Virus record (IMG/VR): IMGVR_UViG_2687453351_000002
Coordinates: 2,312 to 66,311 of that record
Reading direction: 5' to 3' (one strand)
DNA from: a virus
Length of the DNA stretch: 64,000 bases
The translations under genes were made by a program, and so were the position numbers. The first letter of the stretch is position 1. Each line of letters begins with the position of its first letter. Shown here in pieces: positions 1-64,000 of this stretch. The notes under the pieces are model-generated. The model searched no databases. It had not been told where the DNA came from and was given only the letters and a program-made list of their open reading frames with translations.

Positions 1-3000
1 CGGTCAGGCCCGTGATGCCGATGGTGTAATCGGGGCTCTCGACGCTCAGGACCGCGCGGAAGCGGAAGGCCCGGCCCGAGTAGTCGGCGGCATCGAAGCT
101 CTGCCAGGGCCCCCAGCGGGCGGCGGCTGGCGCATCATCGGTAACCGAGACCTGCAGATCGACATCGCCATAGGCATCCGTCGATCCGAGCCAGAGCCGT
201 GCATCGGGCGGCGTCCACATCGCCGTGCCGGAGGGGCGCCAGAACAGGTCCCGGGCCTCCGAGATCAGCAGCTCGATATCCGAGATCAGCCGCACCGGCT
301 GGACCGCGCCCAGATCGATCCGGCCCGCGAAGGCGTAGCGCGCGCGGGTCTCGCCCGGCGCCATCGCCAGCACGCCGCCCGCCGCGTGGCAGCCGGTGGC
401 GATCCCGGCAAAGCCAGGGGCCTCGGCCAGGGTGGCGACGGTCGTGGTCGGGATGATCGAGGCGGCGCGGACCGCGATCCCCGAGACCGGGCCGGGCGTG
501 CCCATCGCGTCATGGGGGCGCGCGAGATAGGTGCCGGATTTGAGCGGCAGGGTCGCCTCGGTGACCCCGCCCGAGACCGATTTGCCGATGCCGGTCGAGC
601 TCTGCCAGCTGGCGCCCGCCTGCGCGGTCGCGTGACGGAACTCGATCCGGCCGCCCTGGCGCACGTCGAGCGAGGGATGCCGGTCCCAGCGCAGCATCGC
701 GACCGCGCCGCCCGAGGCCTGCACCGAAAGCCCGGTGATGGCGCCCGGCGGGGCGTTCTCGCCCTGCACGGCAGTGGCGCCTGCCCAGGCCCAGTCCGAC
801 CAGATGCCGCGCGCATTGCGGCCGCGCACGCCGAAGGCATAGGGGCCGGGCGCCACGTCGTCGATCATGTCCTCGGGCGTATCGGTGAGCCCGCGCAGCG
901 TGGGCTCGGGGGCCGAGACCGGGCGCCAGGCGAACTGCCAGGCGTCAATGAAGGGATTGTCGGTGGTGGCCGCCAGCCGGACCCGGGTCTTGACCCCGCC
1001 GCCGCCGCGGGTCTCGTAAAGCGCCTCGGTCATGGTCGGCGCGCTCACCACCGGTTTTGCGGTCGGCGAGGGCAGCGTCGGGATCCCGCCCGCGGGCTTG
1101 GGCGTCTCCTCCGAGGTCCGCCAGTCGAAGATTGCGGGGCCGGTCTCGATGCAGCTCAGCGTGACGCGGACCCCGTCCTCGCCGATATGGACGGTGCGGC
1201 CGGTGACCTCGAAGGTCTTGGCCGTCCAGCCCCGGCGCGGCAGCGAGACCCGGATATTGTCGCCCAGCCGCACCGGCCAGGCGGCAAGCGAACAGGGCAG
1301 CGTGACCTGCTTCTGGCGGCGGCCCTTCAGCAGTGCCAGCTTCATCAGCCGCTGGCCGCGGGCAAAGCCGGTCTCGCCCGGCAGCTCGCCCATGTCGAGC
1401 ACCAGCGGCTCGCCATTGTCGGCCGCGATATAGGTGGCGCTGTCCAGCACCGGCAGGTCGGTCACGACATGCTCGTTCTCCGGATCGGCATATTGCGCCT
1501 TCACGGTGTTGAACTGCTCTTCGAAGGGCTTGCGCGCGGTGACCTGGAGGCCGCCGACCAGCATGTCCTCGGTGACGGTGAAGGCCGGTTCCTCCCAGGC
1601 CGCGCCCCCGACGGTCAGGCGGCCGCGCTCGCAGGTCCACCAGCCGCCCCAGGAGGAGGACAGGTCGTTGAGGTTCTCGGCCGCGGTGGCCTCGGTCTCC
1701 AGCACGCCGTTGAAGGCATAGCGGTCCTCGGTCCTGCCCGAGGCCAGCGGCACCTGTTCCTCGGCCAGGTTGGCCAGGGCGAGGATCGTGTCCTCGTCGA
1801 GATCCCCGGGGCGCCAGCCCGGCCCGCCCCGGAGCTGCGGCGTCAGCATGTAGTCGCGCAGGCAGAGCGCGGGGTTCGTCGAATAGCGCCGCCCCCGGAA
1901 CCAGAGCGCGACCGTGCTGGAAGTCATGTCGATCTCGACATGGATCGTGCCGCGCCGCCCGGCGACGGCCGAGACCGGCAGGGTCGCCCTTGCCAGCTCC
2001 GGCCCGGAGACCTCGCCCGACCCGGCGCGGAAGACCAGCGCATCCCCGTTCACGCCGAGCCAGACACCCTGGCCGCCGCCGCCCTGTTCCCAGATCACGC
2101 CTTCGGGGGCGTCCGGAAAGGCGACATCGAAGGCCGCGAAGAGATCGGCCTCGCGATGCATGTTGCTCACCTCGAGGGTCTCGCCCCGGATCGCGGTCAG
2201 ATCCGGGCTGAGCCCGGCCTCGGGGTCAAGCCCGCCGGGATAGCGGCGGCCGAAGTAGAAGCGCGCGGCGATGGCCCCGCCGGTCCAGGGCGCGGCCGTC
2301 TCGCCATGCGTGAAGCCACCGCCCCCGACCTGTCCGATGGCGCCGCTATCCGTGCCTGCCCATCGCGGCGCGGGGGTCTCGGCCCTGGCCTGCGCCAACG
2401 GGGTCGAGATCCATTCGCGCGGGTCAAAGACGCGCTTGCCTCGGCACCTGACACGGATCTGGGGCGCGCCGCTGGGAAAGAGATCGCGGTCGTAATCGGC
2501 CTCGAAGTAGACATAGGCCACGCCGCGGAGCCGATGCGCCTCGGTCCATTCGCGGGCGGCCGCGACATAGCGGGCCTCGGCCGCCTGATCCTCGCCGCCA
2601 TTGTGGACGCGGAGCCGGACGCGGCCTTTGTAATCGCTTCCGACCTGGCCCCAGTGATAGGGATCGCCGCTGCCCGCGGCTTCATCGCGGCGGTATTTCG
2701 CCTCGGTCCAGACCAGGGTCTCGCCCAGCCAGATCTCGACCGCGCCGTCGATCTCGTGGCAGGCCAGTGGCATGATCGAGTGATAGCGGCGATGCGGCTT
2801 GCCCCCGGCCTCGGTGGTGGCGCGGGCGACGATGGAACCCCCGAGCATGCGCTCGCCATAGAGGATCCGGCCCGTGGTGACCGGCTGGATCCGGTTGAGC
2901 GTGATCTCGTCGCGGGTCTTCGCCTTCGGCTTCTTCGCCATCGCCATCTGGATGCCGGTCAGGACGGCCGCAAGCGCGGCCTGGCCCATGATGGCGGTCG

Positions 3001-3133
3001 CGGTCAGTCCGGCCATCCAGCCGCCCGCCGCGGCGCCAAGGGCCGCCACCACCGGCGGCATGGCCGCGGCCGGGGTCGCCGGGAGGGTCAGCGCGAGACC
3101 GGCCAGCAGGATCAGCGTCAGCGCTGCGGTCAT
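1..3133 (-). CDS. Tail tip / host-specificity protein (lambda J-like), runs off window start; absent from supplied ORF track
   Basis: Manual translation from ATG at 3133: MTAALTLILLAG...GRILYGERMLGG...RLRGVAYVY...NPALCLRDY; frame open to position 1. Confidence 0.88.
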   Translation of the reverse strand, partial: MTAALTLILLAGLALTLPATPAAAMPPVVAALGAAAGGWMAGLTATAIMGQAALAAVLTGIQMAMAKKPKAKTRDEITLNRIQPVTTGRILYGERMLGGSIVARATTEAGGKPHRRYHSIMPLACHEIDGAVEIWLGETLVWTEAKYRRDEAAGSGDPYHWGQVGSDYKGRVRLRVHNGGEDQAAEARYVAAAREWTEAHRLRGVAYVYFEADYDRDLFPSGAPQIRVRCRGKRVFDPREWISTPLAQARAETPAPRWAGTDSGAIGQVGGGGFTHGETAAPWTGGAIAARFYFGRRYPGGLDPEAGLSPDLTAIRGETLEVSNMHREADLFAAFDVAFPDAPEGVIWEQGGGGQGVWLGVNGDALVFRAGSGEVSGPELARATLPVSAVAGRRGTIHVEIDMTSSTVALWFRGRRYSTNPALCLRDYMLTPQLRGGPGWRPGDLDEDTILALANLAEEQVPLASGRTEDRYAFNGVLETEATAAENLNDLSSSWGGWWTCERGRLTVGGAAWEEPAFTVTEDMLVGGLQVTARKPFEEQFNTVKAQYADPENEHVVTDLPVLDSATYIAADNGEPLVLDMGELPGETGFARGQRLMKLALLKGRRQKQVTLPCSLAAWPVRLGDNIRVSLPRRGWTAKTFEVTGRTVHIGEDGVRVTLSCIETGPAIFDWRTSEETPKPAGGIPTLPSPTAKPVVSAPTMTEALYETRGGGGVKTRVRLAATTDNPFIDAWQFAWRPVSAPEPTLRGLTDTPEDMIDDVAPGPYAFGVRGRNARGIWSDWAWAGATAVQGENAPPGAITGLSVQASGGAVAMLRWDRHPSLDVRQGGRIEFRHATAQAGASWQSSTGIGKSVSGGVTEATLPLKSGTYLARPHDAMGTPGPVSGIAVRAASIIPTTTVATLAEAPGFAGIATGCHAAGGVLAMAPGETRARYAFAGRIDLGAVQPVRLISDIELLISEARDLFWRPSGTAMWTPPDARLWLGSTDAYGDVDLQVSVTDDAPAAARWGPWQSFDAADYSGRAFRFRAVLSVESPDYTIGITGLT

Positions 3134-3141
3134 GCACCGGA

Positions 3142-3549
3142 TCAGTCGATACGCCATGCCGCCTCCGCGGTCAGGACCGGGCGGCGCACCAGGCCGTTCC
3201 GGCCCATATGCATCGCATAGCGCCCCGTCACCACGCCCATGGCGCCCGGCATCGCGCCCTCGCAGGCGGTCATCACCCAGTCGCCGCGCCGCGCGCCCGC
3301 GACCGGCAGCCGCGCCAGATGCGCGTCGACCAGCGCCTCGATGGAGCCGAAGCCCAAGGACACCAGCACCTTGGCGGCCCCGTATTCCGAGCCGTAATCC
3401 GGCAGGCCCGGGATCGGATCTTCCCAGGTCATGCTCCGGGCGACGGCCCGGCAGAAGCCCAGGCAATCGGCCGTGCCCCAGGCAAAGGGCCGGTCTTCCC
3501 AGTCCCGCACCGCGGCCGACAGGCGCCGTTCCCAGCCCGCGCGCCGCAT
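3142..3549 (-). CDS. Tail assembly protein, NlpC/P60-like (DUF6950-type)
   Basis: FAWGTADC motif with later His; position between L-like and J-like genes. Confidence 0.75.
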   Translation of the reverse strand: MRRAGWERRLSAAVRDWEDRPFAWGTADCLGFCRAVARSMTWEDPIPGLPDYGSEYGAAKVLVSLGFGSIEALVDAHLARLPVAGARRGDWVMTACEGAMPGAMGVVTGRYAMHMGRNGLVRRPVLTAEAAWRID

Positions 3550-4073
3550 CAGGTCCGCCCCCAGGTATCTTCGCGGTTCTGGATCGCCTGAACCAGATCG
3601 AAGCCCTGATCGCCGGGAAAGCGCTTCTTCTGGTCCTCGGGCAGGTAGTAGAAGGGGAACTTGCGCCCCAGCGCCATGCTGCGCGGCTCGAGCGCCAGCG
3701 TGGTCGTGGCGGTGTCGGGGCCGTCATCGCTCTCCATGGTGTCGGCGACCCCGTCGAAGAGCACATCGGCCGTCTCGATCTGGCCGGTCTCGTCGAACAG
3801 CGCCAGGAACACCGTCACCCGGCGGCGCTGGAACGCCTCGAGCTCGGCCAGCGCCACCACCTCCGGGTCGAGCCCCGCCAGCGTGATCGACAGCCCCGGA
3901 ATGCCCTCGCCCGAAGTCGCCTGCGCCTCGCCGACCGAGAGCATCTGCCCCGCGCCGAGATAGGTCACGCCCTCCCAGTCGACGGTCCCGTGCCCGGTGA
4001 ACATCGCCAGATCGCCGGTATCGAACCGGCAGCGCACCAGCAGGCCCAGCATCCTGTCGCCGCTCGCGTCCAT
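3549..4073 (-). CDS. Minor tail protein (gpL-like)
   Basis: True start MDASGDRM at 4073 (TGATG overlap); WEGVTYLGAG and DQKKRFPGDQGF motifs. Confidence 0.75.
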   Translation of the reverse strand: MDASGDRMLGLLVRCRFDTGDLAMFTGHGTVDWEGVTYLGAGQMLSVGEAQATSGEGIPGLSITLAGLDPEVVALAELEAFQRRRVTVFLALFDETGQIETADVLFDGVADTMESDDGPDTATTTLALEPRSMALGRKFPFYYLPEDQKKRFPGDQGFDLVQAIQNREDTWGRT

Positions 4074-4669
4074 CACAGCGCCTCTCTGATTTGCAATGTC
4101 CTTGTCCGAACCCGCGCCTGGCTGACGGAAAGCACGGTCTCGGGACCGGCGAGCGCCCAGGTGCCGAAGGGCGCGCGCATCGCCACCGGATCGCCCGGGG
4201 CGACGGGGCGGCGCAGCCGGGGCCAGAGCGTGACGCTCTGCCGGAAGGCGGGGGTGGGGGCCTCGGTCCCGGTCACGATATGCAGATGGCGGCCGAGGGT
4301 CAGGTAATCGCCCGGCAGCGCCCGGTCGCCCGCCCTGGCGAGCTGCAGCACCAGCGCCTGCGCCCGGGCAGTGGCGGCAACCGCGACGATGGGATCGGCC
4401 GAGATTTTCCCATGGGGGCCGTCGTACTCCATCGCGGCCATGTCGAGCTCGAAGCTGCCCGCGGGTCCGTTGAGGCTGGCGATCCAGGCCGAGATCGCCG
4501 CGCTCTCGCGGGCATCGACTGCCGCCAGCACCAGCTCGGCCGCCCACATCCCGCCCATGAAGTCATAGGCGGTCTGCGCAAAGCTGTAGGGGCTCTGCAC
4601 CCGCAGGCTGCTGGTGATCTGCTTCAGCGTGAGCGAGGCCACGCGGACGGCATCGGGCGGGAAGGCCAT
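4073..4669 (-). CDS. Distal tail protein
   Basis: Directly after tape measure; QSPYSFAQ...GGMW...LNGPAG pattern. Confidence 0.7.
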   Translation of the reverse strand: MAFPPDAVRVASLTLKQITSSLRVQSPYSFAQTAYDFMGGMWAAELVLAAVDARESAAISAWIASLNGPAGSFELDMAAMEYDGPHGKISADPIVAVAATARAQALVLQLARAGDRALPGDYLTLGRHLHIVTGTEAPTPAFRQSVTLWPRLRRPVAPGDPVAMRAPFGTWALAGPETVLSVSQARVRTRTLQIREAL

Positions 4670-6717
4670 CAGCGGCCCTCCCGGCGCTGGCGGGCATAGA
4701 CCCGCTGCGCCTCCTCGCGGGAGACCTGGCGCACCGCCTCGGCGATCTGGCGCGGATCGGCATTGGTCTGGGCCACGCTGACATGCACATCGCCCATCCG
4801 GACCGAGCCGCCGCCGAGGCTCGCAACCCCGAGCTTGCCATTGCCGAGCCGCGTCAGCGGCAGGATCGCCTCGGGGCCTGCCTCGCCCATGAGCCCGGTC
4901 GTGGGTCCGCGCATCGGAAAGAAGGTCGGCCGGTCGACCACGCCGCCCGCGGCAAAGGCCCGGACCCGGCCGCCCTCGAAGATATTGCCGAGCGCGCTTT
5001 TGGTGGTGGCGCCGCCCGCGCCCGCACCCGCGCCCCCGAACATCCCCGAGAACAGGCTGTCGAAGAAGCCGCCCAGGGCATTCGAAAGCGGGCTCATCGC
5101 CCGGTCGAGCAGATCGTCGAGCATCCGGTCGGCCAGTGCCGAGATCGCGTCGCCCGCGTCGCCCGAGCCCTTCGCCAGATCCTTGAAGAAGGTCTTGAAG
5201 CTGTCGCCGGTCTCCTTCGCGGTATCGGCCAGATCCTTCGTCTTCTTCTTCACCTTTTCGATCCCGGCGCCGTCATCGGCCGCATCGCCGATCCGCGCGA
5301 GGCTGGTGGCGGTATTGCCCGCCTCCTCGGATACCCCGGCCAGCGTCTCCTTCAGCGCCTGCATCGAAGCCAGCGGCGTGCGGATCATCGCATCGGCAAT
5401 GCCATTGGCCTCAAGCTTCAGCCTTTTGGCCTCGTCGCCCGCGGCCGCCGCCGCCTCCTTCGCCGCCGTCAACCCATCGGCCGCGCCATCGGCCGCCGCC
5501 TTCATGGCTTTTGCCCCGGGCACGAAGTCGGGCAGATCGGCAAATTTGGCGAGGAAGCCCGACCACTTCTCCTGGAAGTACACCATCACATCGCCCCAGG
5601 TCGCCTTCATCCGGGCGCCGAGCTCGTCCATCCGCAGCCGCATCAGCTCGGGCCCCATCACGATCCGGTCCCAGACCTCGGCCGCGACATCCTTCATCAG
5701 GTCGAGCGCCGCCCCGAAGCCGCCCGCGGCCTTGACCAGCCGCCCGAACCACAGCACCAGCTCGCCCGCGCCCACCACCAGCGCGCCGATCCCGGTGCGC
5801 ATCAAGGCTGCCCGGGTCAGCAGGAGCTTGGCGTTGAGCGCGGCCGCCGCCACGGTCGCCGCCGCGAAGCTGGCCGCGAACCGCCCGGCAATCAGCGTTG
5901 CCGCCGCGCCCGCATAGGCCGCGACCCGGTCGAGATTCGACAGCACCAGGTCGAGCGCCGAGGACAGCGGCGCGCCCTTGCGCCAGAGATCGGCAAAGCC
6001 GGTCGCCAGCCGCTCGATGCCGGGGGCCGCGGCGGCCGCCAGGGTGTTGCCCAGCCCGGTCGCCACCAGCCCCAGCCGCGAGACCGCGTCATTGGCGGTC
6101 TCGATATTCTCGGCATCGATCTCGGAGACCACGACGCCGAAGTCTTCCACATCGCGCGCGGCCTGGCGCAGGGTGGCCGGATCCATGCGCGACATGGCAA
6201 TCGAGCCCTCCTCGCCGAAGAGCTGGCCCGCCACCGCCGCCCGCTGCGCCGCGGGCACGAAGTCCGAGATCGCGGCGTTGATGGTCGCGATCCGTTCATC
6301 GAGGGGCAGCTTCTGCAGCTCGGCCGCCGTGAGGTTCAGCTGCCGGAGCGCCTTGACCGCGGGGCCGGTGCCGCTGGCGGCCTGGCTGAGGCGGCGGGTC
6401 AGATCCTTGGTCGCCTGCTCGACCGTGCCGATGGCGACGCCCGAGAGATCGCCCGCCCGGCTCAGCACCTGCACCGATTTGACGGTGGTGCCCAGCGATT
6501 GCGCCAGCTTGGCCTGGGCATCGACCGTGCCCATGGCCTGCTTCGCCATCAGGCTCAGCGCGCCGGTCGCGGCGGTGACCGCGCCGGTGAGCCCGATCTT
6601 CACATTGCGCGAGAACCGCTTCGAGCGGTCATCGGCCGATTTGAGCCCGGACCGGAACTCGGCCGAGTCGAGCCCGAGATTGACGCGCAGCGCGCCGATC
6701 ACCGCCTTGAGGGCCAT
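4669..6717 (-). CDS. Tape measure protein
   Basis: 682 aa, Ala-rich; N-term IGALRVNLGLDSAEF, C-term GLMGEAGPEAILPL. Confidence 0.9.
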   Translation of the reverse strand: MALKAVIGALRVNLGLDSAEFRSGLKSADDRSKRFSRNVKIGLTGAVTAATGALSLMAKQAMGTVDAQAKLAQSLGTTVKSVQVLSRAGDLSGVAIGTVEQATKDLTRRLSQAASGTGPAVKALRQLNLTAAELQKLPLDERIATINAAISDFVPAAQRAAVAGQLFGEEGSIAMSRMDPATLRQAARDVEDFGVVVSEIDAENIETANDAVSRLGLVATGLGNTLAAAAAPGIERLATGFADLWRKGAPLSSALDLVLSNLDRVAAYAGAAATLIAGRFAASFAAATVAAAALNAKLLLTRAALMRTGIGALVVGAGELVLWFGRLVKAAGGFGAALDLMKDVAAEVWDRIVMGPELMRLRMDELGARMKATWGDVMVYFQEKWSGFLAKFADLPDFVPGAKAMKAAADGAADGLTAAKEAAAAAGDEAKRLKLEANGIADAMIRTPLASMQALKETLAGVSEEAGNTATSLARIGDAADDGAGIEKVKKKTKDLADTAKETGDSFKTFFKDLAKGSGDAGDAISALADRMLDDLLDRAMSPLSNALGGFFDSLFSGMFGGAGAGAGGATTKSALGNIFEGGRVRAFAAGGVVDRPTFFPMRGPTTGLMGEAGPEAILPLTRLGNGKLGVASLGGGSVRMGDVHVSVAQTNADPRQIAEAVRQVSREEAQRVYARQRREGR

Positions 6718-6720
6718 GGC

Positions 6721-7065
6721 TTACCTCTTCGTCTGTTCTTGCTGCTGGAAGCGCGCATGCATCACGCGGGCGCGCAGGGTCATCACCGCCGCCGCGCGCT
6801 TGGGATCGGGCGGCAGGATGAACTCTTCGGCCTCCGGGAAGTCCCGGACAGGGGCCCGGGCAAGCGCCGCGATGTGCCAGGCGAGCCAGCGGTCGCGGTG
6901 CTGGCCGACCCTCGTCCGGGCCGCGGCACCTGCCATCTGGGCGCGGTAGAGGCCCGGGGTCAGGGACCAGAAGGCGGCCGGATCGAACCCGGCCGCGCAG
7001 TAATCCTTCAGCAGGTCGAGCCAGCCCGCCGGGCTCAGGCCTTGTCCGACCCCTCGGACTTTCCC
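6721..7065 (-). CDS. Tail assembly chaperone, -1 frameshift extension (gpT-like)
   Basis: -1 frame after G GGA AAG reads ...WLDLLKDYCAAGFDPAAFWSLTP... Confidence 0.7.
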   Translation of the reverse strand, partial: GKVRGVGQGLSPAGWLDLLKDYCAAGFDPAAFWSLTPGLYRAQMAGAAARTRVGQHRDRWLAWHIAALARAPVRDFPEAEEFILPPDPKRAAAVMTLRARVMHARFQQQEQTKR

Positions 7066-7397
7066 GCCGCGCGCTCCTCCCCGGCCTGTTCGGACAGATC
7101 GGCCAGGAAGCCGCAGGCCGAGATCACCCGACCCAGCACCGGGCCGAGCTCGGGGCCGAGATCCGCAGCGACCGCGCCCGCCTGGCGCAGGGTGGTCCCG
7201 GGGCGGTGATCGCGCATCGCGGCCCAGAGAATGAGCCGCATGATCCGCACCGAGCCCGCCTCGAGCGCGGCCATCGCCTCGGCGAGCGTCTGCCCCGCCT
7301 CTTCTTCCAGCTCGGCAATGGCATTGAAGCTCAGGATCAGCCGGAGCTGTTCGCCGCAGGCCTCGATATCGACCTCGCCCTTCATCTGATTGGCCAT
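7035..7397 (-). CDS. Tail assembly chaperone (gpG-like)
   Basis: LILSFNAIAELEE motif; between tube and TMP; slippery heptamer near 3' end. Confidence 0.8.
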   Translation of the reverse strand: MANQMKGEVDIEACGEQLRLILSFNAIAELEEEAGQTLAEAMAALEAGSVRIMRLILWAAMRDHRPGTTLRQAGAVAADLGPELGPVLGRVISACGFLADLSEQAGEERAAGKSEGSDKA

Positions 7398-7400
7398 GGA

Positions 7401-7829
7401 TCAGCCCCCCATGCCGGTGATGGACAGGCTGCCGGTGACCCGGAAGCTCGCGGAGACCTCCTGGAACTCGCCCACGGTGGCGGGCGGGACGTAGGATTTG
7501 AGCCAGCCCTCGAAGGTCCAGACCGTGCCGCCCGGGAAGGTCACCCGGATCTGGCGCACATTGCCGCTGGCCTTCAGCCCGATCAGCAGATTGTCGGTGT
7601 CCGAGCCTTCGATCCAGTTCATGGTGACCGAGCATTCGCCCGGATCGAGCAGCCCCGGGCGGAACTCCTTGGTCCGGTTCGGCGACTTCATATGGGTCGC
7701 CTCATGTTCGTCGCGCTGCTGATCGGGCAGCGCCACCGACTTGACCTCGGCCAGCTCCAGGAAGGTCGTGGCGGCGGCGTCCTCGGCCACTTCCACGCCA
7801 TAGCCCCAGGCGATATCCGCCTCGCTCAT
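7401..7829 (-). CDS. Major tail tube protein
   Basis: Start MSEADIAWGYG; EATHMKSPNRTKEFRPGLLDPGE motif. Confidence 0.85.
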   Translation of the reverse strand: MSEADIAWGYGVEVAEDAAATTFLELAEVKSVALPDQQRDEHEATHMKSPNRTKEFRPGLLDPGECSVTMNWIEGSDTDNLLIGLKASGNVRQIRVTFPGGTVWTFEGWLKSYVPPATVGEFQEVSASFRVTGSLSITGMGG

Positions 7830-8245
7830 CTCTCGTTCTCCTCGTTTTGAACCCTGTGATGGATGATCAGGTCGGCCAGGATCCGGTGGATCCCGCTGCC
7901 GTCCCGGTCGGTGTCGAGCCCGTCGCGCAGGGCCTCGACGAAGATGCCGCGGAAATCGGTGCCGCCATGGGGGCCGCGGATCCCGTCGAGCCGGGCGACC
8001 AGACGCGCCTCGACCTCGCCCGCTTCCGCCAGCGTGGTGGCCAGGATCTCGGCCTGGATCCGGGTGCGCCGCAGCGCGCCGACCCCCTTCATGTGATAGT
8101 CGCGCGTCGCACCGACCCGCATCAGCACCACGGCCGGGAGCCCCTCGCCGGGCGCGCGGCGGCCCCAGGTGATGCGGGGGCCGACCAGCGCGGCGAGCCC
8201 CGGATCGGCTCGCAGCAGGTCGGTCAGGTCGGCCTTGAAGCTCAT
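7826..8245 (-). CDS. Tail terminator/completion protein (DUF3168-like)
   Basis: Position and RTRIQAEI motif. Confidence 0.75.
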   Translation of the reverse strand: MSFKADLTDLLRADPGLAALVGPRITWGRRAPGEGLPAVVLMRVGATRDYHMKGVGALRRTRIQAEILATTLAEAGEVEARLVARLDGIRGPHGGTDFRGIFVEALRDGLDTDRDGSGIHRILADLIIHHRVQNEENER

Positions 8246-8751
8246 CGGCCGCCCCCTTTCCCGACCTTCTTCGCCAGCCGCTTCGCCCGGCGGGCCACGG
8301 TCTTCGCGATCTCGCGCCCGAGCCCCTCGGCGATATCGTCCAGCACCGCCTCGCGGGTCGCGTCCCAGGCCGGGCGCATGAAGGGCTGGGCGGGCATGGT
8401 GCCGGTCGAGCCGCCGCTCTCCAGATGCCGCTCGACGCTGCCGAACTCGACCAGATGGGCATGGGGCAGCGCTGCGGCGCCGCCGAAGATCTCGACCGCC
8501 GCCTTGTCGTCGCGCACGAGGCGGCGGTGATCGCGGCGCTGTTTGGGGTCGAGCCGGGTCGAGACCGCGAGGCTCTCGGCCAGATCGCCGCTGGCGCGCG
8601 GCGCCAGATCGCGGGCGCGCTCGACGAAGATCCCCAGCGCCGACTTGCCCACCCGGCGCAGCACGCCCCGGCCGGTGGATTTGGGCAGATGCTCCACCAT
8701 CATCTTTTCCAGGTCGGCCAGGCCATCGACCGAGACGGGTTGCTTGCTCAT
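8242..8751 (-). CDS. HK97 gp10-like neck protein
   Basis: HLVEFGS...MPAQPFMRPAWD motif. Confidence 0.85.
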   Translation of the reverse strand: MSKQPVSVDGLADLEKMMVEHLPKSTGRGVLRRVGKSALGIFVERARDLAPRASGDLAESLAVSTRLDPKQRRDHRRLVRDDKAAVEIFGGAAALPHAHLVEFGSVERHLESGGSTGTMPAQPFMRPAWDATREAVLDDIAEGLGREIAKTVARRAKRLAKKVGKGGGR

Positions 8752-9077
8752 GCCTCCTCCTTCCGGCCGTTGCTGACGGCCGAGACGTCGACCCAGCGGC
8801 CGCGCGCGGCGACCCCGGTGATGTTCCAGATCATTCCTTCGTCCCGGAGCCGGTCGGTCCCGGTCAGGCTGCGGGTCAGGACCGAGCGGCGCAGGGTGAA
8901 GCGGGCCGCCCGCACCGCGCCGATCTGGCCCGCCGCGGCGCGTTCGGTCTCGGAAAGATCCGTGCGCGCGGCCCAGAGCGTGGCGATCTCCGCCCAGGCG
9001 CCCGTGGGTTCGTTCAGCGCATTGCGCCCCGCGCCCTGGCGCTCGAAGGTGACGCGGCGGTCGAGACGCAGGCTCAT
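8748..9077 (-). CDS. Head closure protein
   Basis: LDRRVTFER...WAEIATLWA pattern; gene order. Confidence 0.8.
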   Translation of the reverse strand: MSLRLDRRVTFERQGAGRNALNEPTGAWAEIATLWAARTDLSETERAAAGQIGAVRAARFTLRRSVLTRSLTGTDRLRDEGMIWNITGVAARGRWVDVSAVSNGRKEEA

Positions 9078-9622
9078 CGGCGGCACCAGATGCCGGGCCG
9101 CCGATAGCGCATCTGCCGGATCAGGGCGCGCGCCCCGAAGGCGATGCGCGGGCTTTCCACCGTCTCGATGGCGATCCCCGCATCGAGCCAGTCCCGCGCG
9201 ATCAGGATCACCGCCTGCGCCAGCGTCGGCGGGACGGTGTCGGGGCCGACATCGAGGACGATGGAAAGCGCCGCACCCTCAGGCACGCCCGCGAACGCGC
9301 CCGGGGCGAAGAGGATCTGCGGCTCGCTGTCGGGGAAGAGGAGCCGGGCGGCCTCCGCGCTCAGCTCGCCGCCCGACCAGCTCACGCCCAGCAGCGCGCG
9401 CACCGGGGCGACCGGCACCCACCAGCGGCGGCCCTGTCCGGCGGCGGTCTCGAAGCAGACCCGGCGCGGGGTCAGCGGGCGGCGCGTGGCGGTCTCGACC
9501 GCCGATTGCGCCGCCGCCAGACAGGCCCCGATCCGGGCATCGTCCGCATCGCCCTCCCAATGCGAGGCGCGTTTATACGCCTCGACACTGACACCCGGCG
9601 GCGGGGTCTCTTCCAGGATCAT
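9074..9622 (-). CDS. Head-tail connector (gp6-like)
   Basis: DDDARIGACLAAAQSAVE...VPPTLAQAVILI pattern. Confidence 0.8.
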   Translation of the reverse strand: MILEETPPPGVSVEAYKRASHWEGDADDARIGACLAAAQSAVETATRRPLTPRRVCFETAAGQGRRWWVPVAPVRALLGVSWSGGELSAEAARLLFPDSEPQILFAPGAFAGVPEGAALSIVLDVGPDTVPPTLAQAVILIARDWLDAGIAIETVESPRIAFGARALIRQMRYRRPGIWCRR

Positions 9623-9966
9623 GCCGTCGCCGCGTCCCTGGCCGTATCCCTGGCGGTCTCTTTCCCGGCGGCCTTGCCCTGCTTCGGCGGCGCGCCGGTC
9701 TCGGCCTTCGCCTCGGCCTGGGCCAGGGCCGCCTCGCGCGTCGCAAGCGCCGTCTCGCGGGCGGCCAGATCGGCGGCACGGGCCGCCAGCTCGGCCGGAT
9801 CGACGGGCGCGGCGGCAAGCCGGGCCTCGGCCGCCCGGTCGAAGAACGTCGCCACCGGGTCATCGCCCCGGGTCAGCTTCGTGGCCAGCGCGGGCGCAAA
9901 CCCCGCCACCTCGCCGCGATTGTAACGCCCATGGGCGCGGCGGAACTTCAGAATGACCTTCGTCAT
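9619..9966 (-). CDS. Hypothetical virion-associated protein following capsid gene
   Basis: Coupled ORF in the head operon. Confidence 0.6.
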   Translation of the reverse strand: MTKVILKFRRAHGRYNRGEVAGFAPALATKLTRGDDPVATFFDRAAEARLAAAPVDPAELAARAADLAARETALATREAALAQAEAKAETGAPPKQGKAAGKETARDTARDAATA

Positions 9967-10004
9967 GTCGGATACCTCTCGGAATTGGGGAACGGTGGCG
10001 AGGC

Positions 10005-11327
10005 TCAGAGCGACCAGCCGGTCGCGGTGAAGCCCGCGATGGCCTCGTCATGGCTGGGGGCGAGGTCGTGTTCGGAGACCGCGCGCATCAGCGTGAGATC
10101 CCGCTGGAAGGCCGAGATCGTCTCGCCATTGGCATCGACGAAGGCGGCCTCGGTCGAGGCGGCGATGGCGATCTGCATCGCGTCCCCGATCACCACCTCG
10201 TCGAAATCGGCGAAGGTGATCTCGGTGCCGTCGCCTTCCGCGCCCAGATTGTCGGGCACCTGCGAGGTGGTGCGGATCGGGTAGCCCTTCAGCGTCCCGC
10301 TGGCATCGATCGAGGGGAAGACCGGGGTGCCGCGATCATCGCGCAGGCTCGCGAGCCAGTTCTTGGCCGAGGCGCGCATGATCCAGCCGGGGTGCACCAT
10401 GCCGACATTGGCGTCCTCGACCGTCGAGACCGCCCAGCGAACCGCTGCCTCGGCCGCCGCCGCCGTGCCCGCGATGCCGTCGCGCCAGTTCGCGGCCAGC
10501 GCCCAGTTGCGCAGCCCCTTCGGCGTGTCATTCGCGCCGTCGCCGCGCAGGAAGGCCAGATCCTCGCGCAGCGCCATCGCCTTCAGCAGGTCATCCCGGG
10601 CATGCTGGGCCATGGCGACCGAGGAATGCCGCAAGAGGCTGTTCGAGAGCGGCACCAGCGCGCGCAGGAGCTTGAAGGACTTGTCGACCGCATCGAAGCT
10701 CATCTCGCTTTCCGCGATGGCCGAGGTCTCGGCGCCATAGCCCGCGGTCGCGCCCGCGCTCTGGCGCGCGATGCGCAGCTCACCGGCCGGCATCGGCACG
10801 GTGCGCGCGCCCGAGGCCCGGACGGTGACGCGCGGGCGCAGGAGCGCGATCAGTTCCTCGGATTGCGCGGCGGGAATGGTGATGCCGCCCGCGGCTTCCG
10901 AGGCGCCCGACATGATCGCGGCAACGCCGGAATGGCCATCGGCTTCGAGCCGGGCCACCGCCCGCTCGCGGTCGCCCCGGCTGGCCGCCAGCGCATGCAG
11001 CATGAACCCCACCTCGACGCCCCGATGCGCGGGATTGCGGGGCGTGGCGGCCTGCGGCGCGGGGGTTTGGGCGGGCGCGGGATCGTCGCCTCCGGTTGCG
11101 GCGGCGGCGCGGGCGGCTTCCGCGGCCTCGGCCCGGCCGACCTGGGCGTTCAGCGTCTCGAAGCCCGCCTGGGCCTCGGCAAAGGCGGTCTCGGCCGCGG
11201 CGATGGCCTCGGTATCGGGCGTTTCCGCTCCTTCGAGCGCGGCCAGCGCATCGGCGCGCTCCTGCATCTGCGCGGCCGCCGCGTGGCGCTCGCGGCGCAG
11301 GTCGTTCAGGTCACGGGGTTTGGGCAT
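10005..11327 (-). CDS. Major capsid protein (HK97 fold, N-terminal scaffold domain)
   Basis: 440 aa; coiled-coil N-terminus, GGITIP, LKGYPIRTTSQVP. Confidence 0.92.
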   Translation of the reverse strand: MPKPRDLNDLRRERHAAAAQMQERADALAALEGAETPDTEAIAAAETAFAEAQAGFETLNAQVGRAEAAEAARAAAATGGDDPAPAQTPAPQAATPRNPAHRGVEVGFMLHALAASRGDRERAVARLEADGHSGVAAIMSGASEAAGGITIPAAQSEELIALLRPRVTVRASGARTVPMPAGELRIARQSAGATAGYGAETSAIAESEMSFDAVDKSFKLLRALVPLSNSLLRHSSVAMAQHARDDLLKAMALREDLAFLRGDGANDTPKGLRNWALAANWRDGIAGTAAAAEAAVRWAVSTVEDANVGMVHPGWIMRASAKNWLASLRDDRGTPVFPSIDASGTLKGYPIRTTSQVPDNLGAEGDGTEITFADFDEVVIGDAMQIAIAASTEAAFVDANGETISAFQRDLTLMRAVSEHDLAPSHDEAIAGFTATGWSL

Positions 11328-11345
11328 GTCGTTCTCCTGGTTGGC

Positions 11346-11383
11346 AAAAGCAAAAGCCCCGCCCGGAGCGATCCGGACGGGGC
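11346..11383 (-). terminator. GC hairpin plus U-rich tract between protease and capsid genes
   Basis: Minus strand GCCCCGTCCGGA-TCGC-TCCGGGCGGGGC followed by TTTTGCTTTT. Confidence 0.6.
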
Positions 11384-11407
11384 AGCAAGTTCCCGATCTC
11401 GGGACGT

Positions 11408-12328
11408 TCAGAGCGTGGCGCGGGCCTGCGCGGCGGCGGCTTGCGCCAGGTGGCCCCGGCCCGAGCTCCGCCGGGCGGCGGCGGGCCTGGGCGCATGGGC
11501 CGCAAAGATCCGGTCATAGAAGGCCAGGCGGGTCTCGGCGCGGTCGGCAAGGCCGCGGGCGATGGCCGCCTCCGGCCCGAAGGTCGCCCCGCCATCGGCC
11601 GGGTCGTCGGTCACCGACAGCCGCGCGGCCAGATCCCCGGGGGCGATGCCCCGGCCGCGGGCGACATCGGCATGGAAGGCCGCCTCATGGGCATCGAGAT
11701 CGCGCCGGATCTCGGCCCGGCCCGCCTCGGTCTCGGGGTTCGGCAGCTTTGCGCGGGCATGGGTCGAGGTGAAGATCTGCCATTGCTGGCCCGCCCTGTC
11801 CGGGCCGACCGGCCAGCCCGCCTGGCGCATGATGCCGATGGAGCCCGCGAGGCTGCCCGGCGTCATCGCGATCTCCGAACACTGGCTCGCCAGGTGATAC
11901 CCCATCGAGGCCGCCAGCGGATTGACCAGGGCATGCACGGGCTTGACCGCCGCCAGCGCCGCGATGGCCCCCGCCGCAGCCGCGCCGCCCAGGACCAGCC
12001 CGCCCGGCGTGTCGAACTCGATCACCACCGCCGCCACGTCCTCCTGGGCGGCCAGCGCCCCGCAGGAGGCCTCGATCCCCGCGAAGGTCGCCCAGCCGAG
12101 GTAGCGTTCGAGGATCTCGGCATTGGGCGTCAGCACGCCCCGCACCGGCATCACCGCCACGCCCCGCGCGACCGCGAAGCGCTCGCCGCGGGCCACCTCG
12201 ACCGGCCCGGAAAGCGCTGGCCCGGCGGCAGGCGCGGCGGGCAACGGCAGCCCCAGAAGCCCCGCGCCGAAGCTGCGATCCAACGCCAGGGGGGCGGCGC
12301 CCAGAAGGCTTGCAATCGTCGTTTCCAT
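11408..12328 (-). CDS. Prohead protease, S49/SppA family
   Basis: EFDTPGG, AASMGYHLASQC and GSIG motifs. Confidence 0.88.
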   Translation of the reverse strand: METTIASLLGAAPLALDRSFGAGLLGLPLPAAPAAGPALSGPVEVARGERFAVARGVAVMPVRGVLTPNAEILERYLGWATFAGIEASCGALAAQEDVAAVVIEFDTPGGLVLGGAAAAGAIAALAAVKPVHALVNPLAASMGYHLASQCSEIAMTPGSLAGSIGIMRQAGWPVGPDRAGQQWQIFTSTHARAKLPNPETEAGRAEIRRDLDAHEAAFHADVARGRGIAPGDLAARLSVTDDPADGGATFGPEAAIARGLADRAETRLAFYDRIFAAHAPRPAAARRSSGRGHLAQAAAAQARATL

Positions 12329-13629
12329 CAGTCCTCGTCCTCTTCGGTCCCGGTCTTGCTGTCGTCATCGCGGGTCATGTTGGGGGCGGGGTTGAGGCGG
12401 TCGCCGCCCTCGACGGGGGCGCGGCCGTCCTCGGCGCGGGCCTCGTTCGCGGTCAGGAACGGGCCGCCCACCGCCGCCTTCAGCGCGTCGTAGCGCTCCT
12501 TCGTCGTCGCCTGCATCAGCGCGTCGTAATCGTGCCGGAAGAAGAGCCCGGCCCGCCGTTCCGCCTCGGTCAGCACGCCGAGCGCCAGCTGCGCCTCGAC
12601 GAAGCCGCCCCAATGCAACAGGCAGTCGGTCTTGTAATCGATGGCCTGCTGCTGGCCGTTGGCCTTCACCCCGTGTTCCAGCATCTGCAGCTTCGAGGGT
12701 GGCACCCGGTAGATCGCGGCGATCTGCTCGCGGTCGAACTTGCGGCTTTCCAGGAGCTGCTGATCGGCGGCCGAGAGATCCAGCGACTTGATGTCGTCGG
12801 TGGCGCCGATGATCGGGATCCCGTTGGCCTCGGGATCGGTCAGCGCGTTGCGCACGCGGCGGGCATTGCGGTGCCAGGCCTCGTCATCCTCGTAGACATC
12901 CTCCATCTTCAGGACCGCGCGCATCTGCACCCCCGAAGCCGCCCGCGCCGCGGCCTCCTGACCGGCCAGCGCCAGCCCCACCGACTCGGCCGCGACCTGC
13001 AAGGGGCTGCGCCCGGTCCAGCCGTCCTCGGCCATGTAGCGCAGATGCACCATCGCCCGGGACGGCGCCCGGCGCTGGATCCCGGCCCCATCCTCGAAGG
13101 CATAGAAGCGCGCCCGGCCGTCGCGAAGCTCGGCGCAGAGATCGGGACGGATCACATCCAGAAGCGTCAGCTCGCCCGCGCCGTCGCGGGGCGCATAGGC
13201 ATAGCCCCGGCCGCGCAGCGCGAAGGCATAGACCAGCGCAAAACGCGCGAGACGGGCCGCCACGCCCGGGGCGGATTCGGTGTTCAGCAGATAGGTCGCG
13301 GCATGCTCGACCACCGGCTCGGCCCGGCTCGGCCCCATCCGCTGGTAGAGCCGCAGCGGCACCTTGGCGAGATCGCCCGCGATCACGTTGCAGCAGGCGA
13401 AGACCGTGGCATGACGCTGTGCCGCCAGCGGCGTCACCACCGGCAGCGAGCGCACCCGGGATTGCGTGCCCGCCCAGTGATCGCCGAACCACGGCGACGG
13501 GGCGCGTGTGCCCGAGGGCTCGACAGGTCCGGCCGCAGCCATGCTGGCCGTGACCGGCGGCTCGCGCCGGGGTTCGGGCCGGGGGGCCTCGGCTTTCCGG
13601 CCGCGCGTGAGGAAAGGAAGTCCGATCAT
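12328..13629 (-). CDS. Portal protein (HK97 family)
   Basis: VFACCNVIAGDLAKVPL, EQIAAIYRVPP, LTANEARAE motifs. Confidence 0.92.
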   Translation of the reverse strand: MIGLPFLTRGRKAEAPRPEPRREPPVTASMAAAGPVEPSGTRAPSPWFGDHWAGTQSRVRSLPVVTPLAAQRHATVFACCNVIAGDLAKVPLRLYQRMGPSRAEPVVEHAATYLLNTESAPGVAARLARFALVYAFALRGRGYAYAPRDGAGELTLLDVIRPDLCAELRDGRARFYAFEDGAGIQRRAPSRAMVHLRYMAEDGWTGRSPLQVAAESVGLALAGQEAAARAASGVQMRAVLKMEDVYEDDEAWHRNARRVRNALTDPEANGIPIIGATDDIKSLDLSAADQQLLESRKFDREQIAAIYRVPPSKLQMLEHGVKANGQQQAIDYKTDCLLHWGGFVEAQLALGVLTEAERRAGLFFRHDYDALMQATTKERYDALKAAVGGPFLTANEARAEDGRAPVEGGDRLNPAPNMTRDDDSKTGTEEDED

Positions 13630-15287
13630 ACCGTTGCCACGTCCCGTGCCTTGCGTTTGCCCGCCTCCGCCTCGGCGCGGCCGAGCGCCATGATCGCGGC
13701 CACCGCCGGATCGATCCGCCCCTTCGAGCGCGCCTTGTTGGGCTTGATGTTCTCGGCCGCATCCTCGTCGCGATGGACATTTCCCACCGCCCAGGCCAGC
13801 ACCGGATTGCCGCCATGCCGCAGCCGCCCCTGCGCCACCGCGCGCTCGAAGCGCTTCATCGGCGAGGACATCGAGGCATAGCCCTGGCCATGCTCGACCA
13901 GCGGAAAGCGCCGCTTGACCAGCTCCTTCGCCACATACTTCATGCCCCAGCGGTCATAGGACAGCTCGCGCAGATCGAAGCGCGCCCGGATCCATTCCAG
14001 CCGCTCGATCACCCGGTCCTCGTCGATCACGCCGCCGCCATGCACCTCCAGCCAGCCCTGATCGCGCCAGGCCACGTATTCCCGCTTCTCGCTCTGCGCC
14101 CGCGCGATGAAGCCCTTCGGCCCCGAGGGCAGGAAGGAATAGCTGACCAGGTAGACCTGCCCGTCCTTCGGGATCGCGATGCAGATCGAGGTCAGGTCGG
14201 TGGTCTTCGACAGATCGAGCCCGACCCAGGCCGGGCGGCCGTAAAGCGCCTCGGGCGCGAAGGGCTCGGCGCCCCTGTCCCAGATCTCGCGCTCGATCCA
14301 GGACTGCGCGCCCTCGGTCCAGAGGTTCATGTGCAGCCGCCGGAAGTTCGGCATCTTGCCCGAGATCACCGTGGCCTCGCGGTAAAGCTCGGCAAAGCGC
14401 TCCTCGCTGAAGGCGATGCCCAGGTTCGGGTTCGCCATCTTCCAGGCAACCGGATCGCCCACGTCGCAATCGCCAGGCGGCTCGGCGACATAGGCAAAGA
14501 AGCTGTCATCCTCGACATCGCCCCGCAGGACGGTCGCGGAGTATTCCCTCAGCTCGCCGCAGATCGAGGCCATGTCGGCGCCTGCCGTGGTGATCGCCCA
14601 GTCGATGGGCTGGGCGCGGGCGATCATCGAATTGACCACCACCTCGGCCAGTTCGCGGTCGGTCCAGCGGTGCACCTCGTCGCGGGCGACGAAGCTGGGG
14701 TTGATGCCATCGGCCGAGTTGCCATCGCGGCTGAGCGTCCGGATCGTGCCATTGGTGATCGCGGTCGAGATCAGGTGCTTGTTGTCGGTGTCCATGAAGG
14801 CCGAAAGCGCGGGCGCGGCCTTGATCATCCGCCGCAGCTCGCGGAACAGAAGCCCCGCCTGATCGCGCGTCGTCGCGGTGCAGAAGCCCTGGGGGGCGGC
14901 CTCGCCATCGAAGAGCTGGGTGAAGAGCATCGGCACCGCCGTGTCGGTGGTCTTGCCGTTCTTCTTCGCGACTTGGTGATAGGTGGTGCGGAACCGCCTC
15001 AGCCCGTCCTCCTGCTTCCAGCCGAAGACCGAGCCATGCCGGAAGACCTGCCAGGGCGTCAGCTCCAGCGGGCGGCCCGCCGCCGGACCCGTCGTGTGCT
15101 TGATCAGCCGGGCGAAGTTCAGCACCCGGCTTGCCAGCTTGCAGTCGAACCAGAGCCCGCGGTCGCGGCCGGTTTCCAGATCCATCAGATGGCGTTCGCA
15201 AGCGAGCCGCACCAGCGTGCCCGCGATCTCGCGGCCCTCGATCACATCGAGCGCATAGCGCGAGACCGGGTGGTCAATCGGGTCCAT
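13626..15287 (-). CDS. terL: Terminase large subunit
   Basis: VAKKNGKT Walker A, DEVH Walker B, GLDLS and RIDPAVA nuclease motifs. Confidence 0.95.
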   Translation of the reverse strand: MDPIDHPVSRYALDVIEGREIAGTLVRLACERHLMDLETGRDRGLWFDCKLASRVLNFARLIKHTTGPAAGRPLELTPWQVFRHGSVFGWKQEDGLRRFRTTYHQVAKKNGKTTDTAVPMLFTQLFDGEAAPQGFCTATTRDQAGLLFRELRRMIKAAPALSAFMDTDNKHLISTAITNGTIRTLSRDGNSADGINPSFVARDEVHRWTDRELAEVVVNSMIARAQPIDWAITTAGADMASICGELREYSATVLRGDVEDDSFFAYVAEPPGDCDVGDPVAWKMANPNLGIAFSEERFAELYREATVISGKMPNFRRLHMNLWTEGAQSWIEREIWDRGAEPFAPEALYGRPAWVGLDLSKTTDLTSICIAIPKDGQVYLVSYSFLPSGPKGFIARAQSEKREYVAWRDQGWLEVHGGGVIDEDRVIERLEWIRARFDLRELSYDRWGMKYVAKELVKRRFPLVEHGQGYASMSSPMKRFERAVAQGRLRHGGNPVLAWAVGNVHRDEDAAENIKPNKARSKGRIDPAVAAIMALGRAEAEAGKRKARDVATV

Positions 15288-15711
15288 CGAGTGTCCTCAG
15301 GATCTCGCCGAAGAGATCGCCTTGCCCGCCCGCGCTCATCCGCGCCTCGTCGACCGGCGTCATCCCGAAGCGCGCGGCGAGCTGGTTCATGGTGGCAATC
15401 GCGTCCTGGCGCTGGCCCCTGACCGCGCGCTTCTTCTGCTGCCGCCCGTTCCGGGTCTCGACCTCGTACCAGCTGCCGAAGGCCGCGATATCGCCGGTGA
15501 AGCGGATGACATCGGCCACCGCCTCGCAATAGACGGCGAAGGGGTCGTGAAAGGCCGGGTCGAGCCGCCGCTTGCCCGCCAGCACCGGCGCGAGCCGGTC
15601 CCAGGCGTCGCGGCCCTCGACGCTCATCCAGTCGGGCGCCTCGGGCACGGGCGCCGTCTGGTCGGCCTTCATCGGCACGACATTGTCGAGCTTCGGCTTC
15701 TGACCGCGCAT
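15274..15711 (-). CDS. terS: Terminase small subunit, P27 family
   Basis: LAARFGMTPVDEAR motif; precedes TerL. Confidence 0.88.
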   Translation of the reverse strand: MRGQKPKLDNVVPMKADQTAPVPEAPDWMSVEGRDAWDRLAPVLAGKRRLDPAFHDPFAVYCEAVADVIRFTGDIAAFGSWYEVETRNGRQQKKRAVRGQRQDAIATMNQLAARFGMTPVDEARMSAGGQGDLFGEILRTLDGPD

Positions 15712-15830
15712 CGGACCTCCCTAAGGGGCTTATAATCGTGGGCTTTTTTTGCCAATTCGGCCCGCGTAACAGGAAAGCTCCCATGCGCGGTTCCCGAGGG
15801 GGGCCCCGGATTTTTGGACACCCCCCGGTG

Positions 15831-16214
15831 TCAGTTGCGCCCGAGAACCTCGCGGGCGGTCTTGCGACTGTGGCACCTCTTGCAGAGCGCCTGCCAGTTC
15901 GAGCGATCCCAGAACTTTGCCCGGTCGCCCTCGTGCCGCGCGATGTGATCGACCTCGGCGGCCGGGGTCACCAGCCCGAGCCCCGCGCAATCGACGCAGA
16001 GCGGGTTGGCCTCGAGGAAGGCGGCGCGCGCGGTCTTCCAGGCGGGGCTGGCATAGAGCTTCGAGCGGCGCCGGATCTCCTCGGCCGTCTTCACCTTCGC
16101 CCGCCGCGCGCGGCCCCGGTCTATCCGCTCGGCCTCGTGCAGCTCGCAGAGCGCGGCGCCAGGGACAGCGAGGTCGTCGCAGCCAGAGGCCGCGCAGAGC
16201 TTGCGGATCGTCAT
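15831..16214 (-). CDS. HNH endonuclease (cos-cleavage accessory)
   Basis: CVDC...VDHI...NWQALCKRCHSRKT. Confidence 0.9.
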   Translation of the reverse strand: MTIRKLCAASGCDDLAVPGAALCELHEAERIDRGRARRAKVKTAEEIRRRSKLYASPAWKTARAAFLEANPLCVDCAGLGLVTPAAEVDHIARHEGDRAKFWDRSNWQALCKRCHSRKTAREVLGRN

Positions 16215-16233
16215 GGATGAGGCCTCCCGGAAC

Positions 16234-16270
16234 GCAAAGCGCCCGCAGCGGGGGGGTCCGCTCCGGGCGC
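16234..16270 (-). terminator. Terminator-like hairpin at head of late operon
   Basis: GCGCCCG..AGCGG/CCGCT..CGGGCGC stem followed by TTTGCGTT on minus strand. Confidence 0.55.
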
Positions 16271-16285
16271 AGCTTGGGTGACGGC

Positions 16286-16315
16286 ACTATGTCAACGGGG
16301 CTAGAGAAACGTCAA
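16286..16315 (-). promoter_or_regulatory. Candidate late promoter
   Basis: TTGACG-N18-CATAGT on minus strand; second TTGAC 20 bp downstream. Confidence 0.5.
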
Positions 16316-16409
16316 GAAAAAAGTTTCTGTGGGCGGGAGCGTCGAGGATTCAGGAGCAGACCTGAGCCCGGTCATATCGTGTCATCATAGCCACATCATG
16401 TGCCGCAGA

Positions 16410-17373
16410 TCACGTACTTCCGGGGCCGTTGAGATGAACCTCTCTAAAAATCAGCAGGGGCGTCAAGCTGTACGCTTCGGCTGGGCGACCAAGAATCGTC
16501 CGCACCAACGGCATTATTGATGACGCAATGGCGGCAACAAAGTACTCTGCTCCATCCGGCGAAATATCTCCCGCATCTTCTATGGAGAAATTGTCAGGCT
16601 TCGCGTCGAGCACTCCAAGAACCGCCCATTCCCCTGGGAACTTGACGCCGTGCGTCGCTGCAATGCTTGACGGTGGTGTAGTCAAGCCTTCCCGCAAAAG
16701 CGTGAACCATGTCCTAACCGGGCCGTCCACGTTCCCCTGAACCTCATGCGGAAACTCCGAGATCATATCAAGCATCAAATCAACTTCAGAGGGAGGCTTC
16801 TTATTCGGCACCTTGGCCGTTGTCTTCTCGGCACTTCGGCGCCGCTGGCGATTCTGGACATCAGGAAGCTGCCCCACGCTATGCCGAATGAGGGACTGCA
16901 CACTTTTCATTCCCCACATTTTCTGAATCATACCAAGATCAAGGATACTGAGACTTCCTGAAATAAGAACGATCTGACCAATATTGGAATGCGCTATATC
17001 TTTGCAGATTAAGCCCCTTTCACCCAAGGCATCGAGAAACTCTCGCGCATTCGCCCAAGTTGGATCATAGATGCGCGTAATATCTTCCCGATGCTGGCGA
17101 ACAACTTTCTCCGAGTTATCGTTTTTATACTTTGCAAATCCCGCGACTCCCGCCTCAACCTGAATACCTGAATACCTGAATACCTGCATCACTGTCTCGC
17201 CCCTCGGTTGCGGATCGCCCCTGTGATATTTCTTTAAGCGAGCCGGAAGGGTCGAACTGCGCAAGGAATGAGGCAATTCGGCGCGAATCCTGATATAAGA
17301 AGTCAAAGATGGAATCTGCGCTTAGTTTTTCTTGCTCCGCGCTTGATGTCTCGTCGCGTTTCTTCGATTTCAC
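16410..17373 (-). pseudogene. AT-rich accessory gene (~315 aa if repaired) frameshifted by an 8-bp tandem repeat; DUF6414-like from recollection
   Basis: 5' part (GTG 17373, DFLYQDSRRIASFLAQF) and 3' part (YDPTWANAREFLDAL) join in frame when two repeat units are removed. Confidence 0.7.
17158..17186. repeat. (AATACCTG)x3 plus a partial unit
   Basis: Units at 17163, 17171 and 17179, preceded by ACCTG. Confidence 0.95.
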
Positions 17374-17470
17374 GGTCAATGCCCTCCGCCTCTTTACGGA
17401 GCGCCTCACGCTTTTCGTCTGCCTCCTGGCGAAGCTTTCTGAAGCGCTTCAACCATCCAATTCGACACAT
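17303..17470 (-). CDS. Small basic coiled-coil protein, first gene of accessory pair
   Basis: MCRIGWLKRFRKLRQEADEKREALRKEAE...; overlaps the next gene; start uncertain. Confidence 0.45.
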   Translation of the reverse strand: MCRIGWLKRFRKLRQEADEKREALRKEAEGIDREIEETRRDIKRGARKTKRRFHL

Positions 17471-17592
17471 CTGGCGACCACCCGGCGAATGTTCGACTGG
17501 TATACGCATCGTAAGGACGCTCTCCGATTTGCCTAGCACTACCTGATGTCTGCTCAAAGAGTCCATCTATGTACTGATCTCCAGTCGGCCTT

Positions 17593-18276
17593 TTACACCC
17601 ACGGCCGCATCGGTGGCATGTTCCGGGTGACCTCGATCCGCGTCAGGTCCGCCCCCGTCAAAGCCGCCTGTATCGCCAGCAGATAGCCCCACCAGTCGAG
17701 ATATGCCCGCCGCGCGGCCGCGATCCGGGCGGGCGTCGGATCCCAGACGCAGGGCGTGAAGCGCACCGCGTCCTGGACGATCACGCCCTTGCGGTTGCGG
17801 CGCGGGATCTGCTGCCAGCCCTCGATCCCGAGCGTGGCGGCATCCGCCGTCTTCGCGTAGCGGCCCCAGCGGTTCACCGTCCAGTCTTCCGGCTTCAGCC
17901 TTGGCCGGGCGTCGGGCATCCAGTCGGGGGTGCGGCCCGCGCGGGCGAGATCGGCCACCAGCGTCGCCGCGTACCAGGGCAGCGTGTTCCGAACCACGGT
18001 CGCGATCAGCTCGGCATCGTCATGCGGGGTCGACCGGCCGCGGCTGGTGTCGACGCGCGCGCCCAGCTGGGCGCGTTCGAGGGCCACGTATTCCATGCCG
18101 AAGGGGCGCCAGCCGGTGCCGCCGACCGCTTCGATCTCGTCATGGTCGAGCCGGGCGCATTCGGTGCCGAAGGCCCATTCCAGCGCCGCGCGCACCGGCA
18201 TCGCGCGCCGGGCCGGGCGCTTCCGCTGCCCCTGCATCTGCATTTGCCTGTCCATCATCATCGCGCGATCCTGCAT
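17593..18276 (-). CDS. Putative late-gene regulator
   Basis: AGGAG RBS before ATG 18276; last gene of early-right operon, upstream of packaging genes; function inferred from position. Confidence 0.55.
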   Translation of the reverse strand: MQDRAMMMDRQMQMQGQRKRPARRAMPVRAALEWAFGTECARLDHDEIEAVGGTGWRPFGMEYVALERAQLGARVDTSRGRSTPHDDAELIATVVRNTLPWYAATLVADLARAGRTPDWMPDARPRLKPEDWTVNRWGRYAKTADAATLGIEGWQQIPRRNRKGVIVQDAVRFTPCVWDPTPARIAAARRAYLDWWGYLLAIQAALTGADLTRIEVTRNMPPMRPWV

Positions 18277-18331
18277 CTTGTGGCTCCTGGCGGGGTTTGA
18301 CCCCGTATGTTGTTTTTCGTTCTGGACGATA

Positions 18332-18668
18332 CGGCCCGACCGGCCCGAAACGCCCCCAGCCCGGCCCGAAACGGAGGCGGTCGCCGTGGCGCCGATCTCC
18401 CCATAACCTTCTGTCTTTCCTTGCCTCTTTTCTTCCTCCACGGCTTGAACGGCCCGAACGGCTTGAAAAACAGAGCTACGCGTAAAGACGGTTCTTCCCA
18501 TGGCTTTGCCCTCTATCTCGCGCGCACGCGCGAACCCCGGAATTTCGGGCCGCTCGGGCCGTTCAGGCCGGGATTTGGCTCGCAAGCCATTGATATCGCG
18601 TGTCGCCCCGCGCCCCTTGGTCGCCTTCGTCTCAGGCCGTTCCGCCGGGTTTCGGGCCGGTCGGGCCG
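18332..18668. repeat. Mirror-symmetric array of 9-bp CGGCYYGAN iterons; putative origin
   Basis: Six forward and six reverse copies; perfect 20-bp inverted repeat at 18332-18351 / 18649-18668. Confidence 0.8.
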
Positions 18669-18736
18669 GTGATCCGGGGCGGCCGGACGGCCGGAAGCCT
18701 CCGATGGATCGGAAACGGGGTGCGGGGTGCGGCGCA

Positions 18737-20542
18737 TCAGAACGGCTCGTCGACGGGCGCACCGGCGCCGCCATGGTCTCTGCGATCTGCCATCCGGGCC
18801 GCGAACTCGTCGGTGAAGCGCAGGCCGCGATAGCCGGTCGCATCGCGCTTGGCCGGGATGAAGCTCTTGCCGGTATGGGGATGGCGCCAGCGGCTGGCCT
18901 TCTGCTTGAGCCGGTTCGACACGGTGCGGCCGCCCCATCGGGTCTCGCCGCGATCCTCCAGCCAGAAGTTGAAGGCCTCGATCAGCTCGCGCGAATAGAT
19001 GAAGTCGGCCTCGGCGCCGGTGACGATGGCGCTCTCGGTCAGGAAGGCGCCGACCGGATCGCTTTCCTCGCGATACTCGGCCGTCGCCTCCAGCACCCGG
19101 TCGGGCGGGCGCAGGCCGCCCTCGAGGAAGTCGGTCAGCCCCGCGATCAGCCAGTTGAGGATGCCGGGCGCCTCGTCCCAGAGCTTGTTGGCAAGCTCCG
19201 GATCGCGTCGTTCCTCGGGGATCTGCACATCGAACGGGACCAGCAGAACCCGGCGCCAGATCCCGTCATCGGTGCCGCGGATCTCGGGCTTGTGGTTGCC
19301 GCTCATGGTCAGCTTGAAATACGGCGAGAACTCCAGGAAATCGCTGTGCAGCGCCCGGATCATCAGGGGCTCGCCGCCGGTCAGTTCCTTGATCAGCCCC
19401 TCCTGCAGGCGCTGGCCCTCGTCGGGTTCCGAGGTGCGCACGAAGCGCGCGCCCATCAGCGGGATCAGGTCGGGCGTGGCATCGCCGCCGCCGCGCCGGT
19501 TGGTGCCGGTCAGCGACTCGATCCGGGCCGTCGCCGCATAGGGGCCCAGCACCCGGGCGATGGTGTCGACCAGCACCGATTTGCCGTTGGCGCCGCCGCC
19601 ATAGAAGAAGGCCAGGCGCTGCATCTTGATCCCGGTCATCGAGAGCCCCATCCAGCGCTGGACGAAGTCGCGCACGGTGGCGTCGGGCAGGATCTCCTCG
19701 AGGAAGGCGTCCCAGCGCGGGGCTGTCGCGGTGCGGTCATAGGCGACCGGCATGATCTTCGACAGCAGATCGCCGCGCAGATGCTCGGGCTGGACGCGCA
19801 GCTCGGCCACCGGCGACATGCCCTCGGCCGCAACCGTCGAAAAGCGCAGCGTGCCCGACAGCGTGTTGACGGTCAGCGGATCGGCATCGAGATCCTCATA
19901 GGCCCGGGCAAGCCCCGGTTGCGCCTGCTCGATCATGTTGCCGATGGGGCCGCTGTTGCCCGCATTCTTGGCATGCGTCAGGCGCCGGCCGATCAGCGAC
20001 TTGCGGTCCTTCAGGATGGCCTCGATCGATCTCAGCCGGGCGCGGATGGTGCCGAGCTCGTCGTCGTGATCCTCGGCGCGTTCGGCCTCGGGCAGGGCGT
20101 CGAGCCTGTCGAAGCGTTCGCGCAGGCGGCGCTCCTCGGCGATCACCTTCTTCTCGGATTTGGTCGGCTCGAGGACCTCGACCTCCTGCTCGATCAGCGC
20201 CCAGATCCGCTGCGCCTTGCGCCGGACGGCCAGCTCGTCGGGATCCTTTTCCCAATGGGTGCCGGTCCAGACGAACCAGCCGACCCGGGGCACGAAGGTC
20301 AGATCCTGCCCGAAATGGATGCAGAAGCGCTGGCCGTTGCCATAATCGTTCAGCGGCTGTCCGGCCGCCGCCCGGACCGGCCCGAGCGGATCTTCGGGGA
20401 CGGTTCCGTCAGGGGGGTGCGGGGGTTCCGCGCCGCCGTCCGGGTCGTTCGGGGCGGTGTCGGGGTCCGGGATGTCCCCCATATCCACGTCCTCGGCCGC
20501 CGCGAATGTGGCGCGGACGCGGTCCAGCGGGTCGTCAGTCAT
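18737..20542 (-). CDS. P4-family primase/helicase (D5-like SF3 ATPase)
   Basis: LNDYGNGQRF, GGGANGKS Walker A, SGNHKPEIRGTDDGIWRR. Confidence 0.92.
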   Translation of the reverse strand: MTDDPLDRVRATFAAAEDVDMGDIPDPDTAPNDPDGGAEPPHPPDGTVPEDPLGPVRAAAGQPLNDYGNGQRFCIHFGQDLTFVPRVGWFVWTGTHWEKDPDELAVRRKAQRIWALIEQEVEVLEPTKSEKKVIAEERRLRERFDRLDALPEAERAEDHDDELGTIRARLRSIEAILKDRKSLIGRRLTHAKNAGNSGPIGNMIEQAQPGLARAYEDLDADPLTVNTLSGTLRFSTVAAEGMSPVAELRVQPEHLRGDLLSKIMPVAYDRTATAPRWDAFLEEILPDATVRDFVQRWMGLSMTGIKMQRLAFFYGGGANGKSVLVDTIARVLGPYAATARIESLTGTNRRGGGDATPDLIPLMGARFVRTSEPDEGQRLQEGLIKELTGGEPLMIRALHSDFLEFSPYFKLTMSGNHKPEIRGTDDGIWRRVLLVPFDVQIPEERRDPELANKLWDEAPGILNWLIAGLTDFLEGGLRPPDRVLEATAEYREESDPVGAFLTESAIVTGAEADFIYSRELIEAFNFWLEDRGETRWGGRTVSNRLKQKASRWRHPHTGKSFIPAKRDATGYRGLRFTDEFAARMADRRDHGGAGAPVDEPF

Positions 20543-21681
20543 TCTTCGCCTTCCCCCATCAGTACATCGTTGAGATCGCGGCCCTCGCCTGCATGGACGA
20601 TGGAGATCCGCGTGACGGACGGCACCCGGGCGCGCGCCCGGCGCAGCCCCGAGAGGAGCTGGGCGCGGGTGCTGCGCGGCTCGGAATCGCCGTCCTGGAT
20701 AAAGACCAGGTGCTCGACGCCCGCAGGCGGCAGCCAGGCCTGGAGATCGTCGAGATCGGGCACGCCCGCGAAGCGCATGCCATTGCCGCGGGTGATCCGG
20801 CGGCCCGCCATGTTGCCAAGCGAGATCCCGGCCCAGAAGGCGGCGCCGGGCAGGGCGCGGGCGGCCAGCGCCGAGAAGGTCGTCTCGATGCCTTCGCCCA
20901 TCACCATGGCGCGGGTGCCGCTGGACCGGGCCAGCCGGATCGCGCCGCCCTTGACCGAGCCCAGCGTCTTCTTGGCGGCGAGGGTCTCGCCCTCATGGAC
21001 GATCACCGCCTTGCCCTTGGGCTGGCCGAGGTCGAGCCAGGTGCGGTGGATGCCGCTGCCCCGGCCGCCCGGCGCCTGCACCAGGGCGACCATGGCCGGG
21101 CCGCGATGGATCTCGCGCCAGCGGCCCCGGTTGCCCTCGGCGGGCACCATATAGGGCAGGTCGGGATGGAAGCGGAGGCAGGCGGGCAGCTCGGGCAGCA
21201 ACGCGCGGGTGAGGCCGCGCCGGGCGAGATAGTCGCGCACCGGGCTGTCCTCGGCCGGGCGGGAGTCGTGCCAGATGGCGCGGGCCTGGGCGATGGCGTT
21301 GCGCCGGGCGGCCTCGGCCTGCCTGCTCCGCTGGTGCGCCTCTTTCTCGCGGGCGGCCTTGCGCCGGGCCAGCTCGGCGGGGTCGGTTTCCAGCTCGCGC
21401 GTGCCCATCAGCCAGTCGAGCGCGGCGCGGAAATCGCAGCCCTTGACCAGTTCGACCAGCGCGATGGCATCGCCGCCGCCGCAATGGCGGCAGTTGAAGA
21501 CGTTGCGGGCGGTGTTGATGCCGAAGCGGTCGCGGCCGCCGCAGACCGGGCAGGGGCCGACGCGCTCGATGGCCTGTGGCGGTTTCAGCCCGGCGATGCC
21601 GAGCCGCTCGGCCACTTCGCCGATGGGCAGCGCGCGGGCCTCGGCCAGTCGGGGATCCTCGCGCGGGGGCATGGCGCTCAC
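20539..21681 (-). CDS. Primase with Zn finger and TOPRIM (DUF7146-like)
   Basis: CPVCGGRDRF..CRHC, GIHRTWL, GEGIET, DGD. Confidence 0.85.
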   Translation of the reverse strand: MSAMPPREDPRLAEARALPIGEVAERLGIAGLKPPQAIERVGPCPVCGGRDRFGINTARNVFNCRHCGGGDAIALVELVKGCDFRAALDWLMGTRELETDPAELARRKAAREKEAHQRSRQAEAARRNAIAQARAIWHDSRPAEDSPVRDYLARRGLTRALLPELPACLRFHPDLPYMVPAEGNRGRWREIHRGPAMVALVQAPGGRGSGIHRTWLDLGQPKGKAVIVHEGETLAAKKTLGSVKGGAIRLARSSGTRAMVMGEGIETTFSALAARALPGAAFWAGISLGNMAGRRITRGNGMRFAGVPDLDDLQAWLPPAGVEHLVFIQDGDSEPRSTRAQLLSGLRRARARVPSVTRISIVHAGEGRDLNDVLMGEGEE

Positions 21682-21998
21682 GCCTTGCCGGTTTCGCGGC
21701 GCCAGCGCTCATGGGCATGGGCCGCGCGGGTCTCGAAGAAGCGGGCGACGGCGCTGCGCAGCCGCCAGTGGCAGTCGGAAAAGGTCGGGCCATCCCCGGC
21801 CCGGCGCGCGCGATCCATCGCCTCGATCTCGAAAGCCAGGCCGCAAGTCGGGCCGTCCGGAGCGACATGGGGGATGACGTCGAGCGCCATCGCCATGCGC
21901 CGCGCGGTCAGGTCGCGGTCCATCACCGGCGGCACCGCCAGCGCGGCGGCGGCCGCGATCAGCACCTGATCGGCGCGGGTGAGCGGGGCCTCAGCCAT
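21678..21998 (-). CDS. Hypothetical phage protein
   Basis: Coupled ORF MAEAPLTRAD... Confidence 0.55.
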   Translation of the reverse strand: MAEAPLTRADQVLIAAAAALAVPPVMDRDLTARRMAMALDVIPHVAPDGPTCGLAFEIEAMDRARRAGDGPTFSDCHWRLRSAVARFFETRAAHAHERWRRETGKA

Positions 21999-22269
21999 CG
22001 AGATCGGCCCTGTCCTGCCAGGCGTGGCGGGTAGGGGCGGCCGTGCAGCGCCGCAGGATCGTCTCCTGCAGGGCGGCTCCGGCGGCGGCGGGGGCCGTAT
22101 CGTGATCGGCCAGAAAGCGTGCGATGGCCGCGCGCAATTCCTCGTCGCCCGAGCCGAGCCCTGCCATCGCGAGGCGCAGGCGGTCCCGGATCGACACCGG
22201 GCGCTGCCGGGACTGCATGGCAAGCGCTGTCGCCTGGAACTCGGCCGCGACCTCGGCCCGGACAGTCAT
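21991..22269 (-). CDS. Hypothetical phage protein
   Basis: Coupled ORF in early-right operon. Confidence 0.5.
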   Translation of the reverse strand: MTVRAEVAAEFQATALAMQSRQRPVSIRDRLRLAMAGLGSGDEELRAAIARFLADHDTAPAAAGAALQETILRRCTAAPTRHAWQDRADLDG

Positions 22270-22406
22270 GCCCGGCCCCCCTTGAAACGTGCCAAAAACT
22301 TTTCGGCCCGCGCCTCGAAGACGCGGGCGGCGGCGCGGGCTCTGCCCGCGCGCACCTGGTTGAAGCGTCCGGCGATACGCCAGTAGATCCGAATTGCCAG
22401 TGTCAT
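22266..22406 (-). CDS. Small hypothetical phage protein
   Basis: MTLAIRIYW..., ATGA overlaps on both sides. Confidence 0.5.
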   Translation of the reverse strand: MTLAIRIYWRIAGRFNQVRAGRARAAARVFEARAEKFLARFKGGRA

Positions 22407-22756
22407 GCCGTTTGCTCCGGGTCGAAGAGTTCGAAGACTGTCTCGGCGCCCGCGAGCGCCAGCACCGCGACGACGTAATGCAGCCCCGGCGCGTTCTCCG
22501 AGCGCAGCCAGTTCCGCACCGTGCGCGGGTTCACAGGCCGATGCGCCGTGTTCAGCGCCTCGGCCACAAGATCGGCCAGCTGGGCCTCGCTCGTCGCCTC
22601 GGGGAATGACCGCCAAAGCAGCGAGGCGAACCATTTCCGCTCCCGCTCCTGCGGGTCGCGGAACTTCTGGAAGGACTTTTGCATGACGGCCCCCGTATGG
22701 TTGATCCGTGCGAAAGGGTTTGGGTTTGAAATCGGAGGGGTGGACGCGGTCAGCAT
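22403..22756 (-). CDS. CII-position HTH regulator
   Basis: PRTVRNWLRSENAP helix-turn-helix; follows cro. Confidence 0.6.
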   Translation of the reverse strand: MLTASTPPISNPNPFARINHTGAVMQKSFQKFRDPQERERKWFASLLWRSFPEATSEAQLADLVAEALNTAHRPVNPRTVRNWLRSENAPGLHYVVAVLALAGAETVFELFDPEQTA

Positions 22757-22838
22757 GAAGGTTCCTCCGGAACGGAAAATGAGTGATCGAAGCAGAAGCG
22801 GGGCGGCGCATGACCGCCAGAGCGGAGAGAGCGCGGCA

Positions 22839-23060
22839 TCAGACGGCGCCCCCGGTGGGCGTGGGATGCGTGCGCATGAAGTTGCGAACAGCGTTGAGCG
22901 TCTTGCTGCGGCACTCCCGTCCGTCTTCCAAATCGAAGACAAACCGTGGATCGCGCACTGCGGCGGCACCAAATCGCGACCTGGACATTCCGGCGGCCTC
23001 GCAGAAGGCGTCAATCTCGGCGACCAGATCTTTGTGGGGAATTTTGGGTTCGTGGGGCAT
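22839..23060 (-). CDS. Cro-like repressor
   Basis: AEIDAFCEAAGMSRSRFG...DPRFVFDL; divergent from cI. Confidence 0.75.
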   Translation of the reverse strand: MPHEPKIPHKDLVAEIDAFCEAAGMSRSRFGAAAVRDPRFVFDLEDGRECRSKTLNAVRNFMRTHPTPTGGAV

Positions 23061-23069
23061 GGTCGTGAG

Positions 23070-23156
23070 ATTAGGAAGTTTCCTAATGCCACGCAAGCCC
23101 CTCAATGAGGATTCTTCCTATTGGCGGCGTCGGGCCGCGATAGGATATTCCCTAGT
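23070..23156. promoter_or_regulatory. Three operators (OR-like), consensus AWTAGGA-N4-TCCTAWT
   Basis: 23070-87 perfect palindrome ATTAGGA-AGTT-TCCTAAT; 23105-22 and 23139-56 degenerate. Confidence 0.8.
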
Positions 23157-23158
23157 GT

Positions 23159-23488
23159 ATGGAGCGCGAAGCGATCACGATGCTTGTAGCAAGCAACATT
23201 GAGGCCGCCATGGCGAAGCGCGGCACCAATGCCGCTGAGGTAGCTCGCAAAGCGGGTTTGAACCCAACGGCCGTTTACGACATCCTCAAGGGTAAGAGCA
23301 GGAACCCCCGCCTGGACACGCTTTACAAGATTGCGACCCAAGGACTGGAAGTTCCCTTCAGCTCTCTCTTCTCCGAGCCAGAAGATCATGACCTCGACAA
23401 CGAAATCATGGAGGCAATCAGGTGTCTGCCGACCTCCGAGAGATCGAGGATTCTCGCTGTCGTTCGCGCTTTTTCTGTTGATGTGTAG
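23159..23488 (+). CDS. CI-like repressor (XRE HTH, no S24 domain)
   Basis: NAAEVARKAGLNPTAVYDILKGKSRNPRLDTL. Confidence 0.85.
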   Translation: MEREAITMLVASNIEAAMAKRGTNAAEVARKAGLNPTAVYDILKGKSRNPRLDTLYKIATQGLEVPFSSLFSEPEDHDLDNEIMEAIRCLPTSERSRILAVVRAFSVDV

Positions 23489-23643
23489 CCAGTAGCGCCT
23501 TTCGAACCTCGTGCAGAACCACGAGCTTCTGCAGCCGTGTCAGCTGGCTTAGAGCAATCCTCATTTCTGCGTCTGAAATCATAACCCTACCCGTATGCTA
23601 AGCGCGTCCGGGGCGCTGCATCGCATGCGGCCAGTTGGGTTGA

Positions 23644-23697
23644 AATAGGATTTTTCCTTGTTCTGACGTTGACAATAGGAAACATCCTATTGATTAT
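23644..23697 (+). promoter_or_regulatory. PL-like promoter with two operators
   Basis: Operators 23644-61 and 23674-91 (perfect AATAGGA-AACA-TCCTATT); TTGACA-N17-GATTAT. Confidence 0.8.
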
Positions 23698-23728
23698 CCC
23701 CTCACCGCAACCGCGAAAGGGGAGCCCC

Positions 23729-23983
23729 ATGAAGACCATCCTGACCACCGCCGCACTGGCCCTGCTGGCCGCGCCCGTGCTTGCCGGGACCGACACCACG
23801 GAAGACCAGGCGACCGCCGTGTCGCCCGCCTCCGCCCCGGATTGCTTCGCCCCGATCCAGGGCACCAACGCCTTCCAGCGCAGCAACGCGCCGGGCTGCG
23901 TCTATTACACCGCCCCCACCGGCAATGACCGCGACCCCGCCGCGTCCGGCGAGGGCGAAGGCGGCGAAAGCTCCGATCCCTGA
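23729..23983 (+). CDS. Small secreted protein
   Basis: GGGGAG RBS; signal peptide MKTILTTAALALLAAPVLA; two Cys. Confidence 0.7.
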   Translation: MKTILTTAALALLAAPVLAGTDTTEDQATAVSPASAPDCFAPIQGTNAFQRSNAPGCVYYTAPTGNDRDPAASGEGEGGESSDP

Positions 23984-24040
23984 GCATCGGTGCCCCGCCC
24001 CGCGCGGGCGGGCATCCCATGCCCAGCCCCGGAGGACACC

Positions 24041-24193
24041 ATGCCCCGCATCCCCAAAATCCCAGACCTTCCTGCAACTTACGGCTTCGGCACCTGGCGC
24101 GATGCGCTGCTCGGCCTGTTCATCGGCCTTGCCTTCATCGGCTCGGCCTGGGGCGGGCTCATGCTGGCCCGGATCGCGGAGGCCAGCCTCTGA
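24041..24193 (+). CDS. Small membrane protein
   Basis: GGAGG RBS; one hydrophobic helix. Confidence 0.55.
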   Translation: MPRIPKIPDLPATYGFGTWRDALLGLFIGLAFIGSAWGGLMLARIAEASL

Positions 24194-24420
24194 TGGCCGC
24201 GATCCTTGCCATTGCCCCGCAGATCGCCGACCGGCTCGCGGCCGAGGCCGCCGCCGCTCGCATCGAGGCCCAGACTGCCCGCGTTGCCGCCAAATCGAGC
24301 GCGCGGGACGGCAAGCCACTGCTCGCCCGCGCCGCCTTCGCCCGGGCCGAGCGGCTGCAGGGCCGTGCCGTCACCCTCGGAGCTCTGGCCGCGCAGGCCC
24401 GGGCAGGCGGTGCTGCATGA
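24193..24420 (+). CDS. Hypothetical phage protein
   Basis: TGATG-coupled Ala-rich ORF. Confidence 0.5.
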   Translation: MAAILAIAPQIADRLAAEAAAARIEAQTARVAAKSSARDGKPLLARAAFARAERLQGRAVTLGALAAQARAGGAA

Positions 24421-24677
24421 GCATTATGGATGGCATCGCCCCGCCGCCCGACGCGCTGGCCGCCTTCGTCGCCGAATGGCGCGGCGCCGCCCCCGATGTG
24501 CGCCTCGCCGCGATCCGTGGCGCGCTCCGCCGCCATGGGATCGAGATCCCGGCGCTGCCGGGCCGGGTGGCGTTCTACGAGATCCAGCTGTTCGGGCTGG
24601 TCGCCACCGGCCGCGACGAGGCCGAGGCCGCCCAAAACTGGATGGAGGCGGCCATCCGCCTCTGTCCCTTCGACTGA
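24417..24677 (+). CDS. Hypothetical phage protein
   Basis: ATGA-coupled ORF MSIMDGIAPP... Confidence 0.55.
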   Translation: MSIMDGIAPPPDALAAFVAEWRGAAPDVRLAAIRGALRRHGIEIPALPGRVAFYEIQLFGLVATGRDEAEAAQNWMEAAIRLCPFD

Positions 24678-25387
24678 TGCATCCCCTGCGGATCCTGATC
24701 GGCTGCGAGACCTCGGGCGTGATGCGTCGGGCCTTCGCCGCGCGCGGGCACGATGTCTGGTCCTGCGACCTGCTTCCGGCCGAGGACGCCACCAACCGGC
24801 ACATGATCTGCGATATCCGCGAGGTGCTTCACCTCGGCTGGGATCTGCTCGCCGTCATGCACCCGCCCTGCACCCGGCTCTGCAATTCCGGCGTCCGCTG
24901 GCTGCATGTGCCGCCGACCAACGCCCCGGCCGAGGCGCGCCCGGACGAACGCACCGCCTGGCCGGATCTGCCCGAGGCCGCCCGCCGCGCCATCATGTGG
25001 CGGCTGCTCGACGAGGGCGCCGCGCTGTTCTCGGCCTGCTGGCGCGCCCCGATCCCGCGCGTCGCGGTCGAGAACCCGGTGATGCACCGCCACGGGCGGG
25101 CGCGGCTGCCGGCCGATCTGCCGAAGCCGCAGATCGTGCAGCCCTGGTGGTTCGGCGAGCCGGTCTTCAAGGCGACGGGGCTTTACCTGCGCGGTCTCTC
25201 GCCGCTGAGCGCCACCAACCGCCTGACCCCGCCCGCGCCCGGCACCGAGGCGCACAAGCGCTGGAGCGCGGTCCACCGGGCCCCGCCCGGACCCGACCGC
25301 TGGAAGATCAGATCCCGCACTTTCGAGGGCCTCGCCGCTGCTGCGGCCGCCCAATGGGGCGCAGAAACAAGAAAGGAGGCCGCCTGA
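24677..25387 (+). CDS. Short DNA cytosine-5 methyltransferase-like protein
   Basis: HPPCT catalytic loop, VENPV, terminal RSRTF. Confidence 0.8.
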   Translation: MHPLRILIGCETSGVMRRAFAARGHDVWSCDLLPAEDATNRHMICDIREVLHLGWDLLAVMHPPCTRLCNSGVRWLHVPPTNAPAEARPDERTAWPDLPEAARRAIMWRLLDEGAALFSACWRAPIPRVAVENPVMHRHGRARLPADLPKPQIVQPWWFGEPVFKATGLYLRGLSPLSATNRLTPPAPGTEAHKRWSAVHRAPPGPDRWKIRSRTFEGLAAAAAAQWGAETRKEAA

Positions 25388-25908
25388 TGGCCGAAATCCT
25401 CACCCGCAGCTTCGGCCGGTTCCATGCCGAGGTGACCCCGGCCGAGGCCCGGCTGATCATCCGCGATGACTGCAAGGACGTGATCCGGCTCTTCGGCCGC
25501 GACCTGATCCGCAGCTCGCTGCTGGGCGGCAGCTGGACGCCCGACATCGAGCGCGCGCTGCGCTGGGGGCTCGAGTTGATCGAGGCCGAGCTGGGCGAGG
25601 ATCTGCGCTACCGCGCGGGCGTGATGGCCGCCGTCAAGCTCTGCTGGCGGCTGCGCTTGGCCAATGATCCGCGCCGCGCGGAGCGGCTTCTGCTGGGCGA
25701 TCCGGAGGCCGGGCAACCGCCAGCCGAGCCCCGGATCTGCCCCGCCTGCGGCGAGCTGGTGACTGACAGCCTCGGATGCGGCGGCGGTATCTGCTGGGCC
25801 TCAGCCGCCTTTCCGAAGCCGGTCGAAGACCCCGCCGACAAGGCTTTCCGCGAAGCCGTCGCCGAGCTGGTCGATTGCGCCATGAAGGAAGGAAAGGCCG
25901 ATGTTTGA
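25387..25908 (+). CDS. Hypothetical phage protein with CxxC..C motif
   Basis: Coupled ORF; ICPACG...GCGGGIC. Confidence 0.5.
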   Translation: MAEILTRSFGRFHAEVTPAEARLIIRDDCKDVIRLFGRDLIRSSLLGGSWTPDIERALRWGLELIEAELGEDLRYRAGVMAAVKLCWRLRLANDPRRAERLLLGDPEAGQPPAEPRICPACGELVTDSLGCGGGICWASAAFPKPVEDPADKAFREAVAELVDCAMKEGKADV

Positions 25909-26032
25909 CATCCACCAGCTTCCGCCCCTCGAGCTGCATATGCCAGCGCAGCGCTATTGCTGCGACCTATGCCGACTTGAGGTGGTCGCTGCGGAGAAAG
26001 ACAGGGTGGAGGAGGGCGAGCTATGCCCATGA
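25901..26032 (+). CDS. 43-aa Cys-containing peptide
   Basis: Manual translation MFDIHQ...YCCDLCR...LCP*, coupled to neighbours. Confidence 0.35.
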   Translation: MFDIHQLPPLELHMPAQRYCCDLCRLEVVAAEKDRVEEGELCP

Positions 26033-26256
26033 CGCTCGATTTTTCGCCCAGACTGATGCCTGCCGGGCAGGCGGCGCATTATCTTGGCATTTCAGCTTCG
26101 AAACTGCGCATGCTTCCAATTGCATCGAAGCGGCTTGATGGGAAACGGGTGTGGGACCGGCGCGATCTCGACGCTTATGCTGACGACCTGCCGACACACG
26201 GAGAAACGGACCAAGGCAACACATGCGACGCGCTGTTCATGGAAAAGGCATCCTGA
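26029..26256 (+). CDS. xis: Excisionase-like HTH protein
   Basis: AAHYLGISASKLR...RVWDRRDLDAY; immediately before integrase. Confidence 0.75.
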   Translation: MTLDFSPRLMPAGQAAHYLGISASKLRMLPIASKRLDGKRVWDRRDLDAYADDLPTHGETDQGNTCDALFMEKAS

Positions 26257-27332
26257 AGCACCTTAACGCCTCGGGGCGATGGCCCAGCGGGAATGTCCGC
26301 TATTATTACCGCCCCAAGGGTCAGAAAGGCGTTCCGCTGCCGGATCTGCCGCCGTCCCATCCGGATTTTCTTTCCGCCTATGCCCGTGCTGCCGGTCTTT
26401 CCGTGGCGCCTCTGCACTCCCCTCGCACGGGCTCGATCTCCGCGGGGATCGCAGATTACCTCAAGTCCGACGCATTCTTGTCCTTGTCTGCCGGTACGCG
26501 CACGCGGAGGCGGATCATGCTGGATGATATTCGAGGTCGCTATAGCACGGGGTTGGTACGCGATCTGCGCCCCCACCATATCCGCGCGGATCTTGAAGGC
26601 CGACCACCGCACCCTGCCAACAACCGCCTGAAATGCTGGCGCGGCCTGTGTCGCTGGTGGCAAGAAGCCGGGCTGGCCGAAGAAGATGCAGCAAGTCCGG
26701 TCCGCGCGCGTCGCGTATTACCGACTGAAGGCCACCTGCCATGGTCGCGCGACGACATCGCAAAATTCCGCGCCAGATGGCCGCACGCAACATCACAACG
26801 CCTGGCGTTCGAGTTACTGTTCTGGACAGGCGCGCGCATGTCGGATGCGGTGCGGCTAGGGCCGGGCATGGTCGACGCCGATGGCTGGCTGAGCTATCGG
26901 CAGTCGAAGACAGGCGGGCAGGTTGACGTTCCCTTTACCGCCGCAGCTCCAGAATGGGCCGAGCCATCTGATCGCGTCCATCTTTTTTCTGCCCTCAGGG
27001 AACAGGCCGACCGCCATGCGGTCTGGATGGTCACCGCCCAAGGCCGCCCCAGGTCAATCAAGGCGGCCAGCCAGTGGTTTTCCGCAGCGGCGCGCGCCGC
27101 TGGCATAACCGGGGGACGGTCGGCCCACGGACTGCGAAAGACCCGCGCCCAGATCATGGCCGAACGCGGCGCCACACCCGACCAGCGCGCCGCATGGCTG
27201 GGGCACGAGTCGCTGTCAGAGGTTCAGCACTATAGCCGCGGCGCTGATCGCCGACGAATGCTGGCGGGAATAGACCCCGAACCTAAAAGTTCCAACTCGT
27301 CGGATCGAGTTCCAACTTGGATGCGCAAGTAG
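26223..27332 (+). CDS. int: Tyrosine integrase
   Basis: Catalytic set TGARMSD, SKTG, AHGLRK, WLGH, QHYSR intact. Confidence 0.95.
   Translation: MRRAVHGKGILKHLNASGRWPSGNVRYYYRPKGQKGVPLPDLPPSHPDFLSAYARAAGLSVAPLHSPRTGSISAGIADYLKSDAFLSLSAGTRTRRRIMLDDIRGRYSTGLVRDLRPHHIRADLEGRPPHPANNRLKCWRGLCRWWQEAGLAEEDAASPVRARRVLPTEGHLPWSRDDIAKFRARWPHATSQRLAFELLFWTGARMSDAVRLGPGMVDADGWLSYRQSKTGGQVDVPFTAAAPEWAEPSDRVHLFSALREQADRHAVWMVTAQGRPRSIKAASQWFSAAARAAGITGGRSAHGLRKTRAQIMAERGATPDQRAAWLGHESLSEVQHYSRGADRRRMLAGIDPEPKSSNSSDRVPTWMRK
27288..27317 (+). repeat. AGTTCCAACT direct repeat; candidate integrase arm sites
   Basis: Copies at 27288-97 and 27308-17, adjacent to att core. Confidence 0.5.
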
Positions 27333-27359
27333 CTGTCTTTTAGGGGTAATTTTTGGAGG

Positions 27360-27409
27360 TGGTGACCCCGGCAGGACTCGAACCTGCAACCTATCCCTTA
27401 GGAGGGGAT
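27360..27409 (-). other. att core: 3' half of tRNA-Arg(CCT)
   Basis: Minus strand ATCCC-CTCCTAA-GGGAT anticodon arm, GCAGG-TTCGAGT-CCTGC T arm, ...GTCACCA; no D arm upstream. Confidence 0.9.
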
Positions 27410-27941
27410 AGGTTCCGGGGCAAAATAAGCAAAACTCGACAAAACAAGCACTCCCTATGCAAGCGTGTTCCCGGTTTGTGCAGCGAAATCCGGCTTGCGC
27501 AGGTTCAGCGAACCAAAGAGCACTCCCCAAATCACAAGGGATCCATGGCTAATGACGCCCCCCCCCACCAGCTGCCATCGGGTCCGCACTGATGACGGTC
27601 TCGAGGTCCTGATCCCGATGTGCTGCGTATCCACAATAGGCGATCCGGGCGCCTGCGCCTTTGGAGCGCCAGAAAGCCGAATCCAGGCGGCCAGACCTAG
27701 GAGGCTGAGCGGCAGGTCAGGCGCGGTTCGGGGCGCCGGGAATCTCTCCATTACGGCTTCTGCGGAAGATCTCGACACATGATCTTGCTAGGGCTCAGCC
27801 TTGTCGCCTCATCAGCCGCGCCACTCTGCCTCTCGGCATGATGCCGCCAATGACGATGCGTCCTCGAACGCAGACGGCAGCGTGGGATTGCCAGCAGAGG
27901 ACCTACCTCACTACCTTGGCGGGAATTCGAGAGGGTATTTC

Positions 27942-28490
27942 ATGAGTGGCTTCTTTCGTCAGGACGCCCGCATGGGCCGGAGTCCCACGGCGCTGGGGCA
28001 GGACGTTCTGGTGCTGCGCCGGTTTGAAGGCACCGGCCATCTGAACGCGCTGTTCGACTGTTCCGCCGATTGTCTGGCCGCCCCGACCGCTGTCGATTTC
28101 GACCGGCTGATTGGCACCCACGCCACCATTACCCCCACCACCCGCGAGGGAGAGCGGCCCTTCGATGGCATCGTCACCGAGGCCCGCTGGCTGGGCTCCG
28201 GCGATAATGGCCATCGCTACTGGCTGCGTCCTTGGGCTTTCCTTGCGAGCCTCCGCCGTAACCAGCTGATCTTCAGCAACAAGACCGTGATCGAGATCCT
28301 GACCGAGCTGCTGTCGGCCTCTGCCCATGCGGGCGCGCCGCGGACGAACGCGGCCAGGACCACCGCTTCGAGGCCGAGGGCGATATCGCGACGCTCGGGG
28401 CGGGCAGCCGGGTGGTGCCGGAGGGCAATCCGGTGCCGGGAACCGGCGGCGAGGACCCGTGCCTCAGCGCGCGGCATTCCGACCCGGCCG
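27942..28490 (+). pseudogene. vgrG: VgrG (T6SS spike) remnant with internal deletions and frameshift
   Basis: MSGFFRQDARMG..TALGQDVLVLRRFEG..FDGIVTEARWLG..LRPW..RNQLIFSNKTVIEIL, then second frame ADERGQDHRFEAEGD..CLSARH. Confidence 0.8.
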
Positions 28491-28520
28491 CCAATTCCCG
28501 CTTAAAGACGAAGTATAATC

Positions 28521-29453
28521 ATGGCCGGTGTAACGATAAGTCAGTTTTTGTCATCCAAAGACTCTCCCGCATGGCTTGTTCTGGATGGGGTGAATTGCCC
28601 CGATCTCCCGCACTTTCTTGAGGGAACCGAGCACTGCTGCTTTTATCGCGAAACGGGTCAGAAGCAGCCCCTCCATGCCCCGTGGATGATCCACATGGAT
28701 GACAGAATCTCCGAGATGGCGTCTTTCCTGCCAAACGATACGCATTGGGGATTCATCTTCACATCTCACTGGCCAATGCGAGATTTGCGCGCACATTTTC
28801 GACGCTACACGATGCTGAAGACTCCGCAGAATGAGGTTCCGGTTTATTTCCGTTTCTATGATCCTCGTGTGTTGTTCGATCTTGGTTATGCGCTTGAGGC
28901 AGATAAACTCCGGATGTTTATGCGCCCGTTCGGCAGGCTTGCAATTCCGTTGTCACCTCTTCTCGGTGAAAGATGCGGGCTCTCGCCCTTGGCCCATCAT
29001 GATGCTTTCCGGTCAAAATTTTTGACGCTCCCTATCCCGCCAGAAGAGCCGCCAGGAAAGGGTTCTCAGAGCTTTCAGATCGGAATGGTTGAGTATCGGC
29101 GCTTTGAGAATCTGCAAGCCAGAAGAGCCGAACGAAAACTGGCGCGTGAGTTGCATTTCACTGCCAGACACAGGTCAGACGCCGAAGTTCTTGACATCGC
29201 AGCGGAGGCTACTTCGCGCGCCGAAAGATATGGTCTGACATCCGTGCGTCAAATTAGGTTGTTCGCGAAATGCATGCTGAAATTCGGCCCCACTTTCGAC
29301 GAAACTCATCCGGGAGCGCGAGAGGTTTTGACGCGAAGGCGAGTCTCGGTTCGTGAAACATTTATCGCTTTGCAAAACTGGTACACGACTGCAGGCGACA
29401 AGCCATTTCCCGCAGGCGCCTCCCAGGACTTGGATATTTGGAATCGATTGTAA
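28521..29453 (+). CDS. DUF4123 T6SS effector adaptor
   Basis: WLVLDG, APW, WGFIFTS, LRAHFRR, VYFRFYDPRVL motifs. Confidence 0.88.
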   Translation: MAGVTISQFLSSKDSPAWLVLDGVNCPDLPHFLEGTEHCCFYRETGQKQPLHAPWMIHMDDRISEMASFLPNDTHWGFIFTSHWPMRDLRAHFRRYTMLKTPQNEVPVYFRFYDPRVLFDLGYALEADKLRMFMRPFGRLAIPLSPLLGERCGLSPLAHHDAFRSKFLTLPIPPEEPPGKGSQSFQIGMVEYRRFENLQARRAERKLARELHFTARHRSDAEVLDIAAEATSRAERYGLTSVRQIRLFAKCMLKFGPTFDETHPGAREVLTRRRVSVRETFIALQNWYTTAGDKPFPAGASQDLDIWNRL

Positions 29454-29467
29454 GGAGTGCGCGTTTC

Positions 29468-31117
29468 ATGAAATATTATGTTCCGACAATAGATGATATT
29501 GAAGCGTTGGTCGGTGCGCATCCTGGTAAATTCTCTTCCCCCCTGCAAACCATGCGGTCGATTGCCAATGCCCGTGCCCAGGGCGAAACGGTCAGCCAAA
29601 TTACGGCGCAAAATCAGTATCAGGATTATCTGTCCAACGGCGGCGAGCCGATGAATTCGGATGGCGCCATTCCGCCAGCTGAAGCGGTGCACGATCAGCC
29701 CCAAGGCAAAGCGGGATGCGATTGTGCGGCGGCTATGCCTTGCTGCGTGAACTCGATAACGCTTGGCTGTTCGCATCGCGACGCGCGCCTCACCCTACCT
29801 CAGGAGGAAAAGGCGAATGGGCAAACGAATTGTAAGCTCGTGCTTGTTGCAGACCAAGGTGGCTCCTCTGGATACGATCTATTGAAGGTGACACTCGACA
29901 GGACGCCCCATGGCGACTGCATCATGCCAAAGCAGATGCCGAAATCCCTGATCAAAATGGAAGGTGGTGAGACCGAAGAGAAGACCGCAGAAGACTATGA
30001 AATCAAGCTTACCTACCCCGGAGATACAGATCTGGGCCAGACGGACATTGAAAGATTTGTCAACGCCACGAAGTACACGCTATTGGGGGATCTGGAGAAG
30101 ATTGGAACAAACTATTCACTGAAGCTCGACACCTGCAGTGGCGAGACAACGTTCAACAGTGTGCTTCAAGTTTATCCCAGACTCGAGTGGACGGCTGCAA
30201 GTTTTGGATACGAGATCAAAGGCACCTACTACACGGACTTTACCTTTGTTCCCAGCGTTGCCCTGACAGGAAAACTCGACGGTACCTTCGGGGCAACGAC
30301 CTTTTCCATCGAGGGTGAGGGAGAGAGCAAAACCGATCCGGAAAACCATTCCCGATCCCTCGTTCCGTTTCTCGACAAAACGCTCTCCAAACTTCAAGGC
30401 TTGACTGGTGAGGGGGCGAGAACCAGCGAAAATTCCACACATTCTTCGATCTCCGTGTTCCACAAGGTCGATCTTGGAACCAGCAAATTCAAACTGGTCG
30501 AGCATCCCTCCGATCCGGCTGCGGTTGGAATCGACGCGAATGTCACAATGGGATTTGCTCCTCTCATCGGTATTGAAGCCAAGCTCGATATTATTGATGC
30601 ACTTTTGACAGCAGCCAACGGCGTGGCTCCCGGATTTGCTGAAGCTCTTCGCAAAGCGCGAGAGGTGATGGCAAAAGGTATCGGAGAAAGGGACAGCAAC
30701 GCTCACCTTTCTGCACATGCGGCTGTCACCTTAACTATCACTGGCACTCTGGGAGATGCCAACGTGGTTATATCCCGCAAAGTCAATGAAACGAGATGGT
30801 CGGGCAAGGGAGAGGTGTCTGGATCTCTCGAGATTTCGATCGCTGCTATCGTGAAGGCGGAAGGGAAAGCCTATATTGTGGAGAGTACCTTTTCCGCATC
30901 AGGACGCGCAAGATCAAAGCTCACAGCGGCACTGCAAACAATAAATTCACCACAGAGCGATAAGAAGTTGAATGCAAAAGTTGGATGGAATGGAATTAAG
31001 GTTAATGTTGCTGCTGAGGCGAAGGTTCGTGGCTTCGGAATCGTAAATATGAGCACACAGGGGAAAAAGGAAGTCCCGATACGAAAAGAAGAGGTGTTCT
31101 ACGATGCGGATTTTTAA
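29468..31117 (+). CDS. Putative T6SS effector of unknown activity
   Basis: AAGGAG RBS; directly downstream of DUF4123; AT-rich; no recognisable catalytic motif. Confidence 0.65.
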   Translation: MKYYVPTIDDIEALVGAHPGKFSSPLQTMRSIANARAQGETVSQITAQNQYQDYLSNGGEPMNSDGAIPPAEAVHDQPQGKAGCDCAAAMPCCVNSITLGCSHRDARLTLPQEEKANGQTNCKLVLVADQGGSSGYDLLKVTLDRTPHGDCIMPKQMPKSLIKMEGGETEEKTAEDYEIKLTYPGDTDLGQTDIERFVNATKYTLLGDLEKIGTNYSLKLDTCSGETTFNSVLQVYPRLEWTAASFGYEIKGTYYTDFTFVPSVALTGKLDGTFGATTFSIEGEGESKTDPENHSRSLVPFLDKTLSKLQGLTGEGARTSENSTHSSISVFHKVDLGTSKFKLVEHPSDPAAVGIDANVTMGFAPLIGIEAKLDIIDALLTAANGVAPGFAEALRKAREVMAKGIGERDSNAHLSAHAAVTLTITGTLGDANVVISRKVNETRWSGKGEVSGSLEISIAAIVKAEGKAYIVESTFSASGRARSKLTAALQTINSPQSDKKLNAKVGWNGIKVNVAAEAKVRGFGIVNMSTQGKKEVPIRKEEVFYDADF

Positions 31118-32036
31118 ACTGGTTTTGACGATAAGCTTGATGATGTCAGGGAGCACAATGATGGCAAATGAACTCGCCCCTTCGGAGACAGCTCTTGGGA
31201 TTGATCTGAATCTGAGCGCCGCCATGCTCGATTTCAGGGTGAATGATGTCCCGATCTTGGATCCGCAGACTCCTCTGAGTACCGACGCTCAGATCACGAC
31301 GCAGCTGACATTGAATGAGGCCTTCACTAAAGGTCAAAATACCATATCTTTCTCTTTGAAATTCAAGCCGAACTCAGAGTGGACGCCAAGTCTTCATCTT
31401 CGGCTGCATTCCTGGCCAGCCGGAACCTTGCCCGAGCTGTTTCAGGGATCGGATTTTGTGTTCGATGTAACCGTAGCTGCTTCGCAGAATGATCCGGACA
31501 AGGTCGAGATTACCCAAATGACAGGCACGGGGCAGCCCACGGCCACAATCTCCAATATACACCAGACGGCTGGCGACGGCACAACCGATAGCTGGAACAC
31601 GTGGACGGTGACAGCAAACGTGATGATCAACTTCCCGCAGGACGCATGGCAGTCCGCGCAGTTTCTTGAGCTCACGCCCGAACTTCGAAGAGAACTTTCT
31701 GGCGAATATATGAAGGTACACTCCGCCCTTTCACAAGGAGAGCGCGCCGCCAAAATGGCTCTGGCCCCCTATATCCATCGTCTTGCTGGGGGCATTGGTG
31801 CCAGCGACGAGGAATATTATGCCTCCGGGTATGAGGCGTTGCTTTCCGGGGAAGCCGGGTTCACGCTCCGTCCGTTCGATGCCGATGAAAGCATCGTGCA
31901 ACTCTATGGTCACGGCCGCCTTGCTGCTCTGTTGCCTCTTCCAATCCGGTATTGGAATCCCGAAGCCGAGCAAGAAGCAAGCCTGTTCCTCTATTTCTGG
32001 AAGGACCAGACGGGGCAGTGGCAAATCATTCATTGA
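31104..32036 (+). CDS. Putative periplasmic immunity protein
   Basis: Overlaps effector stop; signal-peptide-like MRIFKLVLTISLMMSGSTMMA. Confidence 0.65.
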   Translation: MRIFKLVLTISLMMSGSTMMANELAPSETALGIDLNLSAAMLDFRVNDVPILDPQTPLSTDAQITTQLTLNEAFTKGQNTISFSLKFKPNSEWTPSLHLRLHSWPAGTLPELFQGSDFVFDVTVAASQNDPDKVEITQMTGTGQPTATISNIHQTAGDGTTDSWNTWTVTANVMINFPQDAWQSAQFLELTPELRRELSGEYMKVHSALSQGERAAKMALAPYIHRLAGGIGASDEEYYASGYEALLSGEAGFTLRPFDADESIVQLYGHGRLAALLPLPIRYWNPEAEQEASLFLYFWKDQTGQWQIIH

Positions 32037-32136
32037 AGGCCTTGTGCTCGTTTTGATCAGGGACGCAATGTGATTGATCGCTCACGCAGCTTTCCTGTAC
32101 CGCCATTTGGCGTTTCACAGACTGAGGTCATAAGGC

Positions 32137-32463
32137 TCAGTGTTTTCTTCTGACCGCCTCGCCGATCCGCCGCCCGATCTCGCCGGGCGAGGGCGCGATC
32201 CATCCGATCAGCGCGACCAGCACGATCCAGGGCGGGATGACATTGACGATGACGGTGTCGACGCGGTCGGCGCGGAGGCGGTTCTCGGATTGCTCCTGGC
32301 GGATCTCGCGGGCGCGCGGCCGAACGATGGACGGCGCGTTCTCGACCTTCTGGCCTTGCACGTTCTCGGCCCCCGCCTGGATATTCGCGGCGACGTTTGG
32401 CCCAAGCGGAACCGGCAGCCCGCCGCATCCGGCCAGCAGCAGCGCCGCGAGGAGCGCCCTCAT
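32137..32463 (-). CDS. Lipoprotein with C-terminal TM helix; candidate unimolecular spanin
   Basis: Lipobox LAGC; C-terminal VIPPWIVLVALIGWIAP; follows endolysin. Confidence 0.6.
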   Translation of the reverse strand: MRALLAALLLAGCGGLPVPLGPNVAANIQAGAENVQGQKVENAPSIVRPRAREIRQEQSENRLRADRVDTVIVNVIPPWIVLVALIGWIAPSPGEIGRRIGEAVRRKH

Positions 32464-32969
32464 GCGCCGTCCCAGCGGAACGGCACCTCGGCCGGGATCC
32501 CGTCGAGCCCCTCATGGCAGAGCTGCCGGGCCTTGTTGCGGCGGATCAGGAGGCCGCGAACGCCCTTGCCCCCGGCGAAGCGCCAGCGCGGGAGCTCATT
32601 GCAGGCGCCGCGCAGATCGCCCGCATTGAGCTTCCGGATCAGGGTCGAGCGCGCGGCCGCGCCGAGGCCCACATTATAGGCCCAGTCGAGGATGCCCACA
32701 TAGCTCCGGTCCGGGATCCGGTCCTCGACGGGATCCGCGATCAGCCGGTCGAGCCCGGCCTCGAACCCAGCCAGGCGGTCGGCGAACATCGCCCGGCACT
32801 CGGCGGGGGTGTAGCTGTCGCCGAGATTGACGCCGCGCGTTTCGCCGAAACAGACGGTCGGCACGCCGACGATGTCGAGATAGGCCTCTGTCTTCAGGCC
32901 CTCATTGCCGCCGATGAAGCTGAGCGCGAGGGCGGTGGCGGCCGCGCCGCGCTTGAGGATCTTGCGCAT
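32460..32969 (-). CDS. Lysozyme-family (GH24) endolysin with SAR-like N-terminus
   Basis: EG..AYLDIVGVPTVCFGET catalytic E-D-T; K/R then Gly/Ala-rich hydrophobic N-terminus. Confidence 0.9.
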   Translation of the reverse strand: MRKILKRGAAATALALSFIGGNEGLKTEAYLDIVGVPTVCFGETRGVNLGDSYTPAECRAMFADRLAGFEAGLDRLIADPVEDRIPDRSYVGILDWAYNVGLGAAARSTLIRKLNAGDLRGACNELPRWRFAGGKGVRGLLIRRNKARQLCHEGLDGIPAEVPFRWDGA

Positions 32970-32973
32970 GGGC

Positions 32974-33186
32974 TCACTCCATCCTCTGGGCGATCAGGCG
33001 GGCGGCGAAGGCGGCCGCGGTGACCAGCGCCGACAGCCCGGCGAAGAGCCCGCGCGGGATCCCCAGCAGATCGGGCGAGGCGAGCGAGAGCCCGGCCTCA
33101 CAGCCCGAGAGCAGGCCCGCGAGCAGGATGAGACGGATCGACCAGGCGCGCCGGATCAGCGCGCGCCAGTGGGGCACGAGGTGCAT
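32974..33186 (-). CDS. Holin (two TM helices)
   Basis: 70 aa hydrophobic protein just before endolysin. Confidence 0.7.
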   Translation of the reverse strand: MHLVPHWRALIRRAWSIRLILLAGLLSGCEAGLSLASPDLLGIPRGLFAGLSALVTAAAFAARLIAQRME

Positions 33187-33210
33187 GGGGAAACTCCTGT
33201 GGCTGGGGGA

Positions 33211-33498
33211 TCAGCGCGGGACGCGCTGCAGGACGGTCTTGATGTCGGCGCGAAGCTCGCGCAGCAGCGCGTTGGTCTCCTCGCGGTCGCGCTGGCGGGC
33301 GGCGAGATCCTCGGCGCGCTGGCGCTGCCAGCGGGCCTCGAGGGCGCGGATCTCCTCGGCCAGCCGGGCGGTCTCGCGGTCGAGCGCGGCGGTATTGGTG
33401 CGGGCGCGCGCCTCGAGCCGTACCGACCAGACGGCCAGCCCGAGCAGCGAGAGCATCACCGCCCACCAGTCCCGGATCTGCGTGGTCAGTTCCTGCAT
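33211..33498 (-). CDS. Membrane-anchored coiled-coil lysis-cassette protein
   Basis: N-terminal TM WWAVMLSLLGLAVWSV, charged C-terminus. Confidence 0.6.
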   Translation of the reverse strand: MQELTTQIRDWWAVMLSLLGLAVWSVRLEARARTNTAALDRETARLAEEIRALEARWQRQRAEDLAARQRDREETNALLRELRADIKTVLQRVPR

Positions 33499-33611
33499 GG
33501 CGGGCTCCTTCCTGGGCGGGTCAGGTGTCGGCCGCGGGCGAGCAGCGGGACCGGGCGGCGCAGGGGCTGAGGGCGATGCCGATCATGGTCATGGGCCATC
33601 TCCGGGCATGG

Positions 33612-33630
33612 AAAAGCCCGCCGAAGCGGG
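33612..33630 (-). terminator. Rho-independent terminator after tail genes
   Basis: CCCGC-TTCG-GCGGG-CTTTT. Confidence 0.75.
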
Positions 33631-33672
33631 GGGATCGGGACCTGGGGCCGGTAGGCGCTCTTTCGGCTTTTG

Positions 33673-34233
33673 TCATGCCGCCTTGTACCCGCAAACTTTC
33701 TGCATGATGATTCTGGAGATGGAGTTATCCCTCTCCCTGTGCCTCAATTGGATCGCGTCCACCCGACCAGCGGGCAGGGTAAGGGTTAGGTCCTCGTGAA
33801 ACTGGTAGAGCTTGTCGTCAACCCAAGCCAAAAACGTCCCATCGGCGTAGGTATTCCCGGTCTCAAGGTTGATCATGATGCGGCAGGACAGCTGGCCCCG
33901 ACGGTCGTTGACCAAGTCCATGAAGCCAGACCAAGTGACTCCTCCGTCCGTAGAGAATCTAATCTCCAAGTCCTCCGACGTGCCCGGCCAATTACCATAC
34001 AACTCGAAGCGCAGCCACTTCGTACCGCCTAGACCAAGTACGGTCTGATGTGCTCTGCCCGACCACTCCAGCACCGTAATCGAGTCGATGAAAGCGGTGG
34101 GGCTTACGCCGGGAGCCCCCGGAGCCCCTTCGGCGATTGCGACCGGGTTGTCACGAAGCGCACGGCCATCGACCGCACGGCCCGGCTTGCCTGCTTCGAT
34201 GACGTCATTCGGGATGGTTGTCCAATCCGTCAT
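33673..34233 (-). CDS. Small tail fibre / receptor-binding protein
   Basis: MTDWTTIPND...LRDNPVAIAEGAPGAP N-terminus; AT-richer C-terminal half. Confidence 0.7.
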   Translation of the reverse strand: MTDWTTIPNDVIEAGKPGRAVDGRALRDNPVAIAEGAPGAPGVSPTAFIDSITVLEWSGRAHQTVLGLGGTKWLRFELYGNWPGTSEDLEIRFSTDGGVTWSGFMDLVNDRRGQLSCRIMINLETGNTYADGTFLAWVDDKLYQFHEDLTLTLPAGRVDAIQLRHRERDNSISRIIMQKVCGYKAA

Positions 34234-35993
34234 TGCCAGAGATATCCTTCTGATCCGTCGGGCATGAGCCCGTCTTCGTCTGCCCACCAAAAGCCGTTGA
34301 GCTTTTCATCATCGGTCGCGCTGCCAAAGTCGGGGGCGTCGTCGTCCATCCAGACCAGGTAACGCGTGGCCTGGTAGATGAACTGCTGCAGCAGGTATTC
34401 CGTGACCTCGCCCGGCTTGACCTGCTGCGCCTTGATGACCTGCCAGCGGCGCGTGACCGGCTGACCTTCCGTGTCGACATCGAGGCGGGTGGTCAGATCG
34501 GCCACCTCTCCGATCCGCAGCGCGCCATCGGCCAGTGTCGCGGTCAGATAGCGGGGCGCCGTCTTGAACCGGGACAGCAGGCGCTGGCAGAGTTCGTAGG
34601 CCTGCGCGTCGGTGGTGATCCAGCGCGAATAGATGGTCTTCGACCGGACATCCGCCCCGCCGGCCTCCATCTCGAAATCCGGCTCGATCCTCCCGCGCAT
34701 CGAGCGGTAGTTGTCGGGATCGTCCGATTTCGTGGGGTTCTCCGGATTGTAGTAGATGAAGATCCGGCTGATCCTCTCGTCCGGTTCGCGCGCCTGTGCC
34801 AGCGATCCGGCGACGATGTGCGCATCCCCGGTGATTGCGACGGAGGACTGCTCGGGCCGCACCGCCTTGAAGTCGATCAACTGCGCCCGTTCGTTCCACC
34901 AGATATAGAAGGTCCCGTCGCGCACCAGCTCGCCGAGCAGCTTGTTGACGGCCGTGGGTTTGTGGACCGTGCGCGAGAAGGCATAGCCGTTGAGATAGGT
35001 GGACGCCTCGGCCTGCCAGGCGTCGAAGTCCACGAACTCGGCCGGAACCGGCGTGTGGCCCGTCAACAGGTCATGTGCGATCAGGTAGCCGTCCATAAGC
35101 TCGTAGCGGCCGGTCCGCTGGGCGCTGGCATCATCGGAATGCGAGGCAGCCTTCGTGCCGAGGGCGGCGCGTGTGACGCCCGACAGCGTCCAGACGCCCT
35201 CGCCACCGGAATAGCCGGTATAGCCGATGATCTCGGACCCGATGCACAGATAGCGGGTGTCGGTATTGCCGAACCGATCTGAAAGGTCGGCCTCGCGCGC
35301 GGCCTCGATCACGATATCGGTCGCGTCAGCCGCAATGTCACCGGACAGGCGCATCTCGGTCTCGCGCGGAAACTGGGCGCGGGATTGGTCGGTGAGCCGG
35401 AGCGGGTCCACCCCCTTGAGCGTGACCCTCCCGTTGCTGTCCGGGCCGTCGACGCTGTCGAGCACGTAAAGCCGCCGCTCCATATCGGCCAGGGCATCGC
35501 CCGCGACCCCCTCGTAGACCCGCAGGAACATGTTGGCGTAGAACGGGTTCCGGGCGCACCACTTGGCCCAGAACGATCCGGGCCGGGCTCCGCGTGCGGC
35601 CCTGTACCAATCGCCGACATAGTCGTCGAAGGGCGCATCGGTGAGAGAGACGGTCACGCCGCCGGTGACGCCCAGAGGCTTTTCGCCGTCGCGGATCGAG
35701 CCCACGTTGATCTTGCTCGACCGGACCGAGACCGAGCGCAGCATCGGAAACGGGTTGGTCGCGACATGCTCGCCCGTCCGTTCGTAAAGCGGCACCAGCG
35801 CCTGCGTCGGCTTGACGAAACGCCAGGCAATCGAGCCGTCGCCGCGATAGTGTTCGCGGTCGAGGCAGGTGCCCCAGCAATTGTAGCAGCGCGGGCCATC
35901 GGCCAGCGTCGCCCTGCAAGGCGCGACCCCGAACCGCTCGGCGCAACGCGGCTGCCAGAGCTCGACGATCTGGATCGGTTCACGCGGCGGCAT
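34230..35993 (-). CDS. Tail hub / baseplate protein
   Basis: CxxxFGVAPC..CYNCWGTC; GRVTLKGVDPL; follows Dit. Confidence 0.75.
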   Translation of the reverse strand: MPPREPIQIVELWQPRCAERFGVAPCRATLADGPRCYNCWGTCLDREHYRGDGSIAWRFVKPTQALVPLYERTGEHVATNPFPMLRSVSVRSSKINVGSIRDGEKPLGVTGGVTVSLTDAPFDDYVGDWYRAARGARPGSFWAKWCARNPFYANMFLRVYEGVAGDALADMERRLYVLDSVDGPDSNGRVTLKGVDPLRLTDQSRAQFPRETEMRLSGDIAADATDIVIEAAREADLSDRFGNTDTRYLCIGSEIIGYTGYSGGEGVWTLSGVTRAALGTKAASHSDDASAQRTGRYELMDGYLIAHDLLTGHTPVPAEFVDFDAWQAEASTYLNGYAFSRTVHKPTAVNKLLGELVRDGTFYIWWNERAQLIDFKAVRPEQSSVAITGDAHIVAGSLAQAREPDERISRIFIYYNPENPTKSDDPDNYRSMRGRIEPDFEMEAGGADVRSKTIYSRWITTDAQAYELCQRLLSRFKTAPRYLTATLADGALRIGEVADLTTRLDVDTEGQPVTRRWQVIKAQQVKPGEVTEYLLQQFIYQATRYLVWMDDDAPDFGSATDDEKLNGFWWADEDGLMPDGSEGYLWQ

Positions 35994-37326
35994 CGGCATG
36001 CCCCGTCGCCGTGAAACCGACGCTGACGAAGTTCCGCATGCCCTGGCGCGCGGGCACGATCGGATCGTCAACCCAGGCATAGACGCAGTCGGTCGGATAG
36101 CCCTCGGGTCTCGCCGCGATGAAAAACGGCTCGGTTCGCGCGGCCCTGGCGAACGGGTCGAAGGTCTGGCGATACCAGTCCTCGGGCAGGTTCTGCCACT
36201 CAAAGGCCCCGGAAAGCCCGGCGCGCTGGATGAACCGCCCCATCAGCTGGCCGCCTTCACTGATATAGCTGGTGAGAACGGCGGTGCGTCCAAGATCGGC
36301 CGACCCCAGGTTCGTATACCCCATGCGGGGCATTTCGAGGGCCTTGCCTGTGTACACCACTCCGATCCGGGCGGGCTGGGATACCGAGACCCGGATTCCA
36401 TCAGTCTCGACGGGATCGAAGAGATACAGGATCGCGCTGTCGTCAGAAGGCAGCAGCCAGTCATCCGAGACCGCCCACCAAGCGGAAGTAGCGCCCCCTG
36501 AAAGCGTCGGAATATAGGGGGAAGGCGTCTCCCGAGCCTCCGCTTGTGCCCCAAAGACTTGAACGGCTTCCCCGCTGCCCTCGTAAGACAGGGTTCCGTC
36601 GTCAAGGACGATGTTTATTCTGATGTTCACGCTGGCCTCAACTTGCGCCGGAGAGGTCAGGGAAACTCGGTACCAGCCAGTGTTCCCCACTGGAACCGAG
36701 ATGGCAGTGGCCGTTCCGAAAGTGGACAGGATTTGCCCATCCGGCCCCAAGTCGCATCCGCAAGGGGCGGGGTACGCCGCGCCGACGAAAGCCATCCTCA
36801 ATCTTCGCTGAGGGCTCATTGGCCCGGGCAGCACATACAGAGAGAAGGTGTACAACTGCCCCGCCACAGCATCCGTAAATCCGGCCTGAATGAAGTGCTG
36901 CCCGTTGCCGGTCTCTGTAAGAAGCCTCGCGTCAGAAGAACCATCTGGCCCTTCGGCAATCACCAAGTCGACATTTACGATGGTCGGCCAAAGGGGAAAG
37001 TCCTGAGAATACCAAATCAGGTTCTCGTGGATTTCCCCGGGGGAATACTCCGCTCTGGCACTCGCCCCCGTGGTCCCCAGTGTGTGGGCACCAATGCCGA
37101 TGGCATCAACCACTCGTGAGAACGGATACGTGATCTGCCATGACGCGGGGACGGCCTCGGGCTTCCACCAGCTGTTGGTCTCGACGGTGTCGGCCAGCCC
37201 GGCCTCGAAGCCCTCCGCCTCGCTGGTGGCGCCGACTGAGCCCGCGGCTTTGTCCCACAGGATGCGGGCATGGGTCATCGGATAGGGCGACGCCGCCGCG
37301 TGCCCGAGCGTGTAGGTCACTGCCAC
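35980..37326 (-). CDS. Distal tail protein with inserted carbohydrate-binding-like domain
   Basis: After TMP; internal NLIWYS...FGAQAE...PSPYIPT segment. Confidence 0.7.
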   Translation of the reverse strand: MAVTYTLGHAAASPYPMTHARILWDKAAGSVGATSEAEGFEAGLADTVETNSWWKPEAVPASWQITYPFSRVVDAIGIGAHTLGTTGASARAEYSPGEIHENLIWYSQDFPLWPTIVNVDLVIAEGPDGSSDARLLTETGNGQHFIQAGFTDAVAGQLYTFSLYVLPGPMSPQRRLRMAFVGAAYPAPCGCDLGPDGQILSTFGTATAISVPVGNTGWYRVSLTSPAQVEASVNIRINIVLDDGTLSYEGSGEAVQVFGAQAEARETPSPYIPTLSGGATSAWWAVSDDWLLPSDDSAILYLFDPVETDGIRVSVSQPARIGVVYTGKALEMPRMGYTNLGSADLGRTAVLTSYISEGGQLMGRFIQRAGLSGAFEWQNLPEDWYRQTFDPFARAARTEPFFIAARPEGYPTDCVYAWVDDPIVPARQGMRNFVSVGFTATGHADAAA

Positions 37327-37363
37327 TCTGGTGCTCCTTTTCTGCGGAGGTCGCTTCGCGCCG

Positions 37364-39502
37364 TCAGCCTGCGGCGCCCTGCCAGTCGAGATTGAGCCGA
37401 TAGCCGTCGCCGAAGGCCTCGTTCAGCGCCTTGACCAGCGCCTCGCCGCTCTGGCGGCCGATCACGTCGCCCTGCACGGTGACGTTGGCGGTTCGCTGGG
37501 GCGCGGGCGCCGCCGCTTGGGCCGCAGCCCCGGCCGACGAGGCCCCGCCGCCCGAGCCCGATTTCGACCCGCTCTTGATCGCGGCAACCAGCGCGAGCCC
37601 CTTTGCCATCACTGTTGCCATGGCGGCGATGTTTTCCGGGAAGGGAAGCTCGAGGGCCTTCGCGGCCCCCACGTTTGTAGAAATCAGCGCCTGCGCGGCC
37701 CCGGCGACCTGGGCCATCTTGAACGCCTTGTCGTTGAAGGCCCCGAGCGCACCCAGAACGTCTTGCGTCGCGGAGAGCGTCTGTGCCTTGCGGCCTTGGT
37801 TCGAAAGCCGCTCGATGTTCGCAAGCCGGTCCTGGTGCTCCTGCTCCAGCTTCTCCCGGAGGGCCTTATATTCCTGGTCGTTGATCGCCTCGGCTTCTCG
37901 CGCCTCCTGAAGTGTTTGGAGGCCCTTCTCGTACCATTCCTGAAGAACTTCGTTCTCGGTTTTCAGCCCCTCCTGCAGGGCCTCTAGCCGCTCTTTCAGC
38001 GACTCCTTGATTTCGTCGGCGCCCGGGAGGCCTGGGAGGATCGGATCCTCTTTTTCTTTCGTCGGCTTGTCTCCCGGCTTGTCTTCGGGGTCGTCTCCAT
38101 CATTGCCTACGGTGGTGAGGGTTTCTTCGAGCCGAGCCTTGGCCTCGGCAAGTTGCTGCTGAGCGGCGTTCAGCCGTTCGGCTGCAGCTTCTGTCTTCGC
38201 CGCCATGTCTTCCGCATAGCCGGAGTTGCCACCTGCGGTCAGCGGGTTCTGATCCAGAAGACTGTTGCCCGAAGCTTCGAGTGCTTGGACCTTCGCAAGC
38301 TCGGCCTCCGCTGCGGCAAGGGCGCTCTCGGCCAGCTCGTAGTTGTTTTTCGCCAGATCGACGGCCGCCTTGCCCGCTTCCGGCGATCCGGTGTCCGTGA
38401 AGACGCCCAGCACCCGGTTCAGCTCGGCCTGCCTTTCCGCCGCTGCTTTCGACCCCTCGGCCGCGTCTTCGGCCTTCTCGCGCCACTTGGAAATACCCAC
38501 GAGGGCGGTTCCGAGCGCGCCCCCGACTGCCCAGAGCGGCCCGCCCATGGCCGCAAGCGCCACGGCGGCAACGCTTGCCGCGGTGGTCACAATCTCCAGG
38601 TTGTCGGACAGCACGACCACGCCGCGGGCCAGCCCGGCGGCAAGGTCCGTGACCGTCGCGATGCCCGACGCCGCCGCGCCGAGGAAGTCCTCGGAAAGGA
38701 TGGCCTCGGACAGGCCGTCGAAGGCTTCGGCCATCTCCGAAATCGCGTCATCCGCGTCGGCCGAGGACAGCAGATCGTCCAGCTTGTCGGCAGCATCGCT
38801 GAGCGTCGGAGCGAATGCCCCGGCGATCTTGATTTCCAGCGCTTCGATGGTGGCGGAAACGCGGCTCATTGCCCGGTTGGCGTCCTGAAGGTCAGAGATC
38901 ATTTCGTCGGAAATGATCTGCCCCGCGCCGGACGCCGCGTCCCCGAGTTTCCGCATTTCGCGCCCGCCGTTCCGCAACAGCGGCAGCAGCGTGGTCGTGT
39001 CGGAGGCCAGGGCCTCCATGTAGAACGTCATCTGCTGTTGGTTCACGCCCGCCTTTTCGAGCGTGTCGACGTAAAGCTGCAGCGCCTGGGGGCCGGAGAG
39101 GTTGCGGAACTGCTCCGCCGTGACGCCGACCTTGGGGGCGATTTTCTCGAAAAAGTCCGACATTTCGCCGGAGCCGGTGGACAGGAACTCGCCCACACGG
39201 TCGGTCACGTCCTGCAGAATGTCCCCGAGCTTGTCTTGCTCGACCCCGGCCGTGCGCGCCGCGAATGCCATCTTCTGGAAGGCCTCGGGCGTGGCGTTCG
39301 CCCGCTGCGCCAGGATGTTGATCGACTTGGCTGCGTTCATGCCCTTTACGGCCATGACGCCGAAGGCGCCCACCACGGCGGTGCTCGCGGCTATCGCGGC
39401 GGTGCCGATCCCGCGGAGGCTTCTCCCCGCGCGATCGACAGCCCGTTCGAGTCCCTCGGTCTCGCCGGTGATCTCGACGTTAAGCGGCTTGAGAAATGGC
39501 AT
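37364..39502 (-). CDS. Tape measure protein
   Basis: 712 aa helical, LNVEITGETEGL start, LSGPQALQLYV, coiled-coil C-terminus. Confidence 0.9.
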   Translation of the reverse strand: MPFLKPLNVEITGETEGLERAVDRAGRSLRGIGTAAIAASTAVVGAFGVMAVKGMNAAKSINILAQRANATPEAFQKMAFAARTAGVEQDKLGDILQDVTDRVGEFLSTGSGEMSDFFEKIAPKVGVTAEQFRNLSGPQALQLYVDTLEKAGVNQQQMTFYMEALASDTTTLLPLLRNGGREMRKLGDAASGAGQIISDEMISDLQDANRAMSRVSATIEALEIKIAGAFAPTLSDAADKLDDLLSSADADDAISEMAEAFDGLSEAILSEDFLGAAASGIATVTDLAAGLARGVVVLSDNLEIVTTAASVAAVALAAMGGPLWAVGGALGTALVGISKWREKAEDAAEGSKAAAERQAELNRVLGVFTDTGSPEAGKAAVDLAKNNYELAESALAAAEAELAKVQALEASGNSLLDQNPLTAGGNSGYAEDMAAKTEAAAERLNAAQQQLAEAKARLEETLTTVGNDGDDPEDKPGDKPTKEKEDPILPGLPGADEIKESLKERLEALQEGLKTENEVLQEWYEKGLQTLQEAREAEAINDQEYKALREKLEQEHQDRLANIERLSNQGRKAQTLSATQDVLGALGAFNDKAFKMAQVAGAAQALISTNVGAAKALELPFPENIAAMATVMAKGLALVAAIKSGSKSGSGGGASSAGAAAQAAAPAPQRTANVTVQGDVIGRQSGEALVKALNEAFGDGYRLNLDWQGAAG

Positions 39503-39770
39503 CGCGCTTCGCCTTCACCTTGGCGCGCAACCGCGCGCTTTCTTCTTCGATGGCCTGAAGGTCGCCCTCGGTCATGCCTCCGGCGTAGTCGCCCTTCGCC
39601 GCCGGGCGGCGCCATTCGAACTCGTGCATGATTTCCGTGACGGTGAGGCCCCAGACCTCGGCCGGGGCGATGCCCCAGCCCCGGCAGGCGCAATAGAGCC
39701 CCCCGAAATCCAGGTCGTCTAGCTCGCCTTCTTGCGGCCCTTCTTCCCGGGGGCGGCGGGCTTTTTTCCC
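39480..39770 (-). CDS. Tail chaperone -1 frameshift extension
   Basis: After G GGA AAA AAG the -1 frame reads ...ELDDLDFGGLYCACRGWGIAPAEVWGLT...AA*. Confidence 0.65.
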   Translation of the reverse strand, partial: GKKARRPREEGPQEGELDDLDFGGLYCACRGWGIAPAEVWGLTVTEIMHEFEWRRPAAKGDYAGGMTEGDLQAIEEESARLRAKVKAKRDAISQAA

Positions 39771-40096
39771 ATGTCCACCGTCGGCAGAACCGCCTGGACA
39801 TAGGCCATCTTAAAGCCCGCGATCTCGGTCTGGTTCCCGTCGATCAGGAACGCATAACTCTCGTCCTCCGAAATGGCCGGCCGTTCCTCGCCCTCGGGCA
39901 CCTGCGCGGCGCGAAGGAACTCGAAAAGGACCGCCGCCAGGTCTTCCAGATCGACCCCGCCGCGAATGCACTTGTTTGCCAGCGCCACGTTGTTGACCCC
40001 GCGGGCCTTGATGCGGCGCAGAAGCGCGAGGGACGGAACGACCGTCAGGTCGCGGCCCTGGAAGCGGAAAGACTGCTCTCTGAAAACGTCCGACAT
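39719..40096 (-). CDS. Tail assembly chaperone
   Basis: Between tube and TMP; slippery site near 3' end. Confidence 0.75.
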   Translation of the reverse strand: MSDVFREQSFRFQGRDLTVVPSLALLRRIKARGVNNVALANKCIRGGVDLEDLAAVLFEFLRAAQVPEGEERPAISEDESYAFLIDGNQTEIAGFKMAYVQAVLPTVDMGKKPAAPGKKGRKKAS

Positions 40097-40488
40097 CAGC
40101 TCACCGCCCCCTTCGTGATCTCCCCGACCGATTGCAGCGTGCCGGTGAAGGTGGTTCCGTCATTGTAAGGGGCGGCGATGCTGAAACCGGCCTGGAACTG
40201 CCAGCGGCCCGAAAGCGTGAACAGATCCGCCACCGTGATCGTGAAATCGTTCTGCACGCCTTTGAACGCCATATCGGCCAGAGTGTCGCCCTTGAGAACG
40301 CCCTCCAGCGCCACGCTGACGTTGTTCGTCGCGAACTCGCCATCGAGCGTTGCGGTCCAGCCGTCATCGCCATCGGCCGTCACGTCGATCAGCTCGCCGT
40401 TGAAATTGATGGTCTTGGTCCGAAGCTCGTCGGCAAGGTCGGTGTCGCCCATCGACACCAGCACCGCGCGGCCACTGCTCGCTGCCAT
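40096..40488 (-). CDS. Major tail tube protein
   Basis: MAASSGRAVL..KTINFNGELIDVTADGDDGW..APYNDGTTFTGTLQSVG. Confidence 0.8.
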   Translation of the reverse strand: MAASSGRAVLVSMGDTDLADELRTKTINFNGELIDVTADGDDGWTATLDGEFATNNVSVALEGVLKGDTLADMAFKGVQNDFTITVADLFTLSGRWQFQAGFSIAAPYNDGTTFTGTLQSVGEITKGAVS

Positions 40489-40500
40489 GGTAAAGCCCTC

Positions 40501-40905
40501 CTAGGCGGGTTGTGCGCTGTCGCGCAGGATCTCGAAATTCAGGGTGAACAGGGCGCGGTCTTCGTCGTCGCGCCCGATGAAGGCGATCTCGCTGGACGGC
40601 ATCCAGCCGAGGATTGCCGCGCCCGGCACCGCCAGAACGACCGGCGGCACAAGGGCTTTGTAGATGGCGGCGGCCCGCTGCCATGCGGCGTCATAGCTGG
40701 CCGACCGGACGCGGACCTGGACGCGCGGGCAGCGAAGATCGACCAGGAGCCCCGGCTCGCCGCCGGTGTCGTAGCACGTCACCACATCGACCGGCTGCAA
40801 CGGCTCGCGGCCGACATAGACGGGCCAGCCCTCGGCGCCGCCGAATGCGCCGGTGGCGCCCTGCGCGGCGAGGAACAGGGCGGTATCATGTGCGGGCGAT
40901 CTCAT
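40501..40905 (-). CDS. Tail terminator-like protein
   Basis: VTCYDTGG..PRVQVRVRS..IGRDDEDR..FTLNF. Confidence 0.7.
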   Translation of the reverse strand: MRSPAHDTALFLAAQGATGAFGGAEGWPVYVGREPLQPVDVVTCYDTGGEPGLLVDLRCPRVQVRVRSASYDAAWQRAAAIYKALVPPVVLAVPGAAILGWMPSSEIAFIGRDDEDRALFTLNFEILRDSAQPA

Positions 40906-41297
40906 TGCTCAAGGGCCTTTCGGATCTCGGCCTCGACCAGATCGCGGACGGCTTCCGCGTTCTCGTCGACGGCCTTTTCCAGAAACTTCGGGCCGCCGGG
41001 GTTCCAGTAGGTGCCAAGCCCGGACGGGCGGGGCTTTCCCTTGCGCTTTTGCTCAAGGTTCTCGTGCACGAAGATCGCGTATTCGGCGGAGAAGCCGACC
41101 TCGGCCCCCTTCGGGATTTTCTGGGTGTAGGCGGAGCCGCGCAGGTTGTTATGCTCAACCGGCGTTAGCTTTTGCCCCTTGCCCTGGATCAGCAGGCCGC
41201 CCGCGTATGCGCCTCTCTGCGCCGCCTCCGGGGCGTCCCGCGCGATCTTCCGCAGTTGGCGGTTCAGATCGTCCAGCCCCTCGACCTTTATAGCCAT
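40902..41297 (-). CDS. HK97 gp10-like neck protein
   Basis: LTPVEHNNLRGS..YAIFVHE..PKFLEKA. Confidence 0.75.
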   Translation of the reverse strand: MAIKVEGLDDLNRQLRKIARDAPEAAQRGAYAGGLLIQGKGQKLTPVEHNNLRGSAYTQKIPKGAEVGFSAEYAIFVHENLEQKRKGKPRPSGLGTYWNPGGPKFLEKAVDENAEAVRDLVEAEIRKALEQ

Positions 41298-41605
41298 GCC
41301 GTGATGATCTCCGTCCCACCGCGCAGGGACGGGCTCGATCCCGCTTGCCGGATCTCGCGGGCTTCCGCCGGATCGGTGAGGGCGCCAAGCCCGATGCGCC
41401 CGCCGACCTCGACGGCCTGCGAGACATAGACCACGGCCTCGGATGTGACCTCGCGGCCCTGCTCGTCGCGGAACAGCACGGCCTTGTCCTGCCAGCGGCA
41501 GACCGCGGCCACGGGCGCGCCGTGCTGCGGATCTCCGAACCCGTTCACGCCTGCGGGCGGGAAGTAGGTGGCGGCCTGTGTCAGACCGCGAGTGTAGACG
41601 GCCAT
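41288..41605 (-). CDS. Head closure protein
   Basis: GVNGFGDPQHG..CRWQDK; gene order. Confidence 0.65.
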   Translation of the reverse strand: MAVYTRGLTQAATYFPPAGVNGFGDPQHGAPVAAVCRWQDKAVLFRDEQGREVTSEAVVYVSQAVEVGGRIGLGALTDPAEAREIRQAGSSPSLRGGTEIITAWL

Positions 41606-41982
41606 CAGATCACCTCTGCCGATGCGCGCGGGCGCCCGAGCCGGGCGAGGCCGCCCAGGGTGTCGAGCAACAGGGCCTGCTGGCCGAAATGCGTCGCCCG
41701 CAGCCCTTCGCCGGTCAGCGCGGCCTTGGCATAGGTCTCGGAGGCGTCCCCGAGGCTCATGCTCGTGAGCGACCCCGCGCCGGTCCCGGCCGCCCCGTTG
41801 GTGCTGGCGATCAGGTGGGCCGCCAGCCACTTGACGATTGCCGCCTGACGCGCGGGCTCATAGGGGGCGATGCAGACCCCGGCCATAAGGGCGGCGTCCT
41901 CAATGATCGACGCGACCACGGGCGCCGGGAAGTCGGTCCCCGTGATCGCAATGACGCTACTGGCTTCCGGCAGTGTCGGCAT
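41605..41982 (-). CDS. Head-tail adaptor
   Basis: KWLAAHLIA..SLGDASETY..THFGQQA. Confidence 0.65.
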   Translation of the reverse strand: MPTLPEASSVIAITGTDFPAPVVASIIEDAALMAGVCIAPYEPARQAAIVKWLAAHLIASTNGAAGTGAGSLTSMSLGDASETYAKAALTGEGLRATHFGQQALLLDTLGGLARLGRPRASAEVI

Positions 41983-42181
41983 TGTCCTCGGCCTCCGCGT
42001 TGGTTGCGGCGATCTTGGCCGCGCGTGTGGGTTTTCCGCAGTTGCTGGCTTCCGGTTCCGGCGCGGCGGACAGCCGGTCCCCGAAGGCGGCAAGCAACTG
42101 CTCGCCGCCCTCGAAGGTCTCCCCCGGGCCGTCGGTCACGCCGCGGTGCGTGTGGCTGGCCCCGGGGGAAACCAGCTGCAT
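41957..42181 (-). CDS. Small hypothetical protein following capsid gene
   Basis: TGATG-coupled MQLVSPGASHTH... Confidence 0.5.
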   Translation of the reverse strand: MQLVSPGASHTHRGVTDGPGETFEGGEQLLAAFGDRLSAAPEPEASNCGKPTRAAKIAATNAEAEDNADTAGSQ

Positions 42182-43272
42182 CAGCCGCCCACGGCGCCGT
42201 GGCAGATGCCGCAGCGGCCGTCGAAGTCTGCCTTGAGGCGGGGCGCCCACGCGGCATAGTTCATGAAATGGTTCGTGAAGCCCGACCCCGACTGCCACTG
42301 CACGGTGGTCACGTCCGCGGCCACGCCCAGATCCATGTACCGGCGCTGCATGTCGAGCAGCAGCACGTCCCCTTTGGTCAGAACGTCCGAGATCCGCACC
42401 GCGCGGATCACGTCCTCGTCCAGGACCCGCTCCATCAGGGTCTTGTCCCCGTGTTCCTTGAAGTCCTCGCGGAACCGGCTGGCATAGGCGCCCGGAATGT
42501 AGATCGTGAAGGGACCGAAAGACCGCTGTTTGGTCTCCATCAGCGCGACCATCTGCAGGATCTCGCGGAAGATCATTTGCGGCGTGACCTTCTCGGTGTC
42601 CGACCAATCCGACAGCTTGAGGGTCACGCGGCCGTTCATGGTGGTCAGGCCCGGGATGTTGAAGCGGTTCCCGGCGCTGTCCGCCGCCGCAACGCGCGCG
42701 CCGAAGAAGACCATTTTCTCGGACGCGCGGGCGACGGCGCGGGCCGCCTCGGCGCCCGTGGTCACGTCCAGCGAGGCGCCGCGCTGCCGGGAGGCCAGCA
42801 GCATGCGTTCCCCGATGCTGAACCGCTTGCCGATGATCGGGATCGGCACGCCCGCAAGGCCGAACTCCTGCCGGTCCTTCTCGGTCTCGGTCTCGCCGTC
42901 CATGGTGATCTTCGCATCGGTGATCTCCGAGCCGGTCTCCCATTCCGAAACCAGCGTGCCGAGCCCGCCCACGTTGTAGGTCAGGCCCGCCTCCTGGAAG
43001 TCGCCCACGATCACCAGCCGCTCGCGCGCGGCCTCGATGATCTGGTCTTCCAGATCCACCCACTCGTCCTTGCGGAGCGTGGCGTTGGTGTTGATCGGGC
43101 GCTCGGCATAGACCGGGTTGCCCGACGCATCGAGCGTGCCGGTGTTCACGGTGATGACCGGGCGCCCGGCGTGCCGGCCGTTGGTCGCGATGTAGGGCCG
43201 CCGGGCGAGGATGGCATTCTCGCCGCCGGTCAGGCCCGAGCCGTTGAAGGCGTCGAGGGTGTCGAAAGGCAT
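42181..43272 (-). CDS. Major capsid protein (linocin/encapsulin-like HK97 fold)
   Basis: TLRKDEWVDLEDQIIEAARERLV..VPIPII; head operon context. Confidence 0.85.
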   Translation of the reverse strand: MPFDTLDAFNGSGLTGGENAILARRPYIATNGRHAGRPVITVNTGTLDASGNPVYAERPINTNATLRKDEWVDLEDQIIEAARERLVIVGDFQEAGLTYNVGGLGTLVSEWETGSEITDAKITMDGETETEKDRQEFGLAGVPIPIIGKRFSIGERMLLASRQRGASLDVTTGAEAARAVARASEKMVFFGARVAAADSAGNRFNIPGLTTMNGRVTLKLSDWSDTEKVTPQMIFREILQMVALMETKQRSFGPFTIYIPGAYASRFREDFKEHGDKTLMERVLDEDVIRAVRISDVLTKGDVLLLDMQRRYMDLGVAADVTTVQWQSGSGFTNHFMNYAAWAPRLKADFDGRCGICHGAVGG

Positions 43273-43287
43273 GTTCTGGATCTCCTG

Positions 43288-43746
43288 TTAAACCGCGGCG
43301 GTGCGCTGCGCGGGAATGACGACGACGCGGATGCGGGCCGGGGTGGCGCCGCCACTGTTGTCGAGGGCATCGACGGCCTGGGCGACGGCGATCTCGTCGT
43401 CACCGGCGGGGGCGAGGGTGCCGTCCCCGGCCGAGGCCAGCAGGGCGTTCTTTGCGATGGCGTCCGCGCCTGCGGCCGCGAGGGCATAGACCCGCGAGCC
43501 GGGGGCGAAAGTCTCGATGAGGACCGTATCGCCCTCCTGGTAATCGTCGTCGATGCCGCCGCCGATCATGCCGTTCTCGACGGCAAAGGACGGAGCGGCG
43601 GTCCCGGCAGCGGTGGCGTGCGGGCGCACGCGGTCATCGGCGGGCTCGACCAGCATGCCGGGCGTGGTCGGGCCAAGGGCAAGCGCCTCGGTCATGACGG
43701 CAAAGCCGTAGAGCTTGATGGTTTTCGGGGTGTCGGCCGAGGGCAT
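43288..43746 (-). CDS. Head decoration protein
   Basis: TPGMLVE..IDDDYQEGD..LLASAGDGTL; between prohead and capsid genes. Confidence 0.65.
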   Translation of the reverse strand: MPSADTPKTIKLYGFAVMTEALALGPTTPGMLVEPADDRVRPHATAAGTAAPSFAVENGMIGGGIDDDYQEGDTVLIETFAPGSRVYALAAAGADAIAKNALLASAGDGTLAPAGDDEIAVAQAVDALDNSGGATPARIRVVVIPAQRTAAV

Positions 43747-43749
43747 GGC

Positions 43750-44931
43750 TCAGGCCTCCTTCTTCTTGCCGCCCAGCACGCCGCGCGGCGTGAGCGGGTT
43801 GACGTTGGTTTCGATGGCGTCGGAGTTGGCGGCGAACCCGCCCTGACCGGAGTAGTCCGCGGGACGGATCATCTGCTCGACGGCCTCCAGTTGCTCGACC
43901 GGCATGGCGGCGATCTGGGCGCCGGTCAGCTTGTTGGCGGCATTGGCCTTGAGCCGGGCCGCCACGTCATGGCGCCGCAGATGCTCCTGCACGCCGTTGG
44001 CGATCAGCTTGTTCAGGTCGGCCGCGTTGACCGCGATACGGCCGTTCGTGGCGGGCTTGGCCGCCTTGTCCGCGAACGGGGCAGGCGTGTCGTCGGCGGG
44101 TGCGTCAGCCGCGGGGTCGTCGCCTTCCATGGCGTCGGGCGCGGCGGTGCTCTTGCCCAGGGCTTCGACGAAGGCCGCCATCACGGCGCGATCCTCGGGG
44201 CTCATGCCCTGGATGGCCGCCAGTTGCTTCGCATCGAGCGCGTTGGCTTTCACCAGCGCCTCGGCCTGTTTCGAAATGTCCATGCCTTTGTCCTCGCATT
44301 GGCAGTTGGTGTTGAGGCCGAGGGCTTTGCCCACAACGGCCCATGCTTCGTTCACCTTCATGGCGAGCGGTCCTTTCTTGCTGTTGGTGCGCGTGCCGCA
44401 GCCGTCCGCGATGCTGCATGCCCCGATCTGACCGGGCAGCAGCGCCAGGTGGTCGGGCCGGATGTTCCGGTGGATCATCGAGTAGGGGCGGCCGTTGAAC
44501 TCGCCCGCCTGCGGATCGTCGTCAGCGAAATACCCGGTGCTGACCTCGATGCACTCGCCCGTCTCAAGCCGCTTCATGAGATCGCAGAAGCCGAGGCGGC
44601 ATGCCTTTTCGGTGTCGAGCCAAAGCTCGGCCTTGAGCTTCGCGCCCTCGGTGCGGGCGTTGAAGACTGTGCCGATGGTGTTGCACTCGATCACGTCCGG
44701 GCGGTTGGCGCTGATCGCCTGTCCCTGTTCCTCGGGATGCAGCACCGGCACCGGGCGGCCGTTCCACGCCTCGGGGAAGCGGCTGAACTCGGCCAGCGGC
44801 ACCAGCGCGCCGTTCAGGACGCCCTCGCAGATCATGACCACGGGCACCACGAGGTGATCCCGACCCTCGAATTGCTCGTGTCGGATACCCCCGGCGGGGC
44901 TGAAATTGGCGGTGATGCGGTGCAGCGACAT
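43750..44931 (-). CDS. DUF2213 prohead protease/scaffold
   Basis: EGVLNG, WNGRPVPVLHP, EVSTGY, PDHLALLP..GACSIADGCG. Confidence 0.85.
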   Translation of the reverse strand: MSLHRITANFSPAGGIRHEQFEGRDHLVVPVVMICEGVLNGALVPLAEFSRFPEAWNGRPVPVLHPEEQGQAISANRPDVIECNTIGTVFNARTEGAKLKAELWLDTEKACRLGFCDLMKRLETGECIEVSTGYFADDDPQAGEFNGRPYSMIHRNIRPDHLALLPGQIGACSIADGCGTRTNSKKGPLAMKVNEAWAVVGKALGLNTNCQCEDKGMDISKQAEALVKANALDAKQLAAIQGMSPEDRAVMAAFVEALGKSTAAPDAMEGDDPAADAPADDTPAPFADKAAKPATNGRIAVNAADLNKLIANGVQEHLRRHDVAARLKANAANKLTGAQIAAMPVEQLEAVEQMIRPADYSGQGGFAANSDAIETNVNPLTPRGVLGGKKKEA

Positions 44932-44947
44932 GGGCGCCCCCAAATGC

Positions 44948-44978
44948 AAAAAGCCCCGCGGCCGGGGGGCTGCGGGGC
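44948..44978 (-). terminator. Terminator downstream of MuF-linked accessory genes
   Basis: GCCCCGC...GCGGGGC followed by TTTTT on minus strand. Confidence 0.6.
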
Positions 44979-45019
44979 GTTGGTCGTCGGTTGTCGGTTT
45001 GCCCGCTGGGGGCGTCAGG

Positions 45020-45202
45020 TCATCCTGCGAAAACGTAGGCCACGATCAGGATCACGACCACAGCGCCGCCGCGCATCGCCGCGCCACGCCAGTCCTTGGT
45101 GCGGATCGTCTTCTTTGCGCCCTCGATTGTGCCACTTATCCCGTGGGACAAAATGGCGAAGACGAGGATCAGCACGATGATAAGAACGAGGATTTCGAGC
45201 AT
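45020..45202 (-). CDS. 60-aa two-TM membrane protein (moron)
   Basis: MLEILVLIIVLILVFAILSHG...GAVVVILIVAYVFAG. Confidence 0.6.
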   Translation of the reverse strand: MLEILVLIIVLILVFAILSHGISGTIEGAKKTIRTKDWRGAAMRGGAVVVILIVAYVFAG

Positions 45203-45307
45203 TGGCGCCCCTTCCATGGTATTGCGGCGCCAAATATGGAAGCAATTTCAAGGACGTTATAGAGCCATCTCACCCTGCGCGACAGTGCGGCGCAGCGCTG
45301 GCGGGCC

Positions 45308-45490
45308 TTACGACATGGCGTTCAGGGGCGGCTCGGGCGCAAGCTCAAGCTCTTCGTCGGTCAGCTTTCGCCCCCTGGCGACGGCCATGGCGCAAAGCTC
45401 GTCCAGCTTGCCAAGCACTTCGTCGGGCATTCTGCGCGAAGACGGGAGATCTCCGAACCGCTTGTAGTATTCCCGGAACACATCATCCAT
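45308..45490 (-). CDS. Putative immunity protein for MuF toxin
   Basis: 60 aa MDDVFREYYKRFGDLPSS..., start overlaps MuF stop. Confidence 0.55.
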   Translation of the reverse strand: MDDVFREYYKRFGDLPSSRRMPDEVLGKLDELCAMAVARGRKLTDEELELAPEPPLNAMS

Positions 45491-47318
45491 CTTCGCCGCC
45501 TCCGATGATTTCCTCGAACCGCTGTGACATGCTGGGCCAGAGGTGCTTGAAAGTCTGGTAATCGGCAAGGGTCTCGCTCCCATAAGCCTCAAACCAGTTG
45601 GCGAATGCTTCCGCCAATTGAGAGCCGGTGAAGGTCCGCGCCCCGATCTTCTTTGCCGCGCCTATGTGACGATCATAGGCCAGCCTTGTCTTATAATACC
45701 CCTCTCCGTGGCCGAAAGCGATGCGGATCTTGCCCGCCGTTCCTGCTTCGAAAACGTCTTGCATCCCCGCCAGAGGGCTATCGTGCAGCACACGGCGCCC
45801 GAAGCGGCTCGGCAGATCATGGAGCAGTTGATAAACGTCCTTCCGGTTCCAAGCCGCGACAAACGCGATTGCATCCGTGGGCCGGATCTCATTGACCCCA
45901 TAAAGGGCCTTTACGCCATCCTCCCCCAGCGGGGTCATTTCGTCCAGGATGCGCTTGGCATCGGTCACATATCCGCCCGCGTCCGCCGCGAGGATGGCCC
46001 GCCGGAACTCCTGTTCCGCGGCGGCCTCGTTCTTCGCGATAGTCTTTCGCAGCGCGGTACTGCCCGCGCGGTCATTCCTGAACATTCCGCTGCGGGCTGT
46101 TTCCAGGGCCTTGTTATCCGCGGCCAGCTCGTCGACTGCGGCGAACGATGCAAACCCCCGCCCGTCGCCAAGGTTCCGGTCGATGTGGTGCCCGAACTCG
46201 TGCCGGAAAGTCCGCTTATAGGCCACCGTTCCCGGTGTATGCTTGCCCATGGACATGCGGCCTTCGTGGTCCATGTAGGCGCCCGGCTTTCCCTTCACCA
46301 TGCCCTTCAGGTCCGGGGTCTTCTGGATCACCCGCAGCGCCGGTTCCGGGGTGCCGTCAAATGCGTTGTGGCTGTTCGCCCGCGCGACAGGCATGGCCTG
46401 CATGGCTTGCGCGGCCGTCATCGGGCGCCCTTGAGCCGCTGCTTGCGCTGCCGCGCTGGTTTCCCCGCGCCGGGTGCGCGGCACAATCGGAACCCATGCG
46501 CACCGGCAATTCGGATGCACCGGGATAAGGCCCCGGGCCTTGTCCAGGGTATAGGGGCCGCCGCGGGCCAGCGCCTCGCATTGCGGACACACCGCATTGT
46601 CACCGGCCGTCGCGAACTCGGCCTCAATCGCTACCCCCGAGACCCCGGCTTCCTGGTAGGCGTTCAGGCTGGCGTCGGCATGCGCCCGAATGACCTCTGT
46701 CCGCGCCATCATGCGGGCGCGGGTGATCCCGATCTTGTGCACCCGGTCGGTCAGCGCCCGGCTGATCTCGCGCGGCCCGAGCCCCTGGCTCAGCCCCTCA
46801 GCCAGTGTGCGGCTGATCTGCTGATCCATCGCGTCGGTGATGCCGCGCAAGTCGCTGTAGGCGCGCGTGTAGGCCAACGCCACGCGGTCCACATGGAACG
46901 GACGGGTGAATGCCTTCTCTACCCATTCCGGCGCCACAGGCGCGCCCTGCGCCCGCATACGGGATGCCGCCTGCGCGATCCCCTTCTGGTAGGCGTTGCG
47001 CACGTAGAGAGACGCCCACGAACGGCTGCCCGCGCTGTCCAGGCGCTCGCCGCGGCGGACCTCCAAGATCCCCGCGTCTTGCTGCTGCTGCAGCCAGTCC
47101 ATGAAGGCCGCGACCTTCTGGTCCGAACGGGGCTGGTCGAAGCGGCCGCGGTTGGTCTTGAGCCCGAACCCGTCCTGCCTGTCCACTTCCTCCCGGATCT
47201 TGGCCGCGAGATTGCGGAACCGCCGGGCGGCGGCGGCTTCGAACTGGCGGCGCAGGGTTGTGGTGCGCGTCGGATCGTATCGGTGGGCGGCGTTGACCTT
47301 CAGGCAGGCCTCACACAT
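45483..47318 (-). CDS. MuF head morphogenesis protein with C-terminal metalloprotease-like toxin domain
   Basis: RARMMARTE, CPQC, IPVHPNCRC MuF core, then ~330 aa with HEFGH and AEAFANWF. Confidence 0.85.
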   Translation of the reverse strand: MCEACLKVNAAHRYDPTRTTTLRRQFEAAAARRFRNLAAKIREEVDRQDGFGLKTNRGRFDQPRSDQKVAAFMDWLQQQQDAGILEVRRGERLDSAGSRSWASLYVRNAYQKGIAQAASRMRAQGAPVAPEWVEKAFTRPFHVDRVALAYTRAYSDLRGITDAMDQQISRTLAEGLSQGLGPREISRALTDRVHKIGITRARMMARTEVIRAHADASLNAYQEAGVSGVAIEAEFATAGDNAVCPQCEALARGGPYTLDKARGLIPVHPNCRCAWVPIVPRTRRGETSAAAQAAAQGRPMTAAQAMQAMPVARANSHNAFDGTPEPALRVIQKTPDLKGMVKGKPGAYMDHEGRMSMGKHTPGTVAYKRTFRHEFGHHIDRNLGDGRGFASFAAVDELAADNKALETARSGMFRNDRAGSTALRKTIAKNEAAAEQEFRRAILAADAGGYVTDAKRILDEMTPLGEDGVKALYGVNEIRPTDAIAFVAAWNRKDVYQLLHDLPSRFGRRVLHDSPLAGMQDVFEAGTAGKIRIAFGHGEGYYKTRLAYDRHIGAAKKIGARTFTGSQLAEAFANWFEAYGSETLADYQTFKHLWPSMSQRFEEIIGGGEDG

Positions 47319-48675
47319 GGCGCGCCGCGTTGAACTGGATCACGCCTTCGGCCCCAAGGTCGTCATCCTCGGCCACCTTGGGCTGCGCGGCCTTGTAACC
47401 CAGCGTCTCGCGGAACTCGGCGGGCGAAACGATCAGCTCCGCCCCCGGCGCGTTGGCATAGGTCGCGATGGCCTGCGCGTTCTTCTCGGCAATTTCGGCC
47501 CGCGCGACCTCGCCCAGCGTGTCGTTCTCGGGCCATGCGATGCCGTCCGCCCCGGACGGCAGGATGCCCAATTCCGTGCAGCGCGTCAGGAATGGCATGG
47601 CAATGCTCGGCCCGGCGAACTGCTCGCGGCGCTCCTCGACCCGGCCCACGAAATTGTTCTCGTCCTGGCTGGACGCCAGCTCGCCCGCCTCGCTGCCGAT
47701 CAGGATGCGCTTGGGAATGCCCGTGGCCCCGGCGATCATGTCGATCTGCTTGTCGATGTGGTTGGCCGGGTCGGCGCCTTGCAGGCCCGGGGCGATGTTG
47801 CTCGCGTCGACCCCGCGCGTCCGCAGCCAGCGGCGCAGGCCATGCTGCATTTCCTCGACCTGCGCCTTGAGGGCTTCCGCCTCGTCCGGGTTCCACTGCA
47901 CTTCCAGATCGGCCTTGAGGTGCATCAGCATGGCGACGTTCTGCCAATACATCTCGGCCGAGCCGCCCAGCAGCTTGTCCAGATCCATGAGCCTGTTCCA
48001 GACCCGTTCCAGGCGCGGCGTGCCGATGCTCTCGTCTTCGAGCGCCCGCTCCGCGATGTGGATCACGCGGCTATGGTGCACAATGAACGACTTCTGTCCT
48101 GCCCCGGCGCCGGTCCAGTTGACGCCCGAGGTGATCCGGTAGAGCAGCGGCCGGCCGAACCGGGGCGACTTCGGGTTGTCTTCCCACCGCACGATCTGCG
48201 CCGTGCGCTCCGAATGCGGCTGCACGTAAAGCAGGGTGAAGCGGTTGCCCCGCACGGGCTGGTCCATCGGCTGGCCGCCATCGAGGCCCAGCAGGAGGAC
48301 GCCATAGTGCCCAAGCCCGGCGAGCCGGTCGGCCCGGTGCAGGGCGCGCCAGATATGCAGGCGGGCATCGAGCTTGCCGAACGCCTCCCGCACCTCGTCC
48401 GGGCCGTTCACCTCCGGCGCCTCGCGCCAGGTGGCGTCCGGGTAGGCGTCCACGATCCGGGCGGCAATGTCCTGCCGCAGATAGGCGTCAACGTAGTCCT
48501 CTGGCATGAGGCTCAGCGGATAGCCGAGCGTCTCGTAGAGATCGCGCGCGCCGTTGAAGCTTTGCCCCGCGCGGCCCGCGAGGATCTTGCGGGACACGAG
48601 GGCGCTGCCCGTGTTCGCATGGATGGCAGGGGCCAGCGGCGCGCCGTCAGGCCCGAGAAGCGTGCGATCACTCAT
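47311..48675 (-). CDS. Portal protein (DUF1073 family)
   Basis: IAARIVDAYPDATWRE, ATGIPKRILIGSEAGELAS. Confidence 0.88.
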   Translation of the reverse strand: MSDRTLLGPDGAPLAPAIHANTGSALVSRKILAGRAGQSFNGARDLYETLGYPLSLMPEDYVDAYLRQDIAARIVDAYPDATWREAPEVNGPDEVREAFGKLDARLHIWRALHRADRLAGLGHYGVLLLGLDGGQPMDQPVRGNRFTLLYVQPHSERTAQIVRWEDNPKSPRFGRPLLYRITSGVNWTGAGAGQKSFIVHHSRVIHIAERALEDESIGTPRLERVWNRLMDLDKLLGGSAEMYWQNVAMLMHLKADLEVQWNPDEAEALKAQVEEMQHGLRRWLRTRGVDASNIAPGLQGADPANHIDKQIDMIAGATGIPKRILIGSEAGELASSQDENNFVGRVEERREQFAGPSIAMPFLTRCTELGILPSGADGIAWPENDTLGEVARAEIAEKNAQAIATYANAPGAELIVSPAEFRETLGYKAAQPKVAEDDDLGAEGVIQFNAARHV

Positions 48676-50030
48676 TACCAGGTCACTTTCGTATGGTTCG
48701 GCCCCAGCATCAGCTCGGTCAGCGCCCAGACCAGCGCGTCGGCCCGGTCGGGCGACCCCTCACCGATGAAGCCCGAGGCCGTGAAGTTGCAGAGCTGGTC
48801 TTCGAGATCGGGGAAGTCCCCGACATGGTGGACGCGGCCCTGTTCGTAGAGCGCGCTTATCGGCTCGGCCCGGACGACCTTGCCCCGGCTGGCGGAAACC
48901 TCTTTGAAGCTCGCGTCCTTGTCCGCGGTCGACACGGTGAACCGCACCATGTCCCCGCCGAAATTCCGCTCTCCGACGATCCGGTCGGCCCTGTGCCGGT
49001 GATAGAGATCGACGGCCCGGCGGCCCCACCCTTCAGGCGACAGGTTGCAGGTGCCGTCCTGCAGCACATAGCCGTGGTCGTTGAAGCCGATCCCGGCTGC
49101 AATGATCCCGATATCGTCGCCGCCGCCGTCGCCGCGCGTGCCCGAAGGGTCCACCGCGATCACGATCCGGCGCAGCTCGGGAGCGGCCGCCACCCGAAGG
49201 CTGTCGAGCCCCGGCATGGTCTTGCCGTCAGGGGACTTGCGGTCTTCCAGCGCCCAGAGCGCCCCGTTCACGTCGCTGGCCCACTCTCCCGCCTCGAACC
49301 GGAGCCGCTTGGCGGCCGACATCGAGGCCAGCACCTCGAAATACTCGGGCGGCAGGTTGTCGGCATTGTCGGCCGGGTTGACCCGCATTTCGGCATAGTC
49401 GACGGGTTTGGGAAGGGCCTCTTTCGTGCCGGGCTTCACCTTCGCCCGGAACAGTTGGTAGCTCCAGTGCAGCTTGGACGGCGGGTTGCAGTCGAAATAC
49501 GCCTTGAGCGTCAGGAACGCCCGGCCGGTTGCCGCCGCGATCTCGGGCGCCAGCGCGCATTTCTGAGCAAGCCGGGACATGGCCATTTCGACCGAGCCCC
49601 AGGGGATCTGGCTGCTCTCGTTGAAATAGAGCGTGGCATATTCCTGCCCGAGGATCTTCTCGACCCGCTCCTTGTCGTCCAGGCCTGCGATCCAGATCTG
49701 CGACCCGTTCGGCAGATCGACATAGAAGTCGGTCTTGTCCAACCGGACCAGCAGAGCCGGAAAGCAGAGCTTCAGCACCTTCGGCAGGGTGTCCGACCAG
49801 ACCGAAGTCTTGGCGTGGTTGAACCGGAACCGGAAGATCACATGTCGGGAGCCGGGCGCGTTGATGGCCCGCTGGATGATCGCCCGCACGAGGATGAAGG
49901 TTTTCCCCGAACGCGATCCGCCCCGGAGCATGATGTTCCGCGCGGGTCCCGCCAGCAGCCGGTTCGCCTCCCGCTGCTTCGGCGTAAGCTTCGCGATGGG
50001 CGGGCCGCCGTTGTGCCCGATGCCGCTCAC
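48675..50030 (-). CDS. terL: Terminase large subunit
   Basis: GGSRSGKT Walker A, IAVDPS, SPDRADALVWA. Confidence 0.93.
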   Translation of the reverse strand: MSGIGHNGGPPIAKLTPKQREANRLLAGPARNIMLRGGSRSGKTFILVRAIIQRAINAPGSRHVIFRFRFNHAKTSVWSDTLPKVLKLCFPALLVRLDKTDFYVDLPNGSQIWIAGLDDKERVEKILGQEYATLYFNESSQIPWGSVEMAMSRLAQKCALAPEIAAATGRAFLTLKAYFDCNPPSKLHWSYQLFRAKVKPGTKEALPKPVDYAEMRVNPADNADNLPPEYFEVLASMSAAKRLRFEAGEWASDVNGALWALEDRKSPDGKTMPGLDSLRVAAAPELRRIVIAVDPSGTRGDGGGDDIGIIAAGIGFNDHGYVLQDGTCNLSPEGWGRRAVDLYHRHRADRIVGERNFGGDMVRFTVSTADKDASFKEVSASRGKVVRAEPISALYEQGRVHHVGDFPDLEDQLCNFTASGFIGEGSPDRADALVWALTELMLGPNHTKVTW

Positions 50031-50551
50031 AACTCGGCGTCTTCCTGGTTGACCGTCAGACTGATCGCGCCGGTCGTGTTCACCTGGTCGCGGAACGCCT
50101 GCACGCTGACATGCTTGCCGATCAGCTCAAGCCGCTTGATCCGCTCGGACAGCTTGATCTTGACCGTCTGGCCGACCTTCTCGCCCTCGACCAGCGTCTC
50201 GTTCACGTCGAGCCCGGACACGAGCCCTTGCCGCCAGATCAGGGGCCAGTCCTTCACGGGCCTGATCGCTCCGGCCTCGTCCAGAATGTCCGCAAGGTCC
50301 GCCGTCACCTCGGCCGCCAGCCGCCGCAGCATCCAATCTGCGTCAAGCTGCGTGCGCTCCGAACGCTGGGCTTGCGCATCGGCGATGGCATCGAGGACCT
50401 GAACATTTCTCAACAGGCGGGAGCCCTGCTGTTCGGCCGTCCGCGCACTGTAGCCCGCCCGGATCGCCGCCTGTGTCGCGTTCAGGTCGACGAGGTACTC
50501 CTCGACGAAACGCCGCTGTTTCGCCGTGAGCGCCATTTTCGCCTCCGTCAT
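50027..50551 (-). CDS. terS: Terminase small subunit
   Basis: LTAKQRRFVEEYLVDLNATQAAIRAGYS. Confidence 0.92.
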   Translation of the reverse strand: MTEAKMALTAKQRRFVEEYLVDLNATQAAIRAGYSARTAEQQGSRLLRNVQVLDAIADAQAQRSERTQLDADWMLRRLAAEVTADLADILDEAGAIRPVKDWPLIWRQGLVSGLDVNETLVEGEKVGQTVKIKLSERIKRLELIGKHVSVQAFRDQVNTTGAISLTVNQEDAEL

Positions 50552-50820
50552 TCCTTCGGTCGCACAACCGCCGATTTCGCGCCTTTCGGCAGTGAATGGG
50601 GCGGTGATCCACCCCCCGTAGCTTGCCAGCCCCCGACCAGCAGCCGGGGCTTGCCGCGAGATCGCTTCACCCGAACCCCGCGCGCGACCCAGCCTCCCAC
50701 GCCCCGGACCCAACCGGCCGGGATCTGCGTCGGAGATGCAGCGAAGATGCGGGCGGCCACGATGGCCACCGCCAACCGCCACCGGGGCAGCGAGATCCTG
50801 ACGGAAAGCTGTCCCCGCAT
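50548..50820 (-). CDS. Possible hypothetical protein upstream of TerS
   Basis: TGA overlaps TerS ATG; no motif. Confidence 0.3.
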   Translation of the reverse strand: MRGQLSVRISLPRWRLAVAIVAARIFAASPTQIPAGWVRGVGGWVARGVRVKRSRGKPRLLVGGWQATGGGSPPHSLPKGAKSAVVRPKE

Positions 50821-51347
50821 GCGCCCTGCCTCCGGCCGAATGATATGATGGCCAGACCCTGGCATTGCCGCAGGTCTGGCCTGCTCGCCCTTCGGAATGA
50901 GGGGGGACGAAAGGGCGAGCTATGGGTGAGCGCGGGCCGGACCGCGCACGTGCATCATACCTGAGAGGGAGAAGGGCCGCCGCAAGAGGGCGTGATGGCT
51001 GAACGGGACGAGGCCCCGAAACGCGAACAGGGGCTCGCGTTCCCGCAAACCCCTGACGATGATGCCAATCTGGCACGCCGAAGATTTTCAGTCAAGGCTT
51101 TGCCAACGCCGAAGAACAGTGCGGTTCTGGCTCTGATCTACGCGGCTGCGGCAGTGGTCGCGGCCGACCTCTTCACAGCCCCTAAGATCCACTCGATATG
51201 CGACCCTCGGCCGCTGACCGCCCGCGCGAGTTGGCCTCGACTGCCCCCCCCCAAAGGAAGCACCTATCGGAACGTCCCGTTTAGAACGTAGCGGGTACGT
51301 TCAGCGAACTTCACGTTTCGTGACTATGGTAACGACAAGGGTGACAC

Positions 51348-51794
51348 ATGAGCCGAAGACTCCCCCGCCGCATTCTGATCGCCGCCTTTCTCGCGGCCGC
51401 CTTGGCTGAGCCTGCAGCTGCTATGCAGACCCAAATCTCGGGCTCAGTGCGCCTCCGCGACGGCGACACGCCGGTGGTTGGTGGCGTCCCGGTCCGCCTC
51501 AGCGGGCTGACCTGCGACGAACGCGGCTCCCAGATGGGAGATCGGGCCACGGCGCGCCTTTGGGATATCATCGGAAGGCAACACCTGACCTGCGTCTTGA
51601 ACGGGGAAACCACCTACGACCGGCAGGTCGGGCGCTGCTATCTTCCGGACGGGCGCGACATTGCCGAGATCCTGATCTCCGAAGGATATTGCGGCCGCTG
51701 CGCCCGGTACGACCCCCAGCGGACCTACGTCAAAGCCCAGAGGCATGCCGGGCGCTATCGGGGTGCCATGCCGGGATACTGCCGCCCGAGGTGA
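51348..51794 (+). CDS. Secreted thermonuclease (SNase) family protein
   Basis: Signal peptide; DGDT, VRLSG, YDRQVGRC motifs; antisense to the phage operon. Confidence 0.85.
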   Translation: MSRRLPRRILIAAFLAAALAEPAAAMQTQISGSVRLRDGDTPVVGGVPVRLSGLTCDERGSQMGDRATARLWDIIGRQHLTCVLNGETTYDRQVGRCYLPDGRDIAEILISEGYCGRCARYDPQRTYVKAQRHAGRYRGAMPGYCRPR

Positions 51795-51803
51795 TACCGC
51801 CCG

Positions 51804-52454
51804 CTATCGGCGCTCCACCACGTCGGCCAGCTTGCGCAAGGCCTGCACGTAGCCCCGCCCTTCGTCCGTTGCCTGGCGGTCCCGGATCAGGGCGGTTTGC
51901 TCGCGCACGGCGCCCCAGATCGCCGCCTGCTGCCAGCGGTCGAGGTGGCCGAGGTAGCCTTGCCAGCGCATCCAGTTGGTGACCGCAGCGTGGGCCTTTT
52001 CCTCCTCGCTCCGCAGGTCCAGGTCATCGTCTCCGCTGATCTCGAAACGCTCGAGCAACATCTCGATCTTGGCCGTCTTCGGGTGGAGCCGGACGCCGAG
52101 GTAGCGCTTCGCATAGGCCGCATGTGCGCCGCAGAGCCCGGCGAACGCGGACCAAAGGCGGGCGACCTCGTCGGGCCTGTCGCACAACAGGTGCAGTACC
52201 CGGCCCGCATCGCATTCGAGGCTCTGCGCCCGCGCCTTGGCCATGTCCTCCGGTCTCGCCTTCCATCCCATCTGGCGGCACCGCGCCCGCAGCGCGACGT
52301 CGGCCTCCGTGCGTTCGTAGCCCGGCCTTGTCGATCGCCGGATGCGCCCGTCCTTCTCGCGCCTCTCGACCGGCGCCAACCCCGGCATGCCCGCCAGCTC
52401 GGCCTTCTTCGCCAGTTTCACTGCCCGCGTGCGGGTCTTGCTGCCCTTGCCCAT
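51804..52454 (-). CDS. Putative late-gene regulator
   Basis: Last gene of early-right operon; function inferred from position. Confidence 0.5.
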   Translation of the reverse strand: MGKGSKTRTRAVKLAKKAELAGMPGLAPVERREKDGRIRRSTRPGYERTEADVALRARCRQMGWKARPEDMAKARAQSLECDAGRVLHLLCDRPDEVARLWSAFAGLCGAHAAYAKRYLGVRLHPKTAKIEMLLERFEISGDDDLDLRSEEEKAHAAVTNWMRWQGYLGHLDRWQQAAIWGAVREQTALIRDRQATDEGRGYVQALRKLADVVERR

Positions 52455-52464
52455 GTCCTGTCCC

Positions 52465-53109
52465 TTATTTCACACCGGCGGCCCGGAGGGCGCGGGGCCC
52501 AACGGCGCCCCTGATCCGCCCCAGCTCCGCGCGCATCGCCGAGACCTCGGCCAGCTTTTTCGACGCGGCCTCCTGCTGCTTTCCGACCAGATCCGAGACC
52601 GCACGGATCTCGCGTTCGAGAGCGGCCAGCCTCTCGGTCGCGGCCTCGATGCCTTCGTTGCCCCCATCGGGGCCGAAGAAGGCCTCCCGGATCTCGGCCA
52701 CCCAGCCGGGCATCACACCCAGCACATCGGCAACCGTCGCATCGGTGTCGTTCTGCCGGTAGCGTTCCGCCTCGGGGTCATAGACCTCCCGCAGCATATC
52801 CACGATCTCGCGGCGCTGTTCCCGGGAGGGCTGGCGCAGCACCTCGGCGGGTTTCGCGGCCGGAGCCGTCGTCGTCTTCGTCATGCCTGTCGCCTTTCGT
52901 TTCGCTTCGCAGGCCGGGCAGTGGAGCTTGCCCTTCACCTCGGCCCAGCCTTGCCCGGTCATCTTCCGGTTTATCTGCCCCGCATCCGGCACCCAGACCC
53001 GGCCGGGTCGATGCAAGTAGTTGCAGGTCACGACCTCCTCGCGCCCGCAGCCATCACAGGCCACCCGAGCCCGGTTCACGCCTTTGCCCTTGATCTCGTG
53101 AATGCTCAT
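52465..53109 (-). CDS. Zn-ribbon phage protein
   Basis: CDGC...CPAC; DATVADVLGVMPGWV HTH-like segment. Confidence 0.6.
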   Translation of the reverse strand: MSIHEIKGKGVNRARVACDGCGREEVVTCNYLHRPGRVWVPDAGQINRKMTGQGWAEVKGKLHCPACEAKRKATGMTKTTTAPAAKPAEVLRQPSREQRREIVDMLREVYDPEAERYRQNDTDATVADVLGVMPGWVAEIREAFFGPDGGNEGIEAATERLAALEREIRAVSDLVGKQQEAASKKLAEVSAMRAELGRIRGAVGPRALRAAGVK

Positions 53110-53120
53110 CGGGCCCGCGC

Positions 53121-53594
53121 TCAGAAGGGGATTTCGTCGTCGAGATCGGGGCCGCCATATCCGCCCCCGGGGCCGCCTGACGGACCTTGGCCGTAGCCAT
53201 GGCCTCCTGCCCCCGAGCCGCCCCTGTCGCCTCCGCCGCTTTCCCGGCGATCCAGGAACGCGATTTCCCCGGCGAACGGGCGCACGGCGATTTCGGTCGT
53301 GTAACGGTCCTGCCCGGTCTGGTCTTGCCACTTGCGGGTTTCGAGCTTGCCCTCGACATAGACCTTGGAGCCCTTGCGCAGGTATTGCTCGGCGAGCCGG
53401 ACCAGGCCCTCGGCCCAGATCGAGACCGAATGCCATTCGGTGCGCTCGCGACGCTCGCCGGTGTTGCGGTCCTTCCAGGTCTCGGAGGTGGCGATCCGCA
53501 GGTTGCAGACCTTCCCGCCGCTCTGGAAGCTGCGCACCTCCGGGTCGCGCCCCAGGTGGCCGATCAGGATCACCTTGTTGACAGATCCGGCCAT
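53121..53594 (-). CDS. ssb: Single-stranded DNA-binding protein
   Basis: [19 protein letters not shown]...DDEIPF. Confidence 0.97.
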
Positions 53595-54187
53595 CAGGCG
53601 GCTCCCCTCTGCTCATCGGTTGCGGATTGGCCCGTTTCGGTTGCGCCGAACCGCTTCGGGCCGGTGAAATCTTCCGCCGGGCTGAAACCGGCGGCCCGCA
53701 TGGCCCGGGCCGCGGCCTCGGGGCTGCACCGCTCGCGGTCCTCGGGGGCCTCGGTCCCGGCCCACCCGCTGCGTGCCCGGACCCTGGCCGCGCGGACGGC
53801 CCGCATTTCGATGCGGCAGCGCTCGGCGATGTCGCCCTCGATGGGCCGCTTGCGGCGCTGCGGGTTGTCCGCGGACTTCCACCATTTCGCCGCCCGCTCG
53901 ATGGCCCAATCAGGGAAAACTGCCAGAGCGTCGGCCCAATCCTCCATCTCGATCTCGCGCAGCGCCCGCGGCGTCTCCTTGTCGAAATACGGGGTCAGCA
54001 GCGCGCCGACGCGGGCCATGGTGCGCACCGGATCGCCGGGCCGGGAAAGCTGGGCCGCGATCATCGCCGCCGCCTCACGCTCGGCCGGAGCGGCGCGCAG
54101 CGACCGCAGCACACGCGTCAAATAGGCCAGACCCTGGTCCACCTCGGCCGGGTGTCGCGGGTCCAAGGCCGCCAGATCGGTTGTCAT
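53594..54187 (-). CDS. Replication protein (helicase-loader position); start uncertain
   Basis: Follows initiator; [17 protein letters not shown]. Confidence 0.55.
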
Positions 54188-54917
54188 AGTTGCCCTCCAT
54201 GAGCTTGGTGAAGTTGGCCTGCTTGACCAGGAAATCGAAGTTGCAGCGCCATGAGTGCGTGGGGTCCCGGCTTCGGCCGCTGAGGAAGTCCGAGGCTTCG
54301 ACACGGCGCATCGCCTCCCGCCAGCCGTCGACGCCGCCAACCTCACGCAACCGGGCCTTGAGGGCCTGACGCCGGGCCGGGGTGAGTTTCTGGACCCTCG
54401 CCAAGCCGACGCGCTCGGCGGTTTCGTTGAACAGCGTGATCGCATCTTCGATTTCGGAAGACGGTGCAGATGCACGAGAAGCGTCAGCTTCTCTCTCTGA
54501 CGGTTCCTGATGGTTCTCTGACGGTTCGGGTGCACGCTGTGCAGGGGGGTGGTGCACGCTGTGCAGGGGTTGGGTGCACGGTGTGCAGGGGTGCATGTCG
54601 TGCAGGGGTGCACGCGGCGCAGGGGGGTGCACATCATGCAGGGGTGCACGCGGTGCAGGGGTCGAGCGAACGAAGAACACGTTGCAGCCCTTCGGCCCCG
54701 CGTTCCGATAGATCGTCAGATAACCCCGCTCCTCCAGGGCACCGATGATCTGGCGCACCTTGCGCTCGCTGCAGCGCGCGAGCTGGGAGACCCTTGAGAC
54801 CGAGGGATAGCACCGGCCTTCGTCATCGGCATGGTTCGCCAGCGCGAGCATCACCGCGCATTCGTAGACATCGGACAATTCACTGTCCCAGATCTCGGCC
54901 ATGATCCTGATGCTCAT
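54075..54917 (-). CDS. Replication initiator (HTH, lambda O-like)
   Basis: LALANHADDEGRCYPSVSRV winged HTH; internal iterons; [18 protein letters not shown]. Confidence 0.85.
   Translation of the reverse strand: MSIRIMAEIWDSELSDVYECAVMLALANHADDEGRCYPSVSRVSQLARCSERKVRQIIGALEERGYLTIYRNAGPKGCNVFFVRSTPAPRAPLHDVHPPAPRAPLHDMHPCTPCTQPLHSVHHPPAQRAPEPSENHQEPSEREADASRASAPSSEIEDAITLFNETAERVGLARVQKLTPARRQALKARLREVGGVDGWREAMRRVEASDFLSGRSRDPTHSWRCNFDFLVKQANFTKLMEGNYDNRSGGLGPATPGRGGPGSGLFDACAAVAARRSGRA
54529..54661. repeat. Seven iterons TGCAY-N3/4-(G)TGCAGGGG; putative origin
   Basis: Tandem 17-22 bp units inside initiator gene. Confidence 0.85.
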
Positions 54918-55378
54918 GACGCGGCCCTTTCGATCCCGGCGGCGCCCGGCCCGGCCATGATTTCGCGGGCGAGATAGGCGAGCCCGTCCAGGCTGCACTC
55001 GACCCATTCCTCGGGTGGTGCTGCGTCCCCGTCGCCAAAGGCCGCGCGGATCGCGCCCAGCGGCAAGGCGCAGCGGATCGGCCGCCGGTCGAAGCGATAG
55101 ACCACCACGGGCAGTTGCCCGGCCTTCCGGGCACTGGCGGCCGCCTGCATCCGCCAGTCGTCAGCGCAGCCGGTCCCTGCGGATCGGCGCTTGCACTCGA
55201 TAGAGAACGGCCAGGCCGGATCGTCCGTCACCAGATCGCCCAAGCCGGAGTCCTGGCACTGGCGCAGGTTGCGGCGGAACGCGATGCCGGTCAGGTCGAA
55301 CAGGGCCGCGGCGACCTCGCGCTCGAGCTCGGCCCCCTTGGCGCGGTTGCGCCGGCCGATGGCGGATCGGTCCTTCAT
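54914..55378 (-). CDS. PD-(D/E)XK Holliday-junction-resolvase-like nuclease
   Basis: KGAELEREVA..GLGDL..SIECKR. Confidence 0.75.
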   Translation of the reverse strand: MKDRSAIGRRNRAKGAELEREVAAALFDLTGIAFRRNLRQCQDSGLGDLVTDDPAWPFSIECKRRSAGTGCADDWRMQAAASARKAGQLPVVVYRFDRRPIRCALPLGAIRAAFGDGDAAPPEEWVECSLDGLAYLAREIMAGPGAAGIERAAS

Positions 55379-55418
55379 CTGGACACCTCCTGTCTGAAAT
55401 GCTCGTGGCGGTGCAGGC

Positions 55419-55613
55419 TCATACCCGGCCCGCCCTGATCTGCGCCCGGGCGAGGGCCTTGTCGAAAGCCGCGCGGATCGCCTTTGTGGAGTTGCTCTCG
55501 GGCTCGCCCGCCAGCCGCGGGTGCAGCGCGACCCGCAGACCGTGCACCTCGTCCAGAGGCAGGTCGATGTGGGCTCGGCCGTCTCTCACGCTGACATGGA
55601 CGCTGTTGCTCAT
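55419..55613 (-). CDS. Small hypothetical phage protein
   Basis: Coupled ORF. Confidence 0.5.
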   Translation of the reverse strand: MSNSVHVSVRDGRAHIDLPLDEVHGLRVALHPRLAGEPESNSTKAIRAAFDKALARAQIRAGRV

Positions 55614-55706
55614 GCGGCCCCCTTGCCCCCGGCCGCCGCGCGAAATGGCGCAGAGCCGGGGGCCGTGCCGCGAGTGGATCTGATGAAATTCGTCATGCCG
55701 CCTCCC

Positions 55707-56138
55707 TCACGCCGTGGTGCCGGTCTTGAGGCTGGCCGCCTTTCCCGCGAGCCAATCCCGCATGATGTCGACGGCTTCGAGCGTTTCCTTGACAGCGCGG
55801 AGTTGGCTGTCGGCATCCCCGGATTGCTCGGCCTCCGCCTGGGCCATGACGGCCTCGGTCGCTTCCTTCAGCGTGTGGACGTGCGTCACCGCAGGGACAG
55901 CCCCGCAATGCTCGTTCGCGCGCCGCAGGAAGTTGGCGAAGGCGATGTCGCCTGTTGCCTTCTGCAGCGCGACCACCTGCGCGAACGTGATGTCGAGATG
56001 CCCGTTCTGGATCTTCGAGATCGTGCCGCGCGAAACCGGCTCGCCATATTCGGCTTCGATGGCGGCGCAGGCGGCGTCCACACCTCCGACACGGGCAATG
56101 GTGGCCCGGGCCATGTGCATGAAGAGCCGCTTATCCAT
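55707..56138 (-). CDS. CII-position HTH regulator
   Basis: VSRGTISKIQNG HTH; follows cro; upstream start at 56210 possible. Confidence 0.6.
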   Translation of the reverse strand: MDKRLFMHMARATIARVGGVDAACAAIEAEYGEPVSRGTISKIQNGHLDITFAQVVALQKATGDIAFANFLRRANEHCGAVPAVTHVHTLKEATEAVMAQAEAEQSGDADSQLRAVKETLEAVDIMRDWLAGKAASLKTGTTA

Positions 56139-56246
56139 GGGAAACGCCTTTTCCTTGAGGGGGGCTCGCGCTGCGCGCACCTTGGGCGCATGGAGCAAAG
56201 CCGTTTTCATCGTTCATTTGAGGAGTGGGGGACCGGGGGCGCGGCA

Positions 56247-56480
56247 TCAGGCGGCGTCCCCGGTGGGTGTGGGGATGAAGTCCGCCGGGGAGAGGGGGAC
56301 GCCCCTCTTGGCGGCGAGTTCAAGAAGCTTCGGAATGTGCCTGTATGGCACGAGGCCGTCCGTGCCGCCCCGCTCGCGCGAGGCCTGCCACATCGACACC
56401 CGCGTCCGGTGAATGCCAATGACTTTCGCTACTGCGGAGGGGCCGCCAAGGGCCGAAATGATGGTGCTAGCCGGTTCCAT
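56247..56480 (-). CDS. Cro-like repressor
   Basis: IISALGGPSAVAKVIGIHRTRVSMW..GLVP. Confidence 0.85.
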   Translation of the reverse strand: MEPASTIISALGGPSAVAKVIGIHRTRVSMWQASRERGGTDGLVPYRHIPKLLELAAKRGVPLSPADFIPTPTGDAA

Positions 56481-56488
56481 ACAGCAGA

Positions 56489-56541
56489 TGTAGCGATTTT
56501 AGCTACCAATCGCAATATGGCTTGTAGCGATTTTCGTTACA
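56489..56541. promoter_or_regulatory. Two operators, consensus TGTAGCGA-N3-TCGCTACA
   Basis: 56489-507 and 56523-541 between cro and cI. Confidence 0.8.
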
Positions 56542-56578
56542 GATGATGATTGGCGTCGCGGATATGCTGTTCGCTGAC

Positions 56579-57229
56579 ATGGCTCCGCGAACCCCGATAT
56601 CAGCGCCCCTTAACGAGTGGCTCATTCAAGCTCTGGATCACTCCGGGCTGAGCCAGTCGGCTTTGGCCGAACTTCTTGACGCGCGAGTGCAGAAGAAGAT
56701 CGACCGCTCGATCATCAACAAGATGACACTGGGCAAGCGAACGATCTCGGCTGAAGAAATGCTGTTGATCTCGGAGATCACTGGCTTTGACCTACCTAGC
56801 GATACGGCTCGGATCGCTACCATAGCCATCGCTGGCAAGGTTGGCGCAGGCGCGCGGGTGCCCGTCTTCGACACCTACGAGAAGGGCGACGGGCCGCAAG
56901 TCGAGTGTCCGCCGGGGCTGTCGCCGCACAACATCGTGGCGGTGGAGATCGAGGGCGATAGCATGGAGCCGGTCTATTCGGCTGGCGATCTGCTGTTCTA
57001 CACGCGCTGGTCGGACGGAAGCGTGCCCAGCGAGGCCGTAGGCAAGCGATGCGTTTGCGAGTGCGAAGAGGGGCTAGGCTGGGTGAAGGTTGTTCGCCCA
57101 GGACGAGACCATGGCACCTTCGATCTGCACAGCTTCAACGACCAGACGCCGACGATGTACGGGGTCCGGCTCAAGTGGGCGGCACCGATCAAGCTGCATT
57201 GGCCAGCGGAGTTGGCGAGGAAGGTATAG
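56579..57229 (+). CDS. cI: CI repressor with S24 peptidase domain
   Basis: N-terminal HTH, VGAG cleavage site, GDSM and WVK catalytic motifs. Confidence 0.92.
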   Translation: MAPRTPISAPLNEWLIQALDHSGLSQSALAELLDARVQKKIDRSIINKMTLGKRTISAEEMLLISEITGFDLPSDTARIATIAIAGKVGAGARVPVFDTYEKGDGPQVECPPGLSPHNIVAVEIEGDSMEPVYSAGDLLFYTRWSDGSVPSEAVGKRCVCECEEGLGWVKVVRPGRDHGTFDLHSFNDQTPTMYGVRLKWAAPIKLHWPAELARKV

Positions 57230-57352
57230 GGGCGCTGCTGTGTTCTGCGGCCCGGGTGCGCCATGCCCTTTCGCAAGGGGCTATATACTTAACTAGCCCC
57301 TACGCCTTGGCGATCTACCTTACCTATACTATGTTCCGTGCGGGAGGCTATC

Positions 57353-57820
57353 ATGTCAGCACAGACCATCGCAGACGACGTGCTTAAGCTTGCCAAGAGG
57401 CGACGGCTTGCGCTCACGCCAATGCAGCTTATGAAGCTCGTTTACATTGCTTATGGATGGCACTTGGCGATGCAGGGTAGCAAGCTGTTCAATGAGCGCA
57501 TCGAAGCATGGAAGTATGGTCCGGTGATCCCAGACCTTTACCAAGCCACGAAACACTTCGGCGGCTCCGCCATCCCCGCCCACCTCATCGCGAACGCTCC
57601 AACCTCACATCCTGAACTTGAAGCGTTTCTCGACAGCATCGTTGAAAATTACGGCAAATATTCGGGGGTCGCATTGTCGAACCTCACTCACCGAGCTGGC
57701 ACGCCATGGCATCGAGTATATCGCCCGAATGTACTTAACATAGAAATTCCAGACGAATTTATCCGTGAGCATTATCAGCAAGGTTTAGATGCAAGACGAG
57801 CCACCGCCGCCGCCAACTGA
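57353..57820 (+). CDS. Panacea domain (DUF4065/SocA/GepA) protein
   Basis: LTPMQLMKLVYIAYGWHL, EAWKYGPV, LSNLTH..TPW. Confidence 0.9.
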   Translation: MSAQTIADDVLKLAKRRRLALTPMQLMKLVYIAYGWHLAMQGSKLFNERIEAWKYGPVIPDLYQATKHFGGSAIPAHLIANAPTSHPELEAFLDSIVENYGKYSGVALSNLTHRAGTPWHRVYRPNVLNIEIPDEFIREHYQQGLDARRATAAAN

Positions 57821-58139
57821 GTGGGCAAAGGGCCATGAATGGGAAACAGATCAAGTCGCGAAGAACGAAGTTTCTAAGTGGCCTGATCCAGCCTCTCTTA
57901 AGGGCACCAAAGATACGAACACGTTGCGCTTGCTTCGGAACTCCGGTCTCATAGCAGTGTGTCTAATGTGGTTCTTTGCGGCAGTTTTCGTTGCCAGCAT
58001 GGTCGTCTGGCTGTTCCACTTTCTTACGCCATGGGGCTGGCTCACTGATCTGCAGCTATCAAAAATTCAAACCGTTGTCTTCTCTGGGAGCTTAGGGGCC
58101 TTGGTGTCAGCGTTCGCCCAAAAGCACATTTCTCAATAG
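57789..58139 (+). CDS. Two-TM membrane protein overlapping Panacea gene
   Basis: Hydrophilic N-terminus, then LIAVCLMWFFAAVFVASMVVWLF and VVFSGSLGALVSAF. Confidence 0.7.
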   Translation: MQDEPPPPPTEWAKGHEWETDQVAKNEVSKWPDPASLKGTKDTNTLRLLRNSGLIAVCLMWFFAAVFVASMVVWLFHFLTPWGWLTDLQLSKIQTVVFSGSLGALVSAFAQKHISQ

Positions 58140-58340
58140 TCATTTTCATCAAGTGGCAACTCAAGCTGAGTACCTTTTTTCGGAAAGGCTCGGTTTGACA
58201 TAGTTGTAAACTGTTCCCATGTAGCGCTAGCGCGCATCAAGCCTATGACCGCGTGAAGATGCTGTGCAAGTGCCGGGTGTCCAATGTCGTCAGTAAGGAA
58301 CTGGTGATGCTTCCGCACCCTTCCGCCATCTTCCTACTTT
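58133..58340 (-). pseudogene. C-terminal remnant of a P63C-domain phage protein
   Basis: HHQFLTDDIGHPALAQHLHAVIGLMRAS..W..F..AFPK; in-frame TAG just upstream. Confidence 0.65.
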
Positions 58341-58434
58341 GGACTAAACTTTATGGTTGACTTAACCAGCCAATCTCCGCCAGAGATCTCTAGCTAGTTA
58401 GGCATACAGCCCCTTTCGCAAAGGTAATGGAGAC

Positions 58435-59169
58435 TTAGCGCCACTCCGGCCCATCATAGTCCGCAGGTGGTTCCACATCATCCCATCTCGCTGCAATTTC
58501 CTTGCACGATTCCGCTACACGTTCGCGAAACCGCGCGTGGGATACGCTGGCCTTCACGATTTCATGCTCAGCCAAGTCCGCGGCCATGCACAGCCTTGCC
58601 AATGGCTCCATTTGCCCACCCTCTAGCGCCCAAAGCACAAGGCCTGACGTGGTGACCAGACGCTCCTTTAGAGATCCGCGATCGGCAGAAAAGGCAAACA
58701 GAAGCACGATCCCGCCAGTGTACGTAACATCTTCTTTTGTCTCCGTGACCTGCGCGTCCAGGCTAACATTTAATTTCACGCCCTCGACTCGAGTGGAGAT
58801 CATCTTGGGGCTGGGGGAAATAGTCAGCCGTGAGAAACTCTTGGGGTTGAATGTTGCCTGAAAGGCTCGGACGGCCCTTGAACACCTCAGAGCCTCGTCG
58901 CGATGGTACCCGCTCTCCCTTCTGGCCTTGTCGTCAAGCCTGTCGATGAGGAACTCCAAGCCATCCCGGTCGAAATTTGGCTTGGACAGCGCCTGCTTTA
59001 GGGGCTTGCGAATCTGCACGTACGAGGCCACTTCCACCTTCTTGGGGAACTTCGCGGCGCGTATGGCTTTTGTCCGCTGTGTCGCATTCGTGGTCGCGAA
59101 GTACTCCGCTATGTGATTCACTGAGAACTGTGGCGACCGGTTGAAGCGGTAGTTCGGGGAGGCTGACAT
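58435..59169 (-). CDS. Hypothetical protein, possibly SocB-like / PD-(D/E)XK-like fold
   Basis: Intact 244-aa AT-rich ORF; FSVNHIAEY..Y...CKEIAARW pattern; family call is recollection only. Confidence 0.5.
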   Translation of the reverse strand: MSASPNYRFNRSPQFSVNHIAEYFATTNATQRTKAIRAAKFPKKVEVASYVQIRKPLKQALSKPNFDRDGLEFLIDRLDDKARRESGYHRDEALRCSRAVRAFQATFNPKSFSRLTISPSPKMISTRVEGVKLNVSLDAQVTETKEDVTYTGGIVLLFAFSADRGSLKERLVTTSGLVLWALEGGQMEPLARLCMAADLAEHEIVKASVSHARFRERVAESCKEIAARWDDVEPPADYDGPEWR

Positions 59170-59404
59170 GGACGACATCACGCTGGTTGCTAAGCTTGTC
59201 GATGGAACAACGGTATACGTGTCACCTCTTCATGACCAGACTTATAGCGAGTACGTCGAAGCCGACAATCTCGGCGGCTCAGCGGGATACTTCATCGCTC
59301 GAGAGCGCCTAGATCAGTTCGAAATTCTTGCTAAGGCATCGAGCCTGGATGCAGCGCGCGAAATTTTCGGGATGCTCACGTCATCCCGTTTGGCCGCCAG
59401 CTAA
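59168..59404 (+). CDS. 78-aa acidic hypothetical protein
   Basis: GGGGAGG RBS; ATG shared in CATG with divergent ORF. Confidence 0.55.
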   Translation: MDDITLVAKLVDGTTVYVSPLHDQTYSEYVEADNLGGSAGYFIARERLDQFEILAKASSLDAAREIFGMLTSSRLAAS

Positions 59405-59465
59405 GGTTATATCCCCCAGCGGTAAACCGCAGGTTTTTTGCTCTTCCTTCTCGGTGACAGCCCAG

Positions 59466-59489
59466 ACCCCGCCGCGCGCGGGGTTTTCT
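59466..59489 (+). terminator. Terminator before PL
   Basis: ACCCCGC-CGCGC-GCGGGGT-TTTCT. Confidence 0.65.
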
Positions 59490-59524
59490 ATGCTGTCACC
59501 CCGGGGCTGATGGGGTGACAGGAA

Positions 59525-59580
59525 TGTAGCGAAAAGAGCTACAATCTGTATTGCCAAAGGTAGCGATTATCGCTACATAT
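59525..59580 (+). promoter_or_regulatory. PL-like promoter with two operators
   Basis: Operators 59525-43 and 59559-77 match OR consensus; TTGCCA...GCTACAT. Confidence 0.75.
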
Positions 59581-59609
59581 CTCCTTGCAACAACAGCAAG
59601 GGGGTTCCC

Positions 59610-59735
59610 ATGAGCAACACCGAATACCCGCTGAGCTGGCGCGGCTTCGCCCTCGCGCTGTTCATCGCCGCAACCCAGCTCGGGTTGATCGCCGCGGCCT
59701 TCCACTTCCTCGCGTCCCTGCGGGGTGCGCTGTGA
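59610..59735 (+). CDS. 41-aa membrane peptide
   Basis: MSNTEYPLSWRGFALALFIAATQLGLIAAAF... Confidence 0.5.
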   Translation: MSNTEYPLSWRGFALALFIAATQLGLIAAAFHFLASLRGAL

Positions 59736-59971
59736 TGCTGGCGCTGAACGGACCCCACTGGCTGGTGATGGCCGATTTCGGCCCCCTTGGCGTCGGCGCA
59801 CCCGATCCCGCTGCGACATGGGACGACGCGCTGGACCAGCTCGCCGCCGCTGCTGACGAGGACCGGCCCGCCCGGGTCTTCCGGCTCGATTTCAACGCCC
59901 CGGCCATGACCGAGGTCACGGACGAAGCGTGGCGCGGGCTCGAGGGCCGCCTCGCGGGGATGGCGGCATGA
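59735..59971 (+). CDS. Hypothetical phage protein
   Basis: TGATG-coupled ORF. Confidence 0.55.
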   Translation: MLALNGPHWLVMADFGPLGVGAPDPAATWDDALDQLAAAADEDRPARVFRLDFNAPAMTEVTDEAWRGLEGRLAGMAA

Positions 59972-60207
59972 TCGGCCCTCTCCGCACCGCCGAGGCGCTG
60001 GACCCGATCAGCACGCCACAGGGCCGGGCCGAGGCCCGCGACCGCCGCCGGGCGATCCTGCGCGAAGCGGCCCGGGCCGCGCGCTGGCTGGCCTGGACCT
60101 CCCTTGGCCTGCTTGTGATCGGCCTGATCGGCCACGTCGCCGACAAGGCCATCGGGCAGGTGATCCACGACATGCACGGAAGCGAGGTGAGCCAATGGGC
60201 GAGCTAA
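59968..60207 (+). CDS. Small membrane protein
   Basis: ATGA-coupled, one TM helix. Confidence 0.5.
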   Translation: MIGPLRTAEALDPISTPQGRAEARDRRRAILREAARAARWLAWTSLGLLVIGLIGHVADKAIGQVIHDMHGSEVSQWAS

Positions 60208-61055
60208 CGAGGATCCCGCAGGAGGACGCCGCGACCCCGGCCAGCCTCGGGGCGATCACCCCCATGGGGATGATCTCGCAGGCCGTCGCGAACGGCGCAA
60301 ACATCGAGACTGTCGAGCGGCTGATCGCCCTGCATGAACGCTGGGAATCCGGGCGCGCCCGGAAGGCATTCGACGCGGCGATCTCGGCGGCCCGGGCTGA
60401 AATCAAGCCCATCGTGAAGGGCTCGACGGTCGATTACGCGAGCAAGAAGTCGGGCGACCGGACCAATTACTCCTATGAGACCCTCGACGCGATTGCGCGC
60501 GAGGTCGACCCGATCCTCGCCCAGCACGGCCTTTCCTATCGCTTCCGCTCCCAGCAGAGCGACCGCGGCGGGCTGGCCGTGACCTGCATCGTCGCCCATT
60601 GCGACGGCTACAGCGAGGAAACGACCCTCAGCGGCCCGCCCGACCAGAGCGGCAACAAGAACGCCTATCAGGCCATCGGCAGCGCCGCGACCTACCTGCA
60701 GCGATACACGCTCAAGCTCGCGCTGGGGCTCTCGGCCGCGAAGGACGACGATGCGCAGGGTGCCGGGGCCCAGGGCGCCGGGGCCCCGAGTGAAGGTCGC
60801 GGGAACGGCCGCGCGCCCGAAACGCCCCGCTTTGACCCGAAGGCTGCAGCCGGGCGCATCCGGCGCAAGCTCGAAGCGGCCCGGACGCTGGACGATCTCA
60901 GCCGGATCTGGCGGCAGGAAGAGGCCGCCGTGATCGTCGAGATCAAGGCGGCCGAGCCCGGCCTCTATTCCGAGCTCGAGCGCAGCAAGGATGCCCGGAA
61001 GCTGACCCTGACGCGCGCCGCCTCCGACATTGGCGACGACGAAATCCCGTATTGA
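60195..61055 (+). CDS. ERF-family single-strand annealing protein
   Basis: YSYETLDAI..LAQHGLSY..QAIGSAATYLQRYTLKLALGL..DDD. Confidence 0.88.
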   Translation: MGELTRIPQEDAATPASLGAITPMGMISQAVANGANIETVERLIALHERWESGRARKAFDAAISAARAEIKPIVKGSTVDYASKKSGDRTNYSYETLDAIAREVDPILAQHGLSYRFRSQQSDRGGLAVTCIVAHCDGYSEETTLSGPPDQSGNKNAYQAIGSAATYLQRYTLKLALGLSAAKDDDAQGAGAQGAGAPSEGRGNGRAPETPRFDPKAAAGRIRRKLEAARTLDDLSRIWRQEEAAVIVEIKAAEPGLYSELERSKDARKLTLTRAASDIGDDEIPY

Positions 61056-61065
61056 GGCAGATCCC

Positions 61066-61791
61066 ATGAACGACATGACCCCGACCTCCTCGAAAGAGGG
61101 TGCGAACCCGCGCGCCGTGATCGGCGGAAACAATCCGCCGGACCCGCTGGACGAGGCGCTGGCCCCCTATGGCGATTTCATCACCGAGGCCGAGAGCTGG
61201 CTTGACGGAACGCAGGTCACGACCGCGGCCCAGATGAAGGCGGTCGACGATCTGGCGAAGGAGATCAAGGCGGCCGAGAAGGCCGTCAGCACGGCCCGGG
61301 ACGCGGCGACGAAGCCGCTCCATGCGGCATGGCAGGCCGAAATCGCGCGCTGGAAACCGACGCTGGAAGACCTCGACCGGATCAAGAAAGGGCTCGCCGC
61401 TCTGGTGAGCGCCTTCAAGGTCAGGCTCAAGGCCGAACAGGACGCGGCCGCCCGGAAGGCCCGGGCCGAAGCCGACCGCAAGCGCCGGGAGGCCGAGGAA
61501 GCGACCCGGACGGCCGCAGCGGGCGACATCGAGGCGCAGCGCGCCGCCGCCCAGGCTCAGGCCGAGGCGAAGGCCGCCCGGAAAGCCGCCAGCGCGGCCG
61601 GCAAGGATCGGGTGAAAGGGGTCCGCACCGTCACCCGGTACGAGTTCGAGAGCCACAAGGCCGCCCTGCACGACATCGCCAAGAACGACCGCGACGCCCT
61701 GACGGATTTCGTCGAGGAATATGTGCGGCGCCACCACAAGAACCGGGTGATCGCGGGCGTCCGCGTCTGGGAAGAGCAGGAGGCGTATTGA
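61066..61791 (+). CDS. Coiled-coil phage recombination-region protein
   Basis: VIGGNNPP start; helical; adjacent to ERF. Confidence 0.6.
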   Translation: MNDMTPTSSKEGANPRAVIGGNNPPDPLDEALAPYGDFITEAESWLDGTQVTTAAQMKAVDDLAKEIKAAEKAVSTARDAATKPLHAAWQAEIARWKPTLEDLDRIKKGLAALVSAFKVRLKAEQDAAARKARAEADRKRREAEEATRTAAAGDIEAQRAAAQAQAEAKAARKAASAAGKDRVKGVRTVTRYEFESHKAALHDIAKNDRDALTDFVEEYVRRHHKNRVIAGVRVWEEQEAY

Positions 61792-61967
61792 TGTCCGCCG
61801 CTGATCCTCTCGCCGCTGCCCTAGAAGACCTGCGCGCCTCGATCCTCTCCACGCTGGATGCGGGCGAGGGGTCCAGGATGCGCCGACTGCTCGACATGCA
61901 CCCCGTCCACCAGGCCCTCACCGATGTCGAGCGCCTGATCCGCCGAGCCGAGGAGAACCGCCAATGA
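61791..61967 (+). CDS. Small hypothetical protein
   Basis: Coupled ORF. Confidence 0.45.
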   Translation: MSAADPLAAALEDLRASILSTLDAGEGSRMRRLLDMHPVHQALTDVERLIRRAEENRQ

Positions 61968-62149
61968 CCCGCAACGCGCTGGCCGATCTGGCCGAAGAAT
62001 ATGAACGCCGCGAGCGCGCTGCGGGCGGGCTTGCCGGGGGCGCCGATCCCGAAATGATCTTCGCGGAAATGGCCGAGGACCACGCGCTTTCCGCCGCCGA
62101 GATCGCGGAAGTCGTGCGGGCCTCCTGGGTCGGGCTGGGGGCGTGCTGA
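61964..62149 (+). CDS. Small hypothetical protein
   Basis: Coupled ORF. Confidence 0.5.
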   Translation: MTRNALADLAEEYERRERAAGGLAGGADPEMIFAEMAEDHALSAAEIAEVVRASWVGLGAC

Positions 62150-62562
62150 TGCAGAACCCGCCCGCCATTCTGATCCAGAAGACGCCCTCCGGGCTCATGC
62201 CCTACGGCCCCCACAGCGGCCCGATGCTGGACGACCTGCCTATCGGGCAGGTGCTGACCGCGAAGCCCCGCAAGGGCCGCCTGCTGCCGTGGAACGGCGC
62301 GTATTGGGCGGGGCTGCGCACTGCCGTTGAGAACTCGGAGGCGTGGCCTACCGACAAGCACCTGCACCAGGACCTCAAGCGCCTCTGCGGCTATGTCGAG
62401 CACTATTTCAGCCCGCTTTCGGGGCAATGGGAGATCCGCGTCCAGTCCACCGCCTTCGACAGGATGGGGCAGCCGGAATTCGCGGCCTTCTTCCGGCTCG
62501 CGCAGATGCGGTTCGCCCAGCAGATGGGGTTTGACCCGTGGGCCGTGGGGAGCGCGGCATGA
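62149..62562 (+). CDS. NinB/DUF1367-like recombination protein
   Basis: YWAGL..LHQDLKRLCGY..STAFDRMGQPEF. Confidence 0.65.
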   Translation: MQNPPAILIQKTPSGLMPYGPHSGPMLDDLPIGQVLTAKPRKGRLLPWNGAYWAGLRTAVENSEAWPTDKHLHQDLKRLCGYVEHYFSPLSGQWEIRVQSTAFDRMGQPEFAAFFRLAQMRFAQQMGFDPWAVGSAA

Positions 62563-62915
62563 CCGATCTGTCCGCACGCGGCCCGCTCGGGCTCAAGGCA
62601 CCGCGCGTGCCGGATGACCCGGCCCATCTCGCCCGCATCCGGTCGCTGCCCTGCTGCATCTGCGCCGAATGGGGCCTGCCGCAGCTTTCGCCCACACAGG
62701 CGCATCACTGCATCCACGGCCGGTTCAGCGCGCGCCGCGCTCCCGACTGCATGGCGATCCCGCTCTGCGAGGGCCACCACCAGGGCCTGCTCGATGGCTC
62801 GAAGCTCGCCCTGCACCAGGCCCCGAGCCGCTGGCGGCGGCTTTATGGCAACGACACCGACTGGATTTCGTGGGCCGAGGACCGCCTGCGCGAACGAGAG
62901 GAACAGACGATATGA
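62559..62915 (+). CDS. HNH-like Zn-binding nuclease (DUF968/Ref-like)
   Basis: LPCCIC..QAHH..AIPLCEGHH. Confidence 0.7.
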   Translation: MTDLSARGPLGLKAPRVPDDPAHLARIRSLPCCICAEWGLPQLSPTQAHHCIHGRFSARRAPDCMAIPLCEGHHQGLLDGSKLALHQAPSRWRRLYGNDTDWISWAEDRLREREEQTI

Positions 62916-63175
62916 GCGAAGAAGCCCAAACCGACGCGACCTACCGCGTCACCGCAGGCGAACTGCGCCAATTCATCGAGCGCTTCGAGCGCCTGGAGGC
63001 CGAGAAGAAGGATCTCGCGGACCAGCAGAAGGAGGTGATGGCCGAGGCCAAGGCCCGCGGCTACGACACCGGCGTGATGCGCAAGCTGATCGCCCTGCGC
63101 AAGCGCGACAAGGACGACATCGCCGAAGAGGAAGCCATCCTCGAGATGTACAAAGATGCGCTGGGGATGGGCTGA
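62912..63175 (+). CDS. gapR: GapR (DUF2312) DNA-binding protein
   Basis: ELRQFIERFERLEAEKK..EAKARGYDT..LRK..EEEAILEMY. Confidence 0.92.
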   Translation: MSEEAQTDATYRVTAGELRQFIERFERLEAEKKDLADQQKEVMAEAKARGYDTGVMRKLIALRKRDKDDIAEEEAILEMYKDALGMG

Positions 63176-63178
63176 GCC

Positions 63179-64000
63179 ATGGCTGACGGTTCGTCTCTTC
63201 TGTTCGACTTCGCGGCCGAGCGCCCGGCCGATCCCCGTCCGATGATCATCGACAGCTTCGCGGGCGGTGGCGGGGCCTCGACCGGGATCGAGATGGCGCT
63301 CGGCCGAAGCCCCGATGTCGCGATCAACCACAGCGGCCCGGCGCTGGCCCTGCACCAAGCCAACCACCCGGAGACCCTGCACCTCAACAGCAACATCTGG
63401 GACGCGGACCCGCTGAGCGTGACCGGCGGGCGCCATGTCGGGCTGCTCTGGGCCAGCCCGGACTGCAAGCACTTCTCGAAGGCCAAGGGCGCGGCGCTCT
63501 GCGACCGCAACATCCGCGATCTCGCCTGGGTCGTCGTCAGATGGGCCGAGGAGGCCCGGCCCGACGTGATCTGCATGGAGAATGTCGAGGAGTTCGTGAC
63601 CTGGGGGCCGGTCGGCGAGGACGGGCGGCCGATCCGCGAGTTTGCGGGCATGACCTATGAGCTCTGGGTCAAGCGGCTGCGCAAGGCGGGCTACAAGGTC
63701 AAATGGCGCGAACTGCGGGCCTGCGACTACGGCGCGCCCACGATCCGCAAGCGCTGGTTCTGTGTCGCGCGGCGGGACGGCCGGCCCATCGCCTGGCCCG
63801 CGCCGACCCATGGCGATCCGGCCAGCCCGGCGGTCCGCAAGGGCAGGCTGCTGCCGTGGCGCGCGGCCGCCGACTGCATCGACTGGTCGCTGCCCTGTCC
63901 GTCGATCTTCGACAGCTCGGCCGAGATCATGGCCCGGCACGGCCTGCGCGCGGTGCGCCCGCTGGCGGAGAACACGCTCGCCCGGATTGCCCGCGGCATG
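63179..64000 (+). CDS. DNA cytosine-5 methyltransferase (partial)
   Basis: FAGGGG, SPDC, ENV, RKR motifs; runs off window. Confidence 0.92.
   Translation, partial: MADGSSLLFDFAAERPADPRPMIIDSFAGGGGASTGIEMALGRSPDVAINHSGPALALHQANHPETLHLNSNIWDADPLSVTGGRHVGLLWASPDCKHFSKAKGAALCDRNIRDLAWVVVRWAEEARPDVICMENVEEFVTWGPVGEDGRPIREFAGMTYELWVKRLRKAGYKVKWRELRACDYGAPTIRKRWFCVARRDGRPIAWPAPTHGDPASPAVRKGRLLPWRAAADCIDWSLPCPSIFDSSAEIMARHGLRAVRPLAENTLARIARGM

Follow-up and report, generated by a model that had tools for sequence, protein, structure and literature searches.

T6SS auxiliary clusters carried by phages have already been published for Ralstonia phages and for Aux3 of Vibrio cholerae (PMC11481896, PMC7721734). 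In the Ralstonia solanacearum species complex these clusters are located on prophages, for example phiRSY1-like Myoviridae, Siphoviridae and Inoviridae (PMC11481896). The principle of phage-carried T6SS toxin sets is established by these reports, and the locus described here is a further example. The effector of Aux3 is linked to PAAR and not to a DUF4123 adaptor. Tap-1/TEC of V. cholerae, together with TseL, belongs to the same type as the chromosomal orphan vgrG-DUF4123-effector-immunity clusters.

A stretch of 64,000 nucleotides (the window) from Rhodovulum sulfidophilum DSM 2351, a marine bacterium with two prophages in tandem, was analysed regarding such a cassette. As a whole, the findings are best explained by a cassette which is cargo of prophage 2, in a slot between spanin gene and attL, and whose effector would be delivered by the T6SS of the host; we consider this reading likely. 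The cassette lies within the att boundaries, and in other strains it is linked to the phage end.

Organization of the locus

An earlier note on this DNA had described an AT-rich plus-strand order of vgrG remnant, DUF4123 gene, 549-aa ORF and signal-peptide ORF. All four were found close to where they had been placed, and the coordinates put them between the tRNA-Arg 3' fragment and the lysis genes of prophage 2, as had been claimed. The GC content over 29001-32000 is 0.50-0.54, versus 0.66-0.75 in the flanks; the cassette genes have 51-53% GC compared with 66-72% in their surroundings. The following features were assigned.

2-21681: structural and replication genes of prophage 1
26223-27332, plus strand: int1, integrase of prophage 1, 369 aa (Pfam Phage_integrase, 65.8 bits)
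27360-27409, minus strand: 3' fragment of tRNA-Arg(CCT), 50 nt (50/50 identical to the intact gene)
27410-27535, no strand: attL arm of an int2-type element (alignment to arms in other genomes)
27561-27941, plus strand: conserved leader in front of the vgrG remnant, travelling with the cassette
27942-28495, plus strand: vgrG pseudogene (blastx against the intact 647-aa VgrG of Celeribacter)
28521-29453, plus strand: DUF4123 adaptor (Tap/TEC-type chaperone), 310 aa (Pfam PF13503, 60.9 bits, cut-off 25.8 bits)
29468-31117, plus strand: predicted effector, 549 aa (alignment and C-terminal types)
31104-32036, plus strand: signal-peptide protein, predicted periplasmic immunity protein, 310 aa (translation)
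32137-32463, minus strand: spanin of prophage 2 (NCBIfam NF037952, 101 bits, cut-off 80 bits)
32460-32969, minus strand: endolysin (Pfam Phage_lysozyme, 115.7 bits)
32974-33186, minus strand: DUF7940 holin-like gene (Pfam DUF7940, 57.4 bits)
33187-64000: body of prophage 2 with tail fibre, tape measure, capsid, MuF, portal and TerL, furthermore S24 repressor, Erf, exonuclease and DNA methylase (PHROGs)

Both prophages have full structural modules, which differ from one another. Prophage 2 is a complete siphovirus-type temperate phage of ~39 kb with the tyrosine integrase int2. A close relative was not found among the deposited phage genomes (INPHARED).

Genes of the cassette

The vgrG remnant is contained in an ORF at 27801-28505 with an ATG at 27942. 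Codons 3-133 are found at 27951-28334 and codons 278-331 at 28334-28495 in a different frame; codons 134-277 and 332-647 are deleted. The match to Pfam Phage_GPD (65.8 bits) covers only profile positions 4-117, and the match to TIGR03361 is also partial. The remnant itself has 67% GC. The leader in front of it is 95-97% identical at the nucleotide level in four further loci; the identity starts at 27561 in L007, L008 and L009 and at 27663 in L006. Alignments of L006, L007 and L009 cross both deletion junctions with equal spans, and hence these loci carry the same deletions. As both deletions are common to all Rhodovulum copies, the broken form is what spread. Since vgrG is broken, the cassette is a derivative of a T6SS auxiliary cluster and not an intact one.

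The DUF4123 gene, which also gave a weak match to the NCBIfam Tla1 chaperone, lies directly upstream of the effector gene and ends 14 nt before its ATG. For the 549-aa ORF no family match was obtained in Pfam or NCBIfam, and the family is small, with 8 matches in one search and 84 in another. The N-terminal ~390 aa are conserved (86-99% identical in the aligned loci, 94-99% among the Rhodovulum copies). The C-terminal ~155 aa are polymorphic and occur as types A, B and C, which are mutually 40-45% identical. The AlphaFold model of the effector has a pLDDT of 79. No match in the PDB was found by Foldseek, and the resemblance to an outer-membrane beta-barrel reached a Z of only 7-8. With low confidence, one might guess at membrane insertion by the beta-rich C-terminal half.

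The following ORF shares its first 14 nt with the end of the effector gene. Its 310-aa product has an N-terminal hydrophobic, signal-like segment, which is kept in the homologues, and a C-terminal tail that is invariant in the alignment with paralogues. In all six loci (6/6) the immunity gene that comes first after the effector gene is of the same type as the C-terminal part of the effector. Toxin and immunity types changed together in the Rhodovulum copies, while the N-terminal part of the effector stayed nearly constant. The 310-aa protein is predicted to be the cognate immunity protein. Effector and immunity gene represent a family with three exchangeable types, so far uncharacterised.

Host T6SS and predicted activity of the cassette

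The earlier note presupposed a T6SS in the host. Such a system is present on Plasmid1 of DSM 2351 (AP014801.1), with VgrG, PAAR, FHA, TssA, B, C, Hcp, E, F, G and ClpV as well as TssK, L and M. Because vgrG of the cassette is a pseudogene, delivery depends on a predicted match with a host VgrG. The VgrG of Plasmid1 is 75% identical to the VgrG of the Celeribacter cassette along its entire length, C-terminal tail included.

One could argue that the phage carries the cassette along as a dead weapon, and that either the immunity gene alone matters, by protecting from type A effectors of neighbouring cells, or the segment is neutral debris. The broken vgrG would fit this view, as would the plus strand, on which no sigma-70-like promoter was matched. 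In Celeribacter and strain L009, orphan immunity genes of the 310-aa family have accumulated. Furthermore, Rhodovulum sp. YEN HP10 still has the cassette in a dead remnant at tRNA-Thr(GGT), which also contains the spanin gene, an endolysin gene that is truncated, and a different integrase; thus, a live phage is not needed for the persistence of the cassette. However, the ORFs of adaptor and effector are intact in six of six loci, and toxin and immunity types have been exchanged jointly behind a conserved N-terminal part. The host, moreover, has a T6SS with a matching VgrG tail. Contigs of one RNA library cover parts of the cassette; this signal is weak and DNA carry-over is possible. Altogether we regard a dead weapon as unlikely, and delivery by the host T6SS is kept as the preferred reading.

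Boundaries of the element and copies in other genomes

The part of the tRNA that is kept in the fragment starts at the 5' side of the anticodon stem and runs through CCA; the fragment lies 28 nt past the end of int1. The Rfam tRNA model scored it with 28.6 bits, with the D arm missing. No intact tRNA was detected by ARAGORN in the window or in the 68.6-kb record, and a second copy of the tRNA core is absent from the contig. A second integrase and an intact tRNA-Arg(CCT) had been predicted to the right of the window, and both were identified there: int2 (347 aa) followed by the tRNA gene corresponds to window-equivalent positions 65307-66432 (12129-13254 of locus L004), the tRNA itself being located at 13178-13254 of L004. 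Host genes, LacI among them, follow beyond it. The fragment at 27360-27409 serves both as attR of prophage 1 and as attL of prophage 2.

The 125 nt to the right of the fragment show 73-76% nucleotide identity to sequences beside tRNA-Arg fragments in other Rhodobacteraceae (G211, G294, G207 and G385). For two of these genomes (G211 and G385) the other end of the element was found, with an int2 homologue (67% aa identity) and an intact tRNA-Arg(CCT). This arm goes with int2-type integrases elsewhere, and thus the cassette is inside the int2 element. In two other R. sulfidophilum strains a 97% identical copy of the window region 27561-32277 is found, which reaches from the leader through the start of the spanin gene. 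It is located there beside a 53-nt 3' fragment of tRNA-Pro(CGG), with different neighbours. One and the same cassette-spanin junction is found at this second tRNA, and in YEN HP10 at tRNA-Thr(GGT); hence the cassette goes along with the end of the phage rather than with the locus. The proposal that the cassette DNA arrived with the element was borne out to this extent: arm, int2, intact tRNA and phage-end linkage agree, and the cassette would have come with the int2 element.

A separate history of the cassette was also considered. It could be the remnant of an older island or of a resident vgrG cluster at tRNA-Arg, next to which phages integrated later and which would be outside of the excised and packaged phage genome. 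The relatives MB263 and YEN HP10 carry a scrap of leader and vgrG, 82% identical, at the left edge of decayed tRNA-Arg elements; it adjoins the host Nramp gene and a 91-aa gene and is without attL. This scrap could be such an older resident element. The decay of vgrG and a cassette GC unlike that of the phage point in the same direction, and no related cassette was detected among the IMG/VR contigs or the deposited phage genomes (INPHARED). But the scraps of MB263 and YEN HP10 sit amid other debris of an element like prophage 2. In DSM 2351 the tRNA fragment and the int2-type arm are to the left of the cassette, not between cassette and phage, and no att-like repeat was found between immunity gene and spanin gene. 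An att pair of its own, which would have separated the cassette from the prophage, was looked for with the same outcome: the sole repeat flanking the cassette has 14 nt with a match of 13/14, a size expected by chance. The cassette-spanin junction shared with the copies at tRNA-Pro(CGG) likewise speaks for the phage, and we judge an older island to be improbable. An artefact of assembly or provirus calling, joining two phages and a chromosomal island, is practically negligible: the IMG/VR record is indeed a 68.6-kb virus call which covers two prophages and ends at the tRNA, but the window corresponds base for base to the finished chromosome AP014800.1 with identical order and is thus not misassembled, and parts of it are present in independent assemblies and runs.

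Cargo slot and proposed mechanism

The reading of the cassette as cargo of prophage 2 is in line with the lysis module, which is 95% identical at the nucleotide level to that of prophage 1. The homology of this module among three prophages stops at 32150, and a variable cargo segment begins at the 3' end of the spanin gene. At the same position prophage 1 carries a different cassette (DUF4123-VasX_N-351 aa) and the third prophage carries the defence genes GmrSD_C and SIR2. Both of these cargo sets directly follow the 95% identical lysis module, and the position is therefore a cargo slot.

The following course of events is proposed. A chromosomal vgrG auxiliary cluster like that of Celeribacter was probably captured by a phage, and two deletions then destroyed vgrG. 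Prophage 2 was inserted by int2 into tRNA-Arg(CCT), in tandem with prophage 1, and the cassette is presumed to be packaged into its virions. In the lysogen, the DUF4123 adaptor would bind the conserved N-terminal part of the effector and load it onto the spike of a host VgrG. The VgrG of the Plasmid1 T6SS is the likeliest carrier, as its C-terminal tail resembles that of the original VgrG of the cassette. The T6SS would fire the effector into adjoining cells, where it is expected to be toxic, while the signal-peptide protein would act in the periplasm as a shield for the lysogen and its kin. As protection is placed in the periplasm, the toxin would act on the envelope.

A wider hypothesis is put forward tentatively and is, in our opinion, possible rather than probable. 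There may be a lineage of Rhodobacteraceae siphophages with one lysis module, in which the spanin-att slot is exchangeable and holds T6SS cassettes or defence genes. Lysogeny would re-arm the plasmid T6SS, and the 549-aa effector would found a family of envelope toxins with a beta-barrel-like, membrane-inserting domain. If this is true, re-arming of a plasmid-borne T6SS by lysogeny means a weapon spread over three replicons. The system is tractable and non-pathogenic, and its secretion machine (plasmid), toxin set (phage) and chromosome are separate replicons.

Comparison with known systems

One of the closest known systems is the intact, non-phage form in Celeribacter ethanolicus (L005), a chromosomal orphan cluster which consists of vgrG, DUF4123, effector, three immunity paralogues and PAAR. 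Gene order, adaptor family and immunity family are the same, and the effector is 89% identical. In contrast to the window copy, which has lost vgrG and is inside a prophage, the Celeribacter cluster has an intact VgrG and PAAR but no phage genes. Thus, chromosomal cluster (Celeribacter), phage-borne copy with broken vgrG (DSM 2351) and fixed remnant (YEN HP10) are visible side by side as stages.

Prophage moron regions near att with defence genes likewise comprise a variable segment of low GC between the last late gene and att. Their cargo is a defence or virulence gene, whereas an offensive T6SS set is found here.

Aux3 of V. cholerae is likewise an effector-immunity module in a prophage-like element flanked by att sites, and its long mobile and truncated fixed forms have a parallel in DSM 2351 and the YEN HP10 remnant (PMC7721734). 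Excision of Aux3 was shown experimentally (PMC7721734); that of prophage 2 is predicted.

The Ralstonia clusters also combine vgrG-linked toxin and immunity genes on temperate phages with a T6SS elsewhere in the host genome, and these phages integrate site-specifically as well (PMC11481896). They belong to another branch of the phylum and to other phages. For phiRSY1 the virion sequence is available; prophage 2 has been seen only as integrated DNA. Unlike the Ralstonia clusters, the locus of DSM 2351 has a vgrG pseudogene, a DUF4123 adaptor, an uncharacterised effector and a T6SS on a plasmid, and the slot is filled with different cassettes in its two tandem prophages. With this locus, the range of phages that carry T6SS toxin sets is extended from Ralstonia and Vibrio to marine Rhodobacteraceae.

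Position of the cassette and structure of its genes

The window is identical in sequence to the finished chromosome of Rhodovulum sulfidophilum DSM 2351 (AP014800.1; window coordinate = record coordinate + 15722), and the virus record containing it is a 68.6-kb virus call. PHROG and Pfam scans detected two siphovirus-type prophages in tandem, both complete and differing from each other. Prophage 1 encodes a J-like tail fibre, tape measure, HK97-type capsid, protease, portal, TerL, primase and the integrase int1. For prophage 2 a spanin, endolysin, DUF7940 holin-like protein, tail fibre, tape measure, capsid, MuF, portal and TerL were identified, as well as an S24 repressor, Erf, an exonuclease and a DNA methylase. 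A terminase match was all that megablast returned for prophage 2 against deposited phages. The MuF-type head protein (window 45483-47318) is long (611 aa), its PHROG match is limited to the first ~300 aa, and a C-terminal toxin domain is possible.

The features at the junction of the two prophages are:

26223-27332, int1, integrase of prophage 1
27360-27409, minus strand, 3' fragment of tRNA-Arg(CCT), reaching from the anticodon stem (5' side) to CCA, anticodon CCT
27410-27535, 125-nt arm next to the tRNA fragment
27561-27941, leader upstream of the vgrG remnant
27942 (ATG) onwards, vgrG remnant, codons 3-133 followed by codons 278-331 in another frame
28521-29453, DUF4123 adaptor gene, Pfam score exceeding the cut-off
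29468-31117, gene of the 549-aa predicted effector, no family match in Pfam or NCBIfam
31104-32036, gene of a 310-aa protein (predicted immunity), 14-nt overlap with the effector stop, signal-like hydrophobic N-terminal segment

Thus, every element described in the earlier note, namely the tRNA-Arg fragment, vgrG remnant, DUF4123 gene, 549-aa ORF and signal-peptide ORF, was found in the sequence, and that observation is confirmed. The GC content of the window, mostly 66-75%, drops to 50-54% over 29001-32000. Compared with the intact 647-aa VgrG of Celeribacter ethanolicus, the remaining vgrG codons are absent, the gp5-like spike and the C-terminal tail among them. Since only codons 3-133 and, in a different frame, 278-331 are left, this vgrG is a pseudogene. 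The signal-like hydrophobic start of the 310-aa protein is kept among its homologues.

Attachment sites of prophage 2

The 3' part of an intact tRNA-Arg(CCT) matches the 50 nt at 27360-27409 without a mismatch. This tRNA and a second integrase had been predicted to lie right of the window, and both were located in the finished genome. The order at the right end is methylase gene, int2 (347 aa), a 5-nt gap, the intact tRNA-Arg(CCT) on the minus strand and host genes, beginning with a LacI-family regulator. The element between the 50-nt repeats comprises ~39 kb. ARAGORN called no tRNA within the window, and the 68.6-kb record holds no intact one.

The arm at 27410-27535 shows 73-76% identity to DNA adjoining tRNA-Arg fragments in four other Rhodobacteraceae genomes, as found by a family-wide DNA search in which most other matches were tRNA. 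At the far end of the element in two Rhodobacteraceae genomes with such fragments, 46 kb off in G211 and 7.5 kb off in G385, an int2 homologue (67% aa identity) and an intact tRNA-Arg(CCT) are present. Hence, the arm belongs to the att site of int2. The cassette starts directly inside it. A separate att pair of its own, which according to the earlier note would speak against carriage by the prophage, was not found: the interval from immunity gene to spanin gene contains no second att-like site, and a k-mer search detected no second copy of the 50-nt core in the 68.6-kb record. With the tRNA fragment and int2-type arm on the left and int2 and the intact tRNA on the right, the cassette is probably cargo of prophage 2, and the interpretation given in the earlier note is supported.

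At window 27363-27422 the arm supplies CCGGGGCA, complementary to the 3' acceptor strand of the tRNA fragment. By this pairing the Rfam tRNA model fits a mini-tRNA end to end (28.6 bits), in which the D arm is absent. The feature may be due to chance, as it is absent from G211.

Evidence against carriage by the prophage comes from the tRNA-Arg(CCT) loci of Rhodovulum sp. MB263 (L050 8790-9019) and YEN HP10 (L051 1134-1363). In both, a decayed int2 element starts on the left with a 20-nt leader piece that is fused to vgrG codons ~62-135 (82% identity); the fusion has an in-frame stop. This scrap borders host genes and attL is absent; it may be of resident origin. Decayed prophage-2-like debris begins with it, and in our reading a related element has been eroded at its left end here. 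An empty tRNA-Arg(CCT) site was not seen in R. sulfidophilum, only the decayed MB263 and YEN HP10 elements, and exact TssB and LacI sequence look-ups yielded no other tRNA-Arg sites of this species. Genomes G404 and G405 offered no usable left flank.

Cargo region of the sister prophages

Prophage 1 begins outside the window, in L034, a stretch of AP014800.1. Its lysis module (L034 10908-12265) is 95% identical to that of prophage 2 (window 32150-33508), while the remainder of both phages differs. After the spanin, prophage 1 carries cargo at L034 12599-20569, left of the window (window = 9971 - L034 position), with SOUL, DUF2177, GmrSD_C, DUF4123 (326 aa), VasX_N (effector, 981 aa) and a 351-aa gene. 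The DUF4123 adaptors of the two prophages share just 21% identity. Behind this cargo, next to an IS, lies a 19-nt near-match to the 3' end of tRNA-Arg, which is tentatively assigned as attL of prophage 1. A third prophage (L035, AP014800.1 409238-430083) shares tail and lysis module at 95-97% nucleotide identity; in place of the T6SS cassettes of prophages 1 and 2 it contains GmrSD_C, an IS110 element and a SIR2_2 gene. All three prophages lose their homology at the 3' end of the spanin gene, which makes the stretch between spanin and att a variable cargo region in this phage group.

In other strains the contig depth of the lysis module is about ten-fold above that of the cassette, which suggests many copies of the module. 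Such repeats could drive rearrangements such as that of YEN HP10.

Distribution of the cassette

The effector family is tiny, with 8 matches in a set of 5.8 billion proteins, so that each gene context was open to inspection. Window 27561-32277, i.e. leader, the same broken vgrG, adaptor, effector, immunity gene and the beginning of the spanin gene, recurs at 97% identity in two further R. sulfidophilum strains, GCA_016757195 and GCA_016757055. Left of the cassette both strains have MarR, FUSC and AaeA-type genes and then the 3' 53 nt of tRNA-Pro(CGG), identified by BLAST to tRNA-Pro(CGG) genes, as the half-fragment is not scored by Rfam. No tRNA was called at that site; thus, this piece is an attL-type fragment, too. 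In these strains a gene upstream of MarR-FUSC (L007 380-487) resembles the PDDEXK_15 gene of prophage 2 (window 55301-55408) over the first ~26 codons and the upstream DNA (98% identity), a mosaic joint.

In Rhodovulum sp. YEN HP10 the leader, vgrG remnant, adaptor and N-terminal part of the effector are retained at 96% identity. They are followed by the genes for spanin and a truncated endolysin (91%), then by a further integrase and tRNA-Thr(GGT); this copy is a decayed element. As all Rhodovulum copies have the same deletions, it was the broken vgrG that spread.

Celeribacter ethanolicus and C. naphthalenivorans carry a chromosomal version with intact vgrG, adaptor, effector, three immunity paralogues and PAAR, and phage genes are absent; it looks ancestral. 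Scanning genome contigs gave loci from Celeribacter and Tateyamaria only. No relatives were detected in the viral collections searched: the adaptor matched neither viral contigs nor, by tblastn, phage genomes.

Predicted effector and immunity protein, and host T6SS

The N-terminal 390 aa of the effector track the lineage (94-99% identity in Rhodovulum, 86-88% to Celeribacter). The last 155 aa occur in three types with 40-45% mutual identity, distributed across lineages. The effector C-terminus and the first gene downstream of it agree in type at all six loci, and additional immunity gene copies are orphans. The immunity paralogues (window 31974-32037; cassette loci L005, L006 and L009) end in the invariant YFWKDQTGQWQIIH. 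Since the DNA is conserved there as well, this 3' tail is a likely crossover point for swaps of toxin and immunity type.

In the AlphaFold model (mean pLDDT 79) the effector starts with a short helical part, continues with a beta-sandwich region and consists of long beta-hairpins in its C-terminal half. Pfam, NCBIfam and Foldseek searches against PDB, ESM Atlas and AFDB clusters gave no named function. No PDB match was obtained with the model, and among the AFDB clusters it matched uncharacterised proteins, a few with a PAAR-like or T6SS label. The VIA-align matches to outer-membrane beta-barrels (Z 7-8) fall in the noise range. The predicted secretion of the immunity protein points to an envelope target, and insertion of the effector into the membrane is our guess.

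Plasmid1 of DSM 2351 (AP014801.1) encodes VgrG, PAAR, FHA, TssA, TssB, TssC, Hcp, TssE, TssF, TssG and ClpV and, at a separate position, TssK, TssL and TssM. A gene for a 3511-aa hypothetical protein adjoins tssK, tssL and tssM (L054 8644-19179, AP014801.1 100643-111178). One more VgrG and PAAR are found on Plasmid2. The Plasmid1 VgrG, NHU_04375, is 75% identical over its full length to the cassette-linked VgrG of Celeribacter, with a well conserved C-terminal tail; from this likeness we infer that it would be the carrier of the effector. No plus-strand promoter match was found for the cassette. Contigs from one RNA library cover parts of it, which is not proof of transcription. We give the cassette about an even chance of being an active weapon.

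Comparison with known systems

In the Ralstonia solanacearum complex T6SS auxiliary clusters were reported on phages, including sequenced phiRSY1-like virions (PMC11481896). Aux3 of V. cholerae was described in two forms, one mobile and prophage-like, the other truncated (PMC7721734). The cassette of DSM 2351 belongs with these published phage-borne T6SS auxiliary clusters. Its local features are the vgrG pseudogene, the location of the T6SS on a plasmid, the uncharacterised effector family and the two tandem prophages, each armed with a different cassette.

Follow-up and report, generated by a model that had tools for sequence, protein, structure and literature searches.

Few T6SS toxins are known to depolarise cells, and TpeV is among them. 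It belongs to the TpeV/TpiV pair of the Aux 4 T6SS cluster of Vibrio cholerae, and this 535-residue protein, with 11 Cys but neither a TM segment nor a signal peptide, is encoded between an upstream DUF4123 gene and a downstream gene for a Sec-tagged immunity protein; the toxin must act from the periplasm to permeabilise and depolarise cells (Crisan et al., 2021, mSphere, PMC8386463). Its phmmer homologues include two near-identical V. cholerae proteins (D7HF18_VIBCL and A0A1J0QXD6_VIBCL), Xenorhabdus proteins and two Serratia fonticola entries of 534 residues (Table S1 of that study); some are OmpA-like and several immunity genes lie near homologues, and truncated vgrG-like genes were left out of Fig. 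4 of the paper (Crisan et al., 2021, PMC8386463). Neither a structure nor a mechanism of TpeV was found in the searchable literature.

Several other antibacterial T6SS effectors act in the periplasm and depolarise their targets, namely the colicin-like VasX/TpeX, Tme1/2, Ssp4, Ssp6, Tse4, TseMt and Tke5. A helical structure or predicted TM helices characterise Ssp4, TpeX, TseMt and the Tme proteins, several of the helical pore formers use DUF4123 adaptors, and among the immunity proteins Sip4 and most Tmi members are integral to the membrane. A further T6SS toxin proposed to be membrane-active, TseVF, has a LysM domain at its head, the deletion of which left killing unchanged.

Here we describe a four-gene cassette in a 64,000-nucleotide stretch of DNA (the window) from the virus record IMGVR_UViG_2687453351_000002. 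The analysis makes it likely that this is an antibacterial T6SS cargo cassette, in which an effector of the TpeV family would permeabilise the target membrane from the periplasm and its partner would confer immunity. An intact T6SS toxin encoded together with a chaperone and a putative immunity protein of the periplasm is of a kind already known, and this one is probably a distant relative of TpeV; what is new is a confident beta-rich model of the toxin and the occurrence of three swapped C-terminal alleles alongside orphan immunity arrays.

A T6SS cassette between two prophage modules

The record is an IMG/VR provirus extract of 68.7 kb containing two distinct head modules, one at 12.3-15.3 kb (terminase and portal) and one at 45.5-48.7 kb (portal and head morphogenesis), and the cassette occupies an islet of 48-56% GC, as against about 70% in the flanks, between the two prophage modules. 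On the left the islet is bordered by a tyrosine integrase (26223..27332, plus strand; PF00589, E 5e-18), after which the 3' end of a tRNA can be read on the minus strand (~27360-27410); ARAGORN found no whole tRNA in the window or in the entire record. On the right it is bordered by the phage lysozyme of the right-hand prophage (32460..32969, minus strand; PF00959, E 2e-33), beyond which lie tail fibre, tail and tape-measure genes at 34230-39502. Between these borders Pfam, tblastn and the reading of open frames gave the order VgrG remnant, DUF4123 adaptor, effector and immunity gene.

It is possible, if doubtful, that the cassette is cargo of the right-hand phage (a moron), packaged and moved by it to arm or protect the lysogen. 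The provirus origin of the record and the low GC of the islet would suit such cargo, as would the mere 21 bp that separate the end of the immunity gene from the phage lysis region (an ORF at 32057-32515 and the lysozyme). The cassette, however, lies exactly between the two head modules, beside the integrase and the tRNA fragment, and may be an islet trapped between insertions; no att repeat matching the tRNA fragment was detected, and no relative was found on any other IMG/VR contig or in isolate phages. The copies in relatives sit instead in chromosomal VgrG islands, one of them flanked by Tn7-like genes.

The VgrG remnant (27951..28495, plus strand) is a pseudogene. Searched by tblastn with the full VgrGs of two related loci (L001 and L002), it matches VgrG residues 3-135 and then, in another frame, residues 278-331, with nothing retained from residue 332 on, which leaves neither the OB fold nor the gp5 spike nor the C-terminal tail; Pfam Phage_GPD matches it at profile positions 4-117 only. 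Because the cassette's own VgrG is dead, delivery in the host would need another VgrG. The adaptor that follows (28521..29453, plus strand; 310 aa) is an intact DUF4123 T6SS adaptor/chaperone (PF13503, E 1.7e-16, and a weak Tla1 match), in the position of which both L001 and L002 have a gene for a 316-residue protein. The same gene order with a full VgrG is found in Celeribacter (L001), Tateyamaria (L002) and a Pseudomonadota genome (L015), and a TssC sheath gene is present in each of the three genomes that hold L001-L003. As expected of DUF4123-dependent cargo, the adaptor lies directly upstream of the effector, and in relatives VgrG, VgrG-PAAR, Tox-PAAR-like or Rhs carriers bear the toxin domain as a fusion.

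With two deletions and one frameshift in the VgrG and its whole spike half lost, the cassette could also be a relic in its host, where the effector would go undelivered and only the immunity gene would be under selection, against neighbours that fire the same allele. The orphan immunity arrays of relatives, the rarity of the effector family (2 of 401 sampled Rhodobacteraceae genomes) and the finding of no T6SS core gene within the 68.7-kb record are in keeping with this reading, which we nevertheless regard as rather unlikely: the adaptor, effector and immunity frames are intact, their ribosome-binding sites and coupling are kept, and a 99%-identical effector occurs in another Rhodovulum sulfidophilum record. 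In addition, cargo effectors can ride on a VgrG encoded elsewhere.

The effector and its probable relation to TpeV

The effector frame (ORF 29438-31117, plus strand) is open throughout, and the ATG at 29468 is its likely start, giving a protein of 549 aa (29468..31117), because an AGGAG precedes it by ~10 nt and the upstream gene stops 15 nt before it. The protein has eight Cys and no signal peptide, and no helical TM segment is predicted, the 19-residue Kyte-Doolittle mean peaking at 1.43. Neither the single protein nor a 123-sequence profile of its family had an acceptable match in Pfam, NCBIfam or PDB sequences, the only profile match, ribosomal L29 (E 0.002), being rejected as low-complexity; the ESM Atlas held only unnamed clusters for the effector and for its partner, and a second wide word-index search with a large alignment added no further proteins. 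The absence of nuclease, lipase and amidase matches agrees with the first-pass annotation, whose description of the effector as unassignable holds only for the curated domain libraries.

Eight close homologues were found in Rhodobacteraceae, and the family profile matched 176 cluster representatives, one of them from a Myxococcales assembly. The Cys cluster (residues 84-103) and the helical hairpin (residues 362-394) that the first-pass annotation had pointed out are both kept in the eight close homologues and persist as motifs across the 123 distant ones. Conservation falls mostly on Cys, Gly, Pro, Trp and Tyr, the only conserved acids being E345 (90%) and D374 (89%). Among relatives the effector domain is also fused to the peptidoglycan-binding domains LysM (8), PG_binding_1 (2) and OmpA (1; P0127).

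Most likely the effector belongs to the TpeV family as a distant member from the Alphaproteobacteria, a relation that runs through homologues picked by species and length rather than by accession or by the sequence of TpeV itself. One family representative (P0163) shares a cluster with Serratia fonticola proteins of 534 aa, the species and length of the two Table S1 entries, and another (P0152) is a 506-aa Xenorhabdus protein in a Xenorhabdus cluster. P0163 reached only E 1.1e-4 in the profile search; aligned by hhalign with the profile of the close homologues it gave a probability of 93.5% (E 2e-7), and the motifs of the two are collinear over the whole length. TpeV and the effector are of similar size (535 and 549 aa), and both are Cys-rich and lack a TM helix and a signal peptide. 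In both cases vgrG and a DUF4123 adaptor gene precede the toxin gene, and a gene for a Sec-tagged immunity protein follows it directly. The two also have in common OmpA-like homologues, homologues with several immunity genes close by, associations with mobile elements and truncated vgrG genes nearby. The effector differs in belonging to an alphaproteobacterial branch with ~20% identity to the gammaproteobacterial members, in an extra N-terminal three-helix module that many of those members lack, and in an immunity family that is not clearly theirs.

The immunity side of this comparison involves proteins of Serratia fonticola named IdsF (~315 aa), which start with a hydrophobic N-terminal stretch. 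Their accessions are consecutive with that of the 534-aa effector, so the genes are probably adjacent, and in another locus (L014) homologues of these proteins are encoded directly downstream of the effector in three tandem copies. The partner aligns with them collinearly but weakly (hhalign E 0.0015-0.004, probability 8-17%). The name IdsF is a source annotation only, after the ids operon of Proteus mirabilis, and in Proteus the protein is said only not to confer strain-specific identity.

A beta-rich model and the proposed mode of action

With an alignment of 123 sequences AlphaFold (AF2) modelled the effector at a pLDDT of 88.8 and a pTM of 0.73, whereas an alignment of eight sequences gave a pLDDT of only 41. 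The model has three parts. Residues 1-70 (29468..29677, plus strand) form an N-terminal module of three helices (8-17, 25-38 and 40-56), and the residues after the last helix up to residue 88 are of low confidence. Residues 1-130 on their own match proteins that continue differently towards the C terminus (P0039, P0047, P0088, P0114 and L010), and the helical region is missing from many distant members; it may be a loading module. Residues 84-237 (29717..30178, plus strand) comprise the Cys cluster and an Ig-like beta sandwich that, in a fold search, resembles the carbohydrate-binding domain of Wzt and glycosidase accessory domains. The remainder (residues 238-549; 30179..31114, plus strand) is a long-stranded amphipathic beta domain with a helix (300-313) and a helical hairpin (375-403). 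It has 13 strands in residues 239-548, some of them 21-26 residues long, and the strict alternation of hydrophobic and polar residues in the long strands is family-wide, which bears out the alternating beta stretches read in the first pass.

The beta-rich fold has no convincing match to any solved structure. Foldseek, the check originally suggested for such a model, returned nothing at E <= 0.001 against the PDB and a single unnamed match among viral models (E 6e-4), with TM-scores of 0.05-0.09. Beta pore-forming toxins of the aerolysin or haemolysin type were absent among the best 50 matches in three PDB fold searches with the whole 549-residue model. Similarity of the beta domain to outer-membrane barrels (autotransporter translocators, porins, FadL, TonB-dependent receptors and Omp85) is only loose, and the effector has neither the Sec signal nor the conserved C-terminal aromatic beta-signal of outer-membrane beta-barrel proteins. 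An outer-membrane-protein mimic with a BAM beta-signal, prompted by its ...VFYDADF end, was set aside because such an aromatic end is not conserved, the C-terminal residue being F in 22 of the 123 family members and the tail polar in many.

In acting from the periplasm, and in using a DUF4123 adaptor, the effector would resemble the helical T6SS pore formers, but it is predicted to be beta-rich, has no TM helix and is paired with a soluble-looking immunity protein, and no search found sequence similarity to them. The colicin-like VasX/TpeX, Tme and Ssp4/Ssp6 class was rejected on the beta-rich model, the lack of TM-grade hydrophobicity and a partner whose single N-terminal stretch is read as a cleavable signal. 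Ssp4, TpeX/VasX, TseMt, Tme and TseVF were dismissed as relatives on account of their helical structure, their different length or their membrane-embedded immunity proteins.

The Sec signal on the partner and the LysM, PG_binding_1 and OmpA fusions in relatives support action in the periplasm. A non-enzymatic mode is suggested by conservation centred on Cys, Gly, Pro, Trp and Tyr with only two conserved acids, by the amphipathic strands and by the lack of a TM helix. From these features we infer a toxin that would be loaded by the DUF4123 adaptor onto a VgrG spike and fired into a neighbouring Gram-negative cell, where, by analogy with TpeV, it would permeabilise the cytoplasmic membrane from the periplasm and collapse the membrane potential, while the 310-aa Sec-exported partner would bind it in the periplasm and so protect the producer and its kin. 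The Ig-like, Cys-rich sandwich could be a binding domain stabilised by Zn or disulphides, and the large amphipathic beta sheet or barrel may shield the conserved hydrophobic hairpin (PLIG...DIIDALLTAA) until a membrane is met. Tentatively, the C-terminal 310 residues might form a new beta-type membrane-insertion module, in its soluble form an amphipathic beta cage around a hydrophobic helical hairpin, which would rearrange in the envelope of the target into a beta-barrel-like pore, alone or as an oligomer. The first-pass view that the toxin acts in the periplasm or on the membrane and has a periplasmic partner is supported by the cassette, the Sec signal, the three types of peptidoglycan-binding fusion and the probable TpeV link; its suggestion of a possibly new pore-forming family is not supported as worded, the family being widespread (176 representatives) and apparently the TpeV family described in 2021, for which, as for the effector here, pore formation is a candidate mechanism.

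The same peptidoglycan-binding fusions would suit a cell-wall enzyme too, and the effector might accordingly be a periplasmic enzyme against the cell wall or another envelope polymer, with E345 and D374, the sole well-conserved acids, as catalytic residues and the Ig-like domain, similar to that of Wzt and to glycosidase accessory domains, binding carbohydrate. A partner that looks soluble and periplasmic, as for the Tae, Tge and Tle toxins, would fit as well. We consider such an enzyme improbable, since searches by sequence and by structure matched no hydrolase family or fold, two acids amid conservation dominated by Gly, Pro and Cys are thin for an active site, and TpeV, the probable relative that has been characterised, makes cells permeable and depolarises them; LysM, moreover, is also found on TseVF, which is proposed to be membrane-active and kills equally without it.

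C-terminal alleles and the putative immunity protein

The partner (31104..32036, plus strand; 310 aa) overlaps the end of the effector by 14 nt, has its own AAGAGG and is translationally coupled to it. A predicted Sec signal (residues ~1-21), already noticed in the first pass, was read from its basic n-region, hydrophobic core and ...MMA/NE site, with no lipobox Cys, and this N-terminal pattern is retained in homologues. The partner family is small and unnamed, and searches of Pfam, NCBIfam and PDB sequences name no family for it. The position next to the effector and the export signal make it a putative periplasmic immunity protein, which looks soluble. This speaks against the membrane-permeabilising reading, as immunity to the known T6SS pore formers is mostly provided by proteins integral to the membrane.

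An identity comparison of homologues divides the effector in two. Over residues 1-390 the sequences form two lineages (94-99% identity inside each, 86-88% from one to the other), while residues 391-549 (30638..31114, plus strand) are a polymorphic, recombining block with three types of allele (80-89% identity inside each, 40-45% from one to another), the distribution of which does not follow the two N-terminal lineages. This natural swapping of alleles indicates the last ~160 residues as the part recognised by the immunity protein, and we infer that they set immunity specificity. Both L001 and L002 have a gene in the position of the partner, in L001 with three tandem paralogues, one of which is 80% identical to the partner although the L001 effector carries another allele, and orphan immunity gene arrays occur in relatives.

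Lying between two prophages with a dead VgrG, the cassette illustrates, on a small scale, the movement and decay of elements of this kind. The model is new in depicting a beta-rich, three-part toxin unlike the characterised helical T6SS pore formers. If the effector is a TpeV-family member, the family spans Gammaproteobacteria to marine Alphaproteobacteria, and the recognition region in the last ~160 residues would offer a direct handle for experiments. If the beta-pore reading is true, the TpeV family would be the first beta-structured pore formers delivered by the T6SS, and their fold would lack any relative of solved structure.

A cassette between two phage-like modules

The genes for the 549-aa effector (29468–31117, + strand) and its 310-aa partner, the putative immunity protein (31104–32036, +), are preceded by a VgrG-like ORF (27801–28505, +; Pfam Phage_GPD/VgrG) and a DUF4123 protein, a T6SS adaptor (28521–29453, +; Pfam/NCBIfam). 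Only these two neighbors are named by Pfam or NCBIfam, which return no name for either effector or partner. AGGAG precedes the effector ATG, while the partner ATG lies within the last codons of the effector gene with AAGAGG ahead of it, such that the two genes are set up for coupled translation. The signal peptide that the first-pass annotation had seen in the partner holds up, as its N-terminus reads as a typical Sec signal without a lipobox. All that survives of the VgrG in the window is residues 3–135 and, in a different frame, residues 278–331, and its spike half is entirely lost; the reading frames for the adaptor, the effector and the immunity protein are all intact. The locus holds a genuine T6SS cassette of adaptor, effector and immunity genes that is still intact.

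The surrounding record is a 68.7-kb IMG/VR provirus of about 70% GC, compared with 48–56% for roughly 28.7–32.0 kb. Further low-GC patches (0.58–0.59 versus about 0.70) lie at 16000–18000, which holds a 298-aa ORF without a Pfam match (16410–17306, −), and at 56000–60000. The record has two head modules, at 12.3–15.3 kb (terminase, portal) and 45.5–48.7 kb (portal, head morphogenesis). The left phage-like module (4600–25900, −) carries a portal (12328–13629, −), a large terminase (13626–15287, −) and two primase-like genes (18737–21681, −), and the right one (32057–55000, −) carries tail fibre, tail and tape-measure genes (34230–39502, −), a head morphogenesis gene (45483–47318, −) and a portal (47311–48675, −). 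Given these two separate modules, the "provirus" is probably two tandem elements. The tail and lysis genes of the right module extend down to about 32.06 kb, and the cassette occupies the gap between this lysis region and the tyrosine integrase of the left element (26223–27332, +; PF00589), which is followed by a tRNA 3′ fragment. The cassette may be cargo of a phage or, alternatively, an islet that became enclosed by two prophages; no relative of it was found in any other IMG/VR contig or any isolate phage.

Relatives and domain fusions

The effector has only eight close homologues, all from Rhodobacteraceae and all labeled hypothetical, and the family is present in two of 401 sampled Rhodobacteraceae and three of 401 sampled Pseudomonadota genomes. 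The same four-gene order, with a full-length VgrG, occurs in Celeribacter naphthalenivorans (locus L001) and Tateyamaria (L002), and the TssC sheath protein is encoded in all three genomes that hold L001–L003. Tn7-like genes (Mu-transposase-C/TnsB-like, TniB, TniQ; L001:2580–7029 and L001:15914–20917) flank both ends of the L001 VgrG-adaptor-effector-immunity island, which suggests that in Celeribacter the entire island is transposon cargo. A second adaptor-effector-immunity module lies just upstream of the Tateyamaria VgrG (L002:2829–6819; 408, 601 and 338 aa). Its 601-aa protein retains the C-D-C...P-C-C motif, and its C-domain has 24% identity; the partner of this protein and the immunity protein of the window are about 21% identical. 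The arrangement resembles a pair of deeply diverged paralogues within a single locus. Pfam matches nothing in a 2456-aa ORF just downstream of the L002 cassette (L002:13006–20376, −), and a different frame of that strand has regularly spaced ORFs of 160 or 194 aa, a hint of internal repeats.

When 1.84 billion representatives were searched with a profile, 176 proteins matched at E 0.001 or better. Here the part of the protein that begins at the Cys cluster and runs to the C-terminus is fused to carriers of the VgrG, VgrG-PAAR, Tox-PAAR-like and Rhs kinds, which mark it as a bona fide T6SS toxin domain. It is also joined to LysM (eight proteins), PG_binding_1 (two) and OmpA (one), three unrelated peptidoglycan-binding modules that point to the periplasm. 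At a further locus, L014:8643–10873 (−), the start of the effector ORF is overlapped by an ORF of 198 aa that combines an OB-fold (Phage_base_V) with a PAAR domain, either a split or a fused form of "VgrG-PAAR-effector," like P0125 and P0155. The N-terminal helices and the start of the Cys cluster (residues 1–130) occur alone on P0039, P0047, P0088, P0089, P0114, P0126 and a protein of locus L010, which are about 610–640 aa long with C-terminal parts lacking a profile match; the two that were scanned, P0039 and P0047, have no Pfam domain. Residues 1–130 thus look like a common delivery module with swapped toxins.

Relationship to TpeV

TpeV, a membrane-permeabilizing T6SS effector from the Aux 4 cluster in V. 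cholerae, has 535 aa and 11 cysteines, lacks a TM segment, signal peptide or known domain match, and is encoded between an upstream DUF4123 gene and a downstream gene for a Sec-tagged immunity protein, TpiV (PMC8386463). Experimentally, periplasmic TpeV permeabilized E. coli and dissipated its membrane potential (PMC8386463). Some homologues have OmpA-like domains or several immunity genes nearby, transposase-like genes occur near homologues, and some species have truncated vgrG-like genes (PMC8386463). The size of TpeV, its lack of a TM segment or signal peptide and its gene neighborhood fit the cassette in the window. The homologues in Table S1 of that study include S. fonticola 534-aa proteins and Xenorhabdus entries (PMC8386463); among the profile hits, P0163 falls in a cluster of S. 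fonticola proteins of 534 aa, and a second hit, P0152 (506 aa), comes from Xenorhabdus. With hhalign, the close-homologue profile matched P0163 at a probability of 93.5%, and all motifs are in collinear order throughout the family. Compared through these homologues rather than the TpeV sequence, the effector is quite likely to belong to the TpeV family, very probably as a divergent member not described before. The helical T6SS pore formers Ssp4, TpeX/VasX, TseMt, Tme and TseVF were rejected as relatives, being helical, having membrane-embedded immunity proteins or differing in size. The earlier proposal of a periplasm- or membrane-acting toxin was good as a functional guess, but that of a new family lacks support, given the 176 profile hits and the fit to TpeV (PMC8386463).

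Predicted structure and allelic variation

AlphaFold2 gave a pLDDT of 41 with an 8-sequence alignment and 88.8 (pTM 0.73) with 123 sequences. The latter model has three N-terminal helices (residues 8–56), a linker of low confidence, a cysteine-bearing beta sandwich (89–237) and a 310-residue domain in which 13 strands, the longest of 26 residues, are interrupted by a helix (300–313) and a hairpin (375–403). The Cys cluster (84–103) and helical hairpin (362–394) of the first-pass annotation are both present and conserved in close homologues. Family-wide, the long strands strictly alternate hydrophobic and polar residues, no effector segment is as hydrophobic as a TM helix, and both hydrophobicity and conservation peak at residues 351–384. 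Most of the conserved positions are structural (C92, C151, C223, P158, Y216, P237, W241, PLxG at 365–368, and G404, G426, G448 and G509), and the only conserved acids are E345 and D374.

Among the six closest effectors, residues 1–390 form two lineages, and residues 391–549 fall into three allele types (40–45% mutual identity) distributed across both, with a recombination break close to where the hairpin's second helix lies. The immunity family diverges to matching depth (80% versus 30–38% identity). L001 has three immunity paralogues in tandem, the third 80% identical to the immunity protein of the window, even though the L001 effector has a different allele. At L014, three genes likewise lie in tandem downstream of the effector (L014:4940–8707), and they are homologues (32–34% identical) of proteins annotated "IdsF" (P0173, P0175 and P0178; 314–315 aa). 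The accession numbers of the latter run consecutively with those of S. fonticola TpeV-like effectors, and the cluster listing places them in the effector's cluster, yet they share no homology with it. An immunity family directed at TpeV-like toxins may thus include the IdsF protein of the Proteus ids operon.

At the sequence level, the polymorphism of effector and immunity protein is what an arms race between the two usually leaves behind, and the allele mosaic together with the immunity divergence predicts that the C-terminal strands of the effector are the part recognized by the immunity protein. What is new is modest and lies in this allele mosaic and in the structural prediction for the effector.

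Follow-up and report, generated by a model that had tools for sequence, protein, structure and literature searches.

Gene content and prophage setting

The DNA analyzed here, which we call the window, is a 64,000 nucleotide stretch of the IMG/VR virus record IMGVR_UViG_2687453351_000002 (positions 2,312 to 66,311 of that record). On its minus strand, at 45483..47318, we found an open reading frame that translates to 611 amino acids, P0001, in which a phage minor head domain is fused to a putative metallopeptidase. In the head module the gene comes right behind that for the portal; the minus-strand order there is terminase (48675-50030), portal (47311-48675), the MuF fusion gene, and then protease/scaffold, decoration and capsid genes. 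The portal assignment is clear (PF06381, E 5.9e-38; phrog_146, E 3.1e-62), and the ATG of the MuF gene overlaps the portal stop by 8 nt. The fusion gene has a GC3 of 0.80 and the coding pattern GC3>GC1>GC2.

IMG/VR lists the source record as a provirus. A CI-like repressor gene (HTH_3 and Peptidase_S24) is found at 56543-57229, close to genes for ERF and SSB, and the element is a temperate provirus. We also noted that this temperate prophage is proteobacterial.

P0001 belongs to the MuF / SPP1 gp7 minor head protein family. The head domain covers residues ~12-273 (46500..47285, minus strand) and is matched by phrog_758, 'head morphogenesis' (residues 12-287, E 6.6e-51), by PF04233 (residues 166-274, E 8.6e-11, 43 bits against a cut-off of 29.6), and by TIGR01641 (E 1.4e-12, 48 bits against a cut-off of 39.65). 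It carries the cysteines CPQC...NCRC. A preliminary description, made from the sequence alone, had the MuF core end at HPNCRC near 46500, followed by an Ala/Gln linker and a C-terminal part of about 300 amino acids, and this layout agrees with what we see. HPNCRC is at residues 268-273 (46500-46517), and an Ala/Gln/Arg-rich linker follows at residues ~274-299 (46422..46499, minus strand, approximate boundary) that lies outside every family model and includes AAAQAAAQ at residues 289-296. The remainder of the protein is a domain of about 310 residues.

A lethal factor-type fold in the C-terminal domain

The C-terminal domain, a predicted lethal factor-like zincin (MPTase) domain at residues ~300-606 (45501..46421, minus strand), had no match among the Pfam, PHROG and NCBIfam models, and no PHROG match extended past residue ~322. 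Neither P0001 nor any one of 29 family members matched ATLF (PF07737) at E <= 1. MPTase-PolyVal (PF18818) did not match P0001 and gave sub-threshold matches in three of the 29 family members, the best of which (E 0.0064) is too weak for membership. With ATLF, Peptidase_M90 and MPTase-PolyVal absent or below cut-off, no known peptidase family model is significant, and in this the domain differs from lethal factor (LF) and the M90 peptidases.

When we built a profile from the family and compared it with PDB sequences, lethal factor was the only match below E = 1 (E 0.0034). The alignment covers HExGHxxD, the (Y)x6-[EQ]-xFA-N helix and a downstream Pro. Neighbors in a protein language model were annotated 'zincin-like' or 'lethal factor (fragment)', together with Phage_Mu_F, Peptidase_M90 and ATLF clusters.

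The AlphaFold2 model of the domain (312 residues) has a pLDDT of 95.7 and a pTM of 0.93. A structure search, which the preliminary description had suggested as a check, was run exhaustively with VIA-align against 48,161 PDB representatives, and all nine matches with Z of at least 6 have the LF/PPEP/MtfA fold. The best match is the LF catalytic domain (1yqy_A; Z 9.3, 152 residues aligned, rmsd 4.0), a score that we consider moderate given that the model is largely helical. Further matches are PPEP-3 (Z 8.0), the N-domains of Certhrax and LF (Z 7.3-7.5) and MtfA (3dl1, Z 6.4), so that lethal factor (M34), the PPEP-1/2/3 group and MtfA (M90) provide the best-matching folds. Foldseek searches of the model against the PDB and the Swiss-Prot AlphaFold models returned only noise. 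When the family profile was aligned by hhalign with single sequences, those of E. coli MtfA and of the compact LF-like cargo domains of two MuF loci (L122 and L143), only the HExxH helix was recovered, at low probability, probably because of a large insert in our family. The LF-type fold is also found at the C-terminus of other MuF, VG15 and min_cap2 head proteins, of LXG/WXG100 T7SS toxins, and of polyvalent proteins.

The modelled domain, at 312 residues, is longer than the aligned LF domain (about 207), and the two LF-matching stretches are ~150 profile positions apart in our family but directly adjoining in LF. HEFGH is in model helix 66-84 and E570 in model helix 266-280; between these two core zincin helices, model helices 122-206 form a family-specific helical insert at residues ~410-515 (45774..46091, minus strand; approximate limits). 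Unlike LF, the domain is thus enlarged by about 100 residues through an insert with D521, H537 and Y541. Taken together, the model and the profile match support the view that the C-terminal ~310 residues fold confidently as a zincin domain in their own right, of the lethal factor/MtfA/PPEP type; the preliminary description had proposed a zincin-like domain.

Conservation of the putative active site

The predicted active-site helix is HEFGHHID (46179..46202, minus strand), which aligns with HEFGHAVD of LF and includes H373, E374, H377 and D380, with R372 just before it. The preliminary description had placed the whole motif at 46188-46202, which is exactly the position of HEFGH (residues 373-377). 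The two distal motifs that it had named are also present: GHGEGYY at residues 536-542 (45693-45713), within a QDVFEA...FGHGEGYY block (45693..45761, minus strand) that holds D521, H537, Y541 and Y542, and AEAFANWF, a helix at residues 569-576 (45591..45614, minus strand).

R-H-E-x-G-H is kept in all 66 distinct related ORFs that cover the motif, so the HExxH is not a chance motif. D380 is found in 66/67 relatives, the sole exception being D380A. D521, H537 and Y541 are each present in 60 of the 60 distinct relatives that cover their block, and Y542 is nearly invariant. Further downstream, A573 is conserved in 57/57 and N574 in 56/57 (with one N574D), and P595 is invariant where aligned except for one P595S. 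Altogether R372, H373, E374, G376, H377, D521, H537, Y541 and A573 are invariant where aligned, in up to 66 distinct relatives on a deep tree. At the level of sequence, such conservation across a deep tree argues for a working active site.

Position 570 behaves differently: among 57 relatives only E (26) and Q (31) occur there. Position 570 changed from E to Q once, and then back to E in the lineage of the window. In the HMMER profile alignment E570 is aligned with E735 of LF, the third Zn ligand, and N574 with E739. The preliminary description had read HExxH plus a distal E as the zincin signature; the HExxH stands throughout the family and E570 is indeed at the E735 position, but the distal E is replaced by Gln in most relatives. 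The residue aligned with Tyr728 of LF, the catalytic Tyr seven residues before the Glu ligand, is F563 in P0001 and Tyr in the Q-type relatives, and there is a gap in most of the distant E-type relatives. The likeness to lethal factor extends to the HEFGHxxD helix, the downstream A-[E]-x-F-A helix and the conserved Pro after it, and the differences are the Phe at the Tyr728 position and the Gln at the third-ligand position in most relatives. Given the Gln at position 570 and the invariant H537 and Y541 in the GHG..YY block, the metal site may differ from that of a textbook gluzincin, and H537 or D521 could be the third ligand instead of E570. Because of the Gln and the Phe, the chemistry may also differ from that of lethal factor, or be weak.

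These same two substitutions, Gln in over half of the family and Phe here, would fit a domain that is not an enzyme at all, in which the LF-like fold was kept for binding or as a structural plug in the head interior. Lethal factor, edema factor and Certhrax offer parallels, in that their LF-like N-terminal domains are inactive, and 4fxq, 3kwv, 6psn and 1xfv, which are among our best structural matches, are inactive LF-like domains. To our knowledge, however, inactive LF-type domains have lost the HExxH, while here the HExxH, its preceding Arg and its following Asp are kept in relatives with identities down to ~23%, and D521, H537 and Y541 are invariant as well. We consider a non-catalytic domain very unlikely.

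A small acidic partner gene

Downstream of the domain is a conserved ORF of 60 amino acids (45308..45490, minus strand) that encodes an acidic protein (pI 4.65) and has a GC3 of 0.75. Its ATG is 5 nt before the MuF stop, giving an 8-nt overlap, and a GGAGG Shine-Dalgarno sequence that we read at 45499..45503 (minus strand), 8 nt upstream of the ATG, falls inside the last MuF codons. The partner ORF is found directly downstream in 56 of the 88 loci with the domain and is always on the same strand. Its family is acidic (median pI 4.35) and the C-terminal domain is mildly basic (pI ~8). The partner matched neither a Pfam or NCBIfam model nor a fold in the PDB, and its AlphaFold2 model (pLDDT 80) has three short helices and an extended tail. 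We observed that this helical head is followed by a disordered but conserved tail that ends in a hydrophobic residue.

Because the E/Q toggle at 570 is accompanied by invariant D521, H537 and Y541 in the insert, the insert may supply the third ligand and the catalytic Tyr. One can therefore imagine a re-wired zincin in which the insert provides both of these and the partner tail is a pseudo-substrate inhibitor that would plug the cleft until packaging, but we hold this idea tentatively and rather doubt it.

A C-terminal cassette with a small downstream ORF is the architecture of polymorphic toxin-immunity pairs, and the AFDB fold matches of the domain include the C-termini of LXG/WXG100 T7SS toxins. 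Both observations would suit a classical competition toxin, in which virions intoxicate non-lysogenic neighbors and the 60-residue protein, made by the lysogen, protects it against superinfecting particles (model b of Jamet et al. 2017, PMC5576092). Against this, we found no promoter-like site for the partner ORF in a scan of 44800-47500, and the ORF is coupled to the MuF stop in a late head operon, so its expression in the lysogen is not expected. Jamet et al. (2017, PMC5576092) moreover expect no more than moderate toxicity from peptidase cargo, and we think a competition toxin improbable. The partner could instead be a chaperone or packaging factor, since it is not obvious why a phage growing lytically would need immunity.

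Distribution and exchange of the domain

The domain is rare. It matches only 37 clusters among 1.84 billion proteins, a tblastn search of 50,697 deposited phage genomes with the domain gave no match, and a search of contigs with the single protein gave one distant match, in an Ellagibacter MAG. The domain and its partner have also moved between head proteins. Between P0003 and the window, identity is only 25% in the MuF part (over 118 aa, E 0.003), but it reaches 42-44% in the C-terminal domain (E 1e-67) and, by the multiple alignment, 45% in the partner. Conversely, among 79 phage loci with a MuF part 37-62% identical to that of the window, none has the domain or the partner; a near-identical broken copy of this prophage (L091) was set aside from this count. 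These 79 relatives are either bare (~300 aa) or carry other cargo, such as ART-like, compact LF-like, P-loop kinase-like or ParB-like domains. Given that the partner follows the domain in many loci and is absent from all of these close backbones that lack it, the domain and partner behave as an exchangeable cassette.

This distribution bears on whether the enzyme might act on phage proteins. A self-processing peptidase would cut its own polypeptide or other proteins of the head interior, in the capsid or after ejection, and not host proteins, for example to release itself from the MuF anchor at the Ala/Gln linker. Iyer et al. (2017, PMC5512222) count autoproteolysis among the roles that they propose for the MPTase domains of phage polyvalent proteins, P1 DdrB being an example, and residues 300-333, just after the linker, are modelled at pLDDT 96-98 and so may pack on the domain. 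But most close MuF backbones function without any C-terminal domain, and in locus L171 the MuF and the peptidase are separate genes, with the partner ORF following there too. The prophage also has its own, separate head protease/scaffold gene (DUF2213, phrog_530/2229), and an enzyme that acts in cis needs no dedicated, co-evolving small partner gene. Self-processing seems unlikely to us on these grounds.

Comparison with known phage and toxin systems

MuF proteins are known as toxin carriers (Zhang et al. 2012, PMC3482391). In the survey of Jamet et al. (2017, PMC5576092), about 20% of 191 MuF toxins carry metallopeptidases, and a small ORF comes next in 89%. P0001 resembles the MuF polymorphic toxins (PMC3482391, PMC5576092) in its MuF N-terminus after the portal, variable and exchangeable C-terminal cargo, small downstream ORF, and temperate prophage. 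Unlike the catalogued MuF toxins, its cargo has no Pfam, PHROG or NCBIfam toxin model, is very rare, and did not turn up in any deposited phage genome. In the papers that we consulted, the characterized MuF toxins are not peptidases but ppApp-synthetase (adenosine 3'-pyrophosphokinase) types. A further domain, described by Jamet et al. (2017, PMC5576092), is Ct_MAD, a C-terminal MuF-associated domain of Proteobacteria present in a third of proteobacterial MuF extensions. Our domain is unlikely to be Ct_MAD, because Ct_MAD is common, yet no PHROG extends past residue ~322 and the domain is absent from the deposited phage genomes.

Iyer et al. (2017, PMC5512222) unified the MPTases of polyvalent proteins with lethal factor; HExxHxxD variants occur among these, as do inserts that separate the two core helices. 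As a sequence, our domain is like these MPTases (PMC5512222, PF18818) in being tied to lethal factor only by profile methods. MuF is among their partner domains, and they are predicted to be packaged and injected. Unlike the large multi-domain polyvalent proteins, P0001 has two domains only, and a dedicated small partner gene is not in their description. Another difference from lethal factor is that our domain is joined to a head protein of a phage, and its targets are presumably bacterial.

Proposed role of the fusion protein

We lean towards a virion-packaged, injected effector metallopeptidase that is held in check by its partner. The N-terminal MuF domain would place this minor head protein inside the capsid beside the portal, with the flexible Ala/Gln linker joining it to the cargo. 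We infer that the cargo is a zinc metallopeptidase with an anthrax lethal factor/MtfA/PPEP core, enlarged by the insert that adds D521, H537 and Y541. The 60-residue acidic protein would be made from the same late mRNA by translational coupling, and most likely binds the protease and silences it during virion assembly, making it immunity- or inhibitor-like. On infection the fusion would exit the capsid along with the DNA; for phage 80alpha, work cited in PMC12323379 describes the MuF protein gp44 as an ejection protein. The protease would then cut one or more host proteins early. Its target could be growth machinery, which would make it a toxin, or defence or regulatory proteins, which would make it a factor for host takeover.

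Implications for MuF cargo proteins

As genome annotation, P0001 is ordinary, one more MuF cargo protein. We regard it, judging by sequence, as a new family of the already described MuF toxin and immunity design, with a predicted function. Our literature search found no experimentally characterized MuF-borne protease, and such cargo may act as a toxin, as a host-takeover or anti-defence factor, or as a self-processing enzyme (PMC5576092, PMC5512222). The domain (312 aa) and its partner (60 aa) make a compact, well-folding two-gene system in which the role of the cargo can be tested, and the E and Q variants that occur naturally at the presumed metal ligand offer a ready set for probing how the site functions.

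The head protein and its C-terminal domain

The MuF-peptidase ORF (45483-47318, minus strand) runs uninterrupted through 611 codons, and GC is distributed over its codon positions as in real genes of this ~68% GC element. Its ATG and the stop codon of the portal gene, which lies upstream, share an 8-nt overlap. The MuF core proposed in the preliminary description is recognized by three models, which place a MuF/SPP1-gp7 minor head domain at residues 12-287: PF04233 (43 bits, cut-off 29.6), TIGR01641 (48 bits, cut-off 39.65) and phrog_758 (E 6.6e-51). The motifs described there from sequence alone are also present, namely the MuF end motif HPNCRC at residues 268-273 (46500-46517), the Ala/Gln linker as AAAQAAAQ at residues 289-296, the GHG..YY block as GHGEGYY at residues 536-542, and AEAFANWF at residues 569-576. 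HEFGHHID had been placed at 46188-46202; HEFGH lies exactly there, and the full motif spans 46179-46202.

The gene lies in a same-strand head module with the order large terminase, portal (PF06381), MuF-peptidase, two small ORFs and a DUF2213-type protease/scaffold, followed by the decoration protein, major capsid protein, neck proteins and tape measure. IMG/VR classes the source record as a provirus, and the prophage encodes a CI-like repressor (HTH_3 and Peptidase_S24), an ERF recombinase and an SSB, so the phage is temperate. A terminator-like GC-rich hairpin with a T-run (44952-44971) sits just ahead of the DUF2213 gene, an odd placement within a head operon. A second co-oriented gene run with strong coding GC3 bias occupies the left third of the window (~3100-21700, minus strand).

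As a single sequence, residues 290-611 had no match in Pfam, PHROGs, NCBIfam or PDB sequences, and none of the deposited phage genomes matches the C-terminal domain (residues ~300-606). When 1.84 billion cluster representatives were searched exhaustively with HMMER, only 37 relatives emerged, mostly 590-730 aa long; among 5.8 billion clusters, a word-indexed search recovered four, not counting the window's own protein. IMG/VR yielded 89 relatives, the best 80 of which were kept for comparison. In seven of 10 diverse relatives of full length, a significant PF04233 domain precedes the C-terminal domain, so the family is essentially a MuF cargo domain.

A lethal factor-type fold

The AlphaFold2 model of the C-terminal domain, built from a 29-sequence alignment, is very confident (pLDDT 95.7, pTM 0.93). 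Foldseek found no match for it in PDB or Swiss-Prot. The zincin reading gained support from an exhaustive VIA-align search of 48,161 PDB representatives, in which nine structures of the anthrax lethal factor (LF) type rank first and nothing else exceeds Z 5. The LF catalytic domain heads the list at Z 9.3 (rmsd 4.0 over 152 aligned residues); the others include PPEP-3 (Z 8.0), the N-terminal LF-like domains of Certhrax, LF and EF (Z 6.0-7.5), PPEP-2 and a fragment of the LF catalytic centre (both Z 6.9), and 3dl1 (Z 6.4), which we take to be Klebsiella MtfA. These Z values are moderate, given a helical model, and the LF-type assignment agrees with two further lines of evidence. Against all PDB sequences, LF is the sole match to the family profile below E = 1 (E 0.0034), with HExGHxxD aligned on HEFGHAVD and the (Y)gggnta-[Q/E]-aFAN helix on YGRTNEAEFFAEAF, followed by a Pro common to both. 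Language-model neighbours fall in clusters that bear the name zincin-like or 'lethal factor (fragment)' and whose members include Phage_Mu_F, Peptidase_M90 and ATLF. LF, the PPEPs and MtfA have substrates unrelated to one another.

Predicted-structure libraries contain the same C-terminal fold in other MuF, VG15 and min_cap2 head proteins, in LXG/WXG100 type VII toxins and in polyvalent proteins. Our findings fit what Iyer et al. 2017 (PMC5512222) described for phage MPTase domains: a tie to LF made by profile methods, HExxHxxD variants, and insertions that separate the two core helices. The architecture of MuF plus C-terminal cargo is already known, having been predicted in 2012, and roughly one in five catalogued MuF cargo domains is a metallopeptidase (PMC5576092). 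What is new is the sequence family itself, in which domain and partner are both very rare and without models, together with a large insert, three extra invariant residues and an E/Q toggle in the domain.

The active site

R372, H373, E374, G376, H377, D521, H537, Y541 and A573 are unvaried, wherever covered, in a set of 70 distinct related ORFs; D380, N574 and P595 have a single exception each. The domain could instead be non-catalytic; an HExxH block that is invariant in very divergent relatives speaks against this. In the profile alignment, E570 of AEAF falls on LF E735, the third zinc ligand, and N574 on LF E739. The distal Glu of the preliminary description was therefore correctly placed.

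Only two residues occur among the relatives at position 570 (45609-45611), E (26 relatives) and Q (31). The maximum-likelihood tree requires two changes there: an all-E clade is apart from the Q clade, within which the window and locus L010 form a nested E-type lineage (support 98/96 and 100/99). Most simply read, E changed to Q and afterwards back to E. Position 570 co-varies with the residue aligned to Tyr728, the catalytic Tyr of LF. Almost every Q-type relative has Tyr at this place, the window's lineage has Phe (window, L010 and L015; F563, 45630-45632), and the distant E-type relatives mostly have no aligned residue. D521, H537 and Y541 fall in a region without LF counterpart, made up of a helical insert (about 410-515, roughly 100 residues) and, after it, a conserved block (520-542). 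Either E570 or, alternatively, H537/D521 may hold the metal, and this is the main mechanistic uncertainty.

A small acidic partner gene

The 60-aa partner ORF (45308-45490, minus strand) begins 5 nt ahead of the MuF stop codon, with GGAGG 8 nt 5' of its ATG. Its GC3 is coding-like, and its product is acidic (pI 4.65). Homologues directly follow the MuF-peptidase gene in all assembly loci first examined, including L004, where the gene is uncalled. With an iterated HMM we found the partner in 56 of 88 domain-bearing loci, some deep E-type branches among them, always on the same strand and ending 160-250 nt past the MuF stop. The partner is also present behind the split genes of locus L171 and behind two short forms. 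Members of the partner family are 56-73 aa long (median pI 4.35) and carry a Y..(F/Y)(G/P)..PD.R motif, and their tail contains a conserved Pro. No known family matches them; the model of the partner, three short helices and an extended tail of low confidence, has no fold match in PDB. A 65-aa ORF (45020-45217, minus strand) that has two hydrophobic helices follows the partner, and the terminator-like hairpin lies beyond it.

L171 (3187-5374) has a 278-aa MuF gene, a 372-aa peptidase-domain gene overlapping it by 23 nt, and a 64-aa ORF. This suggests that the domain is able to work as its own polypeptide, although the split may be a frameshift artefact. Both the dedicated partner and this split form speak against a peptidase that serves purely for self-processing.

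Exchange of domain and partner

Compared with P0003, a related MuF-peptidase protein with its own partner, the window's MuF part can hardly be aligned (25% identity over 118 aa, E 0.003), whereas the C-terminal domains are 42-44% identical and the partners 45% (multiple alignment). Over all 32 comparable loci, global identity to the window is 0.19-0.30 for the MuF part, 0.26-0.49 for the C-terminal domain and 0.20-0.70 for the partner, and partner divergence follows the domain slightly more closely (Spearman 0.61) than it follows the MuF part (0.51). A clearer picture comes from the converse test. Among 80 IMG/VR loci whose MuF part is 37-97% identical to the window's, the domain occurs only in L091, a near-identical broken prophage copy, and the partner in none. 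Most of the other 79 are bare MuF proteins of ~300 aa; the rest include ART-like (L127, L153, L160), P-loop (zeta-toxin-like) kinase-like (L152), ParB-like (L156), compact LF-like HExxH...Yx6E (L122, L143) and another HExxH (L170) cargo. Each of the last three loci has a small acidic ORF of its own (pI 4.2-4.6) that overlaps the stop codon (L122:2766-2960, L143:5540-5773, L170:5141-5407) and is unrelated to the partner family. Such exchange of domain and partner is what defines a polymorphic toxin cassette in the sense of Zhang et al. 2012 (PMC3482391) and Jamet et al. 2017 (PMC5576092).

The small ORFs of L122 and L143 have in common a Cys-rich C..C...CAAFP motif that is foreign to the window's partner family. 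On 37-62% identical backbones from uncultured phages, cargo is diverse in L127, L152, L153, L156, L160, L124 and L166, and the variety includes very long (>1000 aa) extensions; these loci are a suitable set for a survey of proteobacterial MuF cargo. The L091 copy (L009:2082-4281; IMG/VR UViG_2751185755_000006) is 94-97% identical, from another genome, and intact to about residue 562, after which unrelated sequence lies beside a lipoprotein-like (spanin-like?) ORF. Head genes, tail genes and the partner ORF are apparently deleted, and we therefore regard it as a decayed prophage copy.

Proposed role

A crude scan of 44800-47500 found no promoter-like site, so expression of the partner in the lysogen is not expected. 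The classical model of a toxin-immunity pair protecting the lysogen needs such expression, which argues against it here. We propose instead that the late transcript would give rise to the acidic partner together with the protease, and that the partner would hold the protease inactive up to packaging. MuF proteins are head-interior and adjoin the portal, and 80alpha gp44 is an ejection protein (cited in PMC12323379; PMC5512222). The best-supported reading of our analysis is that the gene encodes a predicted capsid-interior protein that would bring a metallopeptidase effector into the infected cell.
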